Virus record (IMG/VR): IMGVR_UViG_3300026432_000013
Span: 12,180-76,179 of that record
DNA length: 64,000 nucleotides
Reading direction: 5' to 3' (one strand)
Source: a virus
Taxonomy: Duplodnaviria; Caudoviricetes
Part shown: piece by piece, positions 1 to 64,000 of the stretch
Position numbering within the stretch: the first letter of the stretch is position 1
How the letters are laid out: the number at the start of each line of letters is the position of its first letter
Program-made: the position numbers and the translations under genes
Notes under the pieces: model-generated
Told to the model about the DNA's origin: nothing
Database searches by the model: none
Seen by the model: only the letters and a program-made list of their open reading frames with translations

Positions 1-254
1 ATAGAGAATTAGCAGTTATTATATCTATTTAGTACGAAAGGTTGGTGGTGGGGTAATTGGTGGTGAAGAGAGTATCTGATATACGAACGTCGATTACTAT
101 CTAAGACTGCCCCACGGGTTCTGGGGACGCTAGGCGTCCTAGTGCTGCCCCACGGACTGCTGGAATGCCTAGGCACTAGTGCTGCCTCTGCTGTATCAGG
201 CAGTGCATAAGCCCTGTCCTGCGCCACGCAAATGCTTGATGTTAATAGCCCGTG

Positions 255-430
255 TATATCGTATTATTCGTATATTAAGAGTATGCTGCCCCAAGGATAT
301 CGTGTTATTGTGATATAGTCCGTATATATCGTATTATTCGTATATTGAGAGTATGTGTTTTAGTATATTGTGTTTTGTGTATATATTAAGTGTGTAATAT
401 GCATATATCGTATTATTAGTATACTAAAAG
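255..430. repeat. Three direct repeats TATATCGTATTATT(C/A)GTATA next to an AT-rich tract
   Basis: Copies start at 255, 325 and 404; the first two match over 31 bp with 1 mismatch. Confidence 0.85.
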
Positions 431-617
431 GGAAATATATAAGAAAGAGAGAATATTAAAACATTATTATATATTTATATTAAAGATAAGGGTTGTGGTG
501 GGGGAACTGGTGGTGAAGCGATACCTCGCTCTTCTTTATATGAAGCAAGATTCTAGCTAACCCTCATAGAAACGTACAGGGCTAGGTTATAACCCCACTC
601 TAGGTAGGGAAACGTCC

Positions 618-646
618 TTGACTTTTACCCCAGTTCGTGGTAAACT
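618..646 (+). promoter_or_regulatory. Early sigma-A promoter
   Basis: TTGACT-17-TAAACT with extended TG; preceded by AACGTCC and followed by TTCAAG. Confidence 0.85.
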
Positions 647-742
647 TAGTTCAAGAGGAAGAGGGCACCACACCAGAGCAACACACGGACGGTACCCACG
701 ACCTACACAAAAAACTCAAGAGCGAAAAGGAGACTGATTAAG

Positions 743-1147
743 ATGGCTAAAAAACAACAAAAGGTAGACGCAGTGAAACACGTAGAGGAAAACGGCTTCC
801 CAGAGGTAGGGCACTTCACAGAGAAGAAAGACCTACAGAAGTTCTACAAACAACTTGATGATGTAGTACTAGGGGAGTGGATTGCTATCGAAGGACTAGA
901 GTTCAAACCTTGTGAGGACAGTGAGGCTATCAACCGCATGCGGATGTGTATGGCTATCCTTTACCTACACTTCCCTAAACAACCTTCTGCTAAGAAGAAA
1001 GCTAAGTACGCAGACTACACTATGGAACAGCTTATGAAGATGTGCCTAGACAACGACGTAGCAGTAGAGTACACTGAGAGTGAACAAATCATGCGTATGA
1101 GAACTATCATGGCGCTACGTGCAGCAGGTCACATCGAGAAAGCTTAG
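743..1147 (+). CDS. SPO1 gp44/gp50/gp51-family host-takeover protein
   Basis: FPEVGHF..KFYKQL..INRMRMCMAI..KKKAKYADYT..RMRTIMALRAAG matches the recalled SPO1 gp44 C-terminal region; SD AAAAGGAG. Confidence 0.85.
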   Translation: MAKKQQKVDAVKHVEENGFPEVGHFTEKKDLQKFYKQLDDVVLGEWIAIEGLEFKPCEDSEAINRMRMCMAILYLHFPKQPSAKKKAKYADYTMEQLMKMCLDNDVAVEYTESEQIMRMRTIMALRAAGHIEKA

Positions 1148-1215
1148 GGTTGCTAGGCTACCCCCTACGGGGGGTATCCCATGGAGCTAGTAAGCTACCT
1201 AGACTAAAGGAGTGG
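1145..1215 (+). promoter_or_regulatory. Structured intergenic RNA element, copy 1 (probable RNase III site plus SD)
   Basis: TTGCTAG-hairpin(CTACGG loop)-TGGA-..-ACCTAG-AAGGAGTGG; six copies in the window. Confidence 0.7.
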
Positions 1216-1220
1216 TTAGT

Positions 1221-1391
1221 GTGAACAACTTTTGGAAAGCTGTAAAGTCCCTAGAGGGTAAGACTGTGAGTAAGGTGTTAGAGGACGAGGTGAGTGGGGG
1301 TATCTGTATCAAGTGTACAGACGGCACTAGTGTGTCAGTATCTGTGGATGCAGAGGAGCTAGACCTACAAGCAGTAGTGAACGAGGACTGA
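1221..1391 (+). CDS. Small early protein (56 aa, GTG start; not in ORF track)
   Basis: MNNFWKAVKSLEGK..VVNED, directly after the AAGGAGTGG SD. Confidence 0.7.
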   Translation: MNNFWKAVKSLEGKTVSKVLEDEVSGGICIKCTDGTSVSVSVDAEELDLQAVVNED

Positions 1392-1461
1392 GTGTCTGCT
1401 AGTGCACACCCTACGGGGTGTGTATCCTGGAGCTACTTAGCTACCTAGACAAAAGGAGTGG
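1392..1461 (+). promoter_or_regulatory. Structured intergenic RNA element, copy 2
   Basis: CTGCTAG TGCACACCCTACGGGGTGTGTA TCCTGGAGCTACTTAGCTACCTAGAC AAAAGGAGTGG. Confidence 0.7.
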
Positions 1462-1466
1462 TAAGT

Positions 1467-1787
1467 GTGGGTAAAACTAAAACGTACGTACCTGAGTGGG
1501 TTATTCTGGAGGAGAACTCACCTAGTGAGATGCACTATTTCCGTATGGTAGGCAGTGATGCACGTGAGTACGAGGGCACTGAGAGTATCTGGGTGGTTAT
1601 CCTAGACCAAGTGCAGGAGGGAGAGTTCTGTGCCTCTATCGTGGCAGTGAACGACTCGTTAGTGGGCAGTGTAGTACCCCTGATGAGTACTGGAGTAGTG
1701 AGTGAGCAGAGTGCTAGGAACAACCTAGAGTACTTGATGCGGTACGCTCGTAAGGGTATCGTGAGTGTAGGAGGTGGTCTACTATGA
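1467..1787 (+). CDS. Hypothetical early protein
   Basis: ORF; GTG start reassigned to 1467 from SD spacing. Confidence 0.7.
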   Translation: MGKTKTYVPEWVILEENSPSEMHYFRMVGSDAREYEGTESIWVVILDQVQEGEFCASIVAVNDSLVGSVVPLMSTGVVSEQSARNNLEYLMRYARKGIVSVGGGLL

Positions 1788-1939
1788 AGACCGCAAGAAC
1801 GATTAAGCGTGTGCTAGTGGTAACGGGAGCGTGTACGCTCCTTTACCTAGCATGTAACCTAGTGTATACTGCATGCACATGGACGTATCCAGGAGTAGAC
1901 AAGCAGTTAGAAGCATATCAAGACACCTACAGTAAGTAG
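1784..1939 (+). CDS. Small single-TM early protein (51 aa; not in ORF track)
   Basis: ATGA overlap with the previous stop; SD GGAGGTGG; basic N-terminus then hydrophobic VLVVTGACTLLYLACNLVY. Confidence 0.65.
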   Translation: MKTARTIKRVLVVTGACTLLYLACNLVYTACTWTYPGVDKQLEAYQDTYSK

Positions 1940-1950
1940 GTGTCTATTTT
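1921..1950 (+). terminator. Intrinsic terminator
   Basis: AGACACCTAC-agtaa-GTAGGTGTCT followed by ATTTTT. Confidence 0.85.
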
Positions 1951-2325
1951 TGTGCGTTTGTGGGTGTAGGGCATCTTTTAGCCCGTTTTGGGGCTTTTGT
2001 GAGTGCAAAGGCTTTCGGGTTCAAACCTGCTTCAGAGAGAAATTTGGGTAGAAAACTAGTAGCTCAAAAATCCTGTTTGGTGTGTTGTTCGGTTGTGAAT
2101 TTCGTTTCAAAATCAGTCAGAACCATTTGTATATGAAAGAGAGAGAAGAGAGAAATTTGAGTATAAAAGATATATGAGCGAAGGGTTGTTGTTGGGTATA
2201 TTGGTGGGGAGAAAGTAATTGATAAGCGAACTCCGATTGCTTTATTTGAAAGGATTTTCTAGGTAACCCCCATAGAAAGCCCAACAGGGCTAAGGATACC
2301 GTCCATCCTATACCCGTGAACGTCC

Positions 2326-2354
2326 TTGAGTATTCCGCCCACCCGTGATATAAT
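2326..2354 (+). promoter_or_regulatory. Early sigma-A promoter
   Basis: TTGAGT-17-TATAAT with TG; AACGTCC upstream, TTCAAG downstream. Confidence 0.9.
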
Positions 2355-2422
2355 TTATTCAAGGGGGGGCGGGGTTACCGCCCACTACCAAAATCGCCCA
2401 CGAGGGCTAGGAGGAATATGAT

Positions 2423-2830
2423 ATGAGTAAAAAAGTGAATATCAACGGTAAAGTAGACGCTATGGAATGGATTACTACGAATAATGGGTATCCTGAGGTA
2501 GGTATCTTCGAGGATAAGAAATGGCTACAAAAATTCTATAAGCAACTTCCTGTAGAGGTATTAGAGGATTGGTGTAGCGTAGAAGGATTGGAGTATAAGC
2601 CTAATGATAATGAACAGATTCATAGAATGAGAGTATGTATGGCTATCCTATACTTCCACTATCCTAAGGAGCCATCTACTAAGAAGAAAGCTAAATATGC
2701 AGACTATACTATGGAGGCACTTATGACACTATGCCTAGATAATGATATAGCTGTAGAATATACAGATAGTGAGCAGATTATGAGAATGCGTACTATTATG
2801 GCACTACGTGCAGCTGGTAAGATTCAGTAA
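2423..2830 (+). CDS. gp44/gp50/gp51-family paralogue
   Basis: Close alignment by eye with 743..1147 (YPEVGIF..KFYKQL..AKYADYTME..IMRMRTIMALRAAG). Confidence 0.85.
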   Translation: MSKKVNINGKVDAMEWITTNNGYPEVGIFEDKKWLQKFYKQLPVEVLEDWCSVEGLEYKPNDNEQIHRMRVCMAILYFHYPKEPSTKKKAKYADYTMEALMTLCLDNDIAVEYTDSEQIMRMRTIMALRAAGKIQ

Positions 2831-2898
2831 GTTGCTAGTACTCCCTCTACGGAGGGGGTATCATGGAACCTATTGGTTACCTAGTATAGAAGGAGTGG
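2828..2898 (+). promoter_or_regulatory. Structured intergenic RNA element, copy 3
   Basis: TTGCTAG..CTACGG hairpin..ATGGAACCTATTGGTTACCTAG..AAGGAGTGG. Confidence 0.7.
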
Positions 2899-2903
2899 TA
2901 AGT

Positions 2904-3152
2904 ATGTGTGAAGTATTTGTACCTATTAGTGAGTCCGATAGAGAGTGGCTACGTGAGTATCTGCGTGAGGTGTGTGTGATACATGATACCGTTACTGAGT
3001 ACCGTGTATTATATACTCCAGGTGTAGGCACTGAGATAGAGTTGTATGGGTGTGTAGATGCAGAATCCTTCTACGTGAGTGATATAGACGGTGTAGAGTA
3101 TTGGAGTAGATATCTGCGTGAGAAGGGCTTCCCTAGATATATGTATGAGTAA
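2904..3152 (+). CDS. Hypothetical early protein
   Basis: ATG at 2904 after the SD; followed by a terminator. Confidence 0.7.
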   Translation: MCEVFVPISESDREWLREYLREVCVIHDTVTEYRVLYTPGVGTEIELYGCVDAESFYVSDIDGVEYWSRYLREKGFPRYMYE

Positions 3153-3158
3153 GTGTGT

Positions 3159-3188
3159 AACCCTAGTACCGTGTGTACTAGGGTTTTT
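3159..3188 (+). terminator. Intrinsic terminator
   Basis: AACCCTAGTAC-cgtgt-GTACTAGGGTT then TTT. Confidence 0.85.
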
Positions 3189-3426
3189 CTATGCCCTTTT
3201 CTGCTTCTATGTGAGTTGTATATCAACTCTGTAAGTCGATTTCTCTCAAAGGTGAAAGGGTTCAAAGATTGAAGCAGGAGAAATTCGAGTAAGTGAGTGT
3301 TAGAACTTTCAATAGGCGAAAGGTTGGTGGAGGGGATGAATGGTGGGAAGAGTTTCTGATGAGCGAACCGAATTGCTTTAATAGGAAGTGAGTTTGTAGG
3401 TACTCCCCATAGAAACGAGCATAAGA

Positions 3427-3458
3427 ACACCCTACATACGTTTGTGTATGTAGGGTGT
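3427..3458 (-). terminator. 13-bp perfect hairpin ending the minus-strand early operon
   Basis: ACACCCTACATAC-gtttgt-GTATGTAGGGTGT, just beyond the stop at 3465; U-tract is poor. Confidence 0.6.
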
Positions 3459-3464
3459 ATATAG

Positions 3465-3686
3465 TCATAAGTACTTATCATCCTCTGTATACCAGCCAGT
3501 ATCAAAGTGGTAGCCTACCCGTTTGGGTATGGTGTGGTTAGCTATCTCCTCTAGAGTGAGTGCTACTATAGCATCTATATCCTCCTGGCTACAGTCTGAT
3601 GCGTATATATTCTCGTTCTCTATAGCCTTGTTTATCTCTGCTACTACCTGCTCCTGTATAAGCTTTCTTAGGGTATCCTGCTTCAT
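3465..3686 (-). CDS. Hypothetical early protein
   Basis: ORF with SD GAGGAGG. Confidence 0.7.
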   Translation of the reverse strand: MKQDTLRKLIQEQVVAEINKAIENENIYASDCSQEDIDAIVALTLEEIANHTIPKRVGYHFDTGWYTEDDKYL

Positions 3687-3687
3687 A

Positions 3688-3918
3688 CTAGCAGTCCTCC
3701 TCTATATCGAATCTATTATTTACATTAGGTGTAATGATAGCTTCATGCAAGTCTCCTAGGATATTATCTGCTATAGCATTAATGTCACTATAGGTATAAC
3801 CTACAGTGTCGTATCCTATCTTTTCCATACTAGCATTATGCGCTTCTATATTTAGCTTAATCTCATTACATAGCCATGTTCTTACTACTGTTGGTATATC
3901 TTTATATGGTTGACTCAT
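3688..3918 (-). CDS. Hypothetical early protein
   Basis: ORF directly after RNA element copy 4. Confidence 0.7.
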   Translation of the reverse strand: MSQPYKDIPTVVRTWLCNEIKLNIEAHNASMEKIGYDTVGYTYSDINAIADNILGDLHEAIITPNVNNRFDIEEDC

Positions 3919-3923
3919 ATTAA

Positions 3924-3995
3924 CTCTCTCCTTTTATCTGTGAGTATAGGTATTCCAGAGATAGCCCTGCGTACAAGGCTACCTAGCAATCTCTA
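3924..3995 (-). promoter_or_regulatory. Structured intergenic RNA element, copy 4 (divergent)
   Basis: Minus strand TTGCTAGGTAGCCTTGTACGCAGGGCTATCTCTGGA..AAAAGGAGAG. Confidence 0.6.
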
Positions 3996-4289
3996 TACGT
4001 GAGTAGTGCATCCTAGGAACACTTTAGTTGGTAAGTACAGGATAGTATTAGGGTCGTCTACATATACAAAGCGTACCCAGACACTGTCCCTAGGGTTAGT
4101 ATACTCTACTTGAGCGAATAGTGCTTGGAAGTCCTCTGGTACCTCTCTGTACCTAGAGATGCCTAGCACCTTAACCGCTCCCTGCTCCATATCTTGTAGC
4201 CCATTAGCGAATGTAGGGTATAAATTCCACCAGCTATCTGGCTTTACCTCTATAGTGATGTGTGCATCTGCATTACCTAATTCGTGCAT
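3993..4289 (-). CDS. Hypothetical early protein, probable paralogue of 5462..5779
   Basis: Shared WV.F.Y.D..Y.P..F pattern. Confidence 0.7.
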   Translation of the reverse strand: MHELGNADAHITIEVKPDSWWNLYPTFANGLQDMEQGAVKVLGISRYREVPEDFQALFAQVEYTNPRDSVWVRFVYVDDPNTILYLPTKVFLGCTTHV

Positions 4290-4329
4290 ATTAACCTCTC
4301 CCTTATATGTAATACTAGGGGCTATGCCC

Positions 4330-4704
4330 CTAGCTGATATAGTATACCTGAACCTCTACTCCGTTGGCTAGGGTACGCTGGTAGCAGCCTATGTGGACTA
4401 CTACACAGTCCTCTAGCCCACAGTGGCACTCTATCTGCTTCTCTAGGTGCTCCATACTAACGCACCCTGTCATCCAGTTCTCCTCTACCTCACTATGGTC
4501 TAGAGTATCTGCATAGTGGTGCAGGTAGTGTGCCGTGGTTAGGATAGTATCCTCATCTCTATTTTTACTATCCAGAATATGGTACTCTCTGTCATACTGG
4601 ATAGTAGTTACCTCTGCTTCTAGCCCATCGTTGAGCCTAATAGCCTTTACTGCCTCATCTACGTGTCCTACAGGAATATCGTGGCTACCGTATACAATAA
4701 TCAT
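4330..4704 (-). CDS. Hypothetical early protein
   Basis: ORF coupled to the upstream Zn-finger ORF. Confidence 0.65.
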   Translation of the reverse strand: MIIVYGSHDIPVGHVDEAVKAIRLNDGLEAEVTTIQYDREYHILDSKNRDEDTILTTAHYLHHYADTLDHSEVEENWMTGCVSMEHLEKQIECHCGLEDCVVVHIGCYQRTLANGVEVQVYYIS

Positions 4705-4889
4705 TGCATATCCTCCCCTATCATAATGTCTTCCTTACAGCTAGGGCAGATATGGATAGTACCAGGCTCCTGTAGAGCGATACTAGATATCATATCCATT
4801 GTATACGTTTCCCCTAGGAACGCCTCAGCAGTTGCCTTATCCCAATCCTCTACACTACTCTCTACTCCACAGTGTACACATTCTACCAT
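4701..4889 (-). CDS. Small CxxC..CxxC zinc-finger early protein
   Basis: CVHC..CPSC; SD GGAGGAG. Confidence 0.7.
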   Translation of the reverse strand: MVECVHCGVESSVEDWDKATAEAFLGETYTMDMISSIALQEPGTIHICPSCKEDIMIGEDMQ

Positions 4890-4939
4890 TACTATCTCCT
4901 CCTAGTCTCTAGTAGGAGCACCCCTGCTCCCTTGAAGAA

Positions 4940-4968
4940 ATTATACCACGGAGCAGGGGAAAGTTCAA
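4940..4968 (-). promoter_or_regulatory. Early sigma-A promoter
   Basis: Minus strand AACGTCC TTGAAC-17-TATAAT TTCTTCAAG. Confidence 0.9.
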
Positions 4969-4988
4969 GGACGTTCCCCTACCCTAGA

Positions 4989-5387
4989 CTATCTAGGATT
5001 TCTCACATAAGGGTTATCTATAAACAATAGGTAGATATCTTTATCATTCTGCTTACGTATGATAGCTCTATTATCATCTCCCATACGTTCTACCTTATTA
5101 ACTTCCCATACACTATACTCCTCATACAGACGCTTACCAGAGATATCCTTACCCTGCCATACATCCTCTTGTAGCATAGCCCCTGTAGGTATCACTACGT
5201 TTATAAGGTCTTCTACCCAGTCGTCTGGATATGTCTCAGGTAGAGCCAATAGGTTAAACTGCTCCCCATCCTCTACAAACTTAGTTAGACCCATACCCAT
5301 AGCACGCTTTACAAACTCTGCTACCTCTGTAGCTGTAGCACGCTCGCTATATAAGTACGCTACTGGTGTCATTTTCTTACTTAACAT
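4989..5387 (-). CDS. Hypothetical early protein
   Basis: ATG after the SD of RNA element copy 5. Confidence 0.7.
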   Translation of the reverse strand: MLSKKMTPVAYLYSERATATEVAEFVKRAMGMGLTKFVEDGEQFNLLALPETYPDDWVEDLINVVIPTGAMLQEDVWQGKDISGKRLYEEYSVWEVNKVERMGDDNRAIIRKQNDKDIYLLFIDNPYVRNPR

Positions 5388-5392
5388 ATATA

Positions 5393-5464
5393 CCACTCCT
5401 TTTTATCTAGGTAGCTATTTAGCTCCATAAGGAAGGCGATAGTATCGCCTGCCCTAGCAACCTA
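5393..5464 (-). promoter_or_regulatory. Structured intergenic RNA element, copy 5
   Basis: UAGGUUGCUA/UAGCUACCUA lower stem (9 of 10 pairs), internal loop, upper stem, SD. Confidence 0.75.
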
Positions 5465-5779
5465 TAGCTGACTCATATGGTCTGCAAACTCGTCTACAGG
5501 GAAGTACTCATAGTGGTCATCGTCCTCACGCTGCTTAGGGTCTGTATACTGGAACGCTACCCACTGCCAGTTTTGTACATCACTAGGGTCGTCTTGGAAC
5601 TGCTCCCATGCATACAGGTCGACATACTTAGGTAGCTGAGATGTAGGTACAATCTTCATAATCTCTACCTCACCACTATCTAGCCCTAGGTATCCGTAGC
5701 TAGTATTGATACGGCACACCTTACCTATCTTAATAGTTCTTTCTACATTCACCGTAATAGATGTTAATCTAGTACCCAT
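5462..5779 (-). CDS. Hypothetical early protein
   Basis: Start reassigned to MGTRL (SD AAAAGGAGAG). Confidence 0.7.
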   Translation of the reverse strand: MGTRLTSITVNVERTIKIGKVCRINTSYGYLGLDSGEVEIMKIVPTSQLPKYVDLYAWEQFQDDPSDVQNWQWVAFQYTDPKQREDDDHYEYFPVDEFADHMSQL

Positions 5780-5839
5780 GTCTATCTCTCCTTTTATCCT
5801 CGATATTCGTTTGGTGGGTTGCCCCGCCTCCGTACTCAA

Positions 5840-5868
5840 ATTATCCCACGGACGGAGGAAAATCTCAA
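5840..5868 (-). promoter_or_regulatory. Early sigma-A promoter
   Basis: AACGTCC TTGAGA-17-GATAAT with TG. Confidence 0.85.
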
Positions 5869-5970
5869 GGACGTTGGCTACTGGTATCCTAGTTACGGGG
5901 TGTCCCTATAGCGTGGGAGTATTTTATTTGAAGTGATTTTCTACCTACCCTCCATAGAGATGTCTAGGCA

Positions 5971-5993
5971 TAAAAATAGCCCCTATTAGGGGC
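5971..5993 (-). terminator. Intrinsic terminator
   Basis: GCCCCTAATAGGGGC followed by TATTTTT. Confidence 0.75.
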
Positions 5994-5997
5994 GGTA

Positions 5998-6339
5998 TTA
6001 GTCTAGGTTATAGGTACCAGGTCTACAGAAGTAGTACCATGCTTCATAGTAATAGGATAGGTTATCATGGGTACGATTCATTAAGGCTAGCCCTGTAAAG
6101 TGATGCTGATAGAAGTCTAGCCACTCACTATGGTAGTGCTCTAGGCAGTCTAGTAATATCTTAGCGCTATCTTTAGTTAGCATATCCTGTACATTAAACT
6201 CATCTAGTATATTAGTACACTCAGCCATAGTAATAGAGTGACTACAGTGCTCACGCTTAATATCATTGATACGCTCTTGTATAAATCCAATAGTCCATTC
6301 CATTACTTCTTCTCTAGTATATAATTCTTTCTTAGCCAT
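5998..6339 (-). CDS. Hypothetical early protein
   Basis: ORF with SD AAGGGAG. Confidence 0.7.
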   Translation of the reverse strand: MAKKELYTREEVMEWTIGFIQERINDIKREHCSHSITMAECTNILDEFNVQDMLTKDSAKILLDCLEHYHSEWLDFYQHHFTGLALMNRTHDNLSYYYEAWYYFCRPGTYNLD

Positions 6340-6359
6340 TTATATCCGCTCCCTTAGTA

Positions 6360-6563
6360 TTAGAATTCACTACTATGCTTATATCCATTACCTCTTTGTA
6401 TTACCTTGTATGCGCTCTTATCATATATGTTATCCCCTGTATAGGTAGCTAATGCGTAATCAGTGAGTGCCATATTCTTTATAAACCGTCTCATAGCAGA
6501 CATAGACTGGTATGTCTTATGACCCTTTAACCCATCTTGTGAGTACTCTACGTTTAGTGGCAT
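6360..6563 (-). CDS. Hypothetical early protein
   Basis: ORF abutting the upstream gene. Confidence 0.6.
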   Translation of the reverse strand: MPLNVEYSQDGLKGHKTYQSMSAMRRFIKNMALTDYALATYTGDNIYDKSAYKVIQRGNGYKHSSEF

Positions 6564-6884
6564 CTATGCCACCACCAGTACGTGTAGGAACTCTACATCA
6601 ATATATTGTTCCTTAGACACTGTTACCGTAATACCATGAGTACACACTATGCAGGATGTAGTAGTAAGTGGCAGGTCATCTAGAGCAGGTATCTCATTCA
6701 TATGATCAGCATGTGCCCACATAGTAGTGGCATGCTCATTAGATATTGAAGCAGGTGCTAGGTACATATCACCCTCTATATTGTGCCACTCTGCTTCCTG
6801 TATACCTAGCCTTAGGGCTAGTTCGTCCATTACCTCAGTAGGTATAAGCGTGTTATTAACAAGTACCTTAGTCATATTATGCAC
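6564..6884 (-). CDS. Hypothetical early protein
   Basis: ORF overlapping the upstream stop. Confidence 0.6.
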   Translation of the reverse strand: MHNMTKVLVNNTLIPTEVMDELALRLGIQEAEWHNIEGDMYLAPASISNEHATTMWAHADHMNEIPALDDLPLTTTSCIVCTHGITVTVSKEQYIDVEFLHVLVVA

Positions 6885-7143
6885 CCCACTTTATGATATG
6901 TTTGATAGTACCTGTAGTCTGGTTATCTATTTCCGCTGCATATACTCCAGTACCAAAGTCTAAGCCTTGGTCTACCTGCTCCTTAACAGTGCTCCAGCCT
7001 GTAGCAGTCTTAGTAACCTTATTCCACACACCATCGAAAGTATTAGGGCACTTAGGGTCATCGCTATCTACCAACCTACCCTCTTTATCTACAATCACAC
7101 TATCTCCATCAGTGAATAGTATACAGTAATCTTGGCTATACAT
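6877..7143 (-). CDS. Hypothetical early protein
   Basis: ATG after the SD of RNA element copy 6. Confidence 0.7.
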   Translation of the reverse strand: MYSQDYCILFTDGDSVIVDKEGRLVDSDDPKCPNTFDGVWNKVTKTATGWSTVKEQVDQGLDFGTGVYAAEIDNQTTGTIKHIIKWGA

Positions 7144-7148
7144 ATTAA

Positions 7149-7222
7149 CCACTCCTTTTATCTAGGTAACATATAATGTTCCAGTGCTACAGCCCCCGTA
7201 GGGGCTATGCTAGCAACACCTA
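7149..7222 (-). promoter_or_regulatory. Structured intergenic RNA element, copy 6
   Basis: TTGCTAGCATAGCCCCTACGGGGGCTGTAGCACTGGAACATTATATGTTACCTAGATAAAAGGAGTGG. Confidence 0.7.
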
Positions 7223-8050
7223 TGCTAAGATACCAGCTTGCTTTAGAGCCATGATAGTGTACATGCGTAGGATGTTCTCATTACCCTTACCATCTCTTAC
7301 CTCGATATCGTTATCGATAGCCATCTCTAGTAGCTCTTCTGTAGTAAGGTGACCATACTTAGCTTTCTTCTTACTACCAGACTTCTTAGGGAAGTGGTGG
7401 TTACTGATAGCCATGCACGCTCTCATACGATTGATACCAGGGTTATCGTTAGTCTTCCACTCTAAGCCTTCAATATCAGCCCACTCTGTAATCTGCTCCA
7501 TAGATAGGCGCTTGTAGAACTTCTTAATATCCTCTACAGATTCAAAGTGTCCTACTTCAGGGTACTCAATCTCCTGACCTGCTAGGTCTTCCTTAACCTT
7601 AGGAGCTTTAGCCTTAGGCTCTGGCTGTTTTAGTTTCTTAGCCATAGCTCTCCAGTCAGCTACCTCTTCTTTAGGCTCTTCTTCTACAGGAGCAGGTACT
7701 TCCTCTTCAGTATGTACCTCTGGCTCAGTACCATCTCCTAAGTCTTCCTCTTCTAGTTCTGGCTCAATACCGTCACTACCATCGTTTACTCCTACCTCCT
7801 GCTCTTCCTCTACCTGCTCTAGCTTACCGCTCTCTGGAGCGTCTCCTACCATAACGATTTCTAGCTTACCTTCCTCTACTGCTGCTTCTACTAGAGTGTC
7901 GTTACCTGCTTCTTCTACTACATCCTCGATAACCTCTACGCCTTCGTACTCACCAGCTAAAATACCTTTCTTAGTAACCTTTACTCCTAAGATTGCTCCT
8001 ACTTCCTTAACTGTTGTTACTGTTTCCTCACCGTTTACTAGATATGCCAT
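7220..8050 (-). CDS. SPO1 gp44 (E3) homologue, acidic RNA-polymerase-binding host shutoff protein
   Basis: MAYLVNGEE.. N-terminus, long acidic linker, EIEYPEVGHF..INRMR..AIDNDIEVRDGKGNENILRMYTIMAL, as recalled for gp44; start at 8050 from SD. Confidence 0.9.
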   Translation of the reverse strand: MAYLVNGEETVTTVKEVGAILGVKVTKKGILAGEYEGVEVIEDVVEEAGNDTLVEAAVEEGKLEIVMVGDAPESGKLEQVEEEQEVGVNDGSDGIEPELEEEDLGDGTEPEVHTEEEVPAPVEEEPKEEVADWRAMAKKLKQPEPKAKAPKVKEDLAGQEIEYPEVGHFESVEDIKKFYKRLSMEQITEWADIEGLEWKTNDNPGINRMRACMAISNHHFPKKSGSKKKAKYGHLTTEELLEMAIDNDIEVRDGKGNENILRMYTIMALKQAGILA

Positions 8051-8119
8051 AATTATCGTCTCCTTTATTCTCTGATAGTCGGAAGGTGCTCTGCTGTAGT
8101 GCCCCTCTCGCTTGAACAA

Positions 8120-8148
8120 ATTATGTCATGACTGTTCGAGGAAGTCAA
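8120..8148 (-). promoter_or_regulatory. Early sigma-A promoter
   Basis: AACGTCC TTGACT-17-CATAAT TTGTTCAAG. Confidence 0.9.
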
Positions 8149-8330
8149 GGACGTTTTGTTACTCTAGCCTACTCTACTTGCTGACCCTATACGGATTTGG
8201 TGTGCTACCAATGTAACCTACTTAGCCCCACCAAGAAAAAATAAAAAAGGAAGAGATGCGGTTTCGCTATCTCTTCCCTAGTTCTTTTCCCTTATTGGAA
8301 TTGATTTTCTACCTAACCCCCATAGAAACC

Positions 8331-8588
8331 CTACGAATGTGGGTTATGCGGTGGGGCTACCATGTCTCTAATGTTAATATAGTGCTCTACCTCTGTAGCT
8401 GTAGTACCCTCTGCTGCATGGTTGTGCTGTACACATAGTGGGCAGGTAGGTAGCTCATCCTTATAGTGAGCTAGGAACGACCCATGCAGGTCACAGGGAT
8501 GTAGCTTCATACCCTTTGGTAGATACCTTACTACACCTTCCATACCAATCTGGTTAATAGACTTTTGTATATTATTAATAGTACTCAT
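8331..8588 (-). CDS. Hypothetical Cys/His-containing protein
   Basis: SD AGGAGGG; C..H and CPLC motifs. Confidence 0.65.
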   Translation of the reverse strand: MSTINNIQKSINQIGMEGVVRYLPKGMKLHPCDLHGSFLAHYKDELPTCPLCVQHNHAAEGTTATEVEHYINIRDMVAPPHNPHS

Positions 8589-8848
8589 TGTTATCCCTCC
8601 TAATACAAATAAAAATAGAGTATGGCTTGTCATTCTTGTACCATACTCTAAGCTATACTACTTATATAGATCCATATCCATCTGCTTACCTAGTGGTTGT
8701 GAGCTATCCACCTTACTGAATAGGTCATCCTTGTGTACTCTTCCTAGTACTCTGTTTCCCACTCGTAGCTCCACTATATCACCTTTACGTACCTTCTCTA
8801 GTTTCTCTCTATCCTTATCATCTCGTGTATACATGTGTAAGTACCTCC

Positions 8849-9562
8849 TTAGAATTGGCTATCTGATACTACTATTGTATCCTTGTCATCTCCATACTGC
8901 TCATCTACAGTCTTCTCATATTCCTCTAGTAGTTCTGGTGCATAGTTCTCATAGTATCCACGCTCTGCATCTAGTATTGCCTGTTCTAGTTCAGCATGCT
9001 TATCTTCTGGTAAGTATTTCATAACCACTTCTATGATAGCTTGGAACTTAGCTTGCTCTACTGCTCTCAGCTGGTCTAGACCGTAGCTAGTGAGTGCCCC
9101 ATGATTACCACCAGTTAATTTATGCTTTAGCTCTATAGCCTTCATAGCATCTTGTAGTTTAACTGTTGGGGAAGTGTATAAACTGTTCATACCAATCTGT
9201 ATGATACCGTCTAGTACTTCTAACTCACTCTTAACCATGTGCTTAGTATTTTGCAAAGCTATGGTGTTAAGTACTATAGGTTTACGCTTTGGCATCCCAA
9301 TACCTAGCATTCTCTCCACCGTTATCTGCTTTGTGATAGCTTCCTGTAGCATCTCTTTATATTCGTATAGTTTTGGGTGAGATATATTAAAGCCTCTCTC
9401 CTTACACCAGTCAGATACCTTATGAGGGGATACCCCTGTAAGCAGCATCTCATTAACCTCATCCCCATGTTCCCACTTTACTAGGCGCTCTAGCTTATGG
9501 TGTCTAGTTTCTAGCATTTCTGTGGATAGCTCTTCAATAGTGAGCTTCTTTCTATTCGTCAT
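8849..9562 (-). CDS. Hypothetical protein, possible N-terminal HTH (packaging role untested)
   Basis: 237-aa ORF with SD GGAGGT; no secure family. Confidence 0.7.
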   Translation of the reverse strand: MTNRKKLTIEELSTEMLETRHHKLERLVKWEHGDEVNEMLLTGVSPHKVSDWCKERGFNISHPKLYEYKEMLQEAITKQITVERMLGIGMPKRKPIVLNTIALQNTKHMVKSELEVLDGIIQIGMNSLYTSPTVKLQDAMKAIELKHKLTGGNHGALTSYGLDQLRAVEQAKFQAIIEVVMKYLPEDKHAELEQAILDAERGYYENYAPELLEEYEKTVDEQYGDDKDTIVVSDSQF

Positions 9563-9864
9563 AGTAGACTACCTCCAATGTTGTTGGGTGTAGGTATGGG
9601 TCTAATGCCATACTCTTCTGGTTTAAAATACTGTTGCTTAAGACAGTGTTCACACACATATCCTCTATCCTGTATCTCCGCTGTATTTAGATGTGTGAGT
9701 TTAGGTATTAACTTAAACCCTGCCGTATTAGTGCATACAATGCACGTAGGGGCAGTGCCTTGTTGTATACTGTTGAATTGTTTATCTATATAATCTCTGT
9801 CTGCTCCGTATGATGGGTCAGTACCTATCAGAGGTTTACTGATACTAAAGTTATCCTGTGACAT
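9559..9864 (-). CDS. Zinc-finger hypothetical protein
   Basis: CIVC..CEHC; start at MSQDNF (SD AAAGGAGAG). Confidence 0.7.
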   Translation of the reverse strand: MSQDNFSISKPLIGTDPSYGADRDYIDKQFNSIQQGTAPTCIVCTNTAGFKLIPKLTHLNTAEIQDRGYVCEHCLKQQYFKPEEYGIRPIPTPNNIGGSLL

Positions 9865-10230
9865 ATGGTTGTGGCACTCTCCTTTAGTAGTTTTATTGAT
9901 GGTTGATGCCATATCTTGGCTGTGTGTAAGTAGCAATTTGTAAGATAAGCAAAGTGAGTTGGAGTAGAAAAATTAGGTATGGTGCGCCTATAGGGGGCGG
10001 TACGGGTCACCCAAACGGGTGTTTGTGTACTGTATCACCAGTCATTCATACTATACCTGCTCATCTACATTAATAGAACTGTGATTCCCTATCTATTCTC
10101 CACACAGTATAACTTTGTGTTCGTGAGTGAGTACACTGGTACTCCCAGTTACTCTTTGTATGCTCCTATGCATACTTTCCCCACCCACACTATCCTGCCA
10201 CCAAGTGTCAACTAGGGTTACGCTACAGGT

Positions 10231-10312
10231 ATCCGCTGGTACCTCCCTACTCCGCTTTGCATCCGTATGGCTCCGCTGACACCTCCGCTATGCTCCGTTG
10301 ACATGCTCGGTA
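10231..10312. repeat. Seven short (C/A)TCCG(C/T)(T/A)-like repeats spaced about one helical turn apart
   Basis: Starts at 10231, 10250, 10261, 10271, 10283, 10293, 10306. Confidence 0.7.
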
Positions 10313-10831
10313 GCCCCTGTTGCCAGTTGTGTGAGATAGTGCTTATCTCAGCACCCCTTTGGGGCACATGCCCTAAATATCGTTTCTACTCAAATGATTC
10401 TCATAAATCCTATAGGATTCATCTCCTTAGTTTATTGATTTAGAAATAGGAGATTGAGAATGTTTGTGAGTGTAACGATATAAAGGCATACAAAAAAGAG
10501 AGTCCTTATATAAAAGAACTCTCTTCCTTGCATAGCAACTATAAAGGAGATGTACGCTTGATAGCAAGCTCTCCATGTGTGAAAACCCTAGTAAAACTAA
10601 GGTTTTCTAGCTCCGTTCTGGATGCTTGCTATCACAGTAAAGTGTGTGTCAGTGAGTACTGAACTAAACTTTACTTTTAATAACTGCTTCCTAACTGACG
10701 GTTACACATATAAACTATAGACAATTCAGTACATAATTCAAATGACAGAAAGTCATACCAAATAAAACGATTCTGGACACCATAACTTTTACACCGAAAT
10801 ACATCTGTGTATGGTTACCATTTCTATACAT

Positions 10832-10874
10832 AAAGAAAAGGCAGGAACACTCTAGAAAGAGTAGCCCTGCCTTT
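10832..10874 (-). terminator. Terminator of the Ig/LamG operon
   Basis: AAGGCAGGG..CCTGCCTT hairpin followed by TTCTTT at the stop codon. Confidence 0.7.
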
Positions 10875-11808
10875 AGGATTCGTAAGGTGTCCAGTTGCCT
10901 GCCATATCTTGTCCATAGATATTTATCTTGTTGATACCTTCTAATAGTTGGTCAGAATAGTATAGGTCAGTGGTAATGACTTCATTAGCAGTCTTGCTTG
11001 TACCTGTACTCAATAGTACACCCAATCCTTGCCCCATACCACCAGCTCTAAACTCATACTTCTGTACATCCTTATCGAACTTGAATGTAATCGTAGCCTT
11101 GTCTACACCTAACTTCTTACTCACAGTAGTCCTTGTTATGTTAGTGATAGTCACTAATGGTGCAGGATTGGTGAGTCCTATATCAGAGGAACTGTTATAG
11201 TTCTCTAATATTTGTGCAGGAGTAAGTGCTTTGTTGTACATTCTAGCTGCATGTATCTTACCATCGAACTGTTGACTAGCAGTACCACTAAGGAATGATG
11301 CACCAATGTACAGATTGTAGTTGTTCTTAGCGTAGTTACCCAAACCAGCCAGAGTACCAATCTTAACACCATTCATGTATACATCGCCTGCTCCACCAGT
11401 GTTGACTATTGCTAGCTGAGTCTTACCATCCATAACCACCTCAGCATTATACTGAACAGGTCTAGTAATAGCTCCCAGTGCATTCAATTGAGTACCTGAC
11501 TTAGCTAAGGCTAGCATTTCAAACCCTACACCGAACATAATCATTGTCATCTTAGATGTATCCTCTGGTCTCCTAAGAGAAAATACTATCTCCATAGTAG
11601 ACTGCCCTGTAGATAAGTTAATGCCTGGTACAGTAATATATCTAGGTGCTATGTTAACCACGCCATCCCCCTCGATGACTAGGTTACCCCCTGTAGGAAT
11701 CCCATCTAATGTTCCTACTGTAGCAGGAGCGATGTTCTTCCATAGAGTAGGGGTACAATCTTTCTGTGCATTCCAATATCCAATTAACCCATCTGTTATT
11801 ATGCCCAT
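10873..11808 (-). CDS. LamG/concanavalin-A-like plus C-terminal Ig-like putative virion protein
   Basis: LIGYWNA..W.N N-terminus; GDVYMNG..LYIGA..FDGKIHAARMYNKALTPAQILENY LamG signature; C-terminus resembles 12584..13261. Confidence 0.7.
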   Translation of the reverse strand: MGIITDGLIGYWNAQKDCTPTLWKNIAPATVGTLDGIPTGGNLVIEGDGVVNIAPRYITVPGINLSTGQSTMEIVFSLRRPEDTSKMTMIMFGVGFEMLALAKSGTQLNALGAITRPVQYNAEVVMDGKTQLAIVNTGGAGDVYMNGVKIGTLAGLGNYAKNNYNLYIGASFLSGTASQQFDGKIHAARMYNKALTPAQILENYNSSSDIGLTNPAPLVTITNITRTTVSKKLGVDKATITFKFDKDVQKYEFRAGGMGQGLGVLLSTGTSKTANEVITTDLYYSDQLLEGINKINIYGQDMAGNWTPYES

Positions 11809-11812
11809 ATGC

Positions 11813-12127
11813 TCACCAACGTCCTAAGAACTTAGTGTCGAACTGCTTACGCTTTAAGTTTGGATACCCTCCTGTTTCACTATACCATTCATATGTGATC
11901 ATTTGAGCCTTCTCTGGTAATATATAGTCATGATAATATGCACCCTCTATTCTCTGTGTTTTAGGTACATCGAACTCTTCTATTACCTTCTCTGTCTTAG
12001 TGTCCATGATACGGAACTTCACCATATCTGGCTCTACTATTTTGTTATTGTGGTCTCTAAATCTACACCAGAACCGTTGTGTATTACCTGTCTGGTAGAC
12101 TATAGCTCCCTCGTTCTTCTGTAACAT
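11813..12127 (-). CDS. Putative structural (Ig-like/baseplate-associated) protein
   Basis: ORF within the cassette, beta-rich. Confidence 0.6.
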   Translation of the reverse strand: MLQKNEGAIVYQTGNTQRFWCRFRDHNNKIVEPDMVKFRIMDTKTEKVIEEFDVPKTQRIEGAYYHDYILPEKAQMITYEWYSETGGYPNLKRKQFDTKFLGRW

Positions 12128-12128
12128 A

Positions 12129-12581
12129 TTACCACCCTCCTTCTTCTAGGGTAATCTTAGGTGTCACCCATACTTCCATTTCAACGATAGGCATCACACC
12201 TGTCTCTAGTTCAGTCAATGCTTGGTTACCCAACTCTAATTCTTGCTTATTAGCTAGAGCTGATGTACGTAGGTTTATTACTGATATAAATTCCTCTGAC
12301 ATATTGTCCACAACATCCTTTACCGTACAATAGATTCTACATGTACCCAGAGCCACACCAAGGAAGTTAGTTCTGTAAGTAATAGTGTCGTACTCCAATG
12401 TGCCAATGAGTGGATGACGAATACCAAGGCTATCTTCTAGATATAGACCTTGGTATTCAGCCAATTCTTCACTAGCTTTCACTATAATTTCAGTATTAAC
12501 TCCATAGATAGGTTGTCTAGGATGGATAAGTTCAATAGTTGGAGGTGTTGTATCTACAGTTATAGTGAAAAAGTTACCCAT
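12129..12581 (-). CDS. Ig-like domain protein
   Basis: MGNFFTITVDTTPP N-terminus parallels MANFFYITVDTVGP of the next gene. Confidence 0.6.
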   Translation of the reverse strand: MGNFFTITVDTTPPTIELIHPRQPIYGVNTEIIVKASEELAEYQGLYLEDSLGIRHPLIGTLEYDTITYRTNFLGVALGTCRIYCTVKDVVDNMSEEFISVINLRTSALANKQELELGNQALTELETGVMPIVEMEVWVTPKITLEEGGW

Positions 12582-12583
12582 AA

Positions 12584-13261
12584 TTATGCACTCCAGTTCC
12601 CTGCGGCATCCTTAACAAATACTTTGATACCTTTCTGTCCATCCCCAGAGCTAGCTACTAGTAAGTCATTTGTCTTAATAGTAACGTTGATAGGCACTGA
12701 AGAAGTATCGAATGTTCCTGTGCCAGAAGTATTAACAGAACCGTTAGTTGTAGGGATAGTAGTACCTGTGTTCTGTGCTGATGATGCATTAGCCACTACC
12801 TTAACTGCATACTCAGTAAATGGCTTGTCAGCAGAGAATGTAAATGTGTATCCATCTTTAGTAGCTTTCTTAGATACACGTACATCAGAAGCAACTGTAG
12901 TAACGTTAGGTAATGTTGCACTTAACTTAATACTATCGGAAGCTACTGCTGATTCATTGAGTACATCGTCTCGAATCTTAATATTGATAGTCTTATCTGC
13001 ATCACCAGGTGTTAGCTTAATCTGTTTCGTAAGTGTGTAGGAAATCCAGTTAGACGCTACCTCTGTATCCTGAATATCAGAATCATTAGCCTTGTCTACA
13101 TCTCCCCAAATCTTCATTTGGTATCCAACTGTACTAGCATCTGTTGTTCCTATAGCAACGTTTACAAGTTGTTTAGTAGTATATTGTGCTCCACTCTCTA
13201 TGCTAGCTGTAGGGTTAGCTGGACCAACAGTATCGACAGTAATATAGAAAAAGTTAGCCAT
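12584..13261 (-). CDS. Tandem Ig-like domain putative virion protein
   Basis: T/S/A-rich; ends with KVFVKDAAGNWS. Confidence 0.65.
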   Translation of the reverse strand: MANFFYITVDTVGPANPTASIESGAQYTTKQLVNVAIGTTDASTVGYQMKIWGDVDKANDSDIQDTEVASNWISYTLTKQIKLTPGDADKTINIKIRDDVLNESAVASDSIKLSATLPNVTTVASDVRVSKKATKDGYTFTFSADKPFTEYAVKVVANASSAQNTGTTIPTTNGSVNTSGTGTFDTSSVPINVTIKTNDLLVASSGDGQKGIKVFVKDAAGNWSA

Positions 13262-13262
13262 T

Positions 13263-13412
13263 CTATTCTACCTCCTTGATATTATCAGACACTACTCTGC
13301 TACCATCCTCAAGCTGTATTACATACTTGCCATTCTCACTGGCAACTAGGACTCCTGTGACTCTTACTCCGTCTACTATAGCTTCTACTACTCTCTTCTG
13401 TCCTTCCATCAT
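13263..13412 (-). CDS. Small hypothetical protein (49 aa)
   Basis: Start reassigned to MMEGQ (SD AGGAGGTG). Confidence 0.65.
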   Translation of the reverse strand: MMEGQKRVVEAIVDGVRVTGVLVASENGKYVIQLEDGSRVVSDNIKEVE

Positions 13413-13602
13413 GCACCTCCTAATGTTACCAACTATAAAGAAATATATGAAGTTTGGATACAATTTCAAACAAGAGAAATCGTTATCAAATCTAATAGGA
13501 AAGTTCTCGGAAAGGCAAACGGATTCGGGGGAAGTTCCCAATAGGAGAATGATTGGGAACTTCATTAGAAAGTTTTGTAGGAGGGGAAAGGAGACGGAGG
13601 AC

Positions 13603-13631
13603 AAAAAGAAAAGGACTCCCGTAGGAGTCCT
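13603..13631 (-). terminator. Intrinsic terminator
   Basis: AGGACTCCTACGGGAGTCCT followed by TTTCTTTTT. Confidence 0.85.
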
Positions 13632-14043
13632 AGTATGGTAGTATACTGTTCTTAAATCCACGTTCACTTTCAGGGGTTCTAGCAATGTAGAATGTGTGGT
13701 TAGAGTTATAGAACCTCTCATTAGGGTTATCTACTAGTTTCCCATACCATTCATCTAGCATGCCATCACGGAAACCAAAGTTAGCCATATTGTCTTCTAG
13801 TTCCTCTGCAAAGAAGGCTGCTACTCTAATCTCTCTACCATTTCTCCCTACCTTATAGACAGAATACTCTGGTTTCATTATCTTAGGGTCACTTAACGGT
13901 GCGAAGCGTACAACGAATGCCTTACCAAAACGCTCCATGCATAACTCCCTTACCTCACCATTATGTATACGAATGAATCGCACTTCACAGTTATCATTAA
14001 GCATCTTCTGTATAGCCTCATCGTTATTTGTTGATGCCAACAT
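13630..14043 (-). CDS. Hypothetical protein
   Basis: ORF in operon. Confidence 0.7.
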   Translation of the reverse strand: MLASTNNDEAIQKMLNDNCEVRFIRIHNGEVRELCMERFGKAFVVRFAPLSDPKIMKPEYSVYKVGRNGREIRVAAFFAEELEDNMANFGFRDGMLDEWYGKLVDNPNERFYNSNHTFYIARTPESERGFKNSILPY

Positions 14044-14308
14044 TGCTATCCGCCCTTCCCATAATGGATTCTATGTGACCACACTCATCGCACTTGTAGT
14101 TAGCTTTCATGAATACTAGCTCTGTACTAGTGTCTACCCTCTCCCAATCACTTACACGAGTCATACGTTCATGTTCACACTCCATATATAGTTCCTTCTC
14201 TAGAGTGGATAGTTCCTTAGACATCTCTGTCTCATTCTTCTTAGTCTCTTCTATCATGTGTCGTAACTCAAGTACCCTCTTTAACTTAGCATCTTTAACT
14301 GTATTCAT
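14024..14308 (-). CDS. Coiled-coil plus Zn-ribbon protein
   Basis: Heptad N-terminus; CEH..CDECGH. Confidence 0.7.
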   Translation of the reverse strand: MNTVKDAKLKRVLELRHMIEETKKNETEMSKELSTLEKELYMECEHERMTRVSDWERVDTSTELVFMKANYKCDECGHIESIMGRADSNVGINK

Positions 14309-14323
14309 AAAGCTTGTCCCCCT

Positions 14324-14584
14324 TTATTTTATGAGCCTAGTAGTAACCATCTCAGTGACATCAACCACTAGAGTAGTATCAATAATATCTCTATCGGACT
14401 TCCTCTGCTCCCAATCAGGAGTAATACTAACTACCTTCTGGTCTTTACCATCCTTAAACTTTAGTACAACCTCATCAAAATTACCACTATTGTCATCATG
14501 TATAATTATCTCTGCATCTACTAACTCTAGACCTTTAATCATGTTTAGCAAATTAGCAAACTTTCTAGAAGATACTACTACCAT
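14324..14584 (-). CDS. Hypothetical protein
   Basis: ORF coupled to the upstream gene. Confidence 0.65.
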   Translation of the reverse strand: MVVVSSRKFANLLNMIKGLELVDAEIIIHDDNSGNFDEVVLKFKDGKDQKVVSITPDWEQRKSDRDIIDTTLVVDVTEMVTTRLIK

Positions 14585-15006
14585 TAGTTAATCACCTCTT
14601 CCACGTCTACTACCTGTACTCCTGGTGCAAACTCGCTATTGGCTTGTACCACCATATAAACCTCTGCTTTCAACACTGGTTCTAGGTTCATTAAGGCTAA
14701 CACCAGTTCCCTAGAGAATATCTCAGCATGTACGATTATAACATCAGGTACTGCTCCAAATACAGGGATCATACCCTTTACTACTGCCATCTCTGGGTTA
14801 CTGGAGGTATCTGGTCTAATGGAGGTGACCATGAAGTTATCTTTATGCTCTGATAACTCACGTTTAGCAGCTCCAAAGCGCTCCCCTAGTTCATCTGCTA
14901 GGCTTGTCACAATCAAAGTAGCCTTACCCTCAACTGCCTTCTCCTTAGCGATATCAATTACCCTCTGGCTCTTACCAGACGCCACCTTACCAATGATTAG
15001 TTTCAT
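14584..15006 (-). CDS. Small P-loop protein
   Basis: N-terminal LIIGKVASGKS Walker A; no clear Walker B. Confidence 0.6.
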   Translation of the reverse strand: MKLIIGKVASGKSQRVIDIAKEKAVEGKATLIVTSLADELGERFGAAKRELSEHKDNFMVTSIRPDTSSNPEMAVVKGMIPVFGAVPDVIIVHAEIFSRELVLALMNLEPVLKAEVYMVVQANSEFAPGVQVVDVEEVIN

Positions 15007-15007
15007 A

Positions 15008-15310
15008 TTATTTCTCTCCCTCTTGTAGTTTTTTCATATATAGCTTATAAATCTTAGATACTTTAGATACACTAGACCCGCTAGAAAACCCTACGATTCG
15101 TACTGCTGGGTTGTGAGCATGTTCTAAATTCTCGTTGTATGTATTGCGTAGAAAGTTAAGTCTTGCAGTAAAGTTTTCCTTAGGGTCAATAATAAGCTGT
15201 GGTGCTGGGTGCTCTGGCATCACCACTAATAGAGACATCCATTCTGCTCCCTCTAACATTGCTGAACGTATACACACAATCAAGTCTTCTTTACTATTTT
15301 CTAGTTTCAT
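15008..15310 (-). CDS. Conserved phage hypothetical protein
   Basis: MP..P.IIDP.EN..RL...TY.ENL.H..N..RIVGF pattern recalled from Bacillus phage proteins. Confidence 0.7.
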   Translation of the reverse strand: MKLENSKEDLIVCIRSAMLEGAEWMSLLVVMPEHPAPQLIIDPKENFTARLNFLRNTYNENLEHAHNPAVRIVGFSSGSSVSKVSKIYKLYMKKLQEGEK

Positions 15311-15497
15311 CTAATCCCCTCCAGAGTTCATTATGCTCCTTTATCTGTCTAGCCTGTTCTCTGATGATATCTTCTTGCCTTCTTACCTGTATTTCTAGTT
15401 CTCTTATTCTACCTCGGTGTTCCTTGATAATCTTGTCCTTATGCCTATTATCTTGCTTGACTCTACCATATGCAATGCCTACTCCCCTACTATTCAT
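15294..15497 (-). CDS. Small coiled-coil protein
   Basis: ORF with SD AAAAGGGGAGAGG. Confidence 0.6.
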   Translation of the reverse strand: MNSRGVGIAYGRVKQDNRHKDKIIKEHRGRIRELEIQVRRQEDIIREQARQIKEHNELWRGLDETRK

Positions 15498-15574
15498 ATT
15501 CCTCTCCCCTTTTAACTCAGAGCCTTAGACTCTCTATAATACTCACCCCCTAAGGGGCAAGCATCTAACAAAGT

Positions 15575-15835
15575 CTACTTCTTCTCCATACCACGTATCA
15601 CATTAATCTCTAATGCTATCCACAATAAACCAAAAGTGACTACTACTGCTACATGTCGTATCATTTGCATAATTGACTCACTAGACAATTGGGTAGCCTG
15701 CATAGCAGACTGTGCATCTTCTACCCTGGTGTTATAAATATCAATCATATCTTTCACATTACCCAAGTAGATAAATAACATCAGTATAGATGCTGCTCGT
15801 ATTGCCCATGGAATATACTTGATGAAGCCTTTCAT
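15575..15835 (-). CDS. Two-TM membrane protein
   Basis: Hydrophobic segments at both ends. Confidence 0.65.
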   Translation of the reverse strand: MKGFIKYIPWAIRAASILMLFIYLGNVKDMIDIYNTRVEDAQSAMQATQLSSESIMQMIRHVAVVVTFGLLWIALEINVIRGMEKK

Positions 15836-15837
15836 AA

Positions 15838-16020
15838 CTATACCCCCATAAGTTTTGTCTGGTCATTCAACTGGTTGCGAAGGGTATAGAGGTTAGCTTT
15901 AGCTTGTTGTTTGGCTTGGTCATCTTTAGACTGCATAGCATCAAATAAAGCCTGTAACTGGTAATCAATATCTATCTTAATCACATTCAACTTTACTACA
16001 GCTTCTCTTCTCCCTTTCAT
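15838..16020 (-). CDS. Hypothetical protein
   Basis: SD AAAAGGAG. Confidence 0.6.
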   Translation of the reverse strand: MKGRREAVVKLNVIKIDIDYQLQALFDAMQSKDDQAKQQAKANLYTLRNQLNDQTKLMGV

Positions 16021-16098
16021 AGAACACACTCCTTTTTATATTAGACTATGTGTGGTCTCTTGATGTTAGAACCAAATATTGTGTATCCTCACCAGTTG

Positions 16099-16290
16099 TC
16101 AAACATCTCTACTGCTCCACTTCTTGACTACTAAACTCTCCAACGTACTCTCATGCTCTGACCTAGTAATATTACGAAACACTTTGTTCTGTACTCGCTT
16201 CAGCAAAGTCTTATAGCCGTGCTTATTCTTCCTCATGGCTTCACTTACTTCTAGCTGAAAAGCTATCAAAGTGTCCTTACGCTTCCCCAC
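16099..16290 (-). CDS. Small basic protein
   Basis: GTG start (SD AAAGGGGGTGAG), MGKRKDT... Confidence 0.55.
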   Translation of the reverse strand: MGKRKDTLIAFQLEVSEAMRKNKHGYKTLLKRVQNKVFRNITRSEHESTLESLVVKKWSSRDV

Positions 16291-16447
16291 AGGTCTCACC
16301 CCCTTTAGGGGACTAGCTATTGAATAATCTACGGAATAGTGAGAAAGGAGACAGGACGGGGTTACGTCCTGACTTCTCATAGTAGTGATAGTTACGTAAT
16401 GCTCTAGCTAATCCACCCATAATATTGTTATCCATAATAATTTCCTC

Positions 16448-16702
16448 CTACTCCAACGTATCTTTACGTTTATCTATGCAACTGTTACAGGCAACCTTAC
16501 CTGCATTGTCTACTTCCTTACCACAATACTTGCACTCTTCAGGTAAGTCATCGTGCATCCACTTATCTGAACCATTCTCATCTAAGCCTTCTCTAACTTG
16601 CTTAATTGTACCCTCTTCGTAGTTGACTTCTAATACTAGTCTACCCTTTACAGGAATACCCCTCATTCTACGAAAATGCATAATCATTTGGTCAGCCATC
16701 AC
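16448..16702 (-). CDS. Hypothetical protein with C-terminal CxxC..CxxC
   Basis: CKYC..CNSC; SD AAGGAGG. Confidence 0.65.
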   Translation of the reverse strand: MMADQMIMHFRRMRGIPVKGRLVLEVNYEEGTIKQVREGLDENGSDKWMHDDLPEECKYCGKEVDNAGKVACNSCIDKRKDTLE

Positions 16703-16704
16703 AG

Positions 16705-17004
16705 TTACCTCCTTAGTAGGTTCTCTTGACTACGAGCATATTCCACTAACGCTGGATACTTTCTATAAAAGTCAGATACAAACTTGATAGCTGACTCCCC
16801 ATCTGGTAAACCTGTAGCCTTTAATACTGTTTCTATCTCACTAGCTAACATCTGGTCAAAAAGGTCACCCTTAACTGGTACTGATGCTACTCCCTTACGA
16901 CTACTCTTAGCTGTAAACTCAATCACGTTTGTCATACAGACACTCTCCTTTGGATTAATAAAACGAGGACGATTAAATTGTTCTCTTCTCGGTATTAACG
17001 TCAA
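16705..17004 (-). CDS. Hypothetical protein
   Basis: ORF in operon; start uncertain. Confidence 0.55.
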   Translation of the reverse strand: MTLIPRREQFNRPRFINPKESVCMTNVIEFTAKSSRKGVASVPVKGDLFDQMLASEIETVLKATGLPDGESAIKFVSDFYRKYPALVEYARSQENLLRR

Positions 17005-17353
17005 CTATTACGTCACCTAGACACTCATAATAACTTTTCAATAGCTCTACAGAAATTTCTACGTCCCTTACGCATCCACATTTGACAACCTCTTCTGTAT
17101 CAGGAAGTATCTCATCAGTTAGTTTTATAAGGTAATGACCTTCAGGCATCTCTATAACATTAAGCCACTTAGGGGCTTCATACTTTCCAGGTTTAAGGTC
17201 AACCCATTCCCAGTTATCATGGATAGGGGTACCGATGTTCTTCCAGTACCCGTGCTCTGTCCACTTACGCTTACGATGATCATACTGCTTACGTAAATCT
17301 CGCTCATAAGCCTTCCCACCCAACCGTCTAAAGAAATCTCCAAAGAGACCCAT
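16973..17353 (-). CDS. Hypothetical protein
   Basis: SD GGAGGTGGGG. Confidence 0.65.
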   Translation of the reverse strand: MGLFGDFFRRLGGKAYERDLRKQYDHRKRKWTEHGYWKNIGTPIHDNWEWVDLKPGKYEAPKWLNVIEMPEGHYLIKLTDEILPDTEEVVKCGCVRDVEISVELLKSYYECLGDVIVDVNTEKRTI

Positions 17354-17372
17354 AGACCCCCACCTCCTATGT

Positions 17373-17777
17373 TTATAGTACTGTAGTCTTGAATGTTACA
17401 GAAGGCTTCTTAATCTTAAACTCATCACACATCTTTCTAGATAGCTTCTTCTCTTTGATAAATCCCTCTACCATATCCTTGTTGACTACAATCTCCTTAC
17501 ACTGACGTGCCAACCCAGCAGGGATAGCAGTTAGTAATGAAGGGTCATACGTAGTGTACAAAGCATTCTGCACTACTCTCTCACCCTCTTGTAGCTCAAC
17601 TCCACCACCATTAGTACCTGATATAGCGTACACCTGACGTGCTTCCATTTCATCTTCTATAAGACCACGTAATCTTTTCAATTCTTTCTCTAGAGTTTTA
17701 GATGCCTCATATATCTTTAGATATTGGTCTACATGTGCCTGCATTTGTTTAGTGATAATACGTTGTTTTACTGCCAT
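17373..17777 (-). CDS. Gam/Gp157-like coiled-coil protein (tentative)
   Basis: N-terminal coiled coil, then the VVNKDMVEGFI..KKPSVTF pattern. Confidence 0.45.
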   Translation of the reverse strand: MAVKQRIITKQMQAHVDQYLKIYEASKTLEKELKRLRGLIEDEMEARQVYAISGTNGGGVELQEGERVVQNALYTTYDPSLLTAIPAGLARQCKEIVVNKDMVEGFIKEKKLSRKMCDEFKIKKPSVTFKTTVL

Positions 17778-17891
17778 TATAACCAGCTCCTTTTATCTTT
17801 GGTATCTTTTGAAGTTAGTTTGCCCGAAGAACGGAATCTCCATCCTTAGCTACTCCGTAGAGTGAACCAACCAACTCAACTTGATGACTTC

Positions 17892-17920
17892 ATTTTGAAG
17901 GAAACCACCCCAGAAGTCAA
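17892..17920 (-). promoter_or_regulatory. Sigma-A-like promoter with non-canonical -10
   Basis: TTGACT-17-CAAAAT. Confidence 0.65.
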
Positions 17921-17935
17921 ACAAATGAAAAGGAA

Positions 17936-18688
17936 CTAGGCTGAAGTACCTAGTTCCTTATTGATTTCCGCTATTGTTCTCCCAAGAGGGGCGTTTATAA
18001 CTACATCAGCTATATGGTCTAGCTGTGTCTCGTCATTATTAATGATTACTAAGCTTCCACCATTCTTCTTAGTGTAGGCAGGTAGAATAGCTGCTGGGGT
18101 TACCTGTAGGGAAGAACCCATTACAATAGTAAGGTCAGCATTCTGCACCGCAGATAATGATAAGGCTAAAGTGTTCTGGGATAACTGCTCGTTAAATAGA
18201 ACGATGTTAGGTCTAAGAAGTCCACCACAATGAGGACATCTGATGTTATGCAGGTAATAAGAACTAGGAGTACTCTTTTTACATGCAGAGCAGAAGCAAC
18301 TAGCTAAATCACCATGCAACATATGCACAGGAATCTTAGCAGTATTGACTTGGCTATGATATCCATCAACATTCTGGGTGATAATGTGATGTACCAGTCC
18401 TTGCTCAGCCCAGTCATTAATACACATATAAGACTCATCAGGCTCATTACTTAACACTTGACCAATTCTCTCTCTATAGTACTCAGTAAATTCAAAGGTG
18501 CTATCCCACAACCCTCTAGTAGTAGCTAATTCTTGAATACGTCTGTTTTTGTAGAGACCGCTAGAGCTTCTAAAATCCTGTAGCCCGCATTCGGTTGAAA
18601 GTCCAGCCCCACTCAACACCACCGTCTTCTTGCTCCCCTTTAGCAACTCACTAACCTTCTTGATAGTCTCCTCATATACCTTGTTCAT
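17936..18688 (-). CDS. cobB: Sir2-family NAD-dependent deacylase
   Basis: GAGLSTECGLQDFR, TQNVDG, HG, two CxxC, RPNIVLFNE, GSSLQV, INN motifs. Confidence 0.92.
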   Translation of the reverse strand: MNKVYEETIKKVSELLKGSKKTVVLSGAGLSTECGLQDFRSSSGLYKNRRIQELATTRGLWDSTFEFTEYYRERIGQVLSNEPDESYMCINDWAEQGLVHHIITQNVDGYHSQVNTAKIPVHMLHGDLASCFCSACKKSTPSSYYLHNIRCPHCGGLLRPNIVLFNEQLSQNTLALSLSAVQNADLTIVMGSSLQVTPAAILPAYTKKNGGSLVIINNDETQLDHIADVVINAPLGRTIAEINKELGTSA

Positions 18689-18889
18689 CTGAACCTCTCC
18701 TTTTTCTCGGTTGTCTTTTCTACCAAACTATATCTAGTTCTGCTTCTAGCTTCTTACATGCATGACACAAGCCATCTTCCACCTCATCAGGCTGGGTATC
18801 ACTAAACTTTGGTGAGGAAGTGTATGGATGATAACAATTAGTACACTTAACTAACGTATACCCCTCTTCTAAGAAAGCAAGAGGGGGAA

Positions 18890-20923
18890 TTACTCCCCCA
18901 CTATACCTCTCATCATAGCCTCTTCTTGCTCTCTAATATGTTGATATACTCGGCTATCATACTCTTCATTAACTGCTTTGGCACTAAAGGCACTCATGCC
19001 TAGCTCTTTAGCAAAGCGACTCACCATACAACGTCTACCATTATAAGATTGTAGGCAAGAGATATATACTTCACTCTCTGCTCTTGTAATACCAACATAT
19101 AACAATCTACGCTCTTCCTCAATAGCCAAAGGCTTACCATCATTTTCTGACTCTACTGCTCTAAAGTGAGGCAATACTCCTTCAGACACACCCACACAGA
19201 ATGCTACAGGGAACTCAAGACCCTTACTCTTATGGATAGTCATTAGCTGAACACCGTCAATACTATGTTTAGCTTGAGAAGTCATCATCTCAATATAGCC
19301 TAGGAAGTCCTCAACGTTCTCATAACGGTCTAACACGTACTTTAATGTCTCAATATTCTCTAGACGGTTACTTTCTTCCTCATCGTCCTCACCTAGGATA
19401 TACTCACGGTACCCAGCATTGTCTAATAAATGATTTACTAAATCAGTAGGAGTACTATCCTTACGTAGAAGCTCTTGTAGTTCTCTCACTACTGCTGTAA
19501 AGCTTAGAATACCATTAGTTTCATAACCTTTAAGAGATAACTTACCAGAAGTAATAGCTTCCCAATGTGAGCCATCATATGACTTAACCTTCTCAAAGAA
19601 CACTTTACCTAGATAACGACTTGGAACGTTATACACACGCTTGAACGCTGTATCTGCATGAGGGTCAATAGCCAGTTTAAGGTAAGATACAATGTCCTTA
19701 ATCTCCTTACGCTCATAGAAGGAAATACCTCCATGGATAACATATGGTAGACCTGACATGATTAGCTCATCTTCTAGAGCACGAGATTGAGAATTAGTAC
19801 GGTAAAGGATAGCAATGTCCTTATGACCTCTACCTTTCTTCTCTATCTGAATCTTGATATCATCTACTACCTGTTTAGCTTCCTCTGTCTCATCTCTGAA
19901 TACAGATAATGCTGTACAATCACTGTTATCTTGCTTATGTGCTTTAAGCGTTTTCTTGATACGCTTAGTGTTATGTTTAATCAGATTGTTAGCAATCTGT
20001 AGAATAGCTGGGTTACTACGGTAGTTGTCTTCTAATGCAATGGACTGTACATTCTTGTATGAAGAGCTAAACTCTATAAACTGTTCTGGTTTAGCACCAC
20101 GGAAACCGTACATAGACTGGTCGTCATCACCTACGATAAATAAGTTATTCTCTGGATAAGCTAGCATGCTCATTAGCTCATACTGTAATGAGTTGCTATC
20201 TTGTGCTTCATCCACTAGTATGTATTTGTAGATGTCTTGGTACTTTTTAAGTACTTCTGGGTGCTCCTTAAACAGCTTCCATAGAAGGTATAGCATGTCG
20301 TCACCATCAATCTTATCTTGGCTCTGCTTAGTAATCTCATAGCGTCTGAAGAACTCGATATAGCAATCCATTCTAGTACCCTTACCACTATTCTCTTCTT
20401 CAAAGTCTTGGTAGTTCTGACCATTATTCTTAGTCAATCCTACTACCTTCAGTAATCCTGGGATAGGCATGTCTCTTAGCTCTTCTTTGATACTGAACTC
20501 AATTGTTCTATCCATCATGATAGCCTTGACTATACTCTCAGCAAAGTACTTTTGAGAGTTACCCATTAGTACTCCATCCTTCTTCTTAAATGCCCACATT
20601 CTAGAGTCACCTAACGCTTCATACTCTTTCTTCAAGATGCGGTAACCAATAGAGTGTGTAGTACCAATTGTTAACTGCATTAGCTTCATCTGGGGGATAA
20701 GCTTAGACAGACGCTCTTCCATCTCTTCACTAGCCTTCTTAGTGAATGTTGTCATCATGATATGCTTAGGCTTGATTTTAAGGTCAGTAATCATGTGTGC
20801 TACACGGTGTGTTAGAACACGAGTCTTACCACTACCTGCTACTGCATTGATTTGTACACGACCTTCTACTGCTAATACTGCTGTTTCTTGGCTTGGGTTT
20901 AACCCATCAATAAATTTACTCAC
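18890..20923 (-). CDS. pcrA: UvrD/PcrA superfamily-1 helicase
   Basis: AVAGSGKT, VDEAQD, VGDDDQSMYGFRGA, LEDNYRS, TIHKSKGLEF, EERRLLYVGITRA. Confidence 0.95.
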   Translation of the reverse strand: MSKFIDGLNPSQETAVLAVEGRVQINAVAGSGKTRVLTHRVAHMITDLKIKPKHIMMTTFTKKASEEMEERLSKLIPQMKLMQLTIGTTHSIGYRILKKEYEALGDSRMWAFKKKDGVLMGNSQKYFAESIVKAIMMDRTIEFSIKEELRDMPIPGLLKVVGLTKNNGQNYQDFEEENSGKGTRMDCYIEFFRRYEITKQSQDKIDGDDMLYLLWKLFKEHPEVLKKYQDIYKYILVDEAQDSNSLQYELMSMLAYPENNLFIVGDDDQSMYGFRGAKPEQFIEFSSSYKNVQSIALEDNYRSNPAILQIANNLIKHNTKRIKKTLKAHKQDNSDCTALSVFRDETEEAKQVVDDIKIQIEKKGRGHKDIAILYRTNSQSRALEDELIMSGLPYVIHGGISFYERKEIKDIVSYLKLAIDPHADTAFKRVYNVPSRYLGKVFFEKVKSYDGSHWEAITSGKLSLKGYETNGILSFTAVVRELQELLRKDSTPTDLVNHLLDNAGYREYILGEDDEEESNRLENIETLKYVLDRYENVEDFLGYIEMMTSQAKHSIDGVQLMTIHKSKGLEFPVAFCVGVSEGVLPHFRAVESENDGKPLAIEEERRLLYVGITRAESEVYISCLQSYNGRRCMVSRFAKELGMSAFSAKAVNEEYDSRVYQHIREQEEAMMRGIVGE

Positions 20924-20982
20924 TAGTACCCTCTCCTTTTAGCTCTGGTCTAGAGGAAGGAGGTTCTCCCTCTCACAAGACC

Positions 20983-21011
20983 ATTTTCTCACGACTGGAA
21001 ACAGAAATCAA
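20983..21011 (-). promoter_or_regulatory. Sigma-A-like promoter with non-canonical -10
   Basis: TTGATT-17-GAAAAT with TG. Confidence 0.6.
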
Positions 21012-21634
21012 GGACGTTCCGTAGGCTCAAGCTCTACAGTGTCAGGAACAAGCTGAACTATCCCTTTAACCATCCACTCCTGTATTAGGTCAGAAGTAGT
21101 TGCCATCTTCCTATGTTTTACGTAGTCCCCTTGAGGATGTATAGAATATATCATACCCTCTATAACTATATCACCTTCCCTATTCGCATTTACTACACAG
21201 TACTTATTGTCTGGTTTAAGGAAGAACTCATTAGTTACAGGTACGGGAACACCAACTTCAAACACAGTTAGGTACTTGACCTCAGCTATCTGCTCCGTAG
21301 TAGTTAACTCCTTCAGCTCTATCTTACGGATATAATTAGACAGACAACGATTGTTTATACAGAAGTAGTATACAGGGACACCAATGTTCTTCCAGTCACC
21401 ATTACCTAACAATCCACCCCTACTCGTGCCTCCTACATGGAGGTTGCCCACTATTTCTAGGTAGCTCTCCTGATGAGTAAGGTGCTGACAGTTACACTCA
21501 TGACAGTTAACAAACTCCACTATCTCATCATTATACTGAATGACCTCTAGCTCCCCTGTAGATTTAAGTACAGCCTTTCTAGGCTTGTTTTGCATCTTCA
21601 ACCCTGTTAACTCTTCAGTATTATTAGTTCCCAT
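21008..21634 (-). CDS. Cys-rich domain protein, paralogue of 21991..22224
   Basis: CHEC..H..Y..I.GN..FC..CL. Confidence 0.7.
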   Translation of the reverse strand: MGTNNTEELTGLKMQNKPRKAVLKSTGELEVIQYNDEIVEFVNCHECNCQHLTHQESYLEIVGNLHVGGTSRGGLLGNGDWKNIGVPVYYFCINNRCLSNYIRKIELKELTTTEQIAEVKYLTVFEVGVPVPVTNEFFLKPDNKYCVVNANREGDIVIEGMIYSIHPQGDYVKHRKMATTSDLIQEWMVKGIVQLVPDTVELEPTERP

Positions 21635-21647
21635 TGTTTACATCCTC

Positions 21648-22004
21648 CTATATAATTCCTATTATATTTTTCATTTCTTCCTCAGACCAGTGGAACGTAC
21701 CTTCTGATACCTCTCCTTGTATGCCACAAGGGGTGTCAAACACCCAGTGTACATCTTCAAAGTACACTCCATAGATAGTTTCATCTTCTCTTATGATTGC
21801 CTCTTTTATTGTTCCTAGAGTACCTTGTGGTAGGAAAGAACCAAGGTCATCTACATAGTGCTCTTTAGCAACTGCAATTTTCGTACCTATTATTCTGATA
21901 CATTTCACCTGATATATAGGTTCAGTCTCTGGTTCTATAGATACCTGCCACGGTCTCTCCCCTATTTCTCTTACCTCTTTCTTCTTAGCTTTATCGAATG
22001 CCAT
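21648..22004 (-). CDS. Hypothetical protein, paralogue of 23011..23271
   Basis: LPQGTLG.I..Y.VYF. Confidence 0.7.
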   Translation of the reverse strand: MAFDKAKKKEVREIGERPWQVSIEPETEPIYQVKCIRIIGTKIAVAKEHYVDDLGSFLPQGTLGTIKEAIIREDETIYGVYFEDVHWVFDTPCGIQGEVSEGTFHWSEEEMKNIIGII

Positions 22005-22224
22005 TGTCTGCATCCTCCTTCTTAGCTTTGATATGTTTCATAAGACAATCCTTGTCAGCACAAAAGTTAGCTGAAGGTAGTTCTTCATGATCACATTTAC
22101 CAGAGCAGTTGGCATCCAGTACCTCCTGATTACCTTGATAGATATACCCCTGAACCTGGATATAAGTGGTTCTATCTGCTTCATGCCTCTCTTTACATTG
22201 CCAGCATCTAACTACACCCTTCAT
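21991..22224 (-). CDS. Small Cys-rich protein
   Basis: CWQC..H..YIQVQG..FC..CL. Confidence 0.7.
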   Translation of the reverse strand: MKGVVRCWQCKERHEADRTTYIQVQGYIYQGNQEVLDANCSGKCDHEELPSANFCADKDCLMKHIKAKKEDADNGIR

Positions 22225-22655
22225 CAATAACCCCTCCAGTACCAAACTTGGACTTGTGTAAAGTAGCCTAGTTGAGTATTAGACTTCTTATAAGAACGTC
22301 CACCAGAGAATGGGTGGTTAGTGAACTCCCATAGCTCTCTTTCAGCTTCCTTAAATTCCTCACTATCCTCTTTCCATCTCAGCTCTAATCCTAACCATCT
22401 CTTATCCTTAATTACTTCCCTTGGTAGATTATCTGTTAGTTGTGAACCACACTCACTACAGTAGTTACCCTTTCTCTCTTTATTACATCTTCTACACCCC
22501 TTAACATGGTCATAGGTAACTGTTTGGAATCTAGCAAAGATTTCCTTACCCTCCATTAGCTTCTGGAATGCTTTCTCTGTTGTTAGCTTAATTAATTTCT
22601 CTCCCTTATCTAAGTCCCCATTACTTATAGTTACATTTCTGTGATTCAGTCCCAT
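22224..22655 (-). CDS. Hypothetical protein with double Zn ribbon
   Basis: CRRC..CSECG. Confidence 0.7.
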   Translation of the reverse strand: MGLNHRNVTISNGDLDKGEKLIKLTTEKAFQKLMEGKEIFARFQTVTYDHVKGCRRCNKERKGNYCSECGSQLTDNLPREVIKDKRWLGLELRWKEDSEEFKEAERELWEFTNHPFSGGRSYKKSNTQLGYFTQVQVWYWRGY

Positions 22656-22666
22656 TTTATGTCCTC

Positions 22667-23014
22667 CTAGAAATCGTTATAGATTTTATGTGGTATACCT
22701 GCCTGCCCCATCTTCATAAGCATGTCATTAGTACCTTTACTGTTCAGCTTACTTCTGAACCCTAGACCATATTCAGGCTTACCCTCATGCAACATCTGGC
22801 TATTACGGTATAAGCCCTCACGCTTATCGCCTTTCCACTCAGCCTTATATACTTCTACTTTAAACCCTAAGTATCTGGCTACTATGTCTACTATTTTGTC
22901 TAGTCCTTTAGCACCACCATGTATGATAACAGAGTCTACTGGTAATTCCAGTAGAGCATCTATTACCATGTCAACGTTCTTGAAGTCTCTACTCCCCGTG
23001 CATAGAACTCTCAT
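22667..23014 (-). CDS. SLOG-superfamily DUF2493 (YspA-like) protein
   Basis: RVLCTGSRDF, IHGGAKGLD, RNSQML, SKGTNDML motifs. Confidence 0.85.
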   Translation of the reverse strand: MRVLCTGSRDFKNVDMVIDALLELPVDSVIIHGGAKGLDKIVDIVARYLGFKVEVYKAEWKGDKREGLYRNSQMLHEGKPEYGLGFRSKLNSKGTNDMLMKMGQAGIPHKIYNDF

Positions 23015-23271
23015 GGTGTTTGTATCATCCTAATACCCAAGTGCCCCATTCTCTCTTCTGTAAGGATGTAAGGTACCTCTTCTTCTGCCCTATCCCCATC
23101 CATGAGAACTAAGGCAAAGTATACTGTGTAGTGTCTTCCTCCTCCATTGTCTAGAGAAACAGTTTCCACTATTCCTGTAGTACCTTCTGGAATAACAGCA
23201 CTACCAAAATTTATCTCTTTAGTACACAACATTACAGAACCTGGCTTAAACATTACGTACATCTCAGGCAT
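23011..23271 (-). CDS. Hypothetical protein
   Basis: IPEGTTG.V..YTVYF. Confidence 0.7.
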   Translation of the reverse strand: MPEMYVMFKPGSVMLCTKEINFGSAVIPEGTTGIVETVSLDNGGGRHYTVYFALVLMDGDRAEEEVPYILTEERMGHLGIRMIQTP

Positions 23272-23941
23272 TGTTTGCTACCTCCTTACGCTTACGTGAA
23301 TCACGTATTCTGATTGCCATATTCTTTAAAGCTTCAAACTGCTTATCTGATAGGGAGTTACCCTCATTCCACTGTTTCTGTAGGCTTTGGAAGAAACTAT
23401 TCTCTCCATGCCCAGCACTATGTATAATACTTGCTGCATATCGAATTGAAGGCTCTTGCTTTCTGCGTTTACTCTCTACCTCTTGTGGGTCTGGTACATA
23501 TGGTTTCTTCCTAAGACTGTCTAGACCTTCTACAAAGTTCTTACTGAACTCTTTATCCTTCATCTTCTCTTCACCATGTACAATATACCCTACGCACACA
23601 CTACCCAAGTCCAAATATACACCTGTTTTAATGTTCTTGCATAAGTATCTGTATCTAATTTGCTGGTGTTGGCAGTACTCACATGTAGTTTTATTACCTT
23701 TACCGTTGTCTTTTACCTTACCAGTGAATACCCACTCTTTTCTAAGTTGTTCTCTAAAGTGGTTATCCTGTCCATCCTCAAGATACTCATCCAAAACCTT
23801 AGCATCTTCTCTAGTGATTGATAAGACTGCTCTCTTACCTTCCTTACGTAGACATTCTGTGTACTCATACAGTTCCTCGCTGTCCTGTAGACAGTCACTA
23901 AGCAAAAGTATTCTCCACTCACCTACTGATAATTTAGTCAT
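23264..23941 (-). CDS. Hypothetical protein with CxxC..GSxC Zn motif
   Basis: CEYCQH..IRY..KNIKTG..LGSVC. Confidence 0.75.
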   Translation of the reverse strand: MTKLSVGEWRILLLSDCLQDSEELYEYTECLRKEGKRAVLSITREDAKVLDEYLEDGQDNHFREQLRKEWVFTGKVKDNGKGNKTTCEYCQHQQIRYRYLCKNIKTGVYLDLGSVCVGYIVHGEEKMKDKEFSKNFVEGLDSLRKKPYVPDPQEVESKRRKQEPSIRYAASIIHSAGHGENSFFQSLQKQWNEGNSLSDKQFEALKNMAIRIRDSRKRKEVANNA

Positions 23942-23994
23942 ATCTCTACACCTCTCCTTTTAGACTCAATGTACTTCCTGACTTCCATGAGTCA

Positions 23995-24023
23995 ATTTTC
24001 ACACGGAACAGAGAGAAAAGCAA
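23995..24023 (-). promoter_or_regulatory. Sigma-A-like promoter with non-canonical -10
   Basis: TTGCTT-17-GAAAAT with TG. Confidence 0.55.
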
Positions 24024-24044
24024 ATCAATCCTCTTACAATAAAT

Positions 24045-24075
24045 AAAAAAGGAGACAACATCAAAGTTGTCTCCC
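24045..24075 (-). promoter_or_regulatory. gp28-type middle promoter overlapping an intrinsic terminator
   Basis: GGGAGAcaA-16-TTTTTTA inside the hairpin GGAGACAAC/GTTGTCTCC. Confidence 0.6.
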
Positions 24076-24083
24076 TACAGTGT

Positions 24084-24431
24084 CTACGCCTTATACTGTT
24101 CCTTGCTCTTGTAGTAATTTTCCATGTCTTCCTTAGCTTTGTTTAACATATGTCGTTTGAAGTCTACTCTACGTTTGATACGCGTCTTCTGACTATGCTT
24201 GTTTGTAGCTTTATACTTGCCCTCCCAAAATGCTAGTTCCTTCTCTCTTACAGCCACCTCACTCTCAGGAGTAATGCCCATTATGTCATAGATACTAAAG
24301 GTTGGCATGAAGCTACTAACCTTTACTTCTCCTACCCAGTTTACAGGAGATTGTGCCACCCCTGCTTTATTCTCTCTAGATGAGCTAAGACGACCTGTTC
24401 TAACACCTGTAGTATTAATGTACGCTTCCAT
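24084..24431 (-). CDS. Hypothetical protein with a PolA-like TGRLSS motif
   Basis: NTTGVRTGRLSSSREN near the N-terminus. Confidence 0.65.
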   Translation of the reverse strand: MEAYINTTGVRTGRLSSSRENKAGVAQSPVNWVGEVKVSSFMPTFSIYDIMGITPESEVAVREKELAFWEGKYKATNKHSQKTRIKRRVDFKRHMLNKAKEDMENYYKSKEQYKA

Positions 24432-24753
24432 CTTTAACATCCCCTCCACTAGCTATTGCCATCATCATTTGTAATACCTGCTTAGTCTGTCTTTCCTCAC
24501 CATCAGGTATAGGTGCAGCACCACAACCCTTCTCATCAAACAGTGCCATTGTAATACCATTGCTACTATGATCTACTAAGAATACATGGCTAACTCCATC
24601 CTTGTAAACCAATAGGTGAGATAGAATTACTGTACCCTCTGGCTTGCCTGCATTAGCAGATACATCCATGTTAAGACTACCAACCTTTACTCCTGGTAGT
24701 AAAAACTTGTCTATAGCAAGAAACAACTCAATATCCATGTGAAACTCATTCAT
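24415..24753 (-). CDS. Hypothetical protein
   Basis: ORF with SD. Confidence 0.65.
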   Translation of the reverse strand: MNEFHMDIELFLAIDKFLLPGVKVGSLNMDVSANAGKPEGTVILSHLLVYKDGVSHVFLVDHSSNGITMALFDEKGCGAAPIPDGEERQTKQVLQMMMAIASGGDVKDGSVH

Positions 24754-24765
24754 TTTCCATTCCCC

Positions 24766-25077
24766 CTACATAAAGTCTGATTGTCTGTGACCCACTTCAG
24801 CCACCTTACTAAGCTTACCTTGTTCCTCTGCTAAGTACTCTTCTACATATTTTCTTGCTGTTGCTAGGTGACTGTAGTGTAAGAAGCCATCAATTTGTTC
24901 TATGTCATCTTCATACTCAGTAAGGTCATTGTCCTCCAGTACCTTTCTGATAGCTGAATGTCTCATTTCCCAACAGAAACTAGGCTCTCCACCAGATACA
25001 AACATCTCTGGTTTCTCTTGTGCCCACTCTTCTAATATCTTTACCGCTTCATCTTTTACCTCACCGTTGGTCATCAT
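24766..25077 (-). CDS. Hypothetical acidic protein
   Basis: ORF with SD GGAGGG. Confidence 0.65.
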   Translation of the reverse strand: MMTNGEVKDEAVKILEEWAQEKPEMFVSGGEPSFCWEMRHSAIRKVLEDNDLTEYEDDIEQIDGFLHYSHLATARKYVEEYLAEEQGKLSKVAEVGHRQSDFM

Positions 25078-25079
25078 AA

Positions 25080-25301
25080 CTATCCCTCCATATGTTCGAT
25101 TATATTAAGTGCCATCTTGTGGTCACTTTTAAGTTCTTTACACTGAATAGCTCCATACATGAAATCTAGTATCAGTTGTGCCTCATCTGGATGAAGTACT
25201 AACATTACATCCTCTTTAGTAAGGGCTGAAGCCCCCTTAGGGACTTTACTCAGCCTTGCTAATTTTGCCCTACGCTTCAGTTCCTCTAACTCTGCCGACA
25301 T
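25080..25301 (-). CDS. Hypothetical protein
   Basis: ORF with SD. Confidence 0.65.
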   Translation of the reverse strand: MSAELEELKRRAKLARLSKVPKGASALTKEDVMLVLHPDEAQLILDFMYGAIQCKELKSDHKMALNIIEHMEG

Positions 25302-25497
25302 GTGTAGCCTCCTTCCTAAGACTGATGTAGAGGTTACTACTCATTACCAGAGTTCCTCTACGACCTTCTATAGACTCTATATCTGCTTCTGTTATTCTCT
25401 TGAAGTGCTCTACATCTACTAGGAATACTGTAGTTCCTGTTCTGACCTCTACCTGACGTAGCCTAAGGTCAGCGATGTAGTTAATCTTTATGTTCAC
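25270..25497 (-). CDS. Hypothetical protein
   Basis: GTG start with SD GGGAGG. Confidence 0.6.
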   Translation of the reverse strand: MNIKINYIADLRLRQVEVRTGTTVFLVDVEHFKRITEADIESIEGRRGTLVMSSNLYISLRKEATHVGRVRGTEA

Positions 25498-25500
25498 TAG

Positions 25501-25722
25501 CTATTCCTCCCTACCCTGCTGAAGGGAGTCAACGGTACCCCTCATAGCTATCATTCTAATCTTGTTGTTAATGTCAGCGTCTAGCTTGATTAAGCACTGA
25601 ACACACAGAACTATCGTGGTTGTAGTATTAGTTCTACCTACATATATCTTGTAGGCTTCTGTCAAACCCCTGTCTAAACAGTTGTTACAACTACATTCCC
25701 CTACTATTCTGTTAATACGCAC
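25501..25722 (-). CDS. Small Cys-containing protein
   Basis: GTG start after AAAGGAGAGG; CSCNNC..CVQC. Confidence 0.65.
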   Translation of the reverse strand: MRINRIVGECSCNNCLDRGLTEAYKIYVGRTNTTTTIVLCVQCLIKLDADINNKIRMIAMRGTVDSLQQGREE

Positions 25723-25770
25723 GAATATCACCTCTCCTTTATGCTTGGTGTGTCCCTCGACCACATCCTT

Positions 25771-25799
25771 ATTTTTTCCGAATCCTCGAAAAAAGTCAA
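25771..25799 (-). promoter_or_regulatory. Sigma-A-like promoter with non-canonical -10
   Basis: TTGACT-17-AAAAAT. Confidence 0.6.
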
Positions 25800-25829
25800 A
25801 CCAGTAGACCTATACAAGAAAAGACTACC

Positions 25830-26447
25830 CTAAAGGGTAGCCTTGACGTGTTCTTTCATAATAGTCTCCATTACATAGTGAGCTGATTCCTTGCTATCAA
25901 CTATATTGATATTTGTAACATCAATCTCAACTTTAGGACTGTAGAAGTAGGTTCTGTACCAGACTTCATACGCTTGATTTAGCTTCTCCCAATAGGAACG
26001 CTCTACGTTCAACTCCGATTTCCTATTTCTTTTTTGAATTCGGTTGATACACTCATCAGTGGAGCATTTTAGGTAAACCATAAGTGCTGGTGGCTCAGTT
26101 AGGGCACGGAATGTATGGAATATGTTGATGTAGTCATTCATATTACGTTCCGTCATAATGCCATCTTGAGTCATCATGGAAGCAAATATTAAGTTTCCAT
26201 ACATGCTCATATCCATAATGTGATCATCTAAGCGTTGTGCATGTAAGGCTTGCTTAAAGCGTTCATGCAACAGGAATACCTGCATTGCATATCCATGTTT
26301 CTCAGGGTCTTTATAATAATCAGTTAAGTAGGGGTTACTCTTAACTGGCTCTCGGAATAATGTCATTCCTGTATATGTTGCCAACATCTCAGCTAAAGTA
26401 CTCTTTCCTGCTCCTACACTACCCTGAATTACAATGCCTTTACTCAT
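25830..26447 (-). CDS. Deoxynucleoside kinase (dNK family)
   Basis: IQGSVGAGKST, FREPV, Y.DP, RIQKRNR.SE, L..AYE.W. Confidence 0.88.
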   Translation of the reverse strand: MSKGIVIQGSVGAGKSTLAEMLATYTGMTLFREPVKSNPYLTDYYKDPEKHGYAMQVFLLHERFKQALHAQRLDDHIMDMSMYGNLIFASMMTQDGIMTERNMNDYINIFHTFRALTEPPALMVYLKCSTDECINRIQKRNRKSELNVERSYWEKLNQAYEVWYRTYFYSPKVEIDVTNINIVDSKESAHYVMETIMKEHVKATL

Positions 26448-26736
26448 CCGATGATTCCTCCCTGTTGATAGTGACAGTAATGGTTGTGTCATTGTTCACT
26501 TGGATATTTACTGGAATCTTCATACGTTTGGCAAGAGTACTTATAGCCTTGGACAGCCTTATAGACATGAGGGATACACTTCTGCTCTTAGTGATAGGCT
26601 TCTTTGCTCCTCTATTCATCTTAGTACATAATTTACATTTACGTACTCTCCCATCTGAGGACTTAGAGTCTCTATGGAACTCATCATAGTCTAGCCATTT
26701 CTCACAAGCCGTACATCTCTTTTTTGCTTCTGCCAT
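26440..26736 (-). CDS. Zn-finger DNA-binding protein (homing-endonuclease-type N-domain, no nuclease domain seen)
   Basis: KRCTACEK..F..DG..KCKLC. Confidence 0.65.
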   Translation of the reverse strand: MAEAKKRCTACEKWLDYDEFHRDSKSSDGRVRKCKLCTKMNRGAKKPITKSRSVSLMSIRLSKAISTLAKRMKIPVNIQVNNDTTITVTINREESSDE

Positions 26737-27082
26737 ACTGTACCACTCCTTCCAGTAGTTCTTTTAAATATTCATCGCTGCAATACTCCACACCATATTT
26801 CACTCTGAACATACGTTCCTGCTTTGCTCTATCAGGGTCTACCTTGATCCTAGAAATCTTACCAAAGTTGCTCTTAATCATGCTAGCAAGCTCATCCCCA
26901 GCCTTATCAGGGTCAGATAATATGAAAGTAGGAAGCCTCATGTCTAAGGCTTCCTGAATCTGCTCTCTGATACGGTTATTAAATTTTGTCCCATTCGTTA
27001 CTATGGTTTGCACATCTTTTGGACTGTAGACTCTACGAATTGCGTCATGGTCACTAAAACCTTCAACGATAACCGCTATCAT
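26702..27082 (-). CDS. Toprim protein, RNase M5-like
   Basis: IVEGFSD, ILSDPDKAG, GVEY. Confidence 0.85.
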   Translation of the reverse strand: MIAVIVEGFSDHDAIRRVYSPKDVQTIVTNGTKFNNRIREQIQEALDMRLPTFILSDPDKAGDELASMIKSNFGKISRIKVDPDRAKQERMFRVKYGVEYCSDEYLKELLEGVVQYGRSKKEMYGL

Positions 27083-27083
27083 C

Positions 27084-27485
27084 TTATACCCTCCTTGTCA
27101 CCAATAAAATTGAGCCATTCTCTTTGGGTAGCCATCTAACAGAATCCACCCAGCCCATTCCAAGCAACGTCTGTGTCACAACCTTATGGAATCTATCATT
27201 TTTAGGGTGTTCGTCTGGATAAAATGGGAAGATGTTAGCATTCATCTTAACAAGGGTATATACCTGTATAAAGTTTCTACTAACCTCAAGGAAGTGTGGT
27301 TTAGGCTCTGAACCACACGTTACTAGGCACTTCTCTACAAGGTTCATAAACATAATAGCATCATGGTCTTTAAGTTGTCCAGCATTACTGTAGGTTATTC
27401 CAAATTTAGCTATCTCCTGCTCAAGTTTCTTAGCCTGGAGTGTCATAGCTTCTTCATGTTTCTTCATTTGATACTCATTAGTCAT
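27084..27485 (-). CDS. Hypothetical protein
   Basis: ORF coupled to the sigma gene. Confidence 0.7.
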   Translation of the reverse strand: MTNEYQMKKHEEAMTLQAKKLEQEIAKFGITYSNAGQLKDHDAIMFMNLVEKCLVTCGSEPKPHFLEVSRNFIQVYTLVKMNANIFPFYPDEHPKNDRFHKVVTQTLLGMGWVDSVRWLPKENGSILLVTRRV

Positions 27486-28041
27486 ATAAGTCCTCTCCCC
27501 ACCACTCTATTAGTCTTGCATACTCTTTGTCAAACTTCTGTATCAAGAAGTACAGCCTAGCATGTAGTCTATTGGAAGGTACCCCTTCTTCCTCGGCTAA
27601 CTGCTGAATAGTCTTCTGGTCTATCAGCAATCCAATCATAAGATTTCGATGTTTCTCTCCTAGCTGAATGTCTGGGTCAATACTATGAAGGTCAACTATA
27701 CGCTGAAGTAACTCTGCATATTGGGTATCCTCCACTACTATACCGTTATCATCATTGCTGTATGTCTCACGATTTATGTTCTTATGGTACTTGTTTACCC
27801 AGTGGAAGATACGTAAATCAAGCATCTTCTTAATATAGTAGGGGAAGTCAACCCCCCGATGGGGGTTGTATTCCGTTACTAAGCTTAAGAATGTACGGTC
27901 TATTTCAGCAGACAACTCTTCCCTATCTGTGTTGTTAGCCATCTGGTCTTTGAACTTATTGTATATCTTTCTTCTAAGTGGCTCATACTTATTATAGAGA
28001 TATACAGGTTCAAAATGAGTAGGAGGTGTCATATCGTTCAT
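27478..28041 (-). CDS. Late sigma factor, SPO1 gp34 homologue
   Basis: KYEPL..IY, EYNPHRGVDFPYYIK, GEKHR.L..G.L...KT..LAEEEGV; directly downstream of a gp33 homologue. Confidence 0.85.
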   Translation of the reverse strand: MNDMTPPTHFEPVYLYNKYEPLRRKIYNKFKDQMANNTDREELSAEIDRTFLSLVTEYNPHRGVDFPYYIKKMLDLRIFHWVNKYHKNINRETYSNDDNGIVVEDTQYAELLQRIVDLHSIDPDIQLGEKHRNLMIGLLIDQKTIQQLAEEEGVPSNRLHARLYFLIQKFDKEYARLIEWWGEDLYD

Positions 28042-28346
28042 TCTACGTCACTAATCCTTTCTTCCCCACTAAAGATACCGTTCCAGCATATGCAAGTAAA
28101 GACTTCAGCAGTATAGTCCATCCCAAAGCACTGGTAACTAACTCGTAGGTATCTCTCATGAGCTTCTACTATCGTGATAACACGTACTTCTTTGGTAGAC
28201 CCACTAGTGTACAGCCCACGTCTACCCTCTAGAGCCTTGTATTCTTCTCTTAACTTCTTGTGTTGCTCATCTACAGCACCAGCTACAGGAGAGCTATCTA
28301 TTAGCTTGTTACTTCTATATTGCAGTGCTTTGAGAAATTCCTTCAT
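28038..28346 (-). CDS. SPO1 gp33 homologue (late transcription accessory)
   Basis: STKEVRVITI..A..RY..SY..FGMDY..SGEE..DVE resembles recalled gp33; syntenic with gp34. Confidence 0.8.
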   Translation of the reverse strand: MKEFLKALQYRSNKLIDSSPVAGAVDEQHKKLREEYKALEGRRGLYTSGSTKEVRVITIVEAHERYLRVSYQCFGMDYTAEVFTCICWNGIFSGEERISDVE

Positions 28347-28361
28347 ATATACTCAATCCTC

Positions 28362-29645
28362 CTAGTCTTTGTCAGGACGGAATCTTATAAACACTGGGAA
28401 GCGTAGAGACTTCTTACCTGTCTTGCTATTGGTAGTTTCCTCTCGGTATTCCACTTCAATAGTCTGATTTATAAGTTCGTCACGTTTAACCCACAATTCA
28501 TCTCGTAGCTCATGAGATACACCCTCACCTACATTAACAGTATTGTCTTTGTAAGCAACTACCAGAGCACCCAGAGTGCCTTCAAACATGGTACCTTCCC
28601 TACCTTCAGTAGTTCCAACGATAGGAAGGTCAATTCTCTTAACCCCTACTATCTTCTGCATGTCATAACATTTTTTACATTTATAAGTAGCATCAAGGTC
28701 TTTCAGCATAGTACCCTCATATCCTAATGCTACGTTTCTACGATGAATTTCAAATACTGCCTGTTGTGACTCTTCACTATCCTCGAAGTGCCCTTCAGGT
28801 CTTACATACTCAATAAACCATAGTGGAAGGTCTTGGATATAGTGATGGTCTAAGTACTCCATGTGATCAATACGCTCTTCATAGATAGTCTTGCTCTCAC
28901 CTGCTTCAAACTCTTCTATAGTTAAGCAGTCGAACATATGAAGAATACCTTCTTTGCTGTCAGTCTTCTTAAAGGCTGATTTTTGTACATCAGAGAACTT
29001 ACCAGATGGTGCCATAATCTCTCCATCATATACATACCCTCTTGGTAGTTTAGCAACATCTTGCTCAATTGCATCATATCCAGTAATGATTTTACCATTT
29101 CTAGATTTAAGTTCTACTCTACCGTCATGATGATGAAAAGCATTGCATCTATACCCATCAAACTTAGGATTAGTTGTATATCTCTTTGGATACTTCTTCA
29201 ATGCCTTAGCTAGAGCACAAGTATGAGTTTCAATAAACCCTGGGAATACCTTGTTAATACTCTTAGCAGTAATACCAATCTTAAAGTCTTTCTGGATAGA
29301 CTTCATATACCACTCTGCTTCTTTAGAGCCACATGTGGACATCAATCCATCTAAGGCTTCTAATGCAGCATTACCTGTCAGGTCTCTGCTAGCTAGTAGA
29401 TTAGTAAGGAGGAGGTATTTATCATAATTGTATTGAAGGTCATCGTTGAATTCAATACTTAAAGGCTTAGTTTTAGACTTTTTCTTGATACCAAATATCA
29501 TCTCTGGGTCATAAGTTCTTAGTAGGATTTCTTTAAACACGGGGTTACCCTCACCCTGTCTCAGGTAATCCTCTTTAGCCGTTCTTGATGTAGTTCCCCC
29601 TATAGCTTGCAACAATTCGAATGCATGTACAATCTGTTTAGTCAT
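28362..29645 (-). CDS. lig: ATP-dependent DNA ligase
   Basis: PKFDGYR motif I, YDGEI, FDCL, EGTMLK, C-terminal SLRFPVF OB fold. Confidence 0.92.
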   Translation of the reverse strand: MTKQIVHAFELLQAIGGTTSRTAKEDYLRQGEGNPVFKEILLRTYDPEMIFGIKKKSKTKPLSIEFNDDLQYNYDKYLLLTNLLASRDLTGNAALEALDGLMSTCGSKEAEWYMKSIQKDFKIGITAKSINKVFPGFIETHTCALAKALKKYPKRYTTNPKFDGYRCNAFHHHDGRVELKSRNGKIITGYDAIEQDVAKLPRGYVYDGEIMAPSGKFSDVQKSAFKKTDSKEGILHMFDCLTIEEFEAGESKTIYEERIDHMEYLDHHYIQDLPLWFIEYVRPEGHFEDSEESQQAVFEIHRRNVALGYEGTMLKDLDATYKCKKCYDMQKIVGVKRIDLPIVGTTEGREGTMFEGTLGALVVAYKDNTVNVGEGVSHELRDELWVKRDELINQTIEVEYREETTNSKTGKKSLRFPVFIRFRPDKD

Positions 29646-29743
29646 TTAGATAAATCTCTCCTTTCAAGGTCTCTGAAATAAAAGAAGGGGAGTTCTCAGA
29701 GTTTTCCCTTTATTTGTCATATGGCATAAAATAAGAGGTCTCT

Positions 29744-29980
29744 CTACAGAGACCCCTCTTTTTTCTCTAGTCGATATACCAGAATGAAACTGGTTACCCA
29801 ACCTAGTATCTTTATACTCCAAATAGTTATGTCTGGAGGATGTGTGGCGTAGTATTCATCTAGGTCTAGAATACCCCACCATACCACTCCTACTAGAATG
29901 ATTCCTGCTAACTGGAATACATAGCTGAATAGCCAGCACATCCATACCTGCCTTATGGTGTTCTGTATTCTCATTCCCAT
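29744..29980 (-). CDS. Two-TM membrane protein
   Basis: Two hydrophobic segments. Confidence 0.6.
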   Translation of the reverse strand: MGMRIQNTIRQVWMCWLFSYVFQLAGIILVGVVWWGILDLDEYYATHPPDITIWSIKILGWVTSFILVYRLEKKEGSL

Positions 29981-30402
29981 TTGTGTTCTGCTACATGCAC
30001 TTGGATATGAGGGTTATGACCAGGTATTATGTGGTCATATAGAGCCTTAAACCCAATAGTCTCAGCTAAGGTTGTGTACTTAACTGGAAATTTCCTTAAC
30101 GCCCATGCAGGGAAGTGGGACTCTTTAAAGTGTTGCCACCATGTAGCAGGTACTTGGAAGGTAACTGTCTTCTCAAACTCTTTAGCAGGGACTCTCCTTG
30201 ATATACCCATCACATAGCTACTAGCCAACCCATTAATTGCTCTTTCTATAAAGACATCAAAGTCTCCCATATGAGGCTCATAGCTTACATGCTGGGCGAT
30301 AGTTTCTCGTATACAGTTTATGATAACTGTCTTGTGTTCAACCCTGTCTAGTTGCCTCCACATATCACCATTGGCTCTATCATGCCACATATTACTCATC
30401 AT
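29971..30402 (-). CDS. Hypothetical protein
   Basis: ORF overlapping its neighbours. Confidence 0.7.
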   Translation of the reverse strand: MMSNMWHDRANGDMWRQLDRVEHKTVIINCIRETIAQHVSYEPHMGDFDVFIERAINGLASSYVMGISRRVPAKEFEKTVTFQVPATWWQHFKESHFPAWALRKFPVKYTTLAETIGFKALYDHIIPGHNPHIQVHVAEHKWE

Positions 30403-31324
30403 CCTCCTCTAGTGCTCGGAATACCATAGTAAACGCTAGGTACTCTGCTAGGATAGCAGCAAACTGGTTACGCATCAGCCAGTTCTTGAAGTAGTTTGTA
30501 TCGAACTCAATAGGATCATTTAGAGCCTTATCTAGCTCATGTCTAATGCTTGTGTAGTCAAAGAATTTAAGGTTCATAATCTTGTTATTAACACCTAGAC
30601 GCTTTAAGTTCTCAGGCTCAAAGATACGTGCATTAACCTTAGACTTCATTAATGCTTTCTTCACGTCACCAGTAGCAGCTAGGATGTGGTCAATGTGACC
30701 ATATTTATCCATCAGTGCTTTAGCTTTCTTCTCACCTATACCATGAATACCAATGATATTATCTGAAGTATCCCCCACTAACGCTCGGTAACCAAGGTAT
30801 GCTTCACGTGTTACTCCAGTCTCTTCATAGAAGTCACTGATACCGATTACTCTATCCTTGTAAGGAGTATACACTGATACACGCTCATTGATGAGCTGTA
30901 GCATATCCTTATCACTTGAGACAATCATAACATTGTCTTGAGTAAGCTCACAGAATGCATAAATTAAGTCATCGGCTTCATGACCATCTAACTTAATACT
31001 ACGTATATTGATCTTAGGAAGCATAGTGTTAAGCTCATTTAATTGAGCAAATAGCCCATCGAACTTAGCTTTCTCTTCAGGGTCGTCACCATAACTACGA
31101 TTTGCCTTATATTCGGGATATAATTCCTTACGCCATTCTGCTTTTCCACCATCGAAACACACCAAACATTTAGTAGTTTCTGGGAAGCGTTCCAGATATA
31201 TCTTAATGGATTTAAGGACACCCTGCATTACACCTGTAGGCTTGCCATCCTTTGTCTCTAGTTGTCCTTGCGGAGTATGGAAAGCACGGTAACCTATATT
31301 ATTCCCATCAATTAGTAGTAACAT
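30392..31324 (-). CDS. 5'-3' exonuclease / flap endonuclease (RNase H-like)
   Basis: LLIDGNN, FDGGK..RKELYPEYKANR, EADD, SSDKDMLQL, GDTSDNI.GI.GIGEK. Confidence 0.95.
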   Translation of the reverse strand: MLLLIDGNNIGYRAFHTPQGQLETKDGKPTGVMQGVLKSIKIYLERFPETTKCLVCFDGGKAEWRKELYPEYKANRSYGDDPEEKAKFDGLFAQLNELNTMLPKINIRSIKLDGHEADDLIYAFCELTQDNVMIVSSDKDMLQLINERVSVYTPYKDRVIGISDFYEETGVTREAYLGYRALVGDTSDNIIGIHGIGEKKAKALMDKYGHIDHILAATGDVKKALMKSKVNARIFEPENLKRLGVNNKIMNLKFFDYTSIRHELDKALNDPIEFDTNYFKNWLMRNQFAAILAEYLAFTMVFRALEEDDE

Positions 31325-31336
31325 CTTGTTTCCTCC

Positions 31337-31822
31337 TTATAATGCTCTTCTGTATTTTTTACGGTATTCTTTCGCAGGTAGTAAGTCTACAATCTCATCT
31401 ACCTTGTAGTTCTCTTCTAAGTCCATTCTAGCATGTTGCTCAGTGACAGCATACAAGTTGATAGGGTATTCCTCTCCATCCTTCTTGCATAGAGCAATGA
31501 ACTTATCTCTGTTACTTCTGATAGCCTTAGCCTGTTCCGCATACTTTTCAATAGCAGGAATGCCCTTAGGTATTGCAGGCTTAGGTCTAACATAAGACTT
31601 ACGTATATAAACTATGTGAGCGTTCTTATCCCACCTAAGGGATACACTACCATCATGAGCCTGCTTACACAGTGCTCTAATTTTATCCCTCACCCATACC
31701 AAACGTAGACCATGCTGTTCAATTATATAGGTGTAGTCATATTCACCTTTCGTCTCAAGGGCTTTAAGAATTTCATCATTCCAATGGGGTTGCCACTTTC
31801 TCTTGCGTCCTGCTTCTGCCAT
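31337..31822 (-). CDS. Hypothetical protein
   Basis: ORF with SD GAGGTG. Confidence 0.7.
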   Translation of the reverse strand: MAEAGRKRKWQPHWNDEILKALETKGEYDYTYIIEQHGLRLVWVRDKIRALCKQAHDGSVSLRWDKNAHIVYIRKSYVRPKPAIPKGIPAIEKYAEQAKAIRSNRDKFIALCKKDGEEYPINLYAVTEQHARMDLEENYKVDEIVDLLPAKEYRKKYRRAL

Positions 31823-31839
31823 CTCAATCACCTCACAAA

Positions 31840-31873
31840 AAATAAAAGAAAGGAGTCAGAAATCGACTCCTTA
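31840..31873 (-). promoter_or_regulatory. Middle promoter overlapping a terminator
   Basis: AGGAGTcgA-15-TTTTATTT within the hairpin AAGGAGTC/GACTCCTT. Confidence 0.6.
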
Positions 31874-31877
31874 GGGT

Positions 31878-32723
31878 TTATTGACCTGTCAAACCTTGTA
31901 AATTTTGTATCATAGCACTCGCCTTGCCTTTTGTAATGACAATCTCACCATCTTTTACTAAAGTCACCCCATCGTATGGATGAGAAACTCCCTTGTTCAT
32001 AGCTGTAACAAGTAGCTTCTTAATAAAGCCAATCTGACCTGTAGTAGCAGGTTCACTTACCCATGCAGGAGCGTTATTTTCATCCTTTTTCTTATAGTTA
32101 GACTGTGCTTCTCTAGGTGTCACATCTACTTCAATGCAGTTTCTACTAGCTAGGTAGTCACACATGTGGACATGTAGTTGAGCTTTAGTTTTAGGAATGT
32201 CCATAATTTCATTACCTTCTTTATCTGTATTCCAGATGCCCATATGTGTCTCAATCATATTACAGATTAAGCTCCATTTATCTTCCATATCTTTAACACG
32301 CAGTGTAGTATCCATATCACAAGTGAATCCATAACCTTTAGTAGGGTGAAGTGCTTCACGTACTAATAATGGATGCTCGGCTACAGTATGAGTACCATCT
32401 GTACCTTGCTTTAGGCAGTCATGTAGTAGTACAGCAACACGAATCATATCTTTCTCTACTGGTGTAAAGGGAGAGTATAATTTATGGTCTAATAACTCCT
32501 CAGAGATACGGAATACACCTTTTACATGACGTACTAAGCCAGCCAGACCTAAGCTACTTTTTGGATGGTACTTACCACTTGCTGATGCTGGTACATACCA
32601 GAAGTAATCAGGTGCTTTATTTAAGCCATGTACTGCTAAGTGACGGCACACTTCATCTTCAATACAACCTAGTTCATATTTAAATTCATGGCTAACATCT
32701 ACAGCTTGTTTAATCTCTTTCAT
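31878..32723 (-). CDS. HD-domain phosphohydrolase
   Basis: KYHP..RHVK..LLHD..HP..HMG..HMCDYLASR. Confidence 0.85.
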   Translation of the reverse strand: MKEIKQAVDVSHEFKYELGCIEDEVCRHLAVHGLNKAPDYFWYVPASASGKYHPKSSLGLAGLVRHVKGVFRISEELLDHKLYSPFTPVEKDMIRVAVLLHDCLKQGTDGTHTVAEHPLLVREALHPTKGYGFTCDMDTTLRVKDMEDKWSLICNMIETHMGIWNTDKEGNEIMDIPKTKAQLHVHMCDYLASRNCIEVDVTPREAQSNYKKKDENNAPAWVSEPATTGQIGFIKKLLVTAMNKGVSHPYDGVTLVKDGEIVITKGKASAMIQNLQGLTGQ

Positions 32724-32791
32724 AAGTATATATCCCCTTTTCAAAAGTATTAGCAGGTGGTTGCCCACCTGCTTAATGTCCTAAGTATGCC

Positions 32792-33727
32792 TTACTTACG
32801 TTTTCTACGTGCTGCTAGTTTTGCTGCAATCTCAGCAGATAGGTCGTCTCCATCCCCATCGCTAGACTCTTCAGATTCAGAGTTTTCCTCTTCCTCTTCC
32901 TTCTCTTCTTTTTTCAGCTTAGTTTTGGTAGAGTCCTTTTTAGGCTTCTCTTCCTCTTCCTGCTCTTCTTCCTTCTCTTCACCCTCTTCAGGCTCTTCAC
33001 CATTAAGAATAGCATCAATCTCATCATAGCTCTTAGCCTTAGCTAATGGGTTTAAGTCGTGTGCCTCTTCTTCCCAGTTATCAAAGCCAATAACAGACTC
33101 TTTACGCACAGTCTTAACATCATACTTAGTGTTATAACCTGTACCAGACTTAGTAATGATTACATCTAAGCCCTCTTCCTCATCGGTAATATCACCGTAC
33201 TCTGGATCAATGATAAGAGCAAGTAACGCCTTATAGATGCCGATACCAGAACCAAACACTTTGATAGGTGTTTCCTCTTCATCATCAGCGTTAAACCATT
33301 TCTCCTTACCATCTACTTCCTTCTTCTCAAATGAATCTAGGTCATCGGCACGGTCAATAGCGTTGTAGTATACACGTGTCTTCTTGTTAAGCTCTTTAGC
33401 CATCTTATCGTACTTGTCATCTTTCTTCTTAGATAGCTTACGGAACTCAGCAACAACGTCACATACTGGACAAGGCTTGTTATCTCCATGAGTTTTAGGG
33501 CACACTACCATTGTACCACGTTTATTCTCTTCAGTCTTATTCACACCAAAGTGTACGAATACCTCTTTAGCAAATACTCCATCACCTTTAGGTGGTAAGA
33601 TACGGATAACATTACGCCCATCTTTAAGGTTAAGCCAGCTAATTCCACCGCCAGAACCATTACCTCCGCTATTGCTATTTAACTCTGTTAATCTTGCTGC
33701 TAGTGCCGATACGTCTAATTTTGCCAT
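32792..33727 (-). CDS. Single-stranded DNA-binding protein (T4 gp32-like)
   Basis: IRILPP..VHF..CP..CPVC..YYNAI..G.D..ITK.GTG..TKY, plus an acidic tail. Confidence 0.8.
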   Translation of the reverse strand: MAKLDVSALAARLTELNSNSGGNGSGGGISWLNLKDGRNVIRILPPKGDGVFAKEVFVHFGVNKTEENKRGTMVVCPKTHGDNKPCPVCDVVAEFRKLSKKKDDKYDKMAKELNKKTRVYYNAIDRADDLDSFEKKEVDGKEKWFNADDEEETPIKVFGSGIGIYKALLALIIDPEYGDITDEEEGLDVIITKSGTGYNTKYDVKTVRKESVIGFDNWEEEAHDLNPLAKAKSYDEIDAILNGEEPEEGEEKEEEQEEEEKPKKDSTKTKLKKEEKEEEEENSESEESSDGDGDDLSAEIAAKLAARRKRK

Positions 33728-33765
33728 TATAATTTTCCTCCTTGGGGCTAGTTACGGTCAATGAC

Positions 33766-34128
33766 CTAAATTACGCCCATTAAATGTGTGATATTTTGGT
33801 TATAACTTTTCAACACTTTACGCTTGTCACTACTACGTAACAATAGCTTCAATGTTGATTCTCTATGATTAAACGCTTCAAGAGTAGACTGTAAAGTATC
33901 TCTGTGCTCTACTGCTCTCTCGTAACGCTCACCACCAATGCTTAGGTCTTGCAGGTACTGTACATGATTCTCAGCTACATCATACAGGGTCTTCCACCAC
34001 GCATACTTACTAGGGTGGCTTAGGACTTCTTTAAGAACATTAGAGCTATCTATAGCCAGTTCCCTCTGTAAATCCGCTGTGTACATTTTACCTTTTGGTA
34101 AGGCGATTCTTATAATCTTACGTGACAT
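33766..34128 (-). CDS. UvsY-like recombination mediator (tentative)
   Basis: L.ID..N...E...HP..YAWW..L and ..AF.HR..L; adjacent to SSB. Confidence 0.5.
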   Translation of the reverse strand: MSRKIIRIALPKGKMYTADLQRELAIDSSNVLKEVLSHPSKYAWWKTLYDVAENHVQYLQDLSIGGERYERAVEHRDTLQSTLEAFNHRESTLKLLLRSSDKRKVLKSYNQNITHLMGVI

Positions 34129-34237
34129 ACTCATCATACCTTTCTGTCTTGAACGCCTTCACAATTATTAAAGCAAGGCACACAATTTTTTCTCCACCAT
34201 CTCTTAGTATCGTGGGGTTCAACAACCTGTTCGACAT

Positions 34238-34269
34238 AAAAAAAGGTCAAGAAACGGGAATCGTCTCCT
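34238..34269 (-). promoter_or_regulatory. Middle promoter overlapping a terminator
   Basis: TcAGGAGAcgA-16-TTTTTTT; stem GGTCAGGA/TCTTGACC. Confidence 0.7.
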
Positions 34270-34298
34270 GACCTATAAACAAAATGAAAAGCCCCCTA

Positions 34299-34601
34299 TC
34301 AATGAGGGAGCTTTTCTTCTTCTACTATTCTATTTAAATACAACTTGATACACGCCTTGTCAAAGGAGGTAACCTGTCGTTCATCAATCATTTTATCTAA
34401 TTCTTCATTTATCTGCTCTAGTCTAAGATTACAATCGACCATCCTAGATGCCATTGTGACTGCTGCTAAGTACTGTCGGTAAGGAGTGCCAAGTCTGGTA
34501 ATTTCTATAGGCTCGTCAGATAATTTTAGTCCTAGTTGCCTAGCCAAGGCAACCCAGTCAACCTTATCAAAATCTACATTATTAGGCATGTGTTCTAGCA
34601 T
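34299..34601 (-). CDS. Hypothetical protein
   Basis: SD AAAAGGAGAG. Confidence 0.7.
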   Translation of the reverse strand: MLEHMPNNVDFDKVDWVALARQLGLKLSDEPIEITRLGTPYRQYLAAVTMASRMVDCNLRLEQINEELDKMIDERQVTSFDKACIKLYLNRIVEEEKLPH

Positions 34602-34738
34602 GTCTTTGTCTCTCCTTTTAGTATGATTTTATCTACTTCAAAGCCCCTACTAATCCAATCTAGAACGTATTTCTCCGTGCATGTGATTACTACCCCATTA
34701 GATTTATTAACCATTTCGTAAGTTTTAGTCTTGGTCAT
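34595..34738 (-). CDS. Small protein (47 aa; not in ORF track)
   Basis: MTKTKTYEMVNKSNG..; SD GGGAGG; overlaps the next start. Confidence 0.6.
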   Translation of the reverse strand: MTKTKTYEMVNKSNGVVITCTEKYVLDWISRGFEVDKIILKGETKTC

Positions 34739-34847
34739 ATTGATTTCCTCCCTCAAATTGAGTTTTGCAAAATTTTATCCTCAAGTCGAGTGGAAGATTC
34801 TTCCGTGAGATACAGAACTAGTTTCCTATACAAAAAAGAAGAAGGCT

Positions 34848-37625
34848 CTAACAAGCCTTCTCCCAGTAATCTAATGCAAATTTTGGTATTGGTGTACCGT
34901 TTTCTTCAGCTTTCTTATACTCTTTCTCTGCCTTAGCCTTTTTATCAGCTAACTCTTTCTGTAGGTAACCGTCCACTCCGTGCTCTTCAATATCCTCAAT
35001 AGAACACTCGAACGAGTGACCGTAGTTGTATCCAATCTCCATCTCAGACAGGATTGGCACATCACCTAGGAAATTGTAGAACTCATTGTATTCAGCTAAG
35101 TTCTCCATAACATGCTTAACTTTCTTAGCTACTTCTACTACCTCATCCTTTGGACAGTCAAATACTATACTATCATGAACCGTGATTACGATACGGCTCT
35201 TATAGTCAGACTCCTGTAGCCACTCATTAATCTTGATAAGAGACATAAGGGTACAGTCTGAACCTGTTGACTGTATAGGTGCGTTAACCGCTTGGCGTTC
35301 TGCCTCATTCGCAATAGAGCGGTCTGTAGAATCTAAACCTTCTAGATGACGAATACGGTTAGTAAGAGTCTTAACGAACTTGTTCTTCTTAGCAAATTTC
35401 TTAATACGTTTAACCCAACGCTCTACGTCTGGGAAGCGTTTGAAGTAGTTATCAATGAATTTCTGACACTCTTCTACAGACATATTAATACCTTCCGCAC
35501 GTAAGTCTTCAGACAGTCCCTTAGGAGACTCTTGGTATACGATACCGAACTGAATCTTCTTAGCAGCAGTACGTTGGTCTTTAGTGACTTCATCTACAGT
35601 TACACCGAATGCACCTGCGGCTACCTCTTTATGTAAATCGGCACCAGAACGATACAGTCGGATAAGCTCTTTATCCCCAGTCATAACTGCTAGGATACGT
35701 AACTCTAGCTGGGAGTAGTCAAACTGTACTATAACGCCATTGTCACCAAAGCGAGATACAAACAGTGTCTTTATCTCATTATGATACTGGAACAACATCG
35801 CACTATTCACTTTACGAGGTAACTGTTGCATGTTAGGTTCATTACTACTTAAACGCCCTGTAACTGTTCCGTGTAGGTTGTAGTTACCATGAACAAGTCC
35901 TCTAGCATCTATGTGTAGAATTAACTTTCCAATGAAGTTACTGTACAGATGGGCAACCTTACGGTACTCCATCATAAGCTCTACCATAGGGTGTTGATTT
36001 CTCATGTATTTCAATGAGTCATCATTAGTACTAGGTTTGCCCTTATCAGTGAGGACAACCGTTTCCAGTCCCATTATATCAAAGAATAAGTGCTGTAACT
36101 GTGGGGGTGAACTAAAACTAAACTTGTCACCACCCTTGCTAGGGTCATACTTCTTATACTTTTCAAACTTCTCTTGTTGCTCTGCTGTACGTTGGGCTTT
36201 CTTAATGCCTCCAATGGCTACACGTTCTAACCATCTTTCATGTCGTTCCCTCTCAATACTAACTATTTCAGGGTACTCTCTTAGCTTGCTTTCTAGTCTA
36301 TCAATCTCAGCTTCATATCTTTCTTTGTAGATACTAAGTAAGTCTACATCTACTTTAGCCCCTGTATGCTCAATGTCCATCAGGGCATATAAGCCAGGTA
36401 CCATGAGATTATCCCATAGCCATTTCTTCTCTTTGTCCTCTTCAACAAGTGGCTTGTATTTGTTGAGTAGTCTATAGGTTACATCACAGTCAGCCGCTAA
36501 ATAGACTTTAAGGGTATCCCAAGGTATCATGTCGTAGTTACCTTCATCATCACCCTTAGGTAAGAATGGGTCTAACTCGTCATCATATCCACCCATGTCA
36601 GTTTCTAGCCATGCTAACTGTTTCAAGTCATGGGTACCTTTTTCCTCTGTTACTGCAAGGTAGTGCATTAACATGGTATCCCATTTCATCTCAGTAAAGT
36701 ATACATCTATCTGTTGCAATAACCACTTCATCTCGAACTTACTGTTGTGTGCAACAAACTTTAGCTTACAGTCTTCAATTAAGAAGCGTATAAATTTAAT
36801 TATTGTTCCAATCTGATTACCTGTGAAAGGGGTTTCCCTATGATATAACGGAATGGCACAACCATAGCCAGCTCTATCAGAGAATCCTATAGCTGATATT
36901 TTAACTATCTCACTCTCAGGGAACATAGCTCTCTTAGTCTTGGACATAACTGTCTTATCCAAGTAGGGGTTACTCTTTACACCCTCCAAATCGACTACTA
37001 CTTCATAGCCATCAGGTAAAGCCATTAACCTCTTAAGCTCATTGATAGCTGTATCGTAGTCTTCACAGTATAATCTCTCCTGCTCATATGCCAATATGTC
37101 AGAAGGAAGCACACCCTCTAGGATTGATTGTAGATTAATGATGTCCTTAGAAAAGAACTCCATATACTTTGGTTGCTTTAAAACCATATTAGGATGTATC
37201 ATAGGGAAGAACTTGTAACCATCCTTCTCAATAAGTCTTCCACGTTGCTTAGTTATTGCAGTAAGACCCGTTAAAGCCCATAAAGACATATTACCTGTCG
37301 GTATAATAATCTCTGGTTCTACTGCATCAATCTCTGCCCACAGATAGTCCATACATGCCTTAACTTCATCCTTTAGGGGTAGTCTATCCTCTGGTGTTGA
37401 GCACTTAACTACCGCAGTATAGTAGATGTCATCAGAGTCTATACCTACTTCCTCTAATGCTGACTGTAATAGCTTACCTGCTTTACCACTGAAGTACTTA
37501 CCCTTCTTATTTTCATGTTCATATGGGTTCTCCTGAATCACCATAATACGTGCCTTTTTCTTACCATGCCCCATCTGTAAGACCTTTGGACAGGTCTCAG
37601 AAAGCCTACATGCAGTACACTTCAT
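34848..37625 (-). CDS. polA: Family-A DNA polymerase with N-terminal UDG-like domain (SPO1 gp31-like), uninterrupted
   Basis: CTAC..C UDG-4 fold, DLE exonuclease, TGRLSS.EPN, FDYSQLELR, R..AK..FG..Y, TVHDS; start MKCTAC from SD. Confidence 0.96.
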   Translation of the reverse strand: MKCTACRLSETCPKVLQMGHGKKKARIMVIQENPYEHENKKGKYFSGKAGKLLQSALEEVGIDSDDIYYTAVVKCSTPEDRLPLKDEVKACMDYLWAEIDAVEPEIIIPTGNMSLWALTGLTAITKQRGRLIEKDGYKFFPMIHPNMVLKQPKYMEFFSKDIINLQSILEGVLPSDILAYEQERLYCEDYDTAINELKRLMALPDGYEVVVDLEGVKSNPYLDKTVMSKTKRAMFPESEIVKISAIGFSDRAGYGCAIPLYHRETPFTGNQIGTIIKFIRFLIEDCKLKFVAHNSKFEMKWLLQQIDVYFTEMKWDTMLMHYLAVTEEKGTHDLKQLAWLETDMGGYDDELDPFLPKGDDEGNYDMIPWDTLKVYLAADCDVTYRLLNKYKPLVEEDKEKKWLWDNLMVPGLYALMDIEHTGAKVDVDLLSIYKERYEAEIDRLESKLREYPEIVSIERERHERWLERVAIGGIKKAQRTAEQQEKFEKYKKYDPSKGGDKFSFSSPPQLQHLFFDIMGLETVVLTDKGKPSTNDDSLKYMRNQHPMVELMMEYRKVAHLYSNFIGKLILHIDARGLVHGNYNLHGTVTGRLSSNEPNMQQLPRKVNSAMLFQYHNEIKTLFVSRFGDNGVIVQFDYSQLELRILAVMTGDKELIRLYRSGADLHKEVAAGAFGVTVDEVTKDQRTAAKKIQFGIVYQESPKGLSEDLRAEGINMSVEECQKFIDNYFKRFPDVERWVKRIKKFAKKNKFVKTLTNRIRHLEGLDSTDRSIANEAERQAVNAPIQSTGSDCTLMSLIKINEWLQESDYKSRIVITVHDSIVFDCPKDEVVEVAKKVKHVMENLAEYNEFYNFLGDVPILSEMEIGYNYGHSFECSIEDIEEHGVDGYLQKELADKKAKAEKEYKKAEENGTPIPKFALDYWEKAC

Positions 37626-37685
37626 CGAATCAACTCCTTCAAAACTAATAAAAAGAGGGATTCCAAAAATCCTCTCGTACAATAG

Positions 37686-37720
37686 AAAAAGACTCTAGGG
37701 AGCGAATCCTAGAGTCTTTT
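37686..37720. terminator. Bidirectional terminator
   Basis: AAAAAGACTCTAGG..CCTAGAGTCTTTT. Confidence 0.8.
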
Positions 37721-37793
37721 GAACACTTTCAGAAGTATGTGTGAACGATACCGTTCAGATATATGCAGCTATATAATAGAGATCAGTATTAGA

Positions 37794-38102
37794 CTACTCT
37801 GCTTTAGGAGCAAAGTCTTCTACTTTTAAGCCTTTTACAGCTTTCTTTAAATCTTCACCAGCTTTGATACGAACGCCTACAGTAGCAGCGATTTCCATTG
37901 GCTCTTTCTTAATAGGGTCAAAACCTTTACGTGGTGCACGGTATGCAGGCTCTACTCCCCAGAAACCAGTTAATTGTAACTTTTCACCTTTTTGTAGAGT
38001 TTCTACAGTGATTTCTTTAAGCGCAGTAAACACTTTGTTTACATCCACTTGAGTTAATCCAGTACGTACAGAGATAGCTTTTACAGTTTCTTGTTTATTC
38101 AT
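37794..38102 (-). CDS. TF1: TF1, hmU-DNA-preferring HU homologue
   Basis: HU fold with RKGFDP (Phe in place of the HU Arg, as in TF1 F61) and C-terminal GLKVEDFA extension. Confidence 0.9.
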   Translation of the reverse strand: MNKQETVKAISVRTGLTQVDVNKVFTALKEITVETLQKGEKLQLTGFWGVEPAYRAPRKGFDPIKKEPMEIAATVGVRIKAGEDLKKAVKGLKVEDFAPKAE

Positions 38103-38203
38103 TTTAAATTCCTCCTAAGGATACTTGTTATAGTAAAAGTCAAAGTATTGAAAGTCTCATGGTAACCGCCAGTGAGCTTCTCCCCTTGTGACCCTTCTGA
38201 CTT

Positions 38204-38234
38204 AAAAAAACCGTCTCACAAAATCTTTTCTCCC
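38204..38234 (-). promoter_or_regulatory. Middle promoter for TF1
   Basis: GGGAGAaaA-15-TTTTTTT. Confidence 0.7.
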
Positions 38235-38271
38235 CTGATAGGGGAGAGTGTTTATCATTATCTCCCCAGTA

Positions 38272-38967
38272 CTATTGCTCTAGGAAGAGCATCTTGTCTT
38301 TTGAGTAATCTGGAACATTTTTATCCACCCATATTTTGAATACATTAGGGAAGTTGTCTCTAACATACGTCATATACAGGATTCCATAATTCGTAAGGTC
38401 AGCTATAGCATCAATCTTGCTCTCCCCTACCTGCTCAGTAGTCAATCTACCCGTTCTTAACCCCTCTTCAAGAAGGTTTAGGGTACTAACTGCACCCTCT
38501 ATCTCATCGTTGGTCATCTTATCTAGGCGGTCATATTTGCGGTCAATGTTTGCCATGATACCACGTATTTCCCCTTTGCCTTTCCAAGATGAGCCATAGT
38601 ACTTCTCTTTGTCATACTGGATTGCCATTAACAACGTCACAATCTCAGGTAGCTTACTATTATCTGGTTGGCTTGGTAACCCTTCCATCCACCTAGTCAT
38701 CTTCTGTGCAATGGCTTCAATATCCATATTAGCAGGTGGGATAGGTGCAGTAGTTAAGCGTTCAACAGTCTCTACTAAAGTAATACTATTGATATGAAGC
38801 CACTCTGACTCATACGCTCCTGCTCCTACCTTAAATCTCACTGACCCTCCATTAGCTATAGTGGATGAAGCGTTATCCGAATTAAGAATAGCTATGTCTA
38901 CAATCTCAAAATGTGCCAATGAATTTCCTGCTACGTACACCTTGTCTCCAATTTTAGGGAAGAACAT
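38272..38967 (-). CDS. SPO1 gp30-like protein with MazG-like nucleotide-modification-associated domain
   Basis: DK..YYGSSW..ANIDRKYDRL..GES..D..ADL.NY. Confidence 0.7.
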   Translation of the reverse strand: MFFPKIGDKVYVAGNSLAHFEIVDIAILNSDNASSTIANGGSVRFKVGAGAYESEWLHINSITLVETVERLTTAPIPPANMDIEAIAQKMTRWMEGLPSQPDNSKLPEIVTLLMAIQYDKEKYYGSSWKGKGEIRGIMANIDRKYDRLDKMTNDEIEGAVSTLNLLEEGLRTGRLTTEQVGESKIDAIADLTNYGILYMTYVRDNFPNVFKIWVDKNVPDYSKDKMLFLEQ

Positions 38968-38971
38968 ACAA

Positions 38972-39352
38972 TCACTCTCCATATATGTGTTTTTCGATTG
39001 CTAACCAATCGACTTTATATCCAATTGACTTATCGTCAATATAAATATCAGCACCAACTTTTCTAGCTACATTTGGTTCATATATTGCATTCACTTCAGG
39101 TAGTTGGTCATTTACAGCACACCAGATATGACCTAACTCATTTGCTTTTAGGAACGCTAACGCCTCATCTAGGGGTGCTCCAGTACGACAAGTCCATAGA
39201 ATTAAACGAACACCATCTTCATATAATCTCTCTAGTACTCGTTTACACTCTGGCTGTAATACTAGCTTATGCCCCATGTCAGGTTCTGTGCTAATCGTTC
39301 CATCAAAATCTACTGCCAATATAATCTCTCCGTCTAATAGTGCTTTACCCAT
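38972..39352 (-). CDS. HAD-family phosphatase (putative dTMP/nucleotide phosphatase)
   Basis: AVDFDGT, ILWTCR, K..ADIYIDDK. Confidence 0.88.
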   Translation of the reverse strand: MGKALLDGEIILAVDFDGTISTEPDMGHKLVLQPECKRVLERLYEDGVRLILWTCRTGAPLDEALAFLKANELGHIWCAVNDQLPEVNAIYEPNVARKVGADIYIDDKSIGYKVDWLAIEKHIYGE

Positions 39353-39447
39353 TAAAACACTCCCTCTCCAAAAAAAAAAATAGCGAACAGGTCAACCGCC
39401 CGTTCGCCTTAAAAAAAGAGGAAGTGTCCCAACTTCTCTCTCCTGCA

Positions 39448-40620
39448 CTATCCGTTCGTGCGTTCGATGTAAAGAACCTTGTCGTAATCCCAGCCCTCGT
39501 ATAACATCTTGAAGTCTGACAAGTCCTTATATTTAGGATACAAGAATCGTAGACAAGACAGTTTCCAAGAGCAGGCAGGCATATTATCTAGTGCCGCACA
39601 CACGATATGCCAGCTACGACCTTCCTTATGCGCTCTATATGCAAACATTGCAGAAAATGCCATTCGTAGGTAATCATCAGGGATAGAGTTAATGTGGTTT
39701 ATTACATCCACATACCATTCTCCAGCATATGAAGTTGGGTCATCGAACCTAGGATTAATGTCAGTAAAGAATTCATCTAGGTGGTCATGGAATGAATCAA
39801 AATCACTAGACATTCTAGGCTCATTGCTGAATGTGAATTGTTGTACTTGTGGTACTTCACGTCCAACTAAAGTAGTAGAAGTCAATCCATAAGCATTCAA
39901 CACTTTATCAGTCTCTTTTGCACCATAGTCATCAAGATAGATATGAAGAGAGTCAGTAATCTGATTGTATGTTCCCATAGGAATACCTAACCAGCTTGAC
40001 ATACACTCTAAAACAGTAGCAAATTGACAAAGGTTGGCACCAAAGGTACCCCAATGCAGGTCGTTACTACGGTTCATTACTGATAAATCTAGTTTACCTT
40101 TACGTATCTTGAAAGTCAAGAGAAGGTTACATGGTCTATCTTTTGTCTCATTGCGTGCATGGTCAAAGATAGGATTATAAATCACTGCTACTGCTTGGCG
40201 TGTGTCAGGGTCAGCTTTAAGCTTCTCATACACATCGTATAACTGGTCAAAAGGATTCATGATAAAGCCATTCGCATCACTCTTGTTCCAGTGACGTAGA
40301 CGCTCACCATATGGAGCATTAAAGAATTCACCGTCATCAGAGAACTGTTCCATGCTAGCATTATAATCCAGTAACCATTTCACATCACTTCTACCACCCA
40401 TAATCCACGCTGTAGATTCAGCTAGTTGGAAGAATGGATTTACTACTCGTCCTAACAAGAATGTTAAACGGTTAGCAGGTTCAGTAAACTCTAAGATTAC
40501 GGGTCGAATCTCCTTTACCGCTTTCCCACGTGGTTTTACTACATCACCTTCTAAACATAGAGTGAACAATGCATCCATGTACATTTGGGATGGGTTATTG
40601 CCTGTAAATATCTCAGCCAT
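39448..40620 (-). CDS. dUMP hydroxymethylase (SPO1 gp29 homologue)
   Basis: Thymidylate-synthase fold (YGERLR, DTRQAV, RPCN, RSNDLHWGTFGANLCQF, DSLHIY), closely matching recalled gp29; TF1 nearby. Confidence 0.88.
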   Translation of the reverse strand: MAEIFTGNNPSQMYMDALFTLCLEGDVVKPRGKAVKEIRPVILEFTEPANRLTFLLGRVVNPFFQLAESTAWIMGGRSDVKWLLDYNASMEQFSDDGEFFNAPYGERLRHWNKSDANGFIMNPFDQLYDVYEKLKADPDTRQAVAVIYNPIFDHARNETKDRPCNLLLTFKIRKGKLDLSVMNRSNDLHWGTFGANLCQFATVLECMSSWLGIPMGTYNQITDSLHIYLDDYGAKETDKVLNAYGLTSTTLVGREVPQVQQFTFSNEPRMSSDFDSFHDHLDEFFTDINPRFDDPTSYAGEWYVDVINHINSIPDDYLRMAFSAMFAYRAHKEGRSWHIVCAALDNMPACSWKLSCLRFLYPKYKDLSDFKMLYEGWDYDKVLYIERTNG

Positions 40621-40650
40621 ATAAAATTCCTCCTTTGAGTGAGTTCGCTT

Positions 40651-40682
40651 AATTAAAGCGTTCAAACTCAAAGTTGTCTCCC
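40651..40682 (-). promoter_or_regulatory. Middle promoter
   Basis: GGGAGAcaA-16-TTTAATT. Confidence 0.65.
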
Positions 40683-40796
40683 TCTGTATGGAAAACCTAG
40701 CCCCTTTACTTACTAAAAATTTAAAAGTATACTTAAAATTCTTAAAAATTTAAAGAGAACTTTTAAATACTCTTTTTAATAAAAAAGACAAAAAAT

Positions 40797-40824
40797 AAAA
40801 AGAGTACCCAAAGGGTACTCTTTT
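40797..40824. terminator. Bidirectional terminator
   Basis: AAAAAGAGTACCC-aaa-GGGTACTCTTTT. Confidence 0.85.
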
Positions 40825-40833
40825 AAGCGTTGC

Positions 40834-41148
40834 TTACTGGTAGCGACTGTTGTTATCAGTGTACCCACCAGATGTCTTCTTGCCAGTTGTGTGTAGGTTA
40901 CGAATAACGTCACCTTGCTCTAACTGGTGAATCATTTCCTCATAGAACTTAACCGCAGCACGAGCATTAGGTAATGTCTCATCTACTAGTAATGGTGCAC
41001 CTGCAACAGGAGCTAAGTACACATCTACTAGAGCTACAGTTACCTTGTTAGCCACATCGTCTAACTCAACCTTAACACTGTCAGTTCCGTAGCGCTTTTG
41101 TTGTTCTACATAAGCATTTACATCATGGATATATTTATTAATAGCCAT
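40834..41148 (-). CDS. Hypothetical protein
   Basis: SD GGAGGTG; has its own terminator. Confidence 0.75.
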   Translation of the reverse strand: MAINKYIHDVNAYVEQQKRYGTDSVKVELDDVANKVTVALVDVYLAPVAGAPLLVDETLPNARAAVKFYEEMIHQLEQGDVIRNLHTTGKKTSGGYTDNNSRYQ

Positions 41149-41377
41149 TTCTACACCTCCAAAATAACTTGTCTAAATAAATTATCATGAAGGAGACTAT
41201 GGTATAATACACAGTAAAAGAGAGACACAAGGTAGCCACAGAACTAGGGAATCAGCTATAAGGTCATGAACGAGGTAGGCTACATTTCCTTACACTATTC
41301 ACTATGCCAGTCTGTAGTGCGTTGCTCTCTCTTCCTTTTTCTTTTTTCCCTCCCCTCCGTGGGGATTCCTTGATGCC

Positions 41378-41479
41378 TTACCCAAATACTTCCACTGCCG
41401 CTTTTATGAAATAGAGTACTATAAGCCCTCTTATTGAAAAGTCAAAGATGCGTTCACCTAGTGCTTTCTTCTCTTCCAT
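41378..41479 (-). CDS. 33-aa hydrophobic micro-protein (not in ORF track)
   Basis: MEEKKALGERIFDFSIRGLIVLYFIKAAVEVFG; SD AGGGGGTGG. Confidence 0.55.
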   Translation of the reverse strand: MEEKKALGERIFDFSIRGLIVLYFIKAAVEVFG

Positions 41480-41785
41480 TGATAGCCACCCCCTGAACTT
41501 AGATTTCCCCAACCCATCACAGGAATATTCTTCCGTATTAACAGGAAGCAATGGCATTGGACTCGTCCCTAGTAATGTGACAAGCTAGACCAACGTAAAG
41601 TTAAAGCAAACCCGAAACGACCCCCCGAAACGAGTCACCGTCACTTTTGAGTAACGGGGGGTGCATGCTAGTACACTCTTTGATTCTCTAGGTGTCCCAA
41701 TCCCCACCAAAAGCGAAACATTTTTTCTTACTCTGGGGTGTCTCCGCACTGGGTTGCGAAAATCATGAGTATGGAGGAGATTAGA

Positions 41786-42262
41786 ATGACGCAACTTGTA
41801 GTTAAATGTAACCACAATCAGGTGAGCAAACCTAAGAAGTCTGAAGTAATTAAGTGGGATTTCATAGAACCTCAGTATGAAAATAGATCACGACATACTG
41901 GAGAACTAGAGCAGGGTAGAAAGTCACTGGTTAGATGGTTCGGTGAGATGATATTACCTACAGCAATCGTTACACGCCTAGGAATGAGAGCTACACATGC
42001 ATTTGCAGCTACTCAGAATGCCAACGACCTACGCAGAGGATTCATGGATATAGTTGACATATTCACTGCAATAGCAGAGCCAATACTTTGGTTCTACGCT
42101 CTGATAGGGTTTATCATGATGGCAACAGGTAAGAGTAAGGATGCTGGATGGAACAGAATTAAGAACGTAGGATATGCTTACATTGGAATCTCAATGTTAC
42201 CTACTATGTTCCAGATGCTACGTTGGATTTCCAATATCATCAGATCATCTATATCTTTCTAG
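41786..42262 (+). CDS. TrbC/VirB2 pilin-like membrane protein (tentative)
   Basis: Start MTQLV (SD GGAGGAG); AFAA processing-like site, then two TM helices with a GKSKDAGW..IKN loop. Confidence 0.55.
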   Translation: MTQLVVKCNHNQVSKPKKSEVIKWDFIEPQYENRSRHTGELEQGRKSLVRWFGEMILPTAIVTRLGMRATHAFAATQNANDLRRGFMDIVDIFTAIAEPILWFYALIGFIMMATGKSKDAGWNRIKNVGYAYIGISMLPTMFQMLRWISNIIRSSISF

Positions 42263-42274
42263 GAGGAATCAGAT

Positions 42275-43312
42275 ATGAGTAGAGCAATTACATCTGTAGA
42301 CTTGGGGTTCATGTACACAAATGCTATCATCAATGGTAAGCCAGCTGTAATCAAGTCGGTTGTAGGTGTTGGAAGAGATAGAAAGCTAAAGGAATTCAAT
42401 AAGAGTGTAGCAGACTCCTTTGAAGTAGACCAAAAGCACGATGACATTGAGTATAGAAATGCAGACGGCACACACTTTGTATCAGACTTGGCAATATCTC
42501 AATCTAGAATCGTTAAACACTCCCTAACTGGTGACCGCTTTGATAGTGAGGTTACAAAAATACTACTAGGAACTGTTCTCGGTCTAGGTATGGGTGGTGG
42601 GTCGGTGGAAACTAACTTTGTATCAGGGTTACCAGTTAGTCACTTTGACCAGTATAAGGAAGCTATTAAGAGCCTGTTTATGGATAACAAGCATGAGTAC
42701 CATCTAGAGTCTTCAGGTATCAAAATCAATGGCTCAGTTAAGGGTAAGAAAGGATTATTCGTACCACAACCGTTTGGGGCTTTAATGGACAGAATACTGG
42801 ATGATAAAGGTGAGATATCAGACACTAACTTAGCTAAGTCGAGGGTAGCAGTAGTTGATATAGGGTTTGGAACTACAGACATCTACGTGTGTGAGGTCTT
42901 CAATAACATTGAGCATCTGACTACTAGCTTCAGCGTTGCTATGAACTCTGTAAACCAAGTCGTCTCAGATAATATATTAGACCACACAGGAGTAAACTTC
43001 CCACTGTATAAGGCTGAACATGTAGTTCAAAGCAGAGTACTGAAGTCTGGAACTAAGATATACGACATGGCTCCAACTATTGATTGGGCATGTGAGAACG
43101 TAGCTTATGACATCACTAATAGACTGCATAACTTTTGGAAGGATGAAATAAACTTCCTAGACAAGATAATATTTGCTGGTGGTGGAGGGGTTTCACTGTA
43201 CCCTCATATGAAAGACCACTTCCCAAACCCAGAACTAGCTAAGAGCGGTCAGTTTGCAGTAGCTAAAGGGTATCACAAGTGGGGTGTGAGAAATCTGATT
43301 AGGGGTGTATGA
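42275..43312 (+). CDS. parM: ParM/StbA-family actin-like ATPase
   Basis: VDLGF..N, VSGLPV, VPQPFGA, VVDIGFGTTD, FAGGG, Q.AVAKGY. Confidence 0.9.
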   Translation: MSRAITSVDLGFMYTNAIINGKPAVIKSVVGVGRDRKLKEFNKSVADSFEVDQKHDDIEYRNADGTHFVSDLAISQSRIVKHSLTGDRFDSEVTKILLGTVLGLGMGGGSVETNFVSGLPVSHFDQYKEAIKSLFMDNKHEYHLESSGIKINGSVKGKKGLFVPQPFGALMDRILDDKGEISDTNLAKSRVAVVDIGFGTTDIYVCEVFNNIEHLTTSFSVAMNSVNQVVSDNILDHTGVNFPLYKAEHVVQSRVLKSGTKIYDMAPTIDWACENVAYDITNRLHNFWKDEINFLDKIIFAGGGGVSLYPHMKDHFPNPELAKSGQFAVAKGYHKWGVRNLIRGV

Positions 43313-43313
43313 T

Positions 43314-43694
43314 ATGGCTGATAAACAGTATACATTCAGAACAACTAAGTCTACAGAGTGGCTGGAAGACCATCTAAATGATATGAAGGATAGAAGCGGT
43401 TTTATCAGGGAGTGTGTATTATTTGCAGTAGAGCATGACCCAAAGCTGGCACAGAGGTTATATGATAACATCACCTCAGAGATAATGTCACAGACTCCTA
43501 TCAAATCACATCAGAGACCAGAAAACCCTAGCAAACCCAAGAAAAAAGTATCACATCAGAAGCCTCAGCTCCCAGTGTCAGATAAGAAGCCTGCACCTCA
43601 GATAAAAGAATCCAAGCCAAAGATACTTGTACAGCAGGACAAAGAGATAGACCTAGACAAGGCTTTGAGTGCAAATACTAAACAATTTCAATAG
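43314..43694 (+). CDS. Ribbon-helix-helix adaptor (ParR-like)
   Basis: YTFRT..WL..HL..DRSGFIRE N-terminus, disordered K/P-rich tail, coupled to parM. Confidence 0.7.
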   Translation: MADKQYTFRTTKSTEWLEDHLNDMKDRSGFIRECVLFAVEHDPKLAQRLYDNITSEIMSQTPIKSHQRPENPSKPKKKVSHQKPQLPVSDKKPAPQIKESKPKILVQQDKEIDLDKALSANTKQFQ

Positions 43695-43705
43695 GAGGGA
43701 TTTAC

Positions 43706-43840
43706 ATGGAGAAGAAACCAGTAAGCAATAAAGTGCTATACGTTGTGGGTGCAGGATTAGTTACAGCAGGTATGGTAACTATCAAGGTGTTGACATGGTC
43801 AGTTAACAAGGCAGTAGAAGTACTCTTGGAGGTACAATAA
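43706..43840 (+). CDS. 44-aa single-TM micro-protein (not in ORF track)
   Basis: SD AGGAGGG; MEKKPVSNKVLYVVGAGLVTAGMVTI... Confidence 0.7.
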   Translation: MEKKPVSNKVLYVVGAGLVTAGMVTIKVLTWSVNKAVEVLLEVQ

Positions 43841-43841
43841 C

Positions 43842-43985
43842 ATGTTCTGGGTTAGGTTGGTTGGAAGTATATGTAAGTCGCTCTTGATAATGGGAGCTAT
43901 TGAATATATAGCTCCTGGATTCTCATATCAAGTGGCTTACAAAACTGTAAAGGTGATAATGGGTATGTGGATGGGAGGACACTAA
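43842..43985 (+). CDS. 47-aa hydrophobic micro-protein (not in ORF track)
   Basis: SD GGAGGT; 1-nt gaps to both neighbours. Confidence 0.65.
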   Translation: MFWVRLVGSICKSLLIMGAIEYIAPGFSYQVAYKTVKVIMGMWMGGH

Positions 43986-43986
43986 T

Positions 43987-44187
43987 ATGAATGTACGCAA
44001 GATGGCATACTCTTGTATCTATGTAGTTATCTCGTTAGCTGTACCAGAGTTATCTGGAAATGGTCTCAAGTTCATCGGTGGTATAATGGGTGGGATATTT
44101 GATGCAACGTTTGAATCTATCGGTGAGAAGGCTAGGGAAGAAATGATGTATGTGTTACCAGAATTTATGCAAGGATGGTTTAAATAG
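43987..44187 (+). CDS. 66-aa membrane micro-protein
   Basis: SD GGGAGG; hydrophobic and Gly-rich. Confidence 0.7.
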   Translation: MNVRKMAYSCIYVVISLAVPELSGNGLKFIGGIMGGIFDATFESIGEKAREEMMYVLPEFMQGWFK

Positions 44188-44198
44188 GAGGGGTTAAG

Positions 44199-46940
44199 AT
44201 GAATGCACAACCAGAGGTTAATATTGTTAATCCAACTACTAAGGAGAAGATACGTTTAGTAGAGAAAGAGGAAATACAGTATGTGACACTGGAGGTTATT
44301 CCTAGTAAGATGACGTCTAATGCAGGAGTTAGGTGGCTTATAACAGAGTTTGCAACACTGTTCACTCCACTAAACAGACGTATCAACTTTGCAGGTGGTA
44401 GACTGGTCTACACTCCAGAGATGAATATATGGTGGGAAGTAATAATACACAAAGGTCAGGTGAAGTTCTATCTGGTTATACCTGATAAAGACCACTTAAA
44501 GGATGCACTTACTAGGCAGATAAGAAGATGCTGGAAACGTTCTACAGTAAGGGAGGTGAAAGACCCTCTGCCTAATCTTCATATGGACAATACTAGTGTC
44601 ACCAAGATGTCCTTACAGAATCATCCAGCGCTATCCTTGGATGTAGAGAACCCTAAGTATACTCCATTGGACTCTATCTTGACGACTACTAACTATCTCA
44701 AGGATGAGGATTATGCGATACTCCAACTAGGGATGAGACCATTAGGGGAGTCTTGGAATGAGACTATGGTTGGAATCAGCGAAGATATCAAGGAAAAGAA
44801 CACCATTCCTAAGAAAAAAGGTACGATGTTTACATCAAAAAACGTCTTGGTGGGCTTGGCTAACGTTGTGGGTCTTGTTCTTGAAGAACTTATGAACATA
44901 GTAGGTGATTTCCTCATACCTGGCTGGGAGATGAATAGTGAGTTCAGAGACTCACTAAAGAGAAAGGCACATGAGGGACGTTCTAAATCATCATTACGTA
45001 AGAAGTATAGTGAAGGATTCAAGATTAACTTTAATGCAGTAGCTGTATCCGAGGATGAAGATAGACGTAGAGCTATCACAAGAAGCCTTACAGCAGGTTT
45101 CCACCCTCTAGAAGGGGATAATAAGATAGTGACGAAAGAAGTAGAGGGTAGAGACAAGGTGAAAGCCCTCAAGAATATTAGAGACCGTAAGATGGTTGTT
45201 AAGATGAATGGAGATGAGCTATGCTCCCTAGAATTAGCTAAGATAATACAGGTACCAGACCAAGTGTTACAGTTAGAACACCAAGGAGAGTTAGACACTG
45301 TTCAACATAGAAGTTTAGCAGATATACCTAAGGAGATATTTGAAGATGACGGTAAGGGTATACCGTTTGCGACATATGAAGACACAGATGGTGAAACTAA
45401 GACAGTATACTTCGCAGGAGACAACCCTAACCTACTGTGTATGTCACGTGTGGTAATAGGAGAGCCAGGTAGTGGTAAGTCCACATTTGCAGCTAGCTTT
45501 GCACTAGATGCACTGGAGAAAGGTTATGGGTCTATGGTAGTAGATGCAGCAGATGGTAAATTGGCACAGAGGATACTGAATCTAGTTCCACCAGATAAGA
45601 GGGATAAGGTAAAGATAATAGACTTGCTAAATTCAGAGAACCCTGTAGGGTTGGGCTGGAATGAAATATTCAGAGGTAGAAATACTGACGTTATTGAGGA
45701 TTTAATTACTGAAGAGATTCTGTCATACGTTGAGCTTGTAGCAGGTACAGAACTAAGCATGACATCTAGAATCTGGGTTGAGAATGCTGTACGTGCAGTG
45801 TACACTACTCCAGATGCAACGTTACAGGATATAGAGAATATGTTGAGTAATGCAGAATATCGTGCTAGTGTTATTCCTCATATTGATGACCCAGAGTTGC
45901 GTAGTGACTGGGAATACTTCCATGAGAAGATGTCTAAAGAGGACAGAAAAGCTATATATGAGCAAGCATTCAGACGTCTAGCAGTTGTAATGCGTAAGAA
46001 GGCTCTAAAGAGTTTCATACTTCAGAAGCCTAAAAAGGATGAGAATGGTGAATATCTAGTAGACTTCAGAAAGTGGATGGATGAAGGCTGTCTAGTATTA
46101 GTCAAGGCTAATGAAACACTAGGTGAAGAGAATCAGACCGCACTAGTATCATTCCTAATATCTAAGTTTAATTTGGCTATCATTAGTAGGGAAGATATTG
46201 AGGAGGAGGATGACCGTAAGCCATGCTTCATAGTACTAGATGAACCAGACCACTATATCAAAGGTAGTGAACGCTGGAGAAGTATGTTAACTCGTTATAG
46301 AAAGTATCGTTGTGGCTTAACATTTATGTTCCATGGATGGGAGCAGTTAAAAAAGGCGGATAGAGAGTTACCTAAGATGATACGTAAGGCTGGTCCACAC
46401 TATGTTATATTCCAAACAGATAGAGATAACTTGAAAGAACTGGAGTCTGTTATTCAACCAGAATTTAGCGTAGACCAAATATCAAAGGGTATGCCTAAGC
46501 ACCATGCAATCGTCAAGCTAAAGATGTACAATAAGAAGGGTGAAGCTACTCCACCATTTATGGTTAAGGCTATTAACGAGCCTGAAAAGAGATACAAGAA
46601 ATATGACAATAATGACTTATACGATATAAATGCAAGGCTTATGGGAAGACCAAAACAGGAAGTGCTGAATGAGTTGTTCAGATACAAGAACAATGCCGAG
46701 TTCTCTGTCGAACTAGTAGATGGAGAGGACAAAAAAGGCAAAACCCCACCAAAAAACACCCCTATTGAAATTGATGAAGATGAGCGTAGAGAACAACATG
46801 AAGAGGAACTGCGTACACTAGAGAAAGATGCTGGTGCACTAGTAACTAAGCTATTAGAGGATGGTGATGAGGAAGGTGCAGAGGAAATAATGGAATTACT
46901 AGAGGAAGTATTATCAGATGATGGATTGGAGGAAGGTTGA
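44199..46940 (+). CDS. Coupling-protein/VirB4/HerA-FtsK-type P-loop ATPase
   Basis: GEPGSGKST Walker A, VVDAADG, FIVLDEPDHY Walker B, RKYR..L..HGWEQL motif, acidic tail. Confidence 0.85.
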   Translation: MNAQPEVNIVNPTTKEKIRLVEKEEIQYVTLEVIPSKMTSNAGVRWLITEFATLFTPLNRRINFAGGRLVYTPEMNIWWEVIIHKGQVKFYLVIPDKDHLKDALTRQIRRCWKRSTVREVKDPLPNLHMDNTSVTKMSLQNHPALSLDVENPKYTPLDSILTTTNYLKDEDYAILQLGMRPLGESWNETMVGISEDIKEKNTIPKKKGTMFTSKNVLVGLANVVGLVLEELMNIVGDFLIPGWEMNSEFRDSLKRKAHEGRSKSSLRKKYSEGFKINFNAVAVSEDEDRRRAITRSLTAGFHPLEGDNKIVTKEVEGRDKVKALKNIRDRKMVVKMNGDELCSLELAKIIQVPDQVLQLEHQGELDTVQHRSLADIPKEIFEDDGKGIPFATYEDTDGETKTVYFAGDNPNLLCMSRVVIGEPGSGKSTFAASFALDALEKGYGSMVVDAADGKLAQRILNLVPPDKRDKVKIIDLLNSENPVGLGWNEIFRGRNTDVIEDLITEEILSYVELVAGTELSMTSRIWVENAVRAVYTTPDATLQDIENMLSNAEYRASVIPHIDDPELRSDWEYFHEKMSKEDRKAIYEQAFRRLAVVMRKKALKSFILQKPKKDENGEYLVDFRKWMDEGCLVLVKANETLGEENQTALVSFLISKFNLAIISREDIEEEDDRKPCFIVLDEPDHYIKGSERWRSMLTRYRKYRCGLTFMFHGWEQLKKADRELPKMIRKAGPHYVIFQTDRDNLKELESVIQPEFSVDQISKGMPKHHAIVKLKMYNKKGEATPPFMVKAINEPEKRYKKYDNNDLYDINARLMGRPKQEVLNELFRYKNNAEFSVELVDGEDKKGKTPPKNTPIEIDEDERREQHEEELRTLEKDAGALVTKLLEDGDEEGAEEIMELLEEVLSDDGLEEG

Positions 46941-47766
46941 TATGAAGGGTATCTATAAACGTCCAGAGGTGAAGCAGATAACTAGAGAGTGGGTTTATAA
47001 TAACTGCAACAACATTACAGAGAGGGACATGGGGTTGCTAAGGTTACTGGCTGATAAGAGGGTGCTAAAGAGAGACCAGATACAACGTCTTTACCCAGAA
47101 TTTGCTAGTACTGAGAGGCTTAACAATAGGCTGAAGATACTGTTCAACAAGCATGTGATAGATAGAATAGTTCCCCCTGTACCTTTGGGTCAGGGGAGTG
47201 CTCAACAGCACATATGTATTGACAGGGCAGGAATAATATTACTGGATATGGAACGATACAGTAAGCCAATCAAGTATGACTCTAATGGTCAGCGAATACT
47301 AGTAGACGGGTTTCACCACAGAGTTGCCATTAACGAATGTGAATGCTTGATAAGGGAAATTCTTAGAGACCTAGAGGGAGAGATGATATATTATGAGACG
47401 GAAGAGAAGTGCCACTTTAATGACAGTTTCATTAAGCCCGACATTGTTTGTGTATTTAAGTGTAAGGGTAAAGGATATGGATTCTGCATTGAGGTCGACA
47501 TGGGTACGGAGAGGCTACCAGTTATCAAGAACAAGATTGACAATTACAAAGATTACTACGTGTCCAAACAGTGGGCTAAGAAAGAATGGGCTAAAGTATT
47601 CAAAAATCCTACGTTTCCACGTGTTCTATTGTTAACAAGGGATAAGTTCACTAAAAGGGTTAATGACATGAGACACTATACCCACGGCTCGATGGTTAGA
47701 TTCTTGAGTGGCACACAGGAGGACTTCACAAGCATACTAAATTCAATATTAAAAGGTAGCCTGTAA
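46918..47766 (+). CDS. Replication-relaxation (Replic_Relax) family wHTH plus PD-(D/E)xK nuclease
   Basis: TERD..LL..L...VL..QI..RL..L wHTH; H..AIN; KPD..IEVDMGTE..KIDNY. Confidence 0.85.
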   Translation: MMDWRKVDMKGIYKRPEVKQITREWVYNNCNNITERDMGLLRLLADKRVLKRDQIQRLYPEFASTERLNNRLKILFNKHVIDRIVPPVPLGQGSAQQHICIDRAGIILLDMERYSKPIKYDSNGQRILVDGFHHRVAINECECLIREILRDLEGEMIYYETEEKCHFNDSFIKPDIVCVFKCKGKGYGFCIEVDMGTERLPVIKNKIDNYKDYYVSKQWAKKEWAKVFKNPTFPRVLLLTRDKFTKRVNDMRHYTHGSMVRFLSGTQEDFTSILNSILKGSL

Positions 47767-47780
47767 TGGGCTACCTTTTT
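47751..47780. terminator. Bidirectional terminator closing the island
   Basis: AAAAGGTAGCC..GGCTACCTTTTT. Confidence 0.85.
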
Positions 47781-47781
47781 G

Positions 47782-48630
47782 TTATGCATATAGTAGTCTC
47801 CCACATTTTCCACAAGTAGTTGGCTCTTGATTATCATAAGATATACCAAATGGTGGTTCTTCTGTGTGATACTCGGTAACGTTATGGTCTGGAAGGTCTA
47901 TGATATTTACTCGTCTTCCCTTAACAAACGTATCCAACTTGGACAGTATCTCTGCTTTACATCTAGGCTGATAGATTTCATGTTCGTCCAGTAAGTAGTA
48001 CTTCTGGATATGCTCCATGAACTTAGGGTTAATCATCTGCCATCGGTCTACCATTGCCTCTAGGAATTCAATAGTGAATGCTGGGAAGTCTACTGTAATA
48101 GAGGATACCAGATTCTTATTCATTTCCACTAGTTGTAATAAGTCTAATGGCTTCATTATGTGAGGGAAGTAGTCTACGTGACACGACACGAAAACCTTCC
48201 ACGCTTTTGCTATGAACATCATCTCCCTGATGTCTTTCATCTCGGAGGACTCCACCTGTACCAACTTCCGTGCAGAGTCATCTAGGGAATTAATAACAAC
48301 CCTCAAAGTTGAGCGGTTCTGTTCGCCCATCTTCTTAACAAGGTAGGTAGGTATCGCCTTCCCTGTCTTTAGAATCACTGGTGTATTGTTATCAAGCACT
48401 AAGTTAATCTTCTCTTCCCAGTTCGTCACTAGGTGAGTAAAGTATATAGGGTTAGGTAGATCCAACAGTAAGTAGTCTTTAAGGTCACCTAGAGACATTC
48501 TATCTCCGCACACCGCATATGCGTGGTCATTGTGCTTAATGATTTTTTGATTATAGCAGTTACAAAAAGATACAGATATAGGACTTCTATTTACGGAGAT
48601 AGGAGTCCTGATTATTTCATTGTTATTCAT
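47782..48630 (-). CDS. Degenerate radical-SAM (SPL/Rv2578c-like) protein (tentative)
   Basis: SP....FCNCY, ILKTGK, INSLDDSARKL..; lacks the full CxxxCxxC. Confidence 0.5.
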   Translation of the reverse strand: MNNNEIIRTPISVNRSPISVSFCNCYNQKIIKHNDHAYAVCGDRMSLGDLKDYLLLDLPNPIYFTHLVTNWEEKINLVLDNNTPVILKTGKAIPTYLVKKMGEQNRSTLRVVINSLDDSARKLVQVESSEMKDIREMMFIAKAWKVFVSCHVDYFPHIMKPLDLLQLVEMNKNLVSSITVDFPAFTIEFLEAMVDRWQMINPKFMEHIQKYYLLDEHEIYQPRCKAEILSKLDTFVKGRRVNIIDLPDHNVTEYHTEEPPFGISYDNQEPTTCGKCGRLLYA

Positions 48631-48689
48631 ATGTCTTACCTCCTGAAACTTAATGAAAGGGTGTACCCTGCTTGGCACACCCTTTTATA

Positions 48690-49151
48690 TTACTGGTACG
48701 ATTTCTTAAGATTCATAATCAGACGCATACGTGTGATAGAATCATTAGCGTAGTCTTTCCATTCTACATTACGCTCTGTTGCTAAGTCCTTCAGTGCCTC
48801 AAAGCTCATAGGCTTGAAGTCTGGCATATCTGCCGAATACTGGACAGGGTCTTTCTTCTTAGCTTCTGTTTTAGGTTTAGCAGGTGTACTAGCAGGTTTT
48901 TTCGGTGCTGGCTTGTCCGACTTTGTTGCAGGCTTAGTTGTTGCTTTAGTCTCCTTAGGAGTTTCCACTACAACCTTCTTCTCTTTCTTACGTGGTGTTG
49001 GGATATTAGCTCCCTCCATACGTGCCTTACACTGACCTCTTACATCACACTTCTGACATTCAGGTACACTCTCATCATGTGCAATACCAAAACAAGTACT
49101 TTCTTGTAACGCTTCTAATAATTTTGAGTCTATATTTCCAAAGAAACTCAT
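48690..49151 (-). CDS. SPO1 gp27 homologue
   Basis: MSFFG.ID.KLLEA..CFG..DESVPEC.KCDV...CKA..PDFKPMS..ERNVEWK.Y...ITRMRLIM. Confidence 0.9.
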   Translation of the reverse strand: MSFFGNIDSKLLEALQESTCFGIAHDESVPECQKCDVRGQCKARMEGANIPTPRKKEKKVVVETPKETKATTKPATKSDKPAPKKPASTPAKPKTEAKKKDPVQYSADMPDFKPMSFEALKDLATERNVEWKDYANDSITRMRLIMNLKKSYQ

Positions 49152-49185
49152 AACTACATTTCCCCCATTCACATGTAATCACTTA

Positions 49186-49217
49186 TAAAAGAAGTGATTT
49201 ATTTGATTTTTTCTCCT
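49186..49217 (-). promoter_or_regulatory. Middle promoter for the gp27 homologue
   Basis: TtAGGAGAaaA-16-TCTTTTA. Confidence 0.6.
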
Positions 49218-49231
49218 AAACTGCTATCTCT

Positions 49232-49873
49232 CTAGTACTGTAATGCCAACGGTGCTTTCTCCCTAATCTCTTGCATTACGTTGTCATACTGCTTACCTGT
49301 TAACCCTAAAGCTCGTTGTATATGTTTCATTCTAACTGTTGTGTCCTTAGGGATGTTAATACGTTTGCCCTGTGATTTAAGCATGTTCTTACGTGCAGTA
49401 TCAGCCCATACCTGGAATAGTGTTGCTTCACTAGGCTCAATAAGTTCTTCTAGGAACTCTCTTGATATCTCACTTAGCATATCCTTTAGCTTCTCCATGC
49501 CATTATCTCGGTACATTCTTTCTACTACATCATAGCCTTTGCTGTCTTCTATGTTTGTAAACGCATCTTCTAAGTCTATGTAGGTAAACTTGCTCCCTCC
49601 ACCTTTGTTGTCCATTTGTCTGTATAGAGACTTACGGAAGATAGGAGCAAATTCGTCCATGTCTTTATTCTCACCCACGCACCACTTATCCCAGCAATCA
49701 TACAACTTAATCATACCTTCTTGATACAAATCCTCTGCCGATAACATACCGTCCAATGTACTGTTCTGTGCTTTTTGTCTTGCTGCATACTTCACTAAGT
49801 TGTTGAACTGCTTGACTACTGCGTCCCAAGATAATTTAAGTGCTTCACCGTTTCTACATAGCTCGTTAGACAT
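49232..49873 (-). CDS. Middle-gene sigma factor, SPO1 gp28 homologue
   Basis: LKLSWD.V..QF.NL, EDLYQEG..KLYDCW.KWC..ENK.MDEF.PIFRKSL, MLKSQGKR.N.PK.TTV.MKHI. Confidence 0.93.
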   Translation of the reverse strand: MSNELCRNGEALKLSWDAVVKQFNNLVKYAARQKAQNSTLDGMLSAEDLYQEGMIKLYDCWDKWCVGENKDMDEFAPIFRKSLYRQMDNKGGGSKFTYIDLEDAFTNIEDSKGYDVVERMYRDNGMEKLKDMLSEISREFLEELIEPSEATLFQVWADTARKNMLKSQGKRINIPKDTTVRMKHIQRALGLTGKQYDNVMQEIREKAPLALQY

Positions 49874-49900
49874 ATTCAATTTTCCCCCAATTAGATATAA

Positions 49901-50179
49901 TTACTTCACGTTAATAATACGTTTGCCAACATCTTGTAAAGCTTTCCCCATCATTAGGGCTTGGCGACCTGTCATCATAAATCCCTTACCAGGTACCCAC
50001 TCACCGTCCCTACTCTCTCTCCACCACTTTTGAGCTGAAATACGAATGCCTAAGTTTTCATCCCTAACCATTAGTACTCTCAACTTCTGTGTGCTGGAGA
50101 TAGGGATTGACAAACAATCCTCTAGAATCTCAGCCTTTAACTCAGGTTTGTACTCTTGTACCTTCTTGTTGTTTTCCAT
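49901..50179 (-). CDS. PC4/YdbC-like ssDNA-binding protein (tentative)
   Basis: ISAQKWW...DGEWVPGKG pattern. Confidence 0.6.
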   Translation of the reverse strand: MENNKKVQEYKPELKAEILEDCLSIPISSTQKLRVLMVRDENLGIRISAQKWWRESRDGEWVPGKGFMMTGRQALMMGKALQDVGKRIINVK

Positions 50180-50234
50180 AATACCCTCTCCTTTTGGCTC
50201 TGGCTAACTGCCACTCGTTGGTGGCGTTGAATTC

Positions 50235-50263
50235 ATTTTTGCAATTTTGACACCTTTTGTCAA
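50235..50263 (-). promoter_or_regulatory. Sigma-A promoter of the gp28 operon
   Basis: TTGACA-17-AAAAAT with TG. Confidence 0.7.
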
Positions 50264-50351
50264 TCTCTCTTTCCTAGGGGTGGGGGAGACCCGATGTTCC
50301 TAGCTCAAGAGTAATAAAAAAGAAGAGGGGAAAACCCTCCCCTCTCCTGAC

Positions 50352-51044
50352 CTATTTAGGTAATTTACCTGCTTTCTTTAGAGCCATTATTGCGTTCATA
50401 CGGTCAATTGGATTATTGTTAGTCTTCTTCACGTCTAGTTTATTAGCAGCTACCATTTTGAATAAATCCTCTGTAGACAGGTCACCATATTTGGCTTTCT
50501 TTTTCTTACCCTCTTTAGGCTTAAACATCTCTGGGAAGAAGAAGCGTTGCATAGCCATTGAGATTCTCATACGATGGATATTAGCATGTTCTGTTTCTGT
50601 CCACGTTAGACCTAGTGCCTTAGCAAAGTACTCTACCGTTTGAGTATCAATGTCTTTATACCAATCCTTAAACTCCTTCAGTGCCTTAAATTCTGGTATA
50701 GCTTCTAAGATTTCCTCTTTAGTGTTGACAATATCCTCGGTTCTTACATAGTTTATTGGTTGTGGCTCATCATCCTCTTCCTCTACCGTTCCTACTTCCT
50801 CTTCCACTTCCTTAGCAATAGCTTCATCCGTCTTAGCTTTAAAGTTATCCCATTGCTCATCTTCAGTCTCAGCCTTGATACCATCACCCACCATCTCTGT
50901 ATTTACTAGTTTTACCTTACCTTCTAGTGCGCCACCCTCTTGAATATCACGTTTTAACACCTTTGGTACATTTAGTACTGCTGCTACAGCCTTTAAGTCT
51001 GGCACGTATTGTCCTTCTACCTCATACATTTGTTGATTAGTCAT
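50352..51044 (-). CDS. Fourth gp44-family paralogue (SPO1 gp25.1-like)
   Basis: YEVEGQ.V..LK.VA.VL.V..V.K N-terminus; NIHRMRISMA, KKKKAKYGDLSTEDL, RMNAIMALKKAG. Confidence 0.85.
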   Translation of the reverse strand: MTNQQMYEVEGQYVPDLKAVAAVLNVPKVLKRDIQEGGALEGKVKLVNTEMVGDGIKAETEDEQWDNFKAKTDEAIAKEVEEEVGTVEEEDDEPQPINYVRTEDIVNTKEEILEAIPEFKALKEFKDWYKDIDTQTVEYFAKALGLTWTETEHANIHRMRISMAMQRFFFPEMFKPKEGKKKKAKYGDLSTEDLFKMVAANKLDVKKTNNNPIDRMNAIMALKKAGKLPK

Positions 51045-51197
51045 CCTTCAACATCTCCTTTATACTCAATTTGGTTTTGGTTGATTGCTCAACTCTTGAT
51101 TTCATTTTTCCCGTCCTCTCAGAAAAAATAAAGAGACAAGCCAGTAGGAAAAGTAACCCATTTTCCCTATCAAGCTTGTCTCATCTTATCGAATAGG

Positions 51198-51722
51198 TCA
51201 CAGACTGTAAGCCTTGATGACGTCTTCCTTAGAAACATTGGCGATTAATTTATCCAACTCACAGATAACTCTTGCTTCTAATCCTTCTTTGTGTACCACG
51301 AAATTATTGAATGCGTTAAGCTCAAGTATACCATCGGTAATAGCATCAAAGTCAGCTCTAGTCATCATCACATAGTCCGTATCAAAGTTCTTGCTGAAGA
51401 TAACCATAGGCTTCTTATCTATTTTTGCAGCATCCCTAATACATTGTGTCCACCATTCTTCCATCTCACCAGTATTCTTTAGGAACTGCTCTAAAGACCA
51501 TCCCTCACGCTTCTTACACTCAATAGTAAAAGGAAATATTGAGTCAGGTGGTGTTACAATATCACCAGTAACTCGGTTATCCTTTTTCCACTGTAATCCA
51601 CCACTAGCAGGAGTGCGTTGGAACTGTTCACCCCACCAAGAGCCTAGAGCCTTAGCAATCTTACGCTCATACTCTGCACCCTTGTTTTTACTATTAATAC
51701 CCTTGCCACCTGTCTTAGCCAT
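51198..51722 (-). CDS. Holliday junction resolvase (Hjc-like)
   Basis: KGAEYER, RTPASGG, GDI, IECKKRE. Confidence 0.85.
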   Translation of the reverse strand: MAKTGGKGINSKNKGAEYERKIAKALGSWWGEQFQRTPASGGLQWKKDNRVTGDIVTPPDSIFPFTIECKKREGWSLEQFLKNTGEMEEWWTQCIRDAAKIDKKPMVIFSKNFDTDYVMMTRADFDAITDGILELNAFNNFVVHKEGLEARVICELDKLIANVSKEDVIKAYSL

Positions 51723-51796
51723 TTTCAAAACCCCCTTAAATTATACCCTTCTTAAACAAAGAAAATAGAGAGAGGATATCCTCTCTCTAATCTATG

Positions 51797-52549
51797 TTAA
51801 CCCTTACGGGGTAGGTATTTTTTAAGATAGTGTAACGCAAATGTGATAGCAAATGCACCAACTAAAGTAATAACAAACACTTCATGACTGATGTGTAGAC
51901 CAAACACACTTCCACCCATCTTAACTGCAATTGCAAGTATCAAGAAGTATGCAGTATTCTCTAGTTCTGGTACCTTTTCCATTAAGTATAGGAAGATGTG
52001 GGCTACACCACGCATCATCAGGATTCCTAACATACCACCAATTAGTAGTACCCAAACCTGTTCTGATACACCAAGTGCTGCTAAGATACTGTCCACAGAG
52101 AAAGCTATGTCCATGATTTCAACAGAGATAACTGTAGCCCAGAATACACCGAACCATTTTACTAGTATCCCACCCGTATTCATCTCATGGTTCTCTTCAC
52201 CTTCATTACCCTTCTTACGATAGTGGTCTATTACAATCCACAGTAAGTACAGAGCACCAATCAGTTTAACGTACCATAGCTTGATTAGTAGAGTTCCTAC
52301 TCCAATGAATAGGAATCGGAAGAAATAAGCACCAAGTAGTCCATAGAATAAAGCTTTCTTACGTTGTTCCTCTGGTAAGTGCCTTACCATGATAGCAAGT
52401 ACGAGGGCGTTATCTGCTGATAACAAGCCCTCAAGAATTACTAAACTAAGTATTAAACCCCAAGCTGATTTACTAGTAAGTACTTCTCCCCACATTTGCC
52501 AGTCAAAGAACTGTGCGTAGGTATCAAGTATATGTTGTAAGATTTCCAT
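51797..52549 (-). CDS. terC: TerC-family membrane protein
   Basis: LEGLLSADNALVLA, DIAFSVDSILAA, multiple TM helices. Confidence 0.93.
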   Translation of the reverse strand: MEILQHILDTYAQFFDWQMWGEVLTSKSAWGLILSLVILEGLLSADNALVLAIMVRHLPEEQRKKALFYGLLGAYFFRFLFIGVGTLLIKLWYVKLIGALYLLWIVIDHYRKKGNEGEENHEMNTGGILVKWFGVFWATVISVEIMDIAFSVDSILAALGVSEQVWVLLIGGMLGILMMRGVAHIFLYLMEKVPELENTAYFLILAIAVKMGGSVFGLHISHEVFVITLVGAFAITFALHYLKKYLPRKG

Positions 52550-52552
52550 ATA

Positions 52553-53221
52553 TTAGAAGTCCCCCTGTAGGCATAAGTTTTCTAGCTGATTCATTGAGTT
52601 ACCAACTGTAGATTTACCAATGGCACGGAAATTCCAGTCCCCATTACCATCACGGTACAATTCCGCTACAACGATACCTCTTTTATCCTTGAAGTCTGCA
52701 CCTAACTCGTAGCGCACAATTTCATTACCCTTTTCATCCTTAATACGGATATATGATCCAGGTACCCACCCAAAGTGACCATCCATAGGGGAGAATACAT
52801 TAGCAACAACGAACAGCTTATGCACATTAGGAGGTATCTTTTCAAAGTCTACATAGATTTCCTCATTGTCACTAGCACCCTTCTTATCATTACCTGTAAG
52901 GTCATCTCCAGCATGTCGTACTCCAGGAGCACGTAGATTACCATAGTACACTGTTGTCAGGCGTTGGTTAGTATCCTTAATCAGGAATACTGAAGAATCA
53001 ATGTCCATTTTAGGGGCACGTACAGGTTTATCAATCAACCCACCGCTTTCCCCTTTAAAAAAGGAAGAGAATTTTTGCATAAAGCTTTTTGCCTCTTCTT
53101 TAGAAGGTTTAGCATGGAGTACTTTCGCACCCCAGCTAAGACCAACTGTTACTGTTTTTAGACCATTATTGACTTCTTTAGACAGATTAATTGTTTGACC
53201 CTTGGACAGGTTTATCGGCAT
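52553..53221 (-). CDS. terD: TerD/TerZ-family protein
   Basis: INLSKGQ, VGLSWG, DIDSS, HAGDDLTG, DNEEI.VD, W.FRAIG. Confidence 0.92.
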   Translation of the reverse strand: MPINLSKGQTINLSKEVNNGLKTVTVGLSWGAKVLHAKPSKEEAKSFMQKFSSFFKGESGGLIDKPVRAPKMDIDSSVFLIKDTNQRLTTVYYGNLRAPGVRHAGDDLTGNDKKGASDNEEIYVDFEKIPPNVHKLFVVANVFSPMDGHFGWVPGSYIRIKDEKGNEIVRYELGADFKDKRGIVVAELYRDGNGDWNFRAIGKSTVGNSMNQLENLCLQGDF

Positions 53222-53564
53222 CCTTAGTTACCTCCTCTGGATTAGCTACCTCTTGTTTAGTTGGAACACCATACATTTCGTTGTAGATAGGTACACCAAT
53301 TTTATTCAGTTCATCCTCTGTAGCAAGACCCTTTTGCAATACCATTTCTGTAAGGGTTTTCACTTGGATAAACATAGTACGCATTTGCTCCATTAAAGGC
53401 TCTTGTGACTTGATAACCATATCACGTGCTTCTTCACGTGTAATCATGCCATTCCAGTAAGCTTTCTGCTTCTGAATCTCTTTCTCCTTACGCTTAATCT
53501 CTTGTTGTCTCTGTTGCTTTAGTTTCTTCTCATCAATGTTTTTACCTTTGTTTATTACTGTCAT
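53187..53564 (-). CDS. Coiled-coil hypothetical protein
   Basis: ORF with SD GGAGATG. Confidence 0.7.
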   Translation of the reverse strand: MTVINKGKNIDEKKLKQQRQQEIKRKEKEIQKQKAYWNGMITREEARDMVIKSQEPLMEQMRTMFIQVKTLTEMVLQKGLATEDELNKIGVPIYNEMYGVPTKQEVANPEEVTKDADKPVQGSNN

Positions 53565-53703
53565 CTAAATCATCTCCATTTTTATATTTTCTAGCTACTT
53601 CTTTTTGGAAGCGAGCTACATCCATATGGTATTTACGGATGTAGACTCGGAACCAAAATGCTTTCCAGTACTCAATGGTGTATATATCCCACCAATTTCT
53701 CAC

Positions 53704-53985
53704 TTAATCTACTACAACCCAATCCTCTGCTAGAGCATCAGACCCACTAGGTGCCCACGGAGATACATCTCCTTGTGCGGTTTTAATTGCAAGATATTCA
53801 CGATATGGTACGTCCTTACCACCAAATGCCTCTTTTGCAACCTCTGTTACAGGAGGGTAAGAAGCGGCAGGCACATAGTATACAAACATACCCTTTCCAT
53901 TCCATCCCTCACGTGCTACCTTACAACCACTCTTTGCCATAAACACTGCTCCACCAATGTCCATCTTGCTACCTAGAATTTCCAT
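53704..53985 (-). CDS. tad2: DUF2829 protein, Tad2-like anti-Thoeris signal sponge
   Basis: KVAR.GWNGKGMF, YLAIKTA.G...PW.PS.SD.LAEDW. Confidence 0.8.
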   Translation of the reverse strand: MEILGSKMDIGGAVFMAKSGCKVAREGWNGKGMFVYYVPAASYPPVTEVAKEAFGGKDVPYREYLAIKTAQGDVSPWAPSGSDALAEDWVVVD

Positions 53986-53986
53986 A

Positions 53987-54583
53987 TTAGTTTCCTCCTC
54001 CTAAGTTACGTTCTTTACTACCAAAGCCTTCCTGACCACGTGCAGTGTTGCCTGCATATTCAAGGAACTCACCGTATGTAGCGAAGCCCTTAGGTGTAAC
54101 TTTAGTGTAACGCTTGATAACCATTTGTGCCAGTTCATCGTAGTTAGCTACACGAACTGTTTCAGTACCAACGTTGTGTAAAGCTAAACGAATATTACCA
54201 CGAAATGGCTCATCAATAGTGCGACACAATAGAGTCATTTTCAACTTAGATGTACCTGAACGTGTGTCCAGCATACCATAATGACTTTGTGGGATAGCCA
54301 TGTGAATACCAGTCTTTAGAGTATAGCTACATCCTGGGTGAATGTCTACAAACCCTTCAGTACTGAATTCACCGTCAAGTAAACGCTCATCAAAGATAGG
54401 TAAATCAATACCTGCATCTCCATCGTGGTGATACTTTAGTTGATACCCTGGGATATCAGAGAAGTATGGTAATTCTGGTTGACCTAGCATCATGTCCTTA
54501 AATGAGGTAAACTCCTGTTGCGTTTGTCTTAGTGCTGATTCTAAGTCTAGCACCGTTTTCTCTAAATTTGTTAATCTGTCCAT
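53987..54583 (-). CDS. dut: Trimeric dUTPase
   Basis: GDAGIDL, TRSGTS, IDEPFRG, LAQMV, RGQEGFGS; N-terminal coiled coil. Confidence 0.9.
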   Translation of the reverse strand: MDRLTNLEKTVLDLESALRQTQQEFTSFKDMMLGQPELPYFSDIPGYQLKYHHDGDAGIDLPIFDERLLDGEFSTEGFVDIHPGCSYTLKTGIHMAIPQSHYGMLDTRSGTSKLKMTLLCRTIDEPFRGNIRLALHNVGTETVRVANYDELAQMVIKRYTKVTPKGFATYGEFLEYAGNTARGQEGFGSKERNLGGGN

Positions 54584-54615
54584 GTTCTTGTCCTCCTTGA
54601 ATGCTTGTTCGACTT

Positions 54616-54646
54616 AAAAAAACCCTCCCACAAAAACTCGTCTCCC
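54616..54646 (-). promoter_or_regulatory. Middle promoter
   Basis: GGGAGAcgA-15-TTTTTTT AAGTC. Confidence 0.7.
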
Positions 54647-54648
54647 TG

Positions 54649-55683
54649 CTATAACCACCCTCTGATTCGGCATTTAACCTCGAATAGAGGGGAGTATTTC
54701 ATTGCCCCTTCTATCACTTCTAGACAACCTCTAGCACCAATCCCATTTGGGTCAGCTTCCTTATGGGGCATTCTACAAACGTACACATCGTCAAAATGCT
54801 TATACAGGCGTTTTGCAATTCTTATTGCGTACTCAAAAGCATCACCATCCAGCATAATGTATATAACGTCTATCTTGTCTTTGTTCATTACCAGTTTCAT
54901 AAACTGTGTATCAGACATAACCTTTCCATGAATAGCTGCTCCGCTATCACCTATTGTGTATGCATCCATTTTACCCTCACAGATAACTGCAACTCCATTG
55001 TCCAGTATTAAGTCAATGTTAGACACAATCTCTGATTTACTTACTGCCATCATTCCTTGGTCTATCTGTTCCTCTGTTAGGGATGGGTTCATTACCTTTC
55101 TGTAATGCTTCTTCAGAAGCTTTATTTTAGGTGCTGGGTCTATTGTCCTTGCCTGCCAGTATATGAGTTCATAATCTTCAAAGTCAGGCATGATGATACG
55201 TCTATCGTATTGACCCCCATCACAATATCCCATTGAATAACGCTCTGCCATACTAAGAGTCAGTCCCCTGCTCCTAATATACTTGACCACCTCTTTTCCT
55301 AGTTTTCCCCTAGCTTCTTCTATTGGGACAAACTCGTCAGGTAAAGGGTGTATAGTCTTAACTATCTCAATCTCTGGTGCCTTATACAATCTCTTGTATA
55401 TCTCTTCCTCTAGGTCATCTGGTAGCTCTTGCTCATACCCATCATATTCTCTGAATATATCCAGTGCTTCCTTGTATGAAATCTGTGTATAATCTGCTAT
55501 AAGTGAGATTAAAGTACCAGTTGCATCACAGTTATGACAGAAGTATACCTTCCTGTTCACATTGACAAACATCCTGTCTCTATGGTCTTTACAGAAGGGA
55601 CACTGGTAGCTGTACTGGTCACCCTTCTCGGTCTTATGGTAATTACCCTCTCCTAGTGATCCGTCTAGGTAGTCTGTTATCAT
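54649..55683 (-). CDS. dnaG: DNA primase
   Basis: CPFC..CHNC Zn finger, Y..SRG, RIIMP, ICEGKMD, MLDGD Toprim. Confidence 0.92.
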   Translation of the reverse strand: MITDYLDGSLGEGNYHKTEKGDQYSYQCPFCKDHRDRMFVNVNRKVYFCHNCDATGTLISLIADYTQISYKEALDIFREYDGYEQELPDDLEEEIYKRLYKAPEIEIVKTIHPLPDEFVPIEEARGKLGKEVVKYIRSRGLTLSMAERYSMGYCDGGQYDRRIIMPDFEDYELIYWQARTIDPAPKIKLLKKHYRKVMNPSLTEEQIDQGMMAVSKSEIVSNIDLILDNGVAVICEGKMDAYTIGDSGAAIHGKVMSDTQFMKLVMNKDKIDVIYIMLDGDAFEYAIRIAKRLYKHFDDVYVCRMPHKEADPNGIGARGCLEVIEGAMKYSPLFEVKCRIRGWL

Positions 55684-55716
55684 CTATATCACCTCTCATG
55701 AAAAAGACTCTCACCT

Positions 55717-55748
55717 AATTAAAGGCAAGAGTCTGGAAATCGTCTCCT
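55717..55748 (-). promoter_or_regulatory. Middle promoter
   Basis: TtAGGAGAcgA-16-TTTAATT. Confidence 0.7.
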
Positions 55749-55760
55749 AAGTATTAATTG

Positions 55761-55973
55761 TTACATTGGTGCAACATCGCTCATATCTTTTACTGCAAAG
55801 TACCTGTGCTTCTTCTTATCGAAATCATATGCATATAACAACATCTGATACTCTGGGTGCCAATCAGTCTTACCCCAGTAGAACCCTGTTACCCTCACAT
55901 AACGCCTAGCCTTCTCCCCACGCCAGTTAATGTATACAAAACTCACTTCATCATCTAAGTGCAGGTTTATCAT
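55761..55973 (-). CDS. Standalone WYL-like domain protein
   Basis: F.Y.NWRGE...R.V......G.T.WHPE.Q.LL.AYD.DK...R.F. Confidence 0.7.
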   Translation of the reverse strand: MINLHLDDEVSFVYINWRGEKARRYVRVTGFYWGKTDWHPEYQMLLYAYDFDKKKHRYFAVKDMSDVAPM

Positions 55974-56218
55974 CTTGCATCCTCCCCTACAGCTATTCCT
56001 CTACCTACTGTAAATGTTCTCACGACATCCATTCCTGCATACTGAGCTATATCTGGTAAGGGTTCAGTCGTCTTGCTTATCTTTCTACAACTATCTAGTA
56101 ACTCCTCATAGGTTCCGTTATCTAATATAACATAATCAGGATTCCTATACTTCTTTATATGAAAGTCATGGACTTCCTTCATAATACGTCTCTCAATGTC
56201 ATATCCATTAGCATCCAA
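55970..56218 (-). CDS. Hypothetical protein
   Basis: ORF; paralogue of the upstream ORF. Confidence 0.65.
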   Translation of the reverse strand: MDANGYDIERRIMKEVHDFHIKKYRNPDYVILDNGTYEELLDSCRKISKTTEPLPDIAQYAGMDVVRTFTVGRGIAVGEDAR

Positions 56219-56541
56219 TTTGTATTCCCTCCCCTCTTCCGTATACCACTATTATAGGTAGGTTATTGAACATTAAACGAGTAGGCAAGTTGTGGTCAAG
56301 GGGCACAGGATTAGCTATGCTTTTCATAACACTAAGCTTTGTTTTAGTGTTTTCATCCATTATAACATATCTTGCCTTCCTACCAGTGATTGTTTCAAAC
56401 TCCCCTATCTTTCTATAGATGACACACTCTATCTCCCTGACAATTGCACTAGCCTTTAGTCTCCCCTCTGCTTTCTCAAGGTACTTAGATATAGGCTTAT
56501 CTAAACCTGGTAATGTGAGGGCATGTTTAGACCTTCCACTA
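56208..56541 (-). CDS. Hypothetical protein, start codon unresolved
   Basis: Open frame similar to 55970..56218, but no well-placed start codon after the sbcC stop. Confidence 0.5.
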
Positions 56542-58455
56542 TTATGCTGCAAATTCAAGCACCACCGTTCTACCGTCCTCTTTAACCACATTGAGGTACT
56601 TATTAAACAACTGTTTAAGATGTTCATTATGAGTGATAACAATAACTGTACCAAAGATTTTAGCCTTCTCTTGTAGAAGTTCAATAACAGTGTTACAACC
56701 GATTTCATCTAGACCATCGAATACCTCATCATATACGATGATGTCCAGTTTCTTATTAGACCTAGATGACACAAGGTCTTGCAGAGCCATGTTAATAGCA
56801 ACGTCAACCCTACGTTTTTCACCATTACTGTTACCCTTGTACTCATCATCACCGTGAATGTTAGTGACCTTTACGGAGAACTTATCTTTAATCTTACCAT
56901 TTTTAAGCTTCTCTTGTGTAGTAAATTCAACCTCAATAGTTGATTCAGTTAGCTTAGATAGATAGTAGTTTGCACGTTCATTAAGGAATGGAGTCACACT
57001 GTCCAGTAGGACTGACTTGATACCTTGGTTACTGAAGCCATTAACCCAGAATTCATACTTCTTAGCCATAGCCATGTGCTCTTCCATCTTCTTGTTAGTC
57101 TCTTGTATCTTAGCTTCCAGAACCTTAGCGTCCTCTATGTTCTTCTCAATAATCTCTGTAAACGTAGAGTTCTTTAGGTCTTCCTGCTCTTTTATCTGTC
57201 TCTTGATACTAGCGATTGATTTCTCAATAGAAGCCTTCTTGCTATCAATTGACTTAATTTCACTATTGGTTTCTGCCAGTTCTGTACGTAGGTCATTTAG
57301 ACTTACCTCTAGAGGTTTCTTCTTCTCTAGCTTCTTGTTAGTGGCTTTCAAATAACCAATCATTTCTTCCAAATCGTCTTCCGCTTCTTCTCGCTCTTTC
57401 TTGTTTTTGTCTATATCACTTTGTAGGTGATTTTCGATTGCGGTTGTGTCTTCCAAAGGAAGCGCTTGCCCACATGCAGAACAGTTTTCTGGTATGTCTC
57501 TTTTGTTCTTGACGTCATCTAGTTGTTTTTCTGTCTTCTTAATATGCTTGTTATATCTATCAATCTCTTTCTCTAAGGCGTTAATAGTGCCTAGTAGTTC
57601 TGTCTTCTGCTTCTCAGTTGTCTCGTATGAAGCCAGACCCTTCTCTACGTCAGCTATTAATCCTTTTACTTCTTCCTTATCTTCCTCTAAGTCCTTGGTA
57701 CTGGGCTGTAGACTTAATTGGTCTTCTGTCTCTTCTAGCTCTTTATTAAGTTCACCAATACGTACATCTACAGTCTTCTCTAGTGCTGCTTCCTTATTCT
57801 GTAAGTCTTCAATAGTGGTTCTGATAGTAGATAGACCAGTTTGAGTGGCTTGTATGTCAGAATTAAGCTTAGAGATTTCCATCTCTTCTTTAGCTAATCC
57901 CTTTTTAGCTTCTTCCTGCATATCCTTGAATAGCTCAATTTGTAGCATTCTTTCTAGAACCTGCTTTTGGGTAGCATCTGTTGCTAGGGCGAACATAGTA
58001 TCTGCACCTTGACCAAACATGATAGAATTAGAGAACGTTACAAAGTCCATACCGATAATGTCCTCAATCATCTTATCTGTATCAGTGTCACTCTTGCCTG
58101 TTATATTCTCACCATTTCTATATAGAAGAACATGGTTCTTATATTCTCGATGCTTACGATGGCGAACAATCTGGTATTCGTCTCCCATATCATCATAGAT
58201 TTTTAGAGACACCCTTGTATCCTTTTCAGCAATACGGTTAACCACCTTGTCAGGCTTAAATCCACGGATTGTCTTACCATAGATACACCATGTTGGGGAT
58301 TCAGACACTAAAGTAGACTTACCTGACCCATTGCTATCAAAAGCTGTAGAGTCCTTATTGTCTCCCTGTACAAGCACTAACCCCTTATTAGAGAGGTCTA
58401 TTGATGCTTCTTGAATAGATAGAAAATTCTGTACTTCTAATTCACCTAGTCTCAT
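56542..58455 (-). CDS. sbcC: SbcC/Rad50-like SMC ATPase
   Basis: NFLSI, NGSGKS, coiled coil with central CSAC hook, SNGEKRR signature, YDE Walker B, ITH. Confidence 0.93.
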   Translation of the reverse strand: MRLGELEVQNFLSIQEASIDLSNKGLVLVQGDNKDSTAFDSNGSGKSTLVSESPTWCIYGKTIRGFKPDKVVNRIAEKDTRVSLKIYDDMGDEYQIVRHRKHREYKNHVLLYRNGENITGKSDTDTDKMIEDIIGMDFVTFSNSIMFGQGADTMFALATDATQKQVLERMLQIELFKDMQEEAKKGLAKEEMEISKLNSDIQATQTGLSTIRTTIEDLQNKEAALEKTVDVRIGELNKELEETEDQLSLQPSTKDLEEDKEEVKGLIADVEKGLASYETTEKQKTELLGTINALEKEIDRYNKHIKKTEKQLDDVKNKRDIPENCSACGQALPLEDTTAIENHLQSDIDKNKKEREEAEDDLEEMIGYLKATNKKLEKKKPLEVSLNDLRTELAETNSEIKSIDSKKASIEKSIASIKRQIKEQEDLKNSTFTEIIEKNIEDAKVLEAKIQETNKKMEEHMAMAKKYEFWVNGFSNQGIKSVLLDSVTPFLNERANYYLSKLTESTIEVEFTTQEKLKNGKIKDKFSVKVTNIHGDDEYKGNSNGEKRRVDVAINMALQDLVSSRSNKKLDIIVYDEVFDGLDEIGCNTVIELLQEKAKIFGTVIVITHNEHLKQLFNKYLNVVKEDGRTVVLEFAA

Positions 58456-58550
58456 TCCTCTTCCTCCTTGTTACTCTTAGACTCAATAACTACTCCTACA
58501 AGTTCCAGAATGGCTACGACCACTTCAGCTATAACCTCTCCAATTATCAT
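58452..58550 (-). CDS. 32-aa hydrophobic micro-protein (not in ORF track)
   Basis: SD GGAAGGTG; stop overlaps the sbcC ATG. Confidence 0.5.
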   Translation of the reverse strand: MIIGEVIAEVVVAILELVGVVIESKSNKEEEE

Positions 58551-58621
58551 TCTATCACCTTCCCGTATGTCGTTCGCCCTTCACAAATAAAAAAGAAAGC
58601 GATTGAGAATTTTCTCAACCG

Positions 58622-58864
58622 CTACTTTAGGACTCCCCATTCTCTAAATCTATTGACTATTATACCGAATTTACGCTTCAAGCCATCTGCATTGTCTTTT
58701 CTAGCAGCGTGGTACAGAAACTCCTCAGGTATTTTTGTCTCTAGGGCTTCCCACTTTTTATTTAACATCTTGGCATGTCTTACCATACTCTTTTGAAACA
58801 TTTCTGCTTCTATAGGGTTTAGTTCCACGATGACTTTACCTTTATCCTGTTTAACTATCTTCAC
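58622..58864 (-). CDS. Hypothetical protein
   Basis: GTG start with SD GGAGGG. Confidence 0.6.
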   Translation of the reverse strand: MKIVKQDKGKVIVELNPIEAEMFQKSMVRHAKMLNKKWEALETKIPEEFLYHAARKDNADGLKRKFGIIVNRFREWGVLK

Positions 58865-58865
58865 C

Positions 58866-59246
58866 TTAACCCCTCCGTTTCTTACCACCTCTAGGTTTAG
58901 CTGGAGCTGGCATAACCACTTTCTTAAGGTCTGCTGTAGGCACATCATCAAACCATAAATCGTTATACTTGTTTACATAGAACTCTCCAGTGTTGCCCCA
59001 ACCACACCAACCAGTACAGTTGAAGTTAGTATCTGAACGCTTTTTCTTGTAGATGGTGTACTCTGCACACCAGGGACACCATATAAGTTTCTCATTATTT
59101 TGTAATTTCCTAGTAAGTCTAGGAGGTCTCTCATCCTCTGGTTTAGGGAATGCAAACCACTTACCGTTCCCTATACCGTGGTCTGTGAAATATGTTATAG
59201 CTTTACGTTTGACTTTAACAGGTTGACGTACACATGTAGTACACAT
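58866..59246 (-). CDS. Zn-finger basic protein
   Basis: CPWC..CTGWCG. Confidence 0.7.
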   Translation of the reverse strand: MCTTCVRQPVKVKRKAITYFTDHGIGNGKWFAFPKPEDERPPRLTRKLQNNEKLIWCPWCAEYTIYKKKRSDTNFNCTGWCGWGNTGEFYVNKYNDLWFDDVPTADLKKVVMPAPAKPRGGKKRRG

Positions 59247-59249
59247 CAG

Positions 59250-60308
59250 TTACACCCCTTTCGCTTGCTGTACCCTTTGAAGTATTTCTAACCCTAGCTC
59301 CAAAGCATCTGGGTCATATTCTTCAGCGTACTTAGTTATAATATCCTCAAAGCTCATTCCTATTTTAACAGGGACTCTTAGCTCTTCCTTGTATTCTTTC
59401 TTTAGGATGACCTTATACAACAAGTTCACAGGAGCTACTGATGATAGCCATGCTGCATCTTCAGCATTTAGCTCAAAGCGTAGATAGTTACCCAGTCTAG
59501 CATGTTCTTCCAATACCGCTCCATCCATGATAGCGTCTCTGTCTAAGGTTAGGAATTTAGGATTAGGGATAGGTATCAGCTTAGTATCAAAGCGTTTGCT
59601 AGTGTCTGCTACTACAAAGCCCTTGTCCTCTCCTTCATCTCCATGACTATGCTCTAGTGGAGAGCCAACATACATTACATGAGGGTGACCTCCTAGTAGT
59701 TGATACATATGGAAGTGACCCAAGAATACATATTTGAACAGGTCAGGTCTCAAGTCCTCTACAGTAAAGGCATCAGCCATAGGGAAGTTACCATTACCTA
59801 CGAACCCACCACTGATTCCCATGTGTCCTAATAGGATAGGATTCTCTAAGTCAGTAGGTATAGACTCAAGGAAGGTCTTAATCATCTGTGCATTCTTGCT
59901 ATAAGGTACACACACTACATCAGCGTCCCCAAACTTCACTATGCGGTAGTCATCAACAACTGTTATGTTGTCTAACTCTCTAAACGAGTGTAGTGAGTGT
60001 TGTGGGAAGTCACTGTTATCTATTTGGTCATGGTTACCAGGAATCATCAGCACCTCAATACCTGCTTCACCTATAGCCTTAATTTCATCACGTAGACTAT
60101 TGTAAACCACTGTATGTACTCTTGCTCTCTGGTGGTATAAGTCTCCTGCAAACATCATGTGCTTAATACCGTTAGCTAAACAGTACTCTTTCTTGTATCG
60201 TAAAGATAGAATAATTCTATCTAATCGTGTAGACCCTGTAAGGTCAGATGGTTTATTGTGCTCTGGGTATATGTGTCCATGCACGTCTGCTGATATTGCG
60301 TACTTCAT
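59250..60308 (-). CDS. sbcD: SbcD/Mre11-like metallophosphoesterase nuclease
   Basis: ADVH, AGDLY, PGNHD, GH, LGHFH, YVGSP...GD. Confidence 0.93.
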   Translation of the reverse strand: MKYAISADVHGHIYPEHNKPSDLTGSTRLDRIILSLRYKKEYCLANGIKHMMFAGDLYHQRARVHTVVYNSLRDEIKAIGEAGIEVLMIPGNHDQIDNSDFPQHSLHSFRELDNITVVDDYRIVKFGDADVVCVPYSKNAQMIKTFLESIPTDLENPILLGHMGISGGFVGNGNFPMADAFTVEDLRPDLFKYVFLGHFHMYQLLGGHPHVMYVGSPLEHSHGDEGEDKGFVVADTSKRFDTKLIPIPNPKFLTLDRDAIMDGAVLEEHARLGNYLRFELNAEDAAWLSSVAPVNLLYKVILKKEYKEELRVPVKIGMSFEDIITKYAEEYDPDALELGLEILQRVQQAKGV

Positions 60309-60319
60309 GGTATCATCTC

Positions 60320-60679
60320 CTATTTATTGTAGTAATTTGTTATATATTCTATAGGCTCTGGGTCTGGCTCAACCTTTAAGCCTAGAGTCATGAATACTGT
60401 AAAAATTGCCCTTGCGTAGCCTAAATTCCAGTAGGCATTTATGGAGTTTTCTTTCCACTCTTTCCTACACTCTTCAATGATGGACAAAGGAACATCTACT
60501 ACAATCTCACCTGGCTCATGGATAAACTCTTCTATGTGTAGCTTGCGTACTACCCATCCTAAGCCAGCCTTTATACCCCAGTCTGTAGCACTTCTGTCTT
60601 CTACATCTGACCACGCTTCAACAAAACTTTTAATAGTCCCCTTACGTATCTCGTTTAACTCAATACGCACCATACTCAT
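60320..60679 (-). CDS. Hypothetical protein
   Basis: SD AGGAGGGG. Confidence 0.7.
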   Translation of the reverse strand: MSMVRIELNEIRKGTIKSFVEAWSDVEDRSATDWGIKAGLGWVVRKLHIEEFIHEPGEIVVDVPLSIIEECRKEWKENSINAYWNLGYARAIFTVFMTLGLKVEPDPEPIEYITNYYNK

Positions 60680-60690
60680 CTTGACCCCTC

Positions 60691-61242
60691 CTATTTATAT
60701 TGTATTGGTTCTGCCTCTTCTACAGTAAAACCAAAGTCCTCTATTAAACCTCTCAAAATGCTCAGATGACACACAGGTCGCTTACGATGATCACAGTAAC
60801 AAGCTATCGCCACTGTCTTACCTTCTGTCAACCAATAAATAACCTCGCTAAACTGACTAAAGAAGTCTCCACGCTCTTCCCATTCAGCTAGTAGGCTTTC
60901 AGTGTAGCGTTCAAACCACCCATCCAGTCTACCTTTTCTATTATGCTCCTTGGTGAACGTGACAAGCTCTCTAGTAGGTGCTAGTCCTGGCTTATGCTCC
61001 CACCACTGGAAATAAGTTCTACCCTTAGGTTTCCCTACTGCTAACAGTTGTACGTCAGCATCAGGCATAACCGTCCTTCCATGAATAGTACACAAGAGAA
61101 CCTTGCCCCTTCCCTTTAAAGAAAGGGATTCTTTGAATTCCTTCTCCGTGGTATCTTTTAAGCATCTTAAACAACGATAGAGGTTACCACTGTTGATAAC
61201 CTCTACGTTGTGTCCACGCTTTTTACAACTTGGACAATTCAT
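60691..61242 (-). CDS. Zn-finger plus DUF488-like protein
   Basis: CPSC..CLRC; LAPT.EL, F.RY...L, V.IACYC...CHL.IL. Confidence 0.7.
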   Translation of the reverse strand: MNCPSCKKRGHNVEVINSGNLYRCLRCLKDTTEKEFKESLSLKGRGKVLLCTIHGRTVMPDADVQLLAVGKPKGRTYFQWWEHKPGLAPTRELVTFTKEHNRKGRLDGWFERYTESLLAEWEERGDFFSQFSEVIYWLTEGKTVAIACYCDHRKRPVCHLSILRGLIEDFGFTVEEAEPIQYK

Positions 61243-61245
61243 TAT

Positions 61246-61461
61246 TTATTCCTCCAGTCTAAATGTGTTAATAGGTAAAGAGCCAATCCCCGTACCATAA
61301 CTAACAGTTTTACTGTATCTGATACGTTCCTTCTTTAGGTAGTCCTCAAAGTGGGCTGATTCAGTTCTCATAGTTATATCGTAACTATCAACTGTTCCCT
61401 CTCTTATCATACCTACGATAGCTGCAAAGTGTTCCTTTAGAGTAGTTCCATGTTCTAACAT
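61246..61461 (-). CDS. Hypothetical protein
   Basis: ORF with SD. Confidence 0.6.
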   Translation of the reverse strand: MLEHGTTLKEHFAAIVGMIREGTVDSYDITMRTESAHFEDYLKKERIRYSKTVSYGTGIGSLPINTFRLEE

Positions 61462-61464
61462 TGA

Positions 61465-61755
61465 CTATTCCCCTTTCCCCCAGTAAACAGTACCACACTC
61501 ACCACAACCACCCACATAGTATATACCCTCAGTAGTTTTAATAGCATTCATTATAACTCTATTAAAGATAGGATTTGTTACCTCACCTGCCAGAATAGAA
61601 TTAACATTTATGCTCTTAGAGTAACACTTAGAGCATGGAGTCTCCACAACCATAGGGTTGTGATGGATATTTCCTAGAAAACTCCAGTAGTTTAAGTCTG
61701 CTCCCTCTTTACCTAGTAGTTTTAATGGTGGTACCTTCTCCGTCACTATTCCCAT
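61465..61755 (-). CDS. Zn-finger hypothetical protein
   Basis: CSKC..CGEC. Confidence 0.65.
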   Translation of the reverse strand: MGIVTEKVPPLKLLGKEGADLNYWSFLGNIHHNPMVVETPCSKCYSKSINVNSILAGEVTNPIFNRVIMNAIKTTEGIYYVGGCGECGTVYWGKGE

Positions 61756-61766
61756 ATAAATCCTCC

Positions 61767-63098
61767 CTATTCGTATGAACTCAAGGTCATCGTAGCGTAG
61801 TCTATTTCATTATTGATGGATATATTGGCTTCACCATCCCTGTGTTTAGAGATATAGATACGCATTTCGCCATCTTCTTTTTCTTCCGTAGTCTGACATA
61901 GAGCCATCATAAAGTCTGCAATGTTAGCTTTATTGAATGCCTCTGCTAAGTCACCAATTGTGATAACCTTCTTGTCTAGTGCTCCACGGTTAGCCTGTGA
62001 TGCAGTCCACACTGGACAGTCATACTCAGCTGCTAAGTCACGTAAGTCTAAGTACACAGACTCTAATTCGAAACGCTTGTCAGCGTAGGTTCTACGTGGT
62101 TGTACAAGGTCACCGTAATCGACAATAATAACGTCAGGCTTAATGCCTTTCTCCATCCATAACCTAGTAAGGTATGAACGCATTGTGTGTACCGTACAAT
62201 CATTAGTCTTGTACTTCTTAACGAACAGTTGACCTCTCTTAGTCTTCTGCATATTCATAATCGCTTTAAGTATCTTGTCTGGGTTATCTTTCATATACTC
62301 GAATGATTTACCCATTAAGCGTTGGTCATAACGCTTAGTAACCTGTTTCTCTGGCATCTCTAGTGTGAAGTGTACTACGTTGTAACCTTCTAGTACTGCT
62401 CCTGCACCAATGTTAATCAATGCAATAGATTTACCACGGTTAGGAGGTGCGATAACAACCCCTAGTTCTCCTCCACCAAGACCCCCATGTAGAATATTAT
62501 CTACACCAGATATCCCTGTTGGAATCCTACGAACACCATCCGTACCCTCACGATAGTTCTCAATACGTTCTTGAGCATTGGAGTAGTAATCTGTACCCAA
62601 GTCACCAATGTCTTCACCTATTCTAAGAGCTTTACCTACCAGGTCTTCTATCTTATTGAAATCCTCTGATGTACCCTTTTCCAGCAACCCTACAGAGTCC
62701 CAGATAGCCTGTTCAATTGCAGAACGCCTACCAAATGCAATAACATTGTCCTTTATATACTCCGCATCTGACAGGTCAGCATCAAATATATCCAGTATAC
62801 AATCTTCATACTGGTCTTTTATCTTAGCTTTGAGTTTATTATTCTTGGTAAGTTTCCTTACCTCTTCCCAAAGTACCTCTGTAGTTGGAGGGTTAACGTC
62901 AGTGCCTTTCTTAGTAGCACGGTCTGACTCTTTCTCATAGTGTTCTTGAATGATACGAGCCATGTCAATATGAATGTCTTTCCTAAGAAACTTAGGTTTT
63001 AGTACTTCTCTAAATGTAATGTAGAAAACTTTGTCACGTGCCATTAGTGCCAGTATCTTAGACTGGAACGATTCTGAAAATTCATATGTTTCAGGCAT
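61767..63098 (-). CDS. dnaB: DnaB-like replicative helicase
   Basis: APPNRGKS, FTLEM, IVDYGDL, TASQANR, K.RDGE. Confidence 0.93.
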   Translation of the reverse strand: MPETYEFSESFQSKILALMARDKVFYITFREVLKPKFLRKDIHIDMARIIQEHYEKESDRATKKGTDVNPPTTEVLWEEVRKLTKNNKLKAKIKDQYEDCILDIFDADLSDAEYIKDNVIAFGRRSAIEQAIWDSVGLLEKGTSEDFNKIEDLVGKALRIGEDIGDLGTDYYSNAQERIENYREGTDGVRRIPTGISGVDNILHGGLGGGELGVVIAPPNRGKSIALINIGAGAVLEGYNVVHFTLEMPEKQVTKRYDQRLMGKSFEYMKDNPDKILKAIMNMQKTKRGQLFVKKYKTNDCTVHTMRSYLTRLWMEKGIKPDVIIVDYGDLVQPRRTYADKRFELESVYLDLRDLAAEYDCPVWTASQANRGALDKKVITIGDLAEAFNKANIADFMMALCQTTEEKEDGEMRIYISKHRDGEANISINNEIDYATMTLSSYE

Positions 63099-63134
63099 GC
63101 AATATGCTACCCCCTTCAAACTGTCCTCCGACTT

Positions 63135-63166
63135 AATAAAAGAGAAGACCCCAAAAGTCCTCTCTT
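63135..63166 (-). promoter_or_regulatory. Middle promoter overlapping a terminator-like hairpin
   Basis: AAGAGAggA-16-TTTTATT AAGTC. Confidence 0.6.
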
Positions 63167-63168
63167 GC

Positions 63169-63957
63169 CTATCCCAGTTTGATGTTAGGAGGAATACTAA
63201 AGTGAGACTCTACTTCTTTCACAGTCTTTTCTATGAGTTCCTGTAACGTCTTGGACTCGTGAATCATGTTAAACTCCTTCATAACCAGCTTCTCCCTATT
63301 GGAATCTCCTGTCATTGTGGATACAACATCATGAAACCAAGGCACTGACCATAGATAGTATGGGGACAACTCCCTCCAAGCCTGATAGATTTTGATAGCC
63401 TTGTACTGGGCTTTGTCATCCATAATAGACTGCTTGATGTAGGTGTTTAGAGTCTCCGCAGAGGAGATTACACCCTCAATCACTTCTTCCCTACTGCTGA
63501 GAGTCTGTCTTCCTTTTTCTTTTTTCTTGCCACCCACGTCCTTCTCTGACTTACGTTTGATATCTGCCAGATAGTTTGTGAAGTATCTCAAGGCACGAAC
63601 GGAATACATCATATGAGCCATTGGTATTCCACCTAATCTCTGAAACTGGGATTCAATATATAACTTTCCATCCCACTGTTGCATTCTACATATTTCGTAT
63701 ACTCTTTCAAAGTGTATCCATCTCTTGCTCTTTGTAGGCTCTTTATGGGATACAACTGAGTAACCAGCCTTCCCTATTACCTTTCGTGCCAACATCTCAT
63801 AATGCCTTACAATCTCTAGAATGTCATCTTCTCTAGTCTCTTCTTGCATTTGTAATAGTCTTAAATATGCCTTCACCTCTTTCGGTAATATTATAGCTTT
63901 CCGTATGATAGGTACCCTCGTTATAACCTTTGGTTTCCTCTTTGCCATACTAAACAC
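63169..63957 (-). CDS. Hypothetical protein upstream of the helicase (possible loader/origin-binding role)
   Basis: 262-aa ORF; function inferred from position only. Confidence 0.7.
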   Translation of the reverse strand: MFSMAKRKPKVITRVPIIRKAIILPKEVKAYLRLLQMQEETREDDILEIVRHYEMLARKVIGKAGYSVVSHKEPTKSKRWIHFERVYEICRMQQWDGKLYIESQFQRLGGIPMAHMMYSVRALRYFTNYLADIKRKSEKDVGGKKKEKGRQTLSSREEVIEGVISSAETLNTYIKQSIMDDKAQYKAIKIYQAWRELSPYYLWSVPWFHDVVSTMTGDSNREKLVMKEFNMIHESKTLQELIEKTVKEVESHFSIPPNIKLG

Positions 63958-64000
63958 TGTCCTCTCATATAAAAGCTGTCCACTGAACGACCGCTCGAAC

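Follow-up and report, generated by a model that had tools for sequence, protein, structure and literature searches.

Organization of the operon

The window analyzed here, a 64,000-nucleotide stretch of viral DNA (positions 12,180 to 76,179 of IMG/VR record IMGVR_UViG_3300026432_000013), belongs to a Bacillus phage of the CP-51/SPO1 type; its identity is 97% with phage Shanette and 91% with CP-51. Its plus strand carries an eight-gene operon at positions 41786-47766, flanked on both sides by minus-strand genes, in which most genes have a GGAGG-type SD sequence upstream. Each gene is the orthologue of an SPO1 gene, given with it below.

41558-41785, no strand assigned: divergent intergenic region upstream of g1, with a hairpin, two tandem repeats and blocks conserved with SPO1
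41786-42262, plus strand: g1, 158 aa, basic; probable VirB2/TrbC-like membrane protein; SPO1 gp29.1
42275-43312, plus strand: g2, 345 aa; ParM-type actin-like protein; SPO1 gp27.9
43305-43694, plus strand: g3, 129 aa (126 aa from ATG 43314), basic; candidate ParR-like adaptor; SPO1 gp27.8
43706-43840, plus strand: g4, 44 aa; one hydrophobic helix; phrog_15178; SPO1 gp27.7
43842-43985, plus strand: g5, 47 aa; one hydrophobic helix; phrog_23813; SPO1 gp27.6
43987-44187, plus strand: g6, 66 aa; helix, Gly-rich stretch and amphipathic C-terminus; phrog_15417; SPO1 gp27.5
44199-46940, plus strand: g7, 913 aa; predicted soluble two-domain ATPase; SPO1 gp27.4 and SPP1 gp32
46942-47766, plus strand: g8, 274 aa (282 aa from ATG 46918); Replic_Relax/MOBC-type protein; SPO1 gp27.3
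47751-47779, no strand assigned: candidate two-way intrinsic terminator serving the convergent genes, with a 12-bp stem and a 5-nt loop that contains the g8 stop codon

The original prediction, made from the letters and open reading frames alone, had described eight tightly coupled genes opposite in strand to their neighbors and closed by a bidirectional terminator. The open reading frame map bears out the first part, with intergenic gaps from g1 to g8 of 12, -8 (+1 if g3 starts at ATG 43314), 11, 1, 1, 11 and -23 (+1 if g8 starts at ATG 46942) nt, as does the GC skew, whose sign switch is confined to 42-48 kb. The terminator can be assigned to the stem at 47751-47779, which has an A run on its 5' side and a T run on its 3' side, so that the hairpin could terminate transcription in both directions; it is absent from the output of a consensus terminator scan. 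Contigs from 23 soil metatranscriptome runs contain the stretch, although they say nothing about strand, level or timing and may derive from DNA carry-over. One run has a contig covering 40808-47718, followed by another that begins at 47824, which locates the break at the terminator, while three runs break near a hairpin at 40.8 kb and the other runs bridge everything.

The region upstream of g1 contains a hairpin with 8-nt arms (41620-41627 and 41655-41662) and two tandem copies of the 13-nt repeat CCGAAACGA (41611-41636), which occurs nowhere else in the window. Neither TRF nor a repeat finder revealed an iteron or centromere array or an oriT-like repeat set at the operon, and an Rfam scan of 40.6-48.8 kb returned no match. 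As predicted for the middle class, 41558-41785 contains no exact match to the SPO1 middle or late promoter consensus; the whole window has a single exact match of the middle type, which lies on the minus strand (34238-34269). Scans for sigma-A-type promoters (22 found versus 23 expected) and Spo0A boxes (13 versus 11 expected) gave, respectively, nothing usable and no box at the operon.

A ParM with a candidate adaptor, and a relaxase-family nuclease

By its sequence, g2 encodes a true ParM, as had been claimed: its product matches ALP_N (7e-18) and MreB-like_C (4e-18) above their cut-offs, phrog_691 (1e-79) and, over residues 4-337, the pCBH ParM structures 6ixw and 6izr (2.5e-24), and it retains the actin motifs phosphate-1 (DLGFMYTN at 9), phosphate-2 (DIGFGTTD at 195) and adenosine (GGG at 302). 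In the g3 product, a K/P-rich linker connects a short N-terminal domain to a C-terminal tail with the conserved pattern D-[IL]-D..L...F, and a gene of this type immediately follows ParM in four lineages with the C-terminal Phe invariant. Its fit to an adaptor role consists in position, size, charge and conserved tail only. For the label of ribbon-helix-helix (RHH) protein that g3 was originally given, no match was found in Pfam, NCBIfam or PDB sequence searches, and hhalign comparisons with the pCF10 MobC-type accessory protein and the small protein next to ParM on pCW3, a presumed ParR, gave probabilities below 1%. The pair resembles ParMRC systems such as those of pCBH ParM and R1 ParM, in that a motif-intact actin-like ATPase is followed by a small, basic, tail-bearing candidate adaptor; ParMRC systems have a centromere array of repeated sites, whereas the searches at the phage operon found only the two tandem 13-nt repeats. 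AlpC, from the prophage AlpAC system of CGP3, is an earlier example of a phage actin by which viral DNA is moved (PMC4446434). One difference from these systems is that some phage operons, identical in other respects, lack the ParM and adaptor pair.

The last gene encodes a predicted nuclease of the Replic_Relax/MOBC type, matching PF13814 at 1.5e-18 and 68 bits (cut-off 25.3) and phrog_9381 at 2e-127. It combines an N-terminal winged HTH with a C-terminal PD-(D/E)XK nuclease domain, and its catalytic residues are kept; P166, D167, E184, D186 and K198, along with motifs in the N-terminal helices, are invariant across four phage lineages, in agreement with the original assignment. We favor a start at ATG 46942 because of the SD sequence GGAGGAAGG, and the orthologue annotated in phage JL begins at the equivalent position. 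PF13814 is the MOBC relaxase family, whose members are commonly paired with a coupling ATPase (PMC5357655; PMC12857230). The g8 product shares the wHTH and PD-(D/E)XK architecture of the MOBC relaxases TraX of pAD1 and MobC of CloDF13 and keeps the acidic and Lys residues of the catalytic core, but those relaxases sit in plasmids or ICEs, whereas g8 lies in a virulent phage with no oriT or repeat set found nearby.

A conjugation-superfamily ATPase and its membrane partners

The g7 product begins with a domain of some 400 aa that corresponds to DUF8128 (Pfam 38), continues with a motor bearing Walker A (GEPGSGKS at 421) and Walker B (FIVLDE at 677) motifs, and ends in an acidic tail of 73 residues, 28 of them D/E. 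Pfam-A otherwise gave P-loop matches only, with no VirB4 or T4CP model at cut-off; PDB sequence searches with the protein alone and with a profile gave only P-loop-level matches plus weak ones to HerA and DotL, and an NCBIfam scan of the operon products gave nothing above cut-off. In structure comparisons using a model with a pLDDT of 88, the motor matched the VirB4 C-terminal domain 4ag5 (Z 27.3, rmsd 3.4, 345 of 374 residues), TrwB (Z 24.4-25.3, 370-379 residues), HerA (Z 24.2), DotL (Z 23.5) and Cag-beta (Z 22.9), and 560-569 residues of the whole protein aligned with full-length TrwK/VirB4 at an rmsd of 10. By hhalign, g7 matched the T4CP PcfC (probability 62%, E 7e-5, 291 columns) and its motor alone matched a PrgJ-family VirB4 profile (probability 62%, E 7.6e-5). 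The N-terminal domain gave a probability of 0.1% against the VirB4 N-terminal domain, towards clusters of which there is a weak language-model lead (0.77). Relatives of g7 and look-alike clusters in the atlas bear TrwB_AAD_bind, TraG-D_C and T4SS-DNA_transf. FtsK/SpoIIIE kinship and a terminase identity were rejected: FtsK (Z 17.9-18.3) and TcpA (Z 18.0-18.3), aligned over 219-236 residues, scored well below the 27 for VirB4, the hhalign match to TcpA was limited to the P-loop, and the terminase PHROG match reached just 2e-4.

Modeling places g7 in the VirB4/T4CP/HerA superfamily as a predicted soluble ATPase with two domains, of either the coupling type or the VirB4 type. The original term, a coupling-type ATPase, holds in so far as the protein belongs with conjugation ATPases rather than with FtsK or packaging motors, while the comparisons do not separate the coupling class from the VirB4 class; the motor fold (Z 25.3 for TrwB and 27.3 for the VirB4 C-terminal domain) is common to g7 and the T4SS ATPases of both classes (VirB4: TrwK, PrgJ and 4ag5; T4CP: TrwB, PcfC and DotL). 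It shares with these ATPases a two-domain soluble build. Its location behind genes for a pilin-like protein and tiny membrane proteins recalls virB2-virB3-virB4, while the relaxase-family gene that overlaps or abuts it is a T4CP-like trait. Whereas VirD4 has an N-terminal transmembrane (TM) anchor, g7 has no hydrophobic segment in its first 200 residues, and its sole such segment (210-241) lies within the soluble N-terminal domain. The same anchor is reported to be absent from orf201 of 0305phi8-36 and gp32 of SPP1.

The g1 product is probably VirB2/TrbC-like. Its leader ends in a signal-peptidase-like AFA|A site, after which two hydrophobic helices form a hairpin with a basic loop between them; in the model, helices 77-114 and 118-156 enclose the loop GKSKDAGWNRIKN, and one segment exceeds the hydropathy threshold. 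Predicted AFA|A or TFA|E cleavage sites precede the hairpin in g1 homologues. The pilin-like label originally attached to g1 stands for this architecture and less so for the profile of g1 itself, whose PF18895 T4SS_pilin match (E=1.2e-3, 19.3 bits) falls under the cut-off of 26.6. Among 13 positional homologues, 6 match T4SS_pilin weakly and one matches TrbC (1.4e-6). The top structural match of the model is the Aeropyrum conjugation pilin 8dfu (79 of 84 residues), whose Z of 7.1 ties with unrelated helical hairpins and is within noise for that fold. On C. botulinum plasmids, the gene overlapping the ATPase start is named 'TrbC/VirB2 family protein' in RefSeq. The three micro membrane proteins of the original prediction are g4, g5 and g6, each with one helix, and the position of g6 directly before the ATPase is kept in SPO1-like contigs and in one unrelated element. 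The usual T4SS core is missing, as anticipated: the eight products include no VirB6-like polytopic channel, VirB8-like protein or hydrolase and only one ATPase, and the operon thus offers no evident route across the envelope.

Relatives and separable parts

In SPO1 the operon has the same gene order and genome position, between the dUMP hydroxymethylase gene and the gp27/gp28 region, and identity to SPO1-group phages is 57-58% for the ATPase and 50% for the nuclease. The order ParM, adaptor, pilin-like protein, small TM protein, ATPase and Replic_Relax also occurs in Tsamsavirus Izhevsk, 0305phi8-36 and metagenomic contigs. The 'DNA translocation operon' of 0305phi8-36 (orf200-207) encodes one micro-peptide together with a polytopic membrane protein instead of the three micro-peptides found here, and Tsamsa-type modules such as that of Izhevsk have an extra M23 peptidoglycan peptidase. 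In SPP1, gp32 is a full-length g7 homologue (profile E 3.5e-171) preceded by small proteins with two or three TM segments, gp31.1 and gp31.2; as SPP1 lacks ParM, adaptor and Replic_Relax, membrane proteins plus ATPase constitute the minimal unit. One SPO1-like contig lacks ParM and adaptor, Bastille, another member of the Bacillus Herelleviridae, has no homologue, and an ATPase homologue was found at the tblastn level in 145 phage records versus 65 with a Replic_Relax homologue. Co-conservation, which the original prediction implied, thus extends to gene order in several lineages but not to an obligate unit of eight, and the operon consists of three separable parts: g2 with g3; a membrane unit of g1, g4-g6 and g7; and g8.

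Nearly all of the 145 phage records with the ATPase are of phages whose hosts form endospores. No stretch in the ATPase alignments was sufficiently conserved to serve in a search for related loci. The DUF8128 family as a whole comprises 4418 clusters at 50% identity in phages, prophages and plasmids, including large C. botulinum plasmids, and more distant members occur in Actinomycetota, Saccharimonadota and Chloroflexota, which confines the spore-former link to the close subfamily, where it may reflect shared gene pools. In a phylum sample of genomes the ATPase matched 16 of 401, only three at full length, and a cross-tabulation against spore formation had no power because SpoIVA was present in 322 of the 401. 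Our literature search found no paper on DUF8128 or on a phage-encoded relaxase or coupling protein.

Proposed function

Both the operon and its reading as a DNA-translocation system are already known, having been in print since Pathria et al. (2012; PMC3357382) named and proposed the 'DNA translocation operon' of 0305phi8-36. The homologues in that phage are dispensable for plaque growth (PMC3357382), and SPP1 gp32 has been described as a proposed translocon, early and non-essential (Godinho et al., 2018; PMC6316719); by analogy, the module would be unnecessary for ordinary lytic growth here as well. We tentatively favor, with a little less than even confidence, an accessory module assembled from conjugation and plasmid genes that serves DNA positioning and translocation at the membrane, possibly in spore entrapment. 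In such a module, g8 would bind and then cut or nick a site in phage DNA, g3 and g2 would carry the targeted DNA to the membrane or pole, and an oligomer of g7, which g1 and g4-g6 would keep at the membrane, would pump or hold it.

Spore entrapment of CP-51-type phages, to which the original prediction appealed, is documented: CP-51 DNA is trapped in spores (Thorne, 1968; Cohen et al., 1973; cited in PMC4113786), and SPO1 forms virospores, which were quantified in 2026 (PMC12991052). How genomes of virulent phages enter spores is an old open question, and the operon is the foremost candidate for the machinery involved. We consider a more specific proposal possible but unlikely: when the host sporulates, the module would place the genome of the phage in the forespore or across a septum. 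A broader version is still less probable, namely that a VirB2-like hairpin and a DUF8128 ATPase form a widespread single-ATPase translocon of monoderm mobile elements which, with ParM and the MOBC nuclease, loads SPO1/CP-51-type genomes into the forespore. If true, this combination would be the missing active mechanism behind virospore formation, and a conjugation-type ATPase with a pilin-like protein and free of a T4SS core would represent a novel, minimal kind of DNA transport.

Alternative explanations

Plasmid-style maintenance of the genome in a carrier or pseudolysogenic state would assign partition to ParM and the adaptor, nick-primed replication to Replic_Relax, and the tethering or resolution of copies to the ATPase and membrane proteins. 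The Izhevsk authors interpret their module in this way (PMC7685451), g8 carries the PHROGs label 'replication initiation by nicking' and g2 the label 'partition protein', and the module adjoins Xer/integrase genes and plasmid replicases both in Izhevsk and in plasmid-prophages of B. cereus. Against this, the published description of SPO1 and CP-51 is of virulent phages (PMC4113786), the operon shows no centromere-like repeat array, and the VirB2-like protein and ATPase, although the most widely kept part, go unexplained; we regard maintenance as improbable.

A role in conflict seems to us somewhat more improbable again: the membrane ATPase unit would block or expel foreign DNA, in superinfection exclusion or against plasmids and conjugation, while the nuclease cuts the intruder. 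The g7 motor is near HerA-type and DndH defense ATPases (Z 20-26) and matches PADLOC mad8 at 2e-11, the SPP1 gp32 gene is early (PE5 unit), and the module is non-essential with a patchy, moron-like distribution. The PADLOC match is nevertheless to the ATPase domain only, with no full system, ParM has no obvious part in such a scheme, and the nuclease comes from a site-specific relaxase family with a wHTH.

Particle-free spread of phage DNA from cell to cell by a stripped-down conjugation system is in our view very doubtful: T4SSs have VirB4 plus a coupling protein where the operon has a single ATPase, it contains no VirB6-like or VirB8-like protein, hydrolase or adhesin, and we know of no report of the transfer of a 138-kb lytic genome. 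Such spread, already proposed for biofilms by Pathria et al. (PMC3357382), would accord with the conjugation origin of the combination of VirB2-like protein, VirB4/T4CP-type ATPase and MOBC nuclease, with the M23 wall peptidase of Tsamsa-type modules and with the polytopic membrane protein of 0305phi8-36.

Operon architecture

Over 41500-47900, the sequence shares 97% identity with Bacillus phage Shanette, 96% with JL and 91% with CP-51 (Siminovitchvirus, Spounavirinae), and its ATPase gene (g7) has about 71% alignment identity with SPO1-group phages. The window itself is part of a 76-kb IMG/VR viral contig. The tight eight-gene operon of the original prediction (g1 to g8, in order) is borne out here: a GGAGG-type ribosome-binding site precedes most of the genes, and GC skew in the window is positive across 42-48 kb only.

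41786-47766, + strand: operon of eight ORFs with intergenic gaps of -23 to +12 nt
43314, + strand: probable ATG start of g3, agreeing with the SPO1 N-terminus; the longest ORF begins slightly earlier
46942, + strand: probable ATG start of g8, preceded by GGAGGAAGG and annotated as the start in JL; the longest ORF is slightly longer
47751-47779: candidate terminator hairpin with a 12-bp stem, a stop codon in the loop and A and T runs on either side

The true starts of g3 and g8 are thus probably slightly downstream of the longest-ORF starts. The hairpin is a candidate for the bidirectional terminator that had been proposed and could stop both convergent units, because A and T runs flank its stem. 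The absence of a middle-promoter match also stands, as neither the middle nor the late SPO1 consensus has an exact match upstream of the operon. The sole exact middle-promoter match in the window (AGGAGA, 15-19 nt, TTTNTTT) lies at 34238-34269 on the minus strand, and immediately next to it, at 34230-34236, is a perfect Spo0A box (TGTCGAA).

Orthologous operons

The operon is real, conserved and previously described. All eight genes have SPO1 counterparts at the matching genome position (29.1, 27.9, 27.8, 27.7, 27.6, 27.5, 27.4 and 27.3), and in JL they correspond to gp156-gp149. In phage 0305phi8-36, Pathria et al. (2012; PMC3357382) identified a "DNA translocation operon" that includes a MobC-like relaxase (orf200), a TraG-like ATPase without transmembrane helices (orf201), a VirB6-like protein (orf203) and an MreB-like protein (orf207); they named SPO1 gp27.3, gp27.4 and gp27.9 as homologues and found plaque size and yield unchanged on deletion of the operon. 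Godinho et al. (2018; PMC6316719) found the SPP1 ATPase, gp32, to be early and non-essential, saw a resemblance to TrwB, VirB4 and FtsK by HHpred, and suggested that it builds a translocon together with two membrane proteins, gp31.1 and gp31.2. A 2026 paper loosely links the SPO1 ParM, gp27.9, to spore entrapment (PMC12991052).

The ATPase and its membrane partners

The structural placement of the ATPase is one addition of this work. In Pfam-A, g7 gives P-loop matches only; its homologues carry PF26449, named DUF8128 by Atlas, and the family comprises 4418 clusters at E<=1e-3. Its profile matches the type IV coupling protein (T4CP) PcfC with a probability of 62% (E 7e-5, 291 columns), the motor alone matches a VirB4 profile equally well (62%, 7.6e-5), and the sequence-profile match to TcpA covers the P-loop only. 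When the motor of the AlphaFold model (pLDDT 88) was compared by VIA-align, the VirB4 C-terminal domain scored highest (Z 27.3), followed by DndH-C (25.8), TrwB (25.3), HerA (24.2) and DotL (23.5). FtsK and TcpA reached only Z ~18, which refutes an FtsK or packaging ATPase identity. Beyond the motor, only full-length VirB4 (TrwK) aligns with g7 (560-569 residues, rmsd 10), and the N-domain of g7 shows no sequence similarity to that of VirB4. The build and gene position of g7 are VirB4-like and its sequence neighbours are T4CP-like; we conclude that g7 is a distinct family within the VirB4/T4CP/HerA superfamily. These data neither uphold nor overturn the predicted coupling-type label. The family is tied also to defence-type HerA-like ATPases, given the DndH-C score and a match of residues 418-728 to the PADLOC model mad8, a component of the MADS defence system (2.2e-11). 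The last 73 residues (46706-46940) include 28 D/E and two helices predicted after a disordered linker, a strongly acidic C-terminus that recalls the partner-binding tail of F-plasmid TraD.

The first gene, g1, encodes a leader ending AFA|A and then a pair of hydrophobic helices that flank a basic loop. It matches T4SS_pilin weakly, as do 6 of its 13 positional homologues, and one of the 13 matches TrbC at 1.4e-6; its best structural match, an archaeal conjugation pilin (Z 7.1), is within noise for helical hairpins. The micro-peptides g4-g6 (44-66 aa) have one hydrophobic helix each, and a g6-like peptide precedes the ATPase in several lineages. The gene that overlaps the start of the ATPase in C. 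botulinum plasmids carries the annotation "TrbC/VirB2 family protein", and we add evidence that a VirB2-like protein and the ATPase are the core pair, present also outside phages. The pair stands alone on large C. botulinum plasmids such as pBT-22100019 (8603-11403 of the plasmid locus), where the ATPase homologue is 800 aa long and no further type IV secretion gene lies within 9 kb.

The ParM pair and the nuclease

Both the ParM and the Replic_Relax genes of the original prediction are upheld. The g2 product matches Pfam ALP_N and MreB-like_C, aligns over its full length with the solved pCBH ParM (2.5e-24) and has intact actin motifs, a sequence profile that identifies it as ParM. The g8 product scores 68 bits against Replic_Relax, the MOBC relaxase family (PMC5357655, PMC12857230), and its PD, ExD and K residues are invariant across four phage lineages. 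The adaptor candidate g3 directly follows ParM in four lineages, which share the C-terminal tail D-[IL]-D..L...F; the ribbon-helix-helix identity assigned to it was supported by no search, a failure that we add to the record. We also find the ParM pair separable from the rest of the operon: in one SPO1-like phage from a metagenome, the operon occupies the equivalent genome position (3585-8238 of the contig) but has no ParM or adaptor gene.

Distribution and modularity

By tblastn, the ATPase occurs in 145 phage records. Grouped by the word that opens the organism name, they comprise Bacillus (131), Geobacillus (5), Deep-sea (2), Lysinibacillus (2) and single records for Brevibacillus, Alicyclobacillus, Terrisporobacter, Clostridium and Microcystis; phages of Staphylococcus, Listeria and Enterococcus are absent from the set. 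A profile search of Bastille found no ATPase homologue, while the positive controls SPO1 and SPP1 both scored. Replic_Relax homologues occur in 65 records, from Bacillus phages only, and lie under or beside the ATPase gene in nearly all those listed.

Co-conservation of the eight genes as one unit holds in part: the gene order recurs in Izhevsk, 0305phi8-36 and metagenomic contigs, but SPP1 has the membrane proteins and ATPase alone. Because of this minimal set and the ParM-less contig, we regard the operon as a composite of three sub-modules and not a single obligate machine. In the Tsamsa-type module of Izhevsk, a Peptidase_M23 gene (2.9e-17; 3991-4713 of the Izhevsk locus) separates the pilin-like gene from the ATPase, and insertions of HNH homing endonuclease genes interrupt the module.

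Among the plasmid matches listed, full-length ATPases with the N-domain come from Clostridium, Bacillus and Alicyclobacillus, and several of the Bacillus records look like plasmid-prophages. Partial matches, mostly to the motor domain, come from Streptomyces, Embleya, Herpetosiphon, Laceyella and Aneurinibacillus, and more distant members of DUF8128 are present in Actinomycetota, Saccharimonadota and Chloroflexota.

Possible roles

Beside the gene identities, preserved active sites and conserved linkage established here, we propose a mechanism in which g8 would process phage DNA, ParM and its adaptor would move it, and g1 and g4-g6 would hold the ATPase at the membrane, where it would translocate or anchor the DNA. 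Forespore delivery is the most attractive role, because the phages are biased toward endospore-former hosts and spore entrapment is documented for CP-51 (PMC4113786) and SPO1 (PMC12991052). This reading is weakened by the finding that the operon has neither a Spo0A box nor a sporulation promoter, by a comparison with SpoIVA that had no power to show a spore-former link, and by the fact that shared gene pools could explain the host bias. Forespore delivery has live rivals: maintenance in the manner of a plasmid, exclusion of foreign DNA, and spread from cell to cell without particles.

Occurrence in soil metatranscriptomes

Soil metatranscriptomes of 2018-2019 contain the stretch 38000-51000 in 23 runs, every one of them deposited under a study of its own, with 97-100% of sampled words and contigs of up to 43 kb; the cause could be a single sampling campaign, a bloom, carry-over of DNA or contamination. 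After 39369, between two minus-strand ORFs, the contigs of three runs have 3 or 4 extra A, a difference in homopolymer length.
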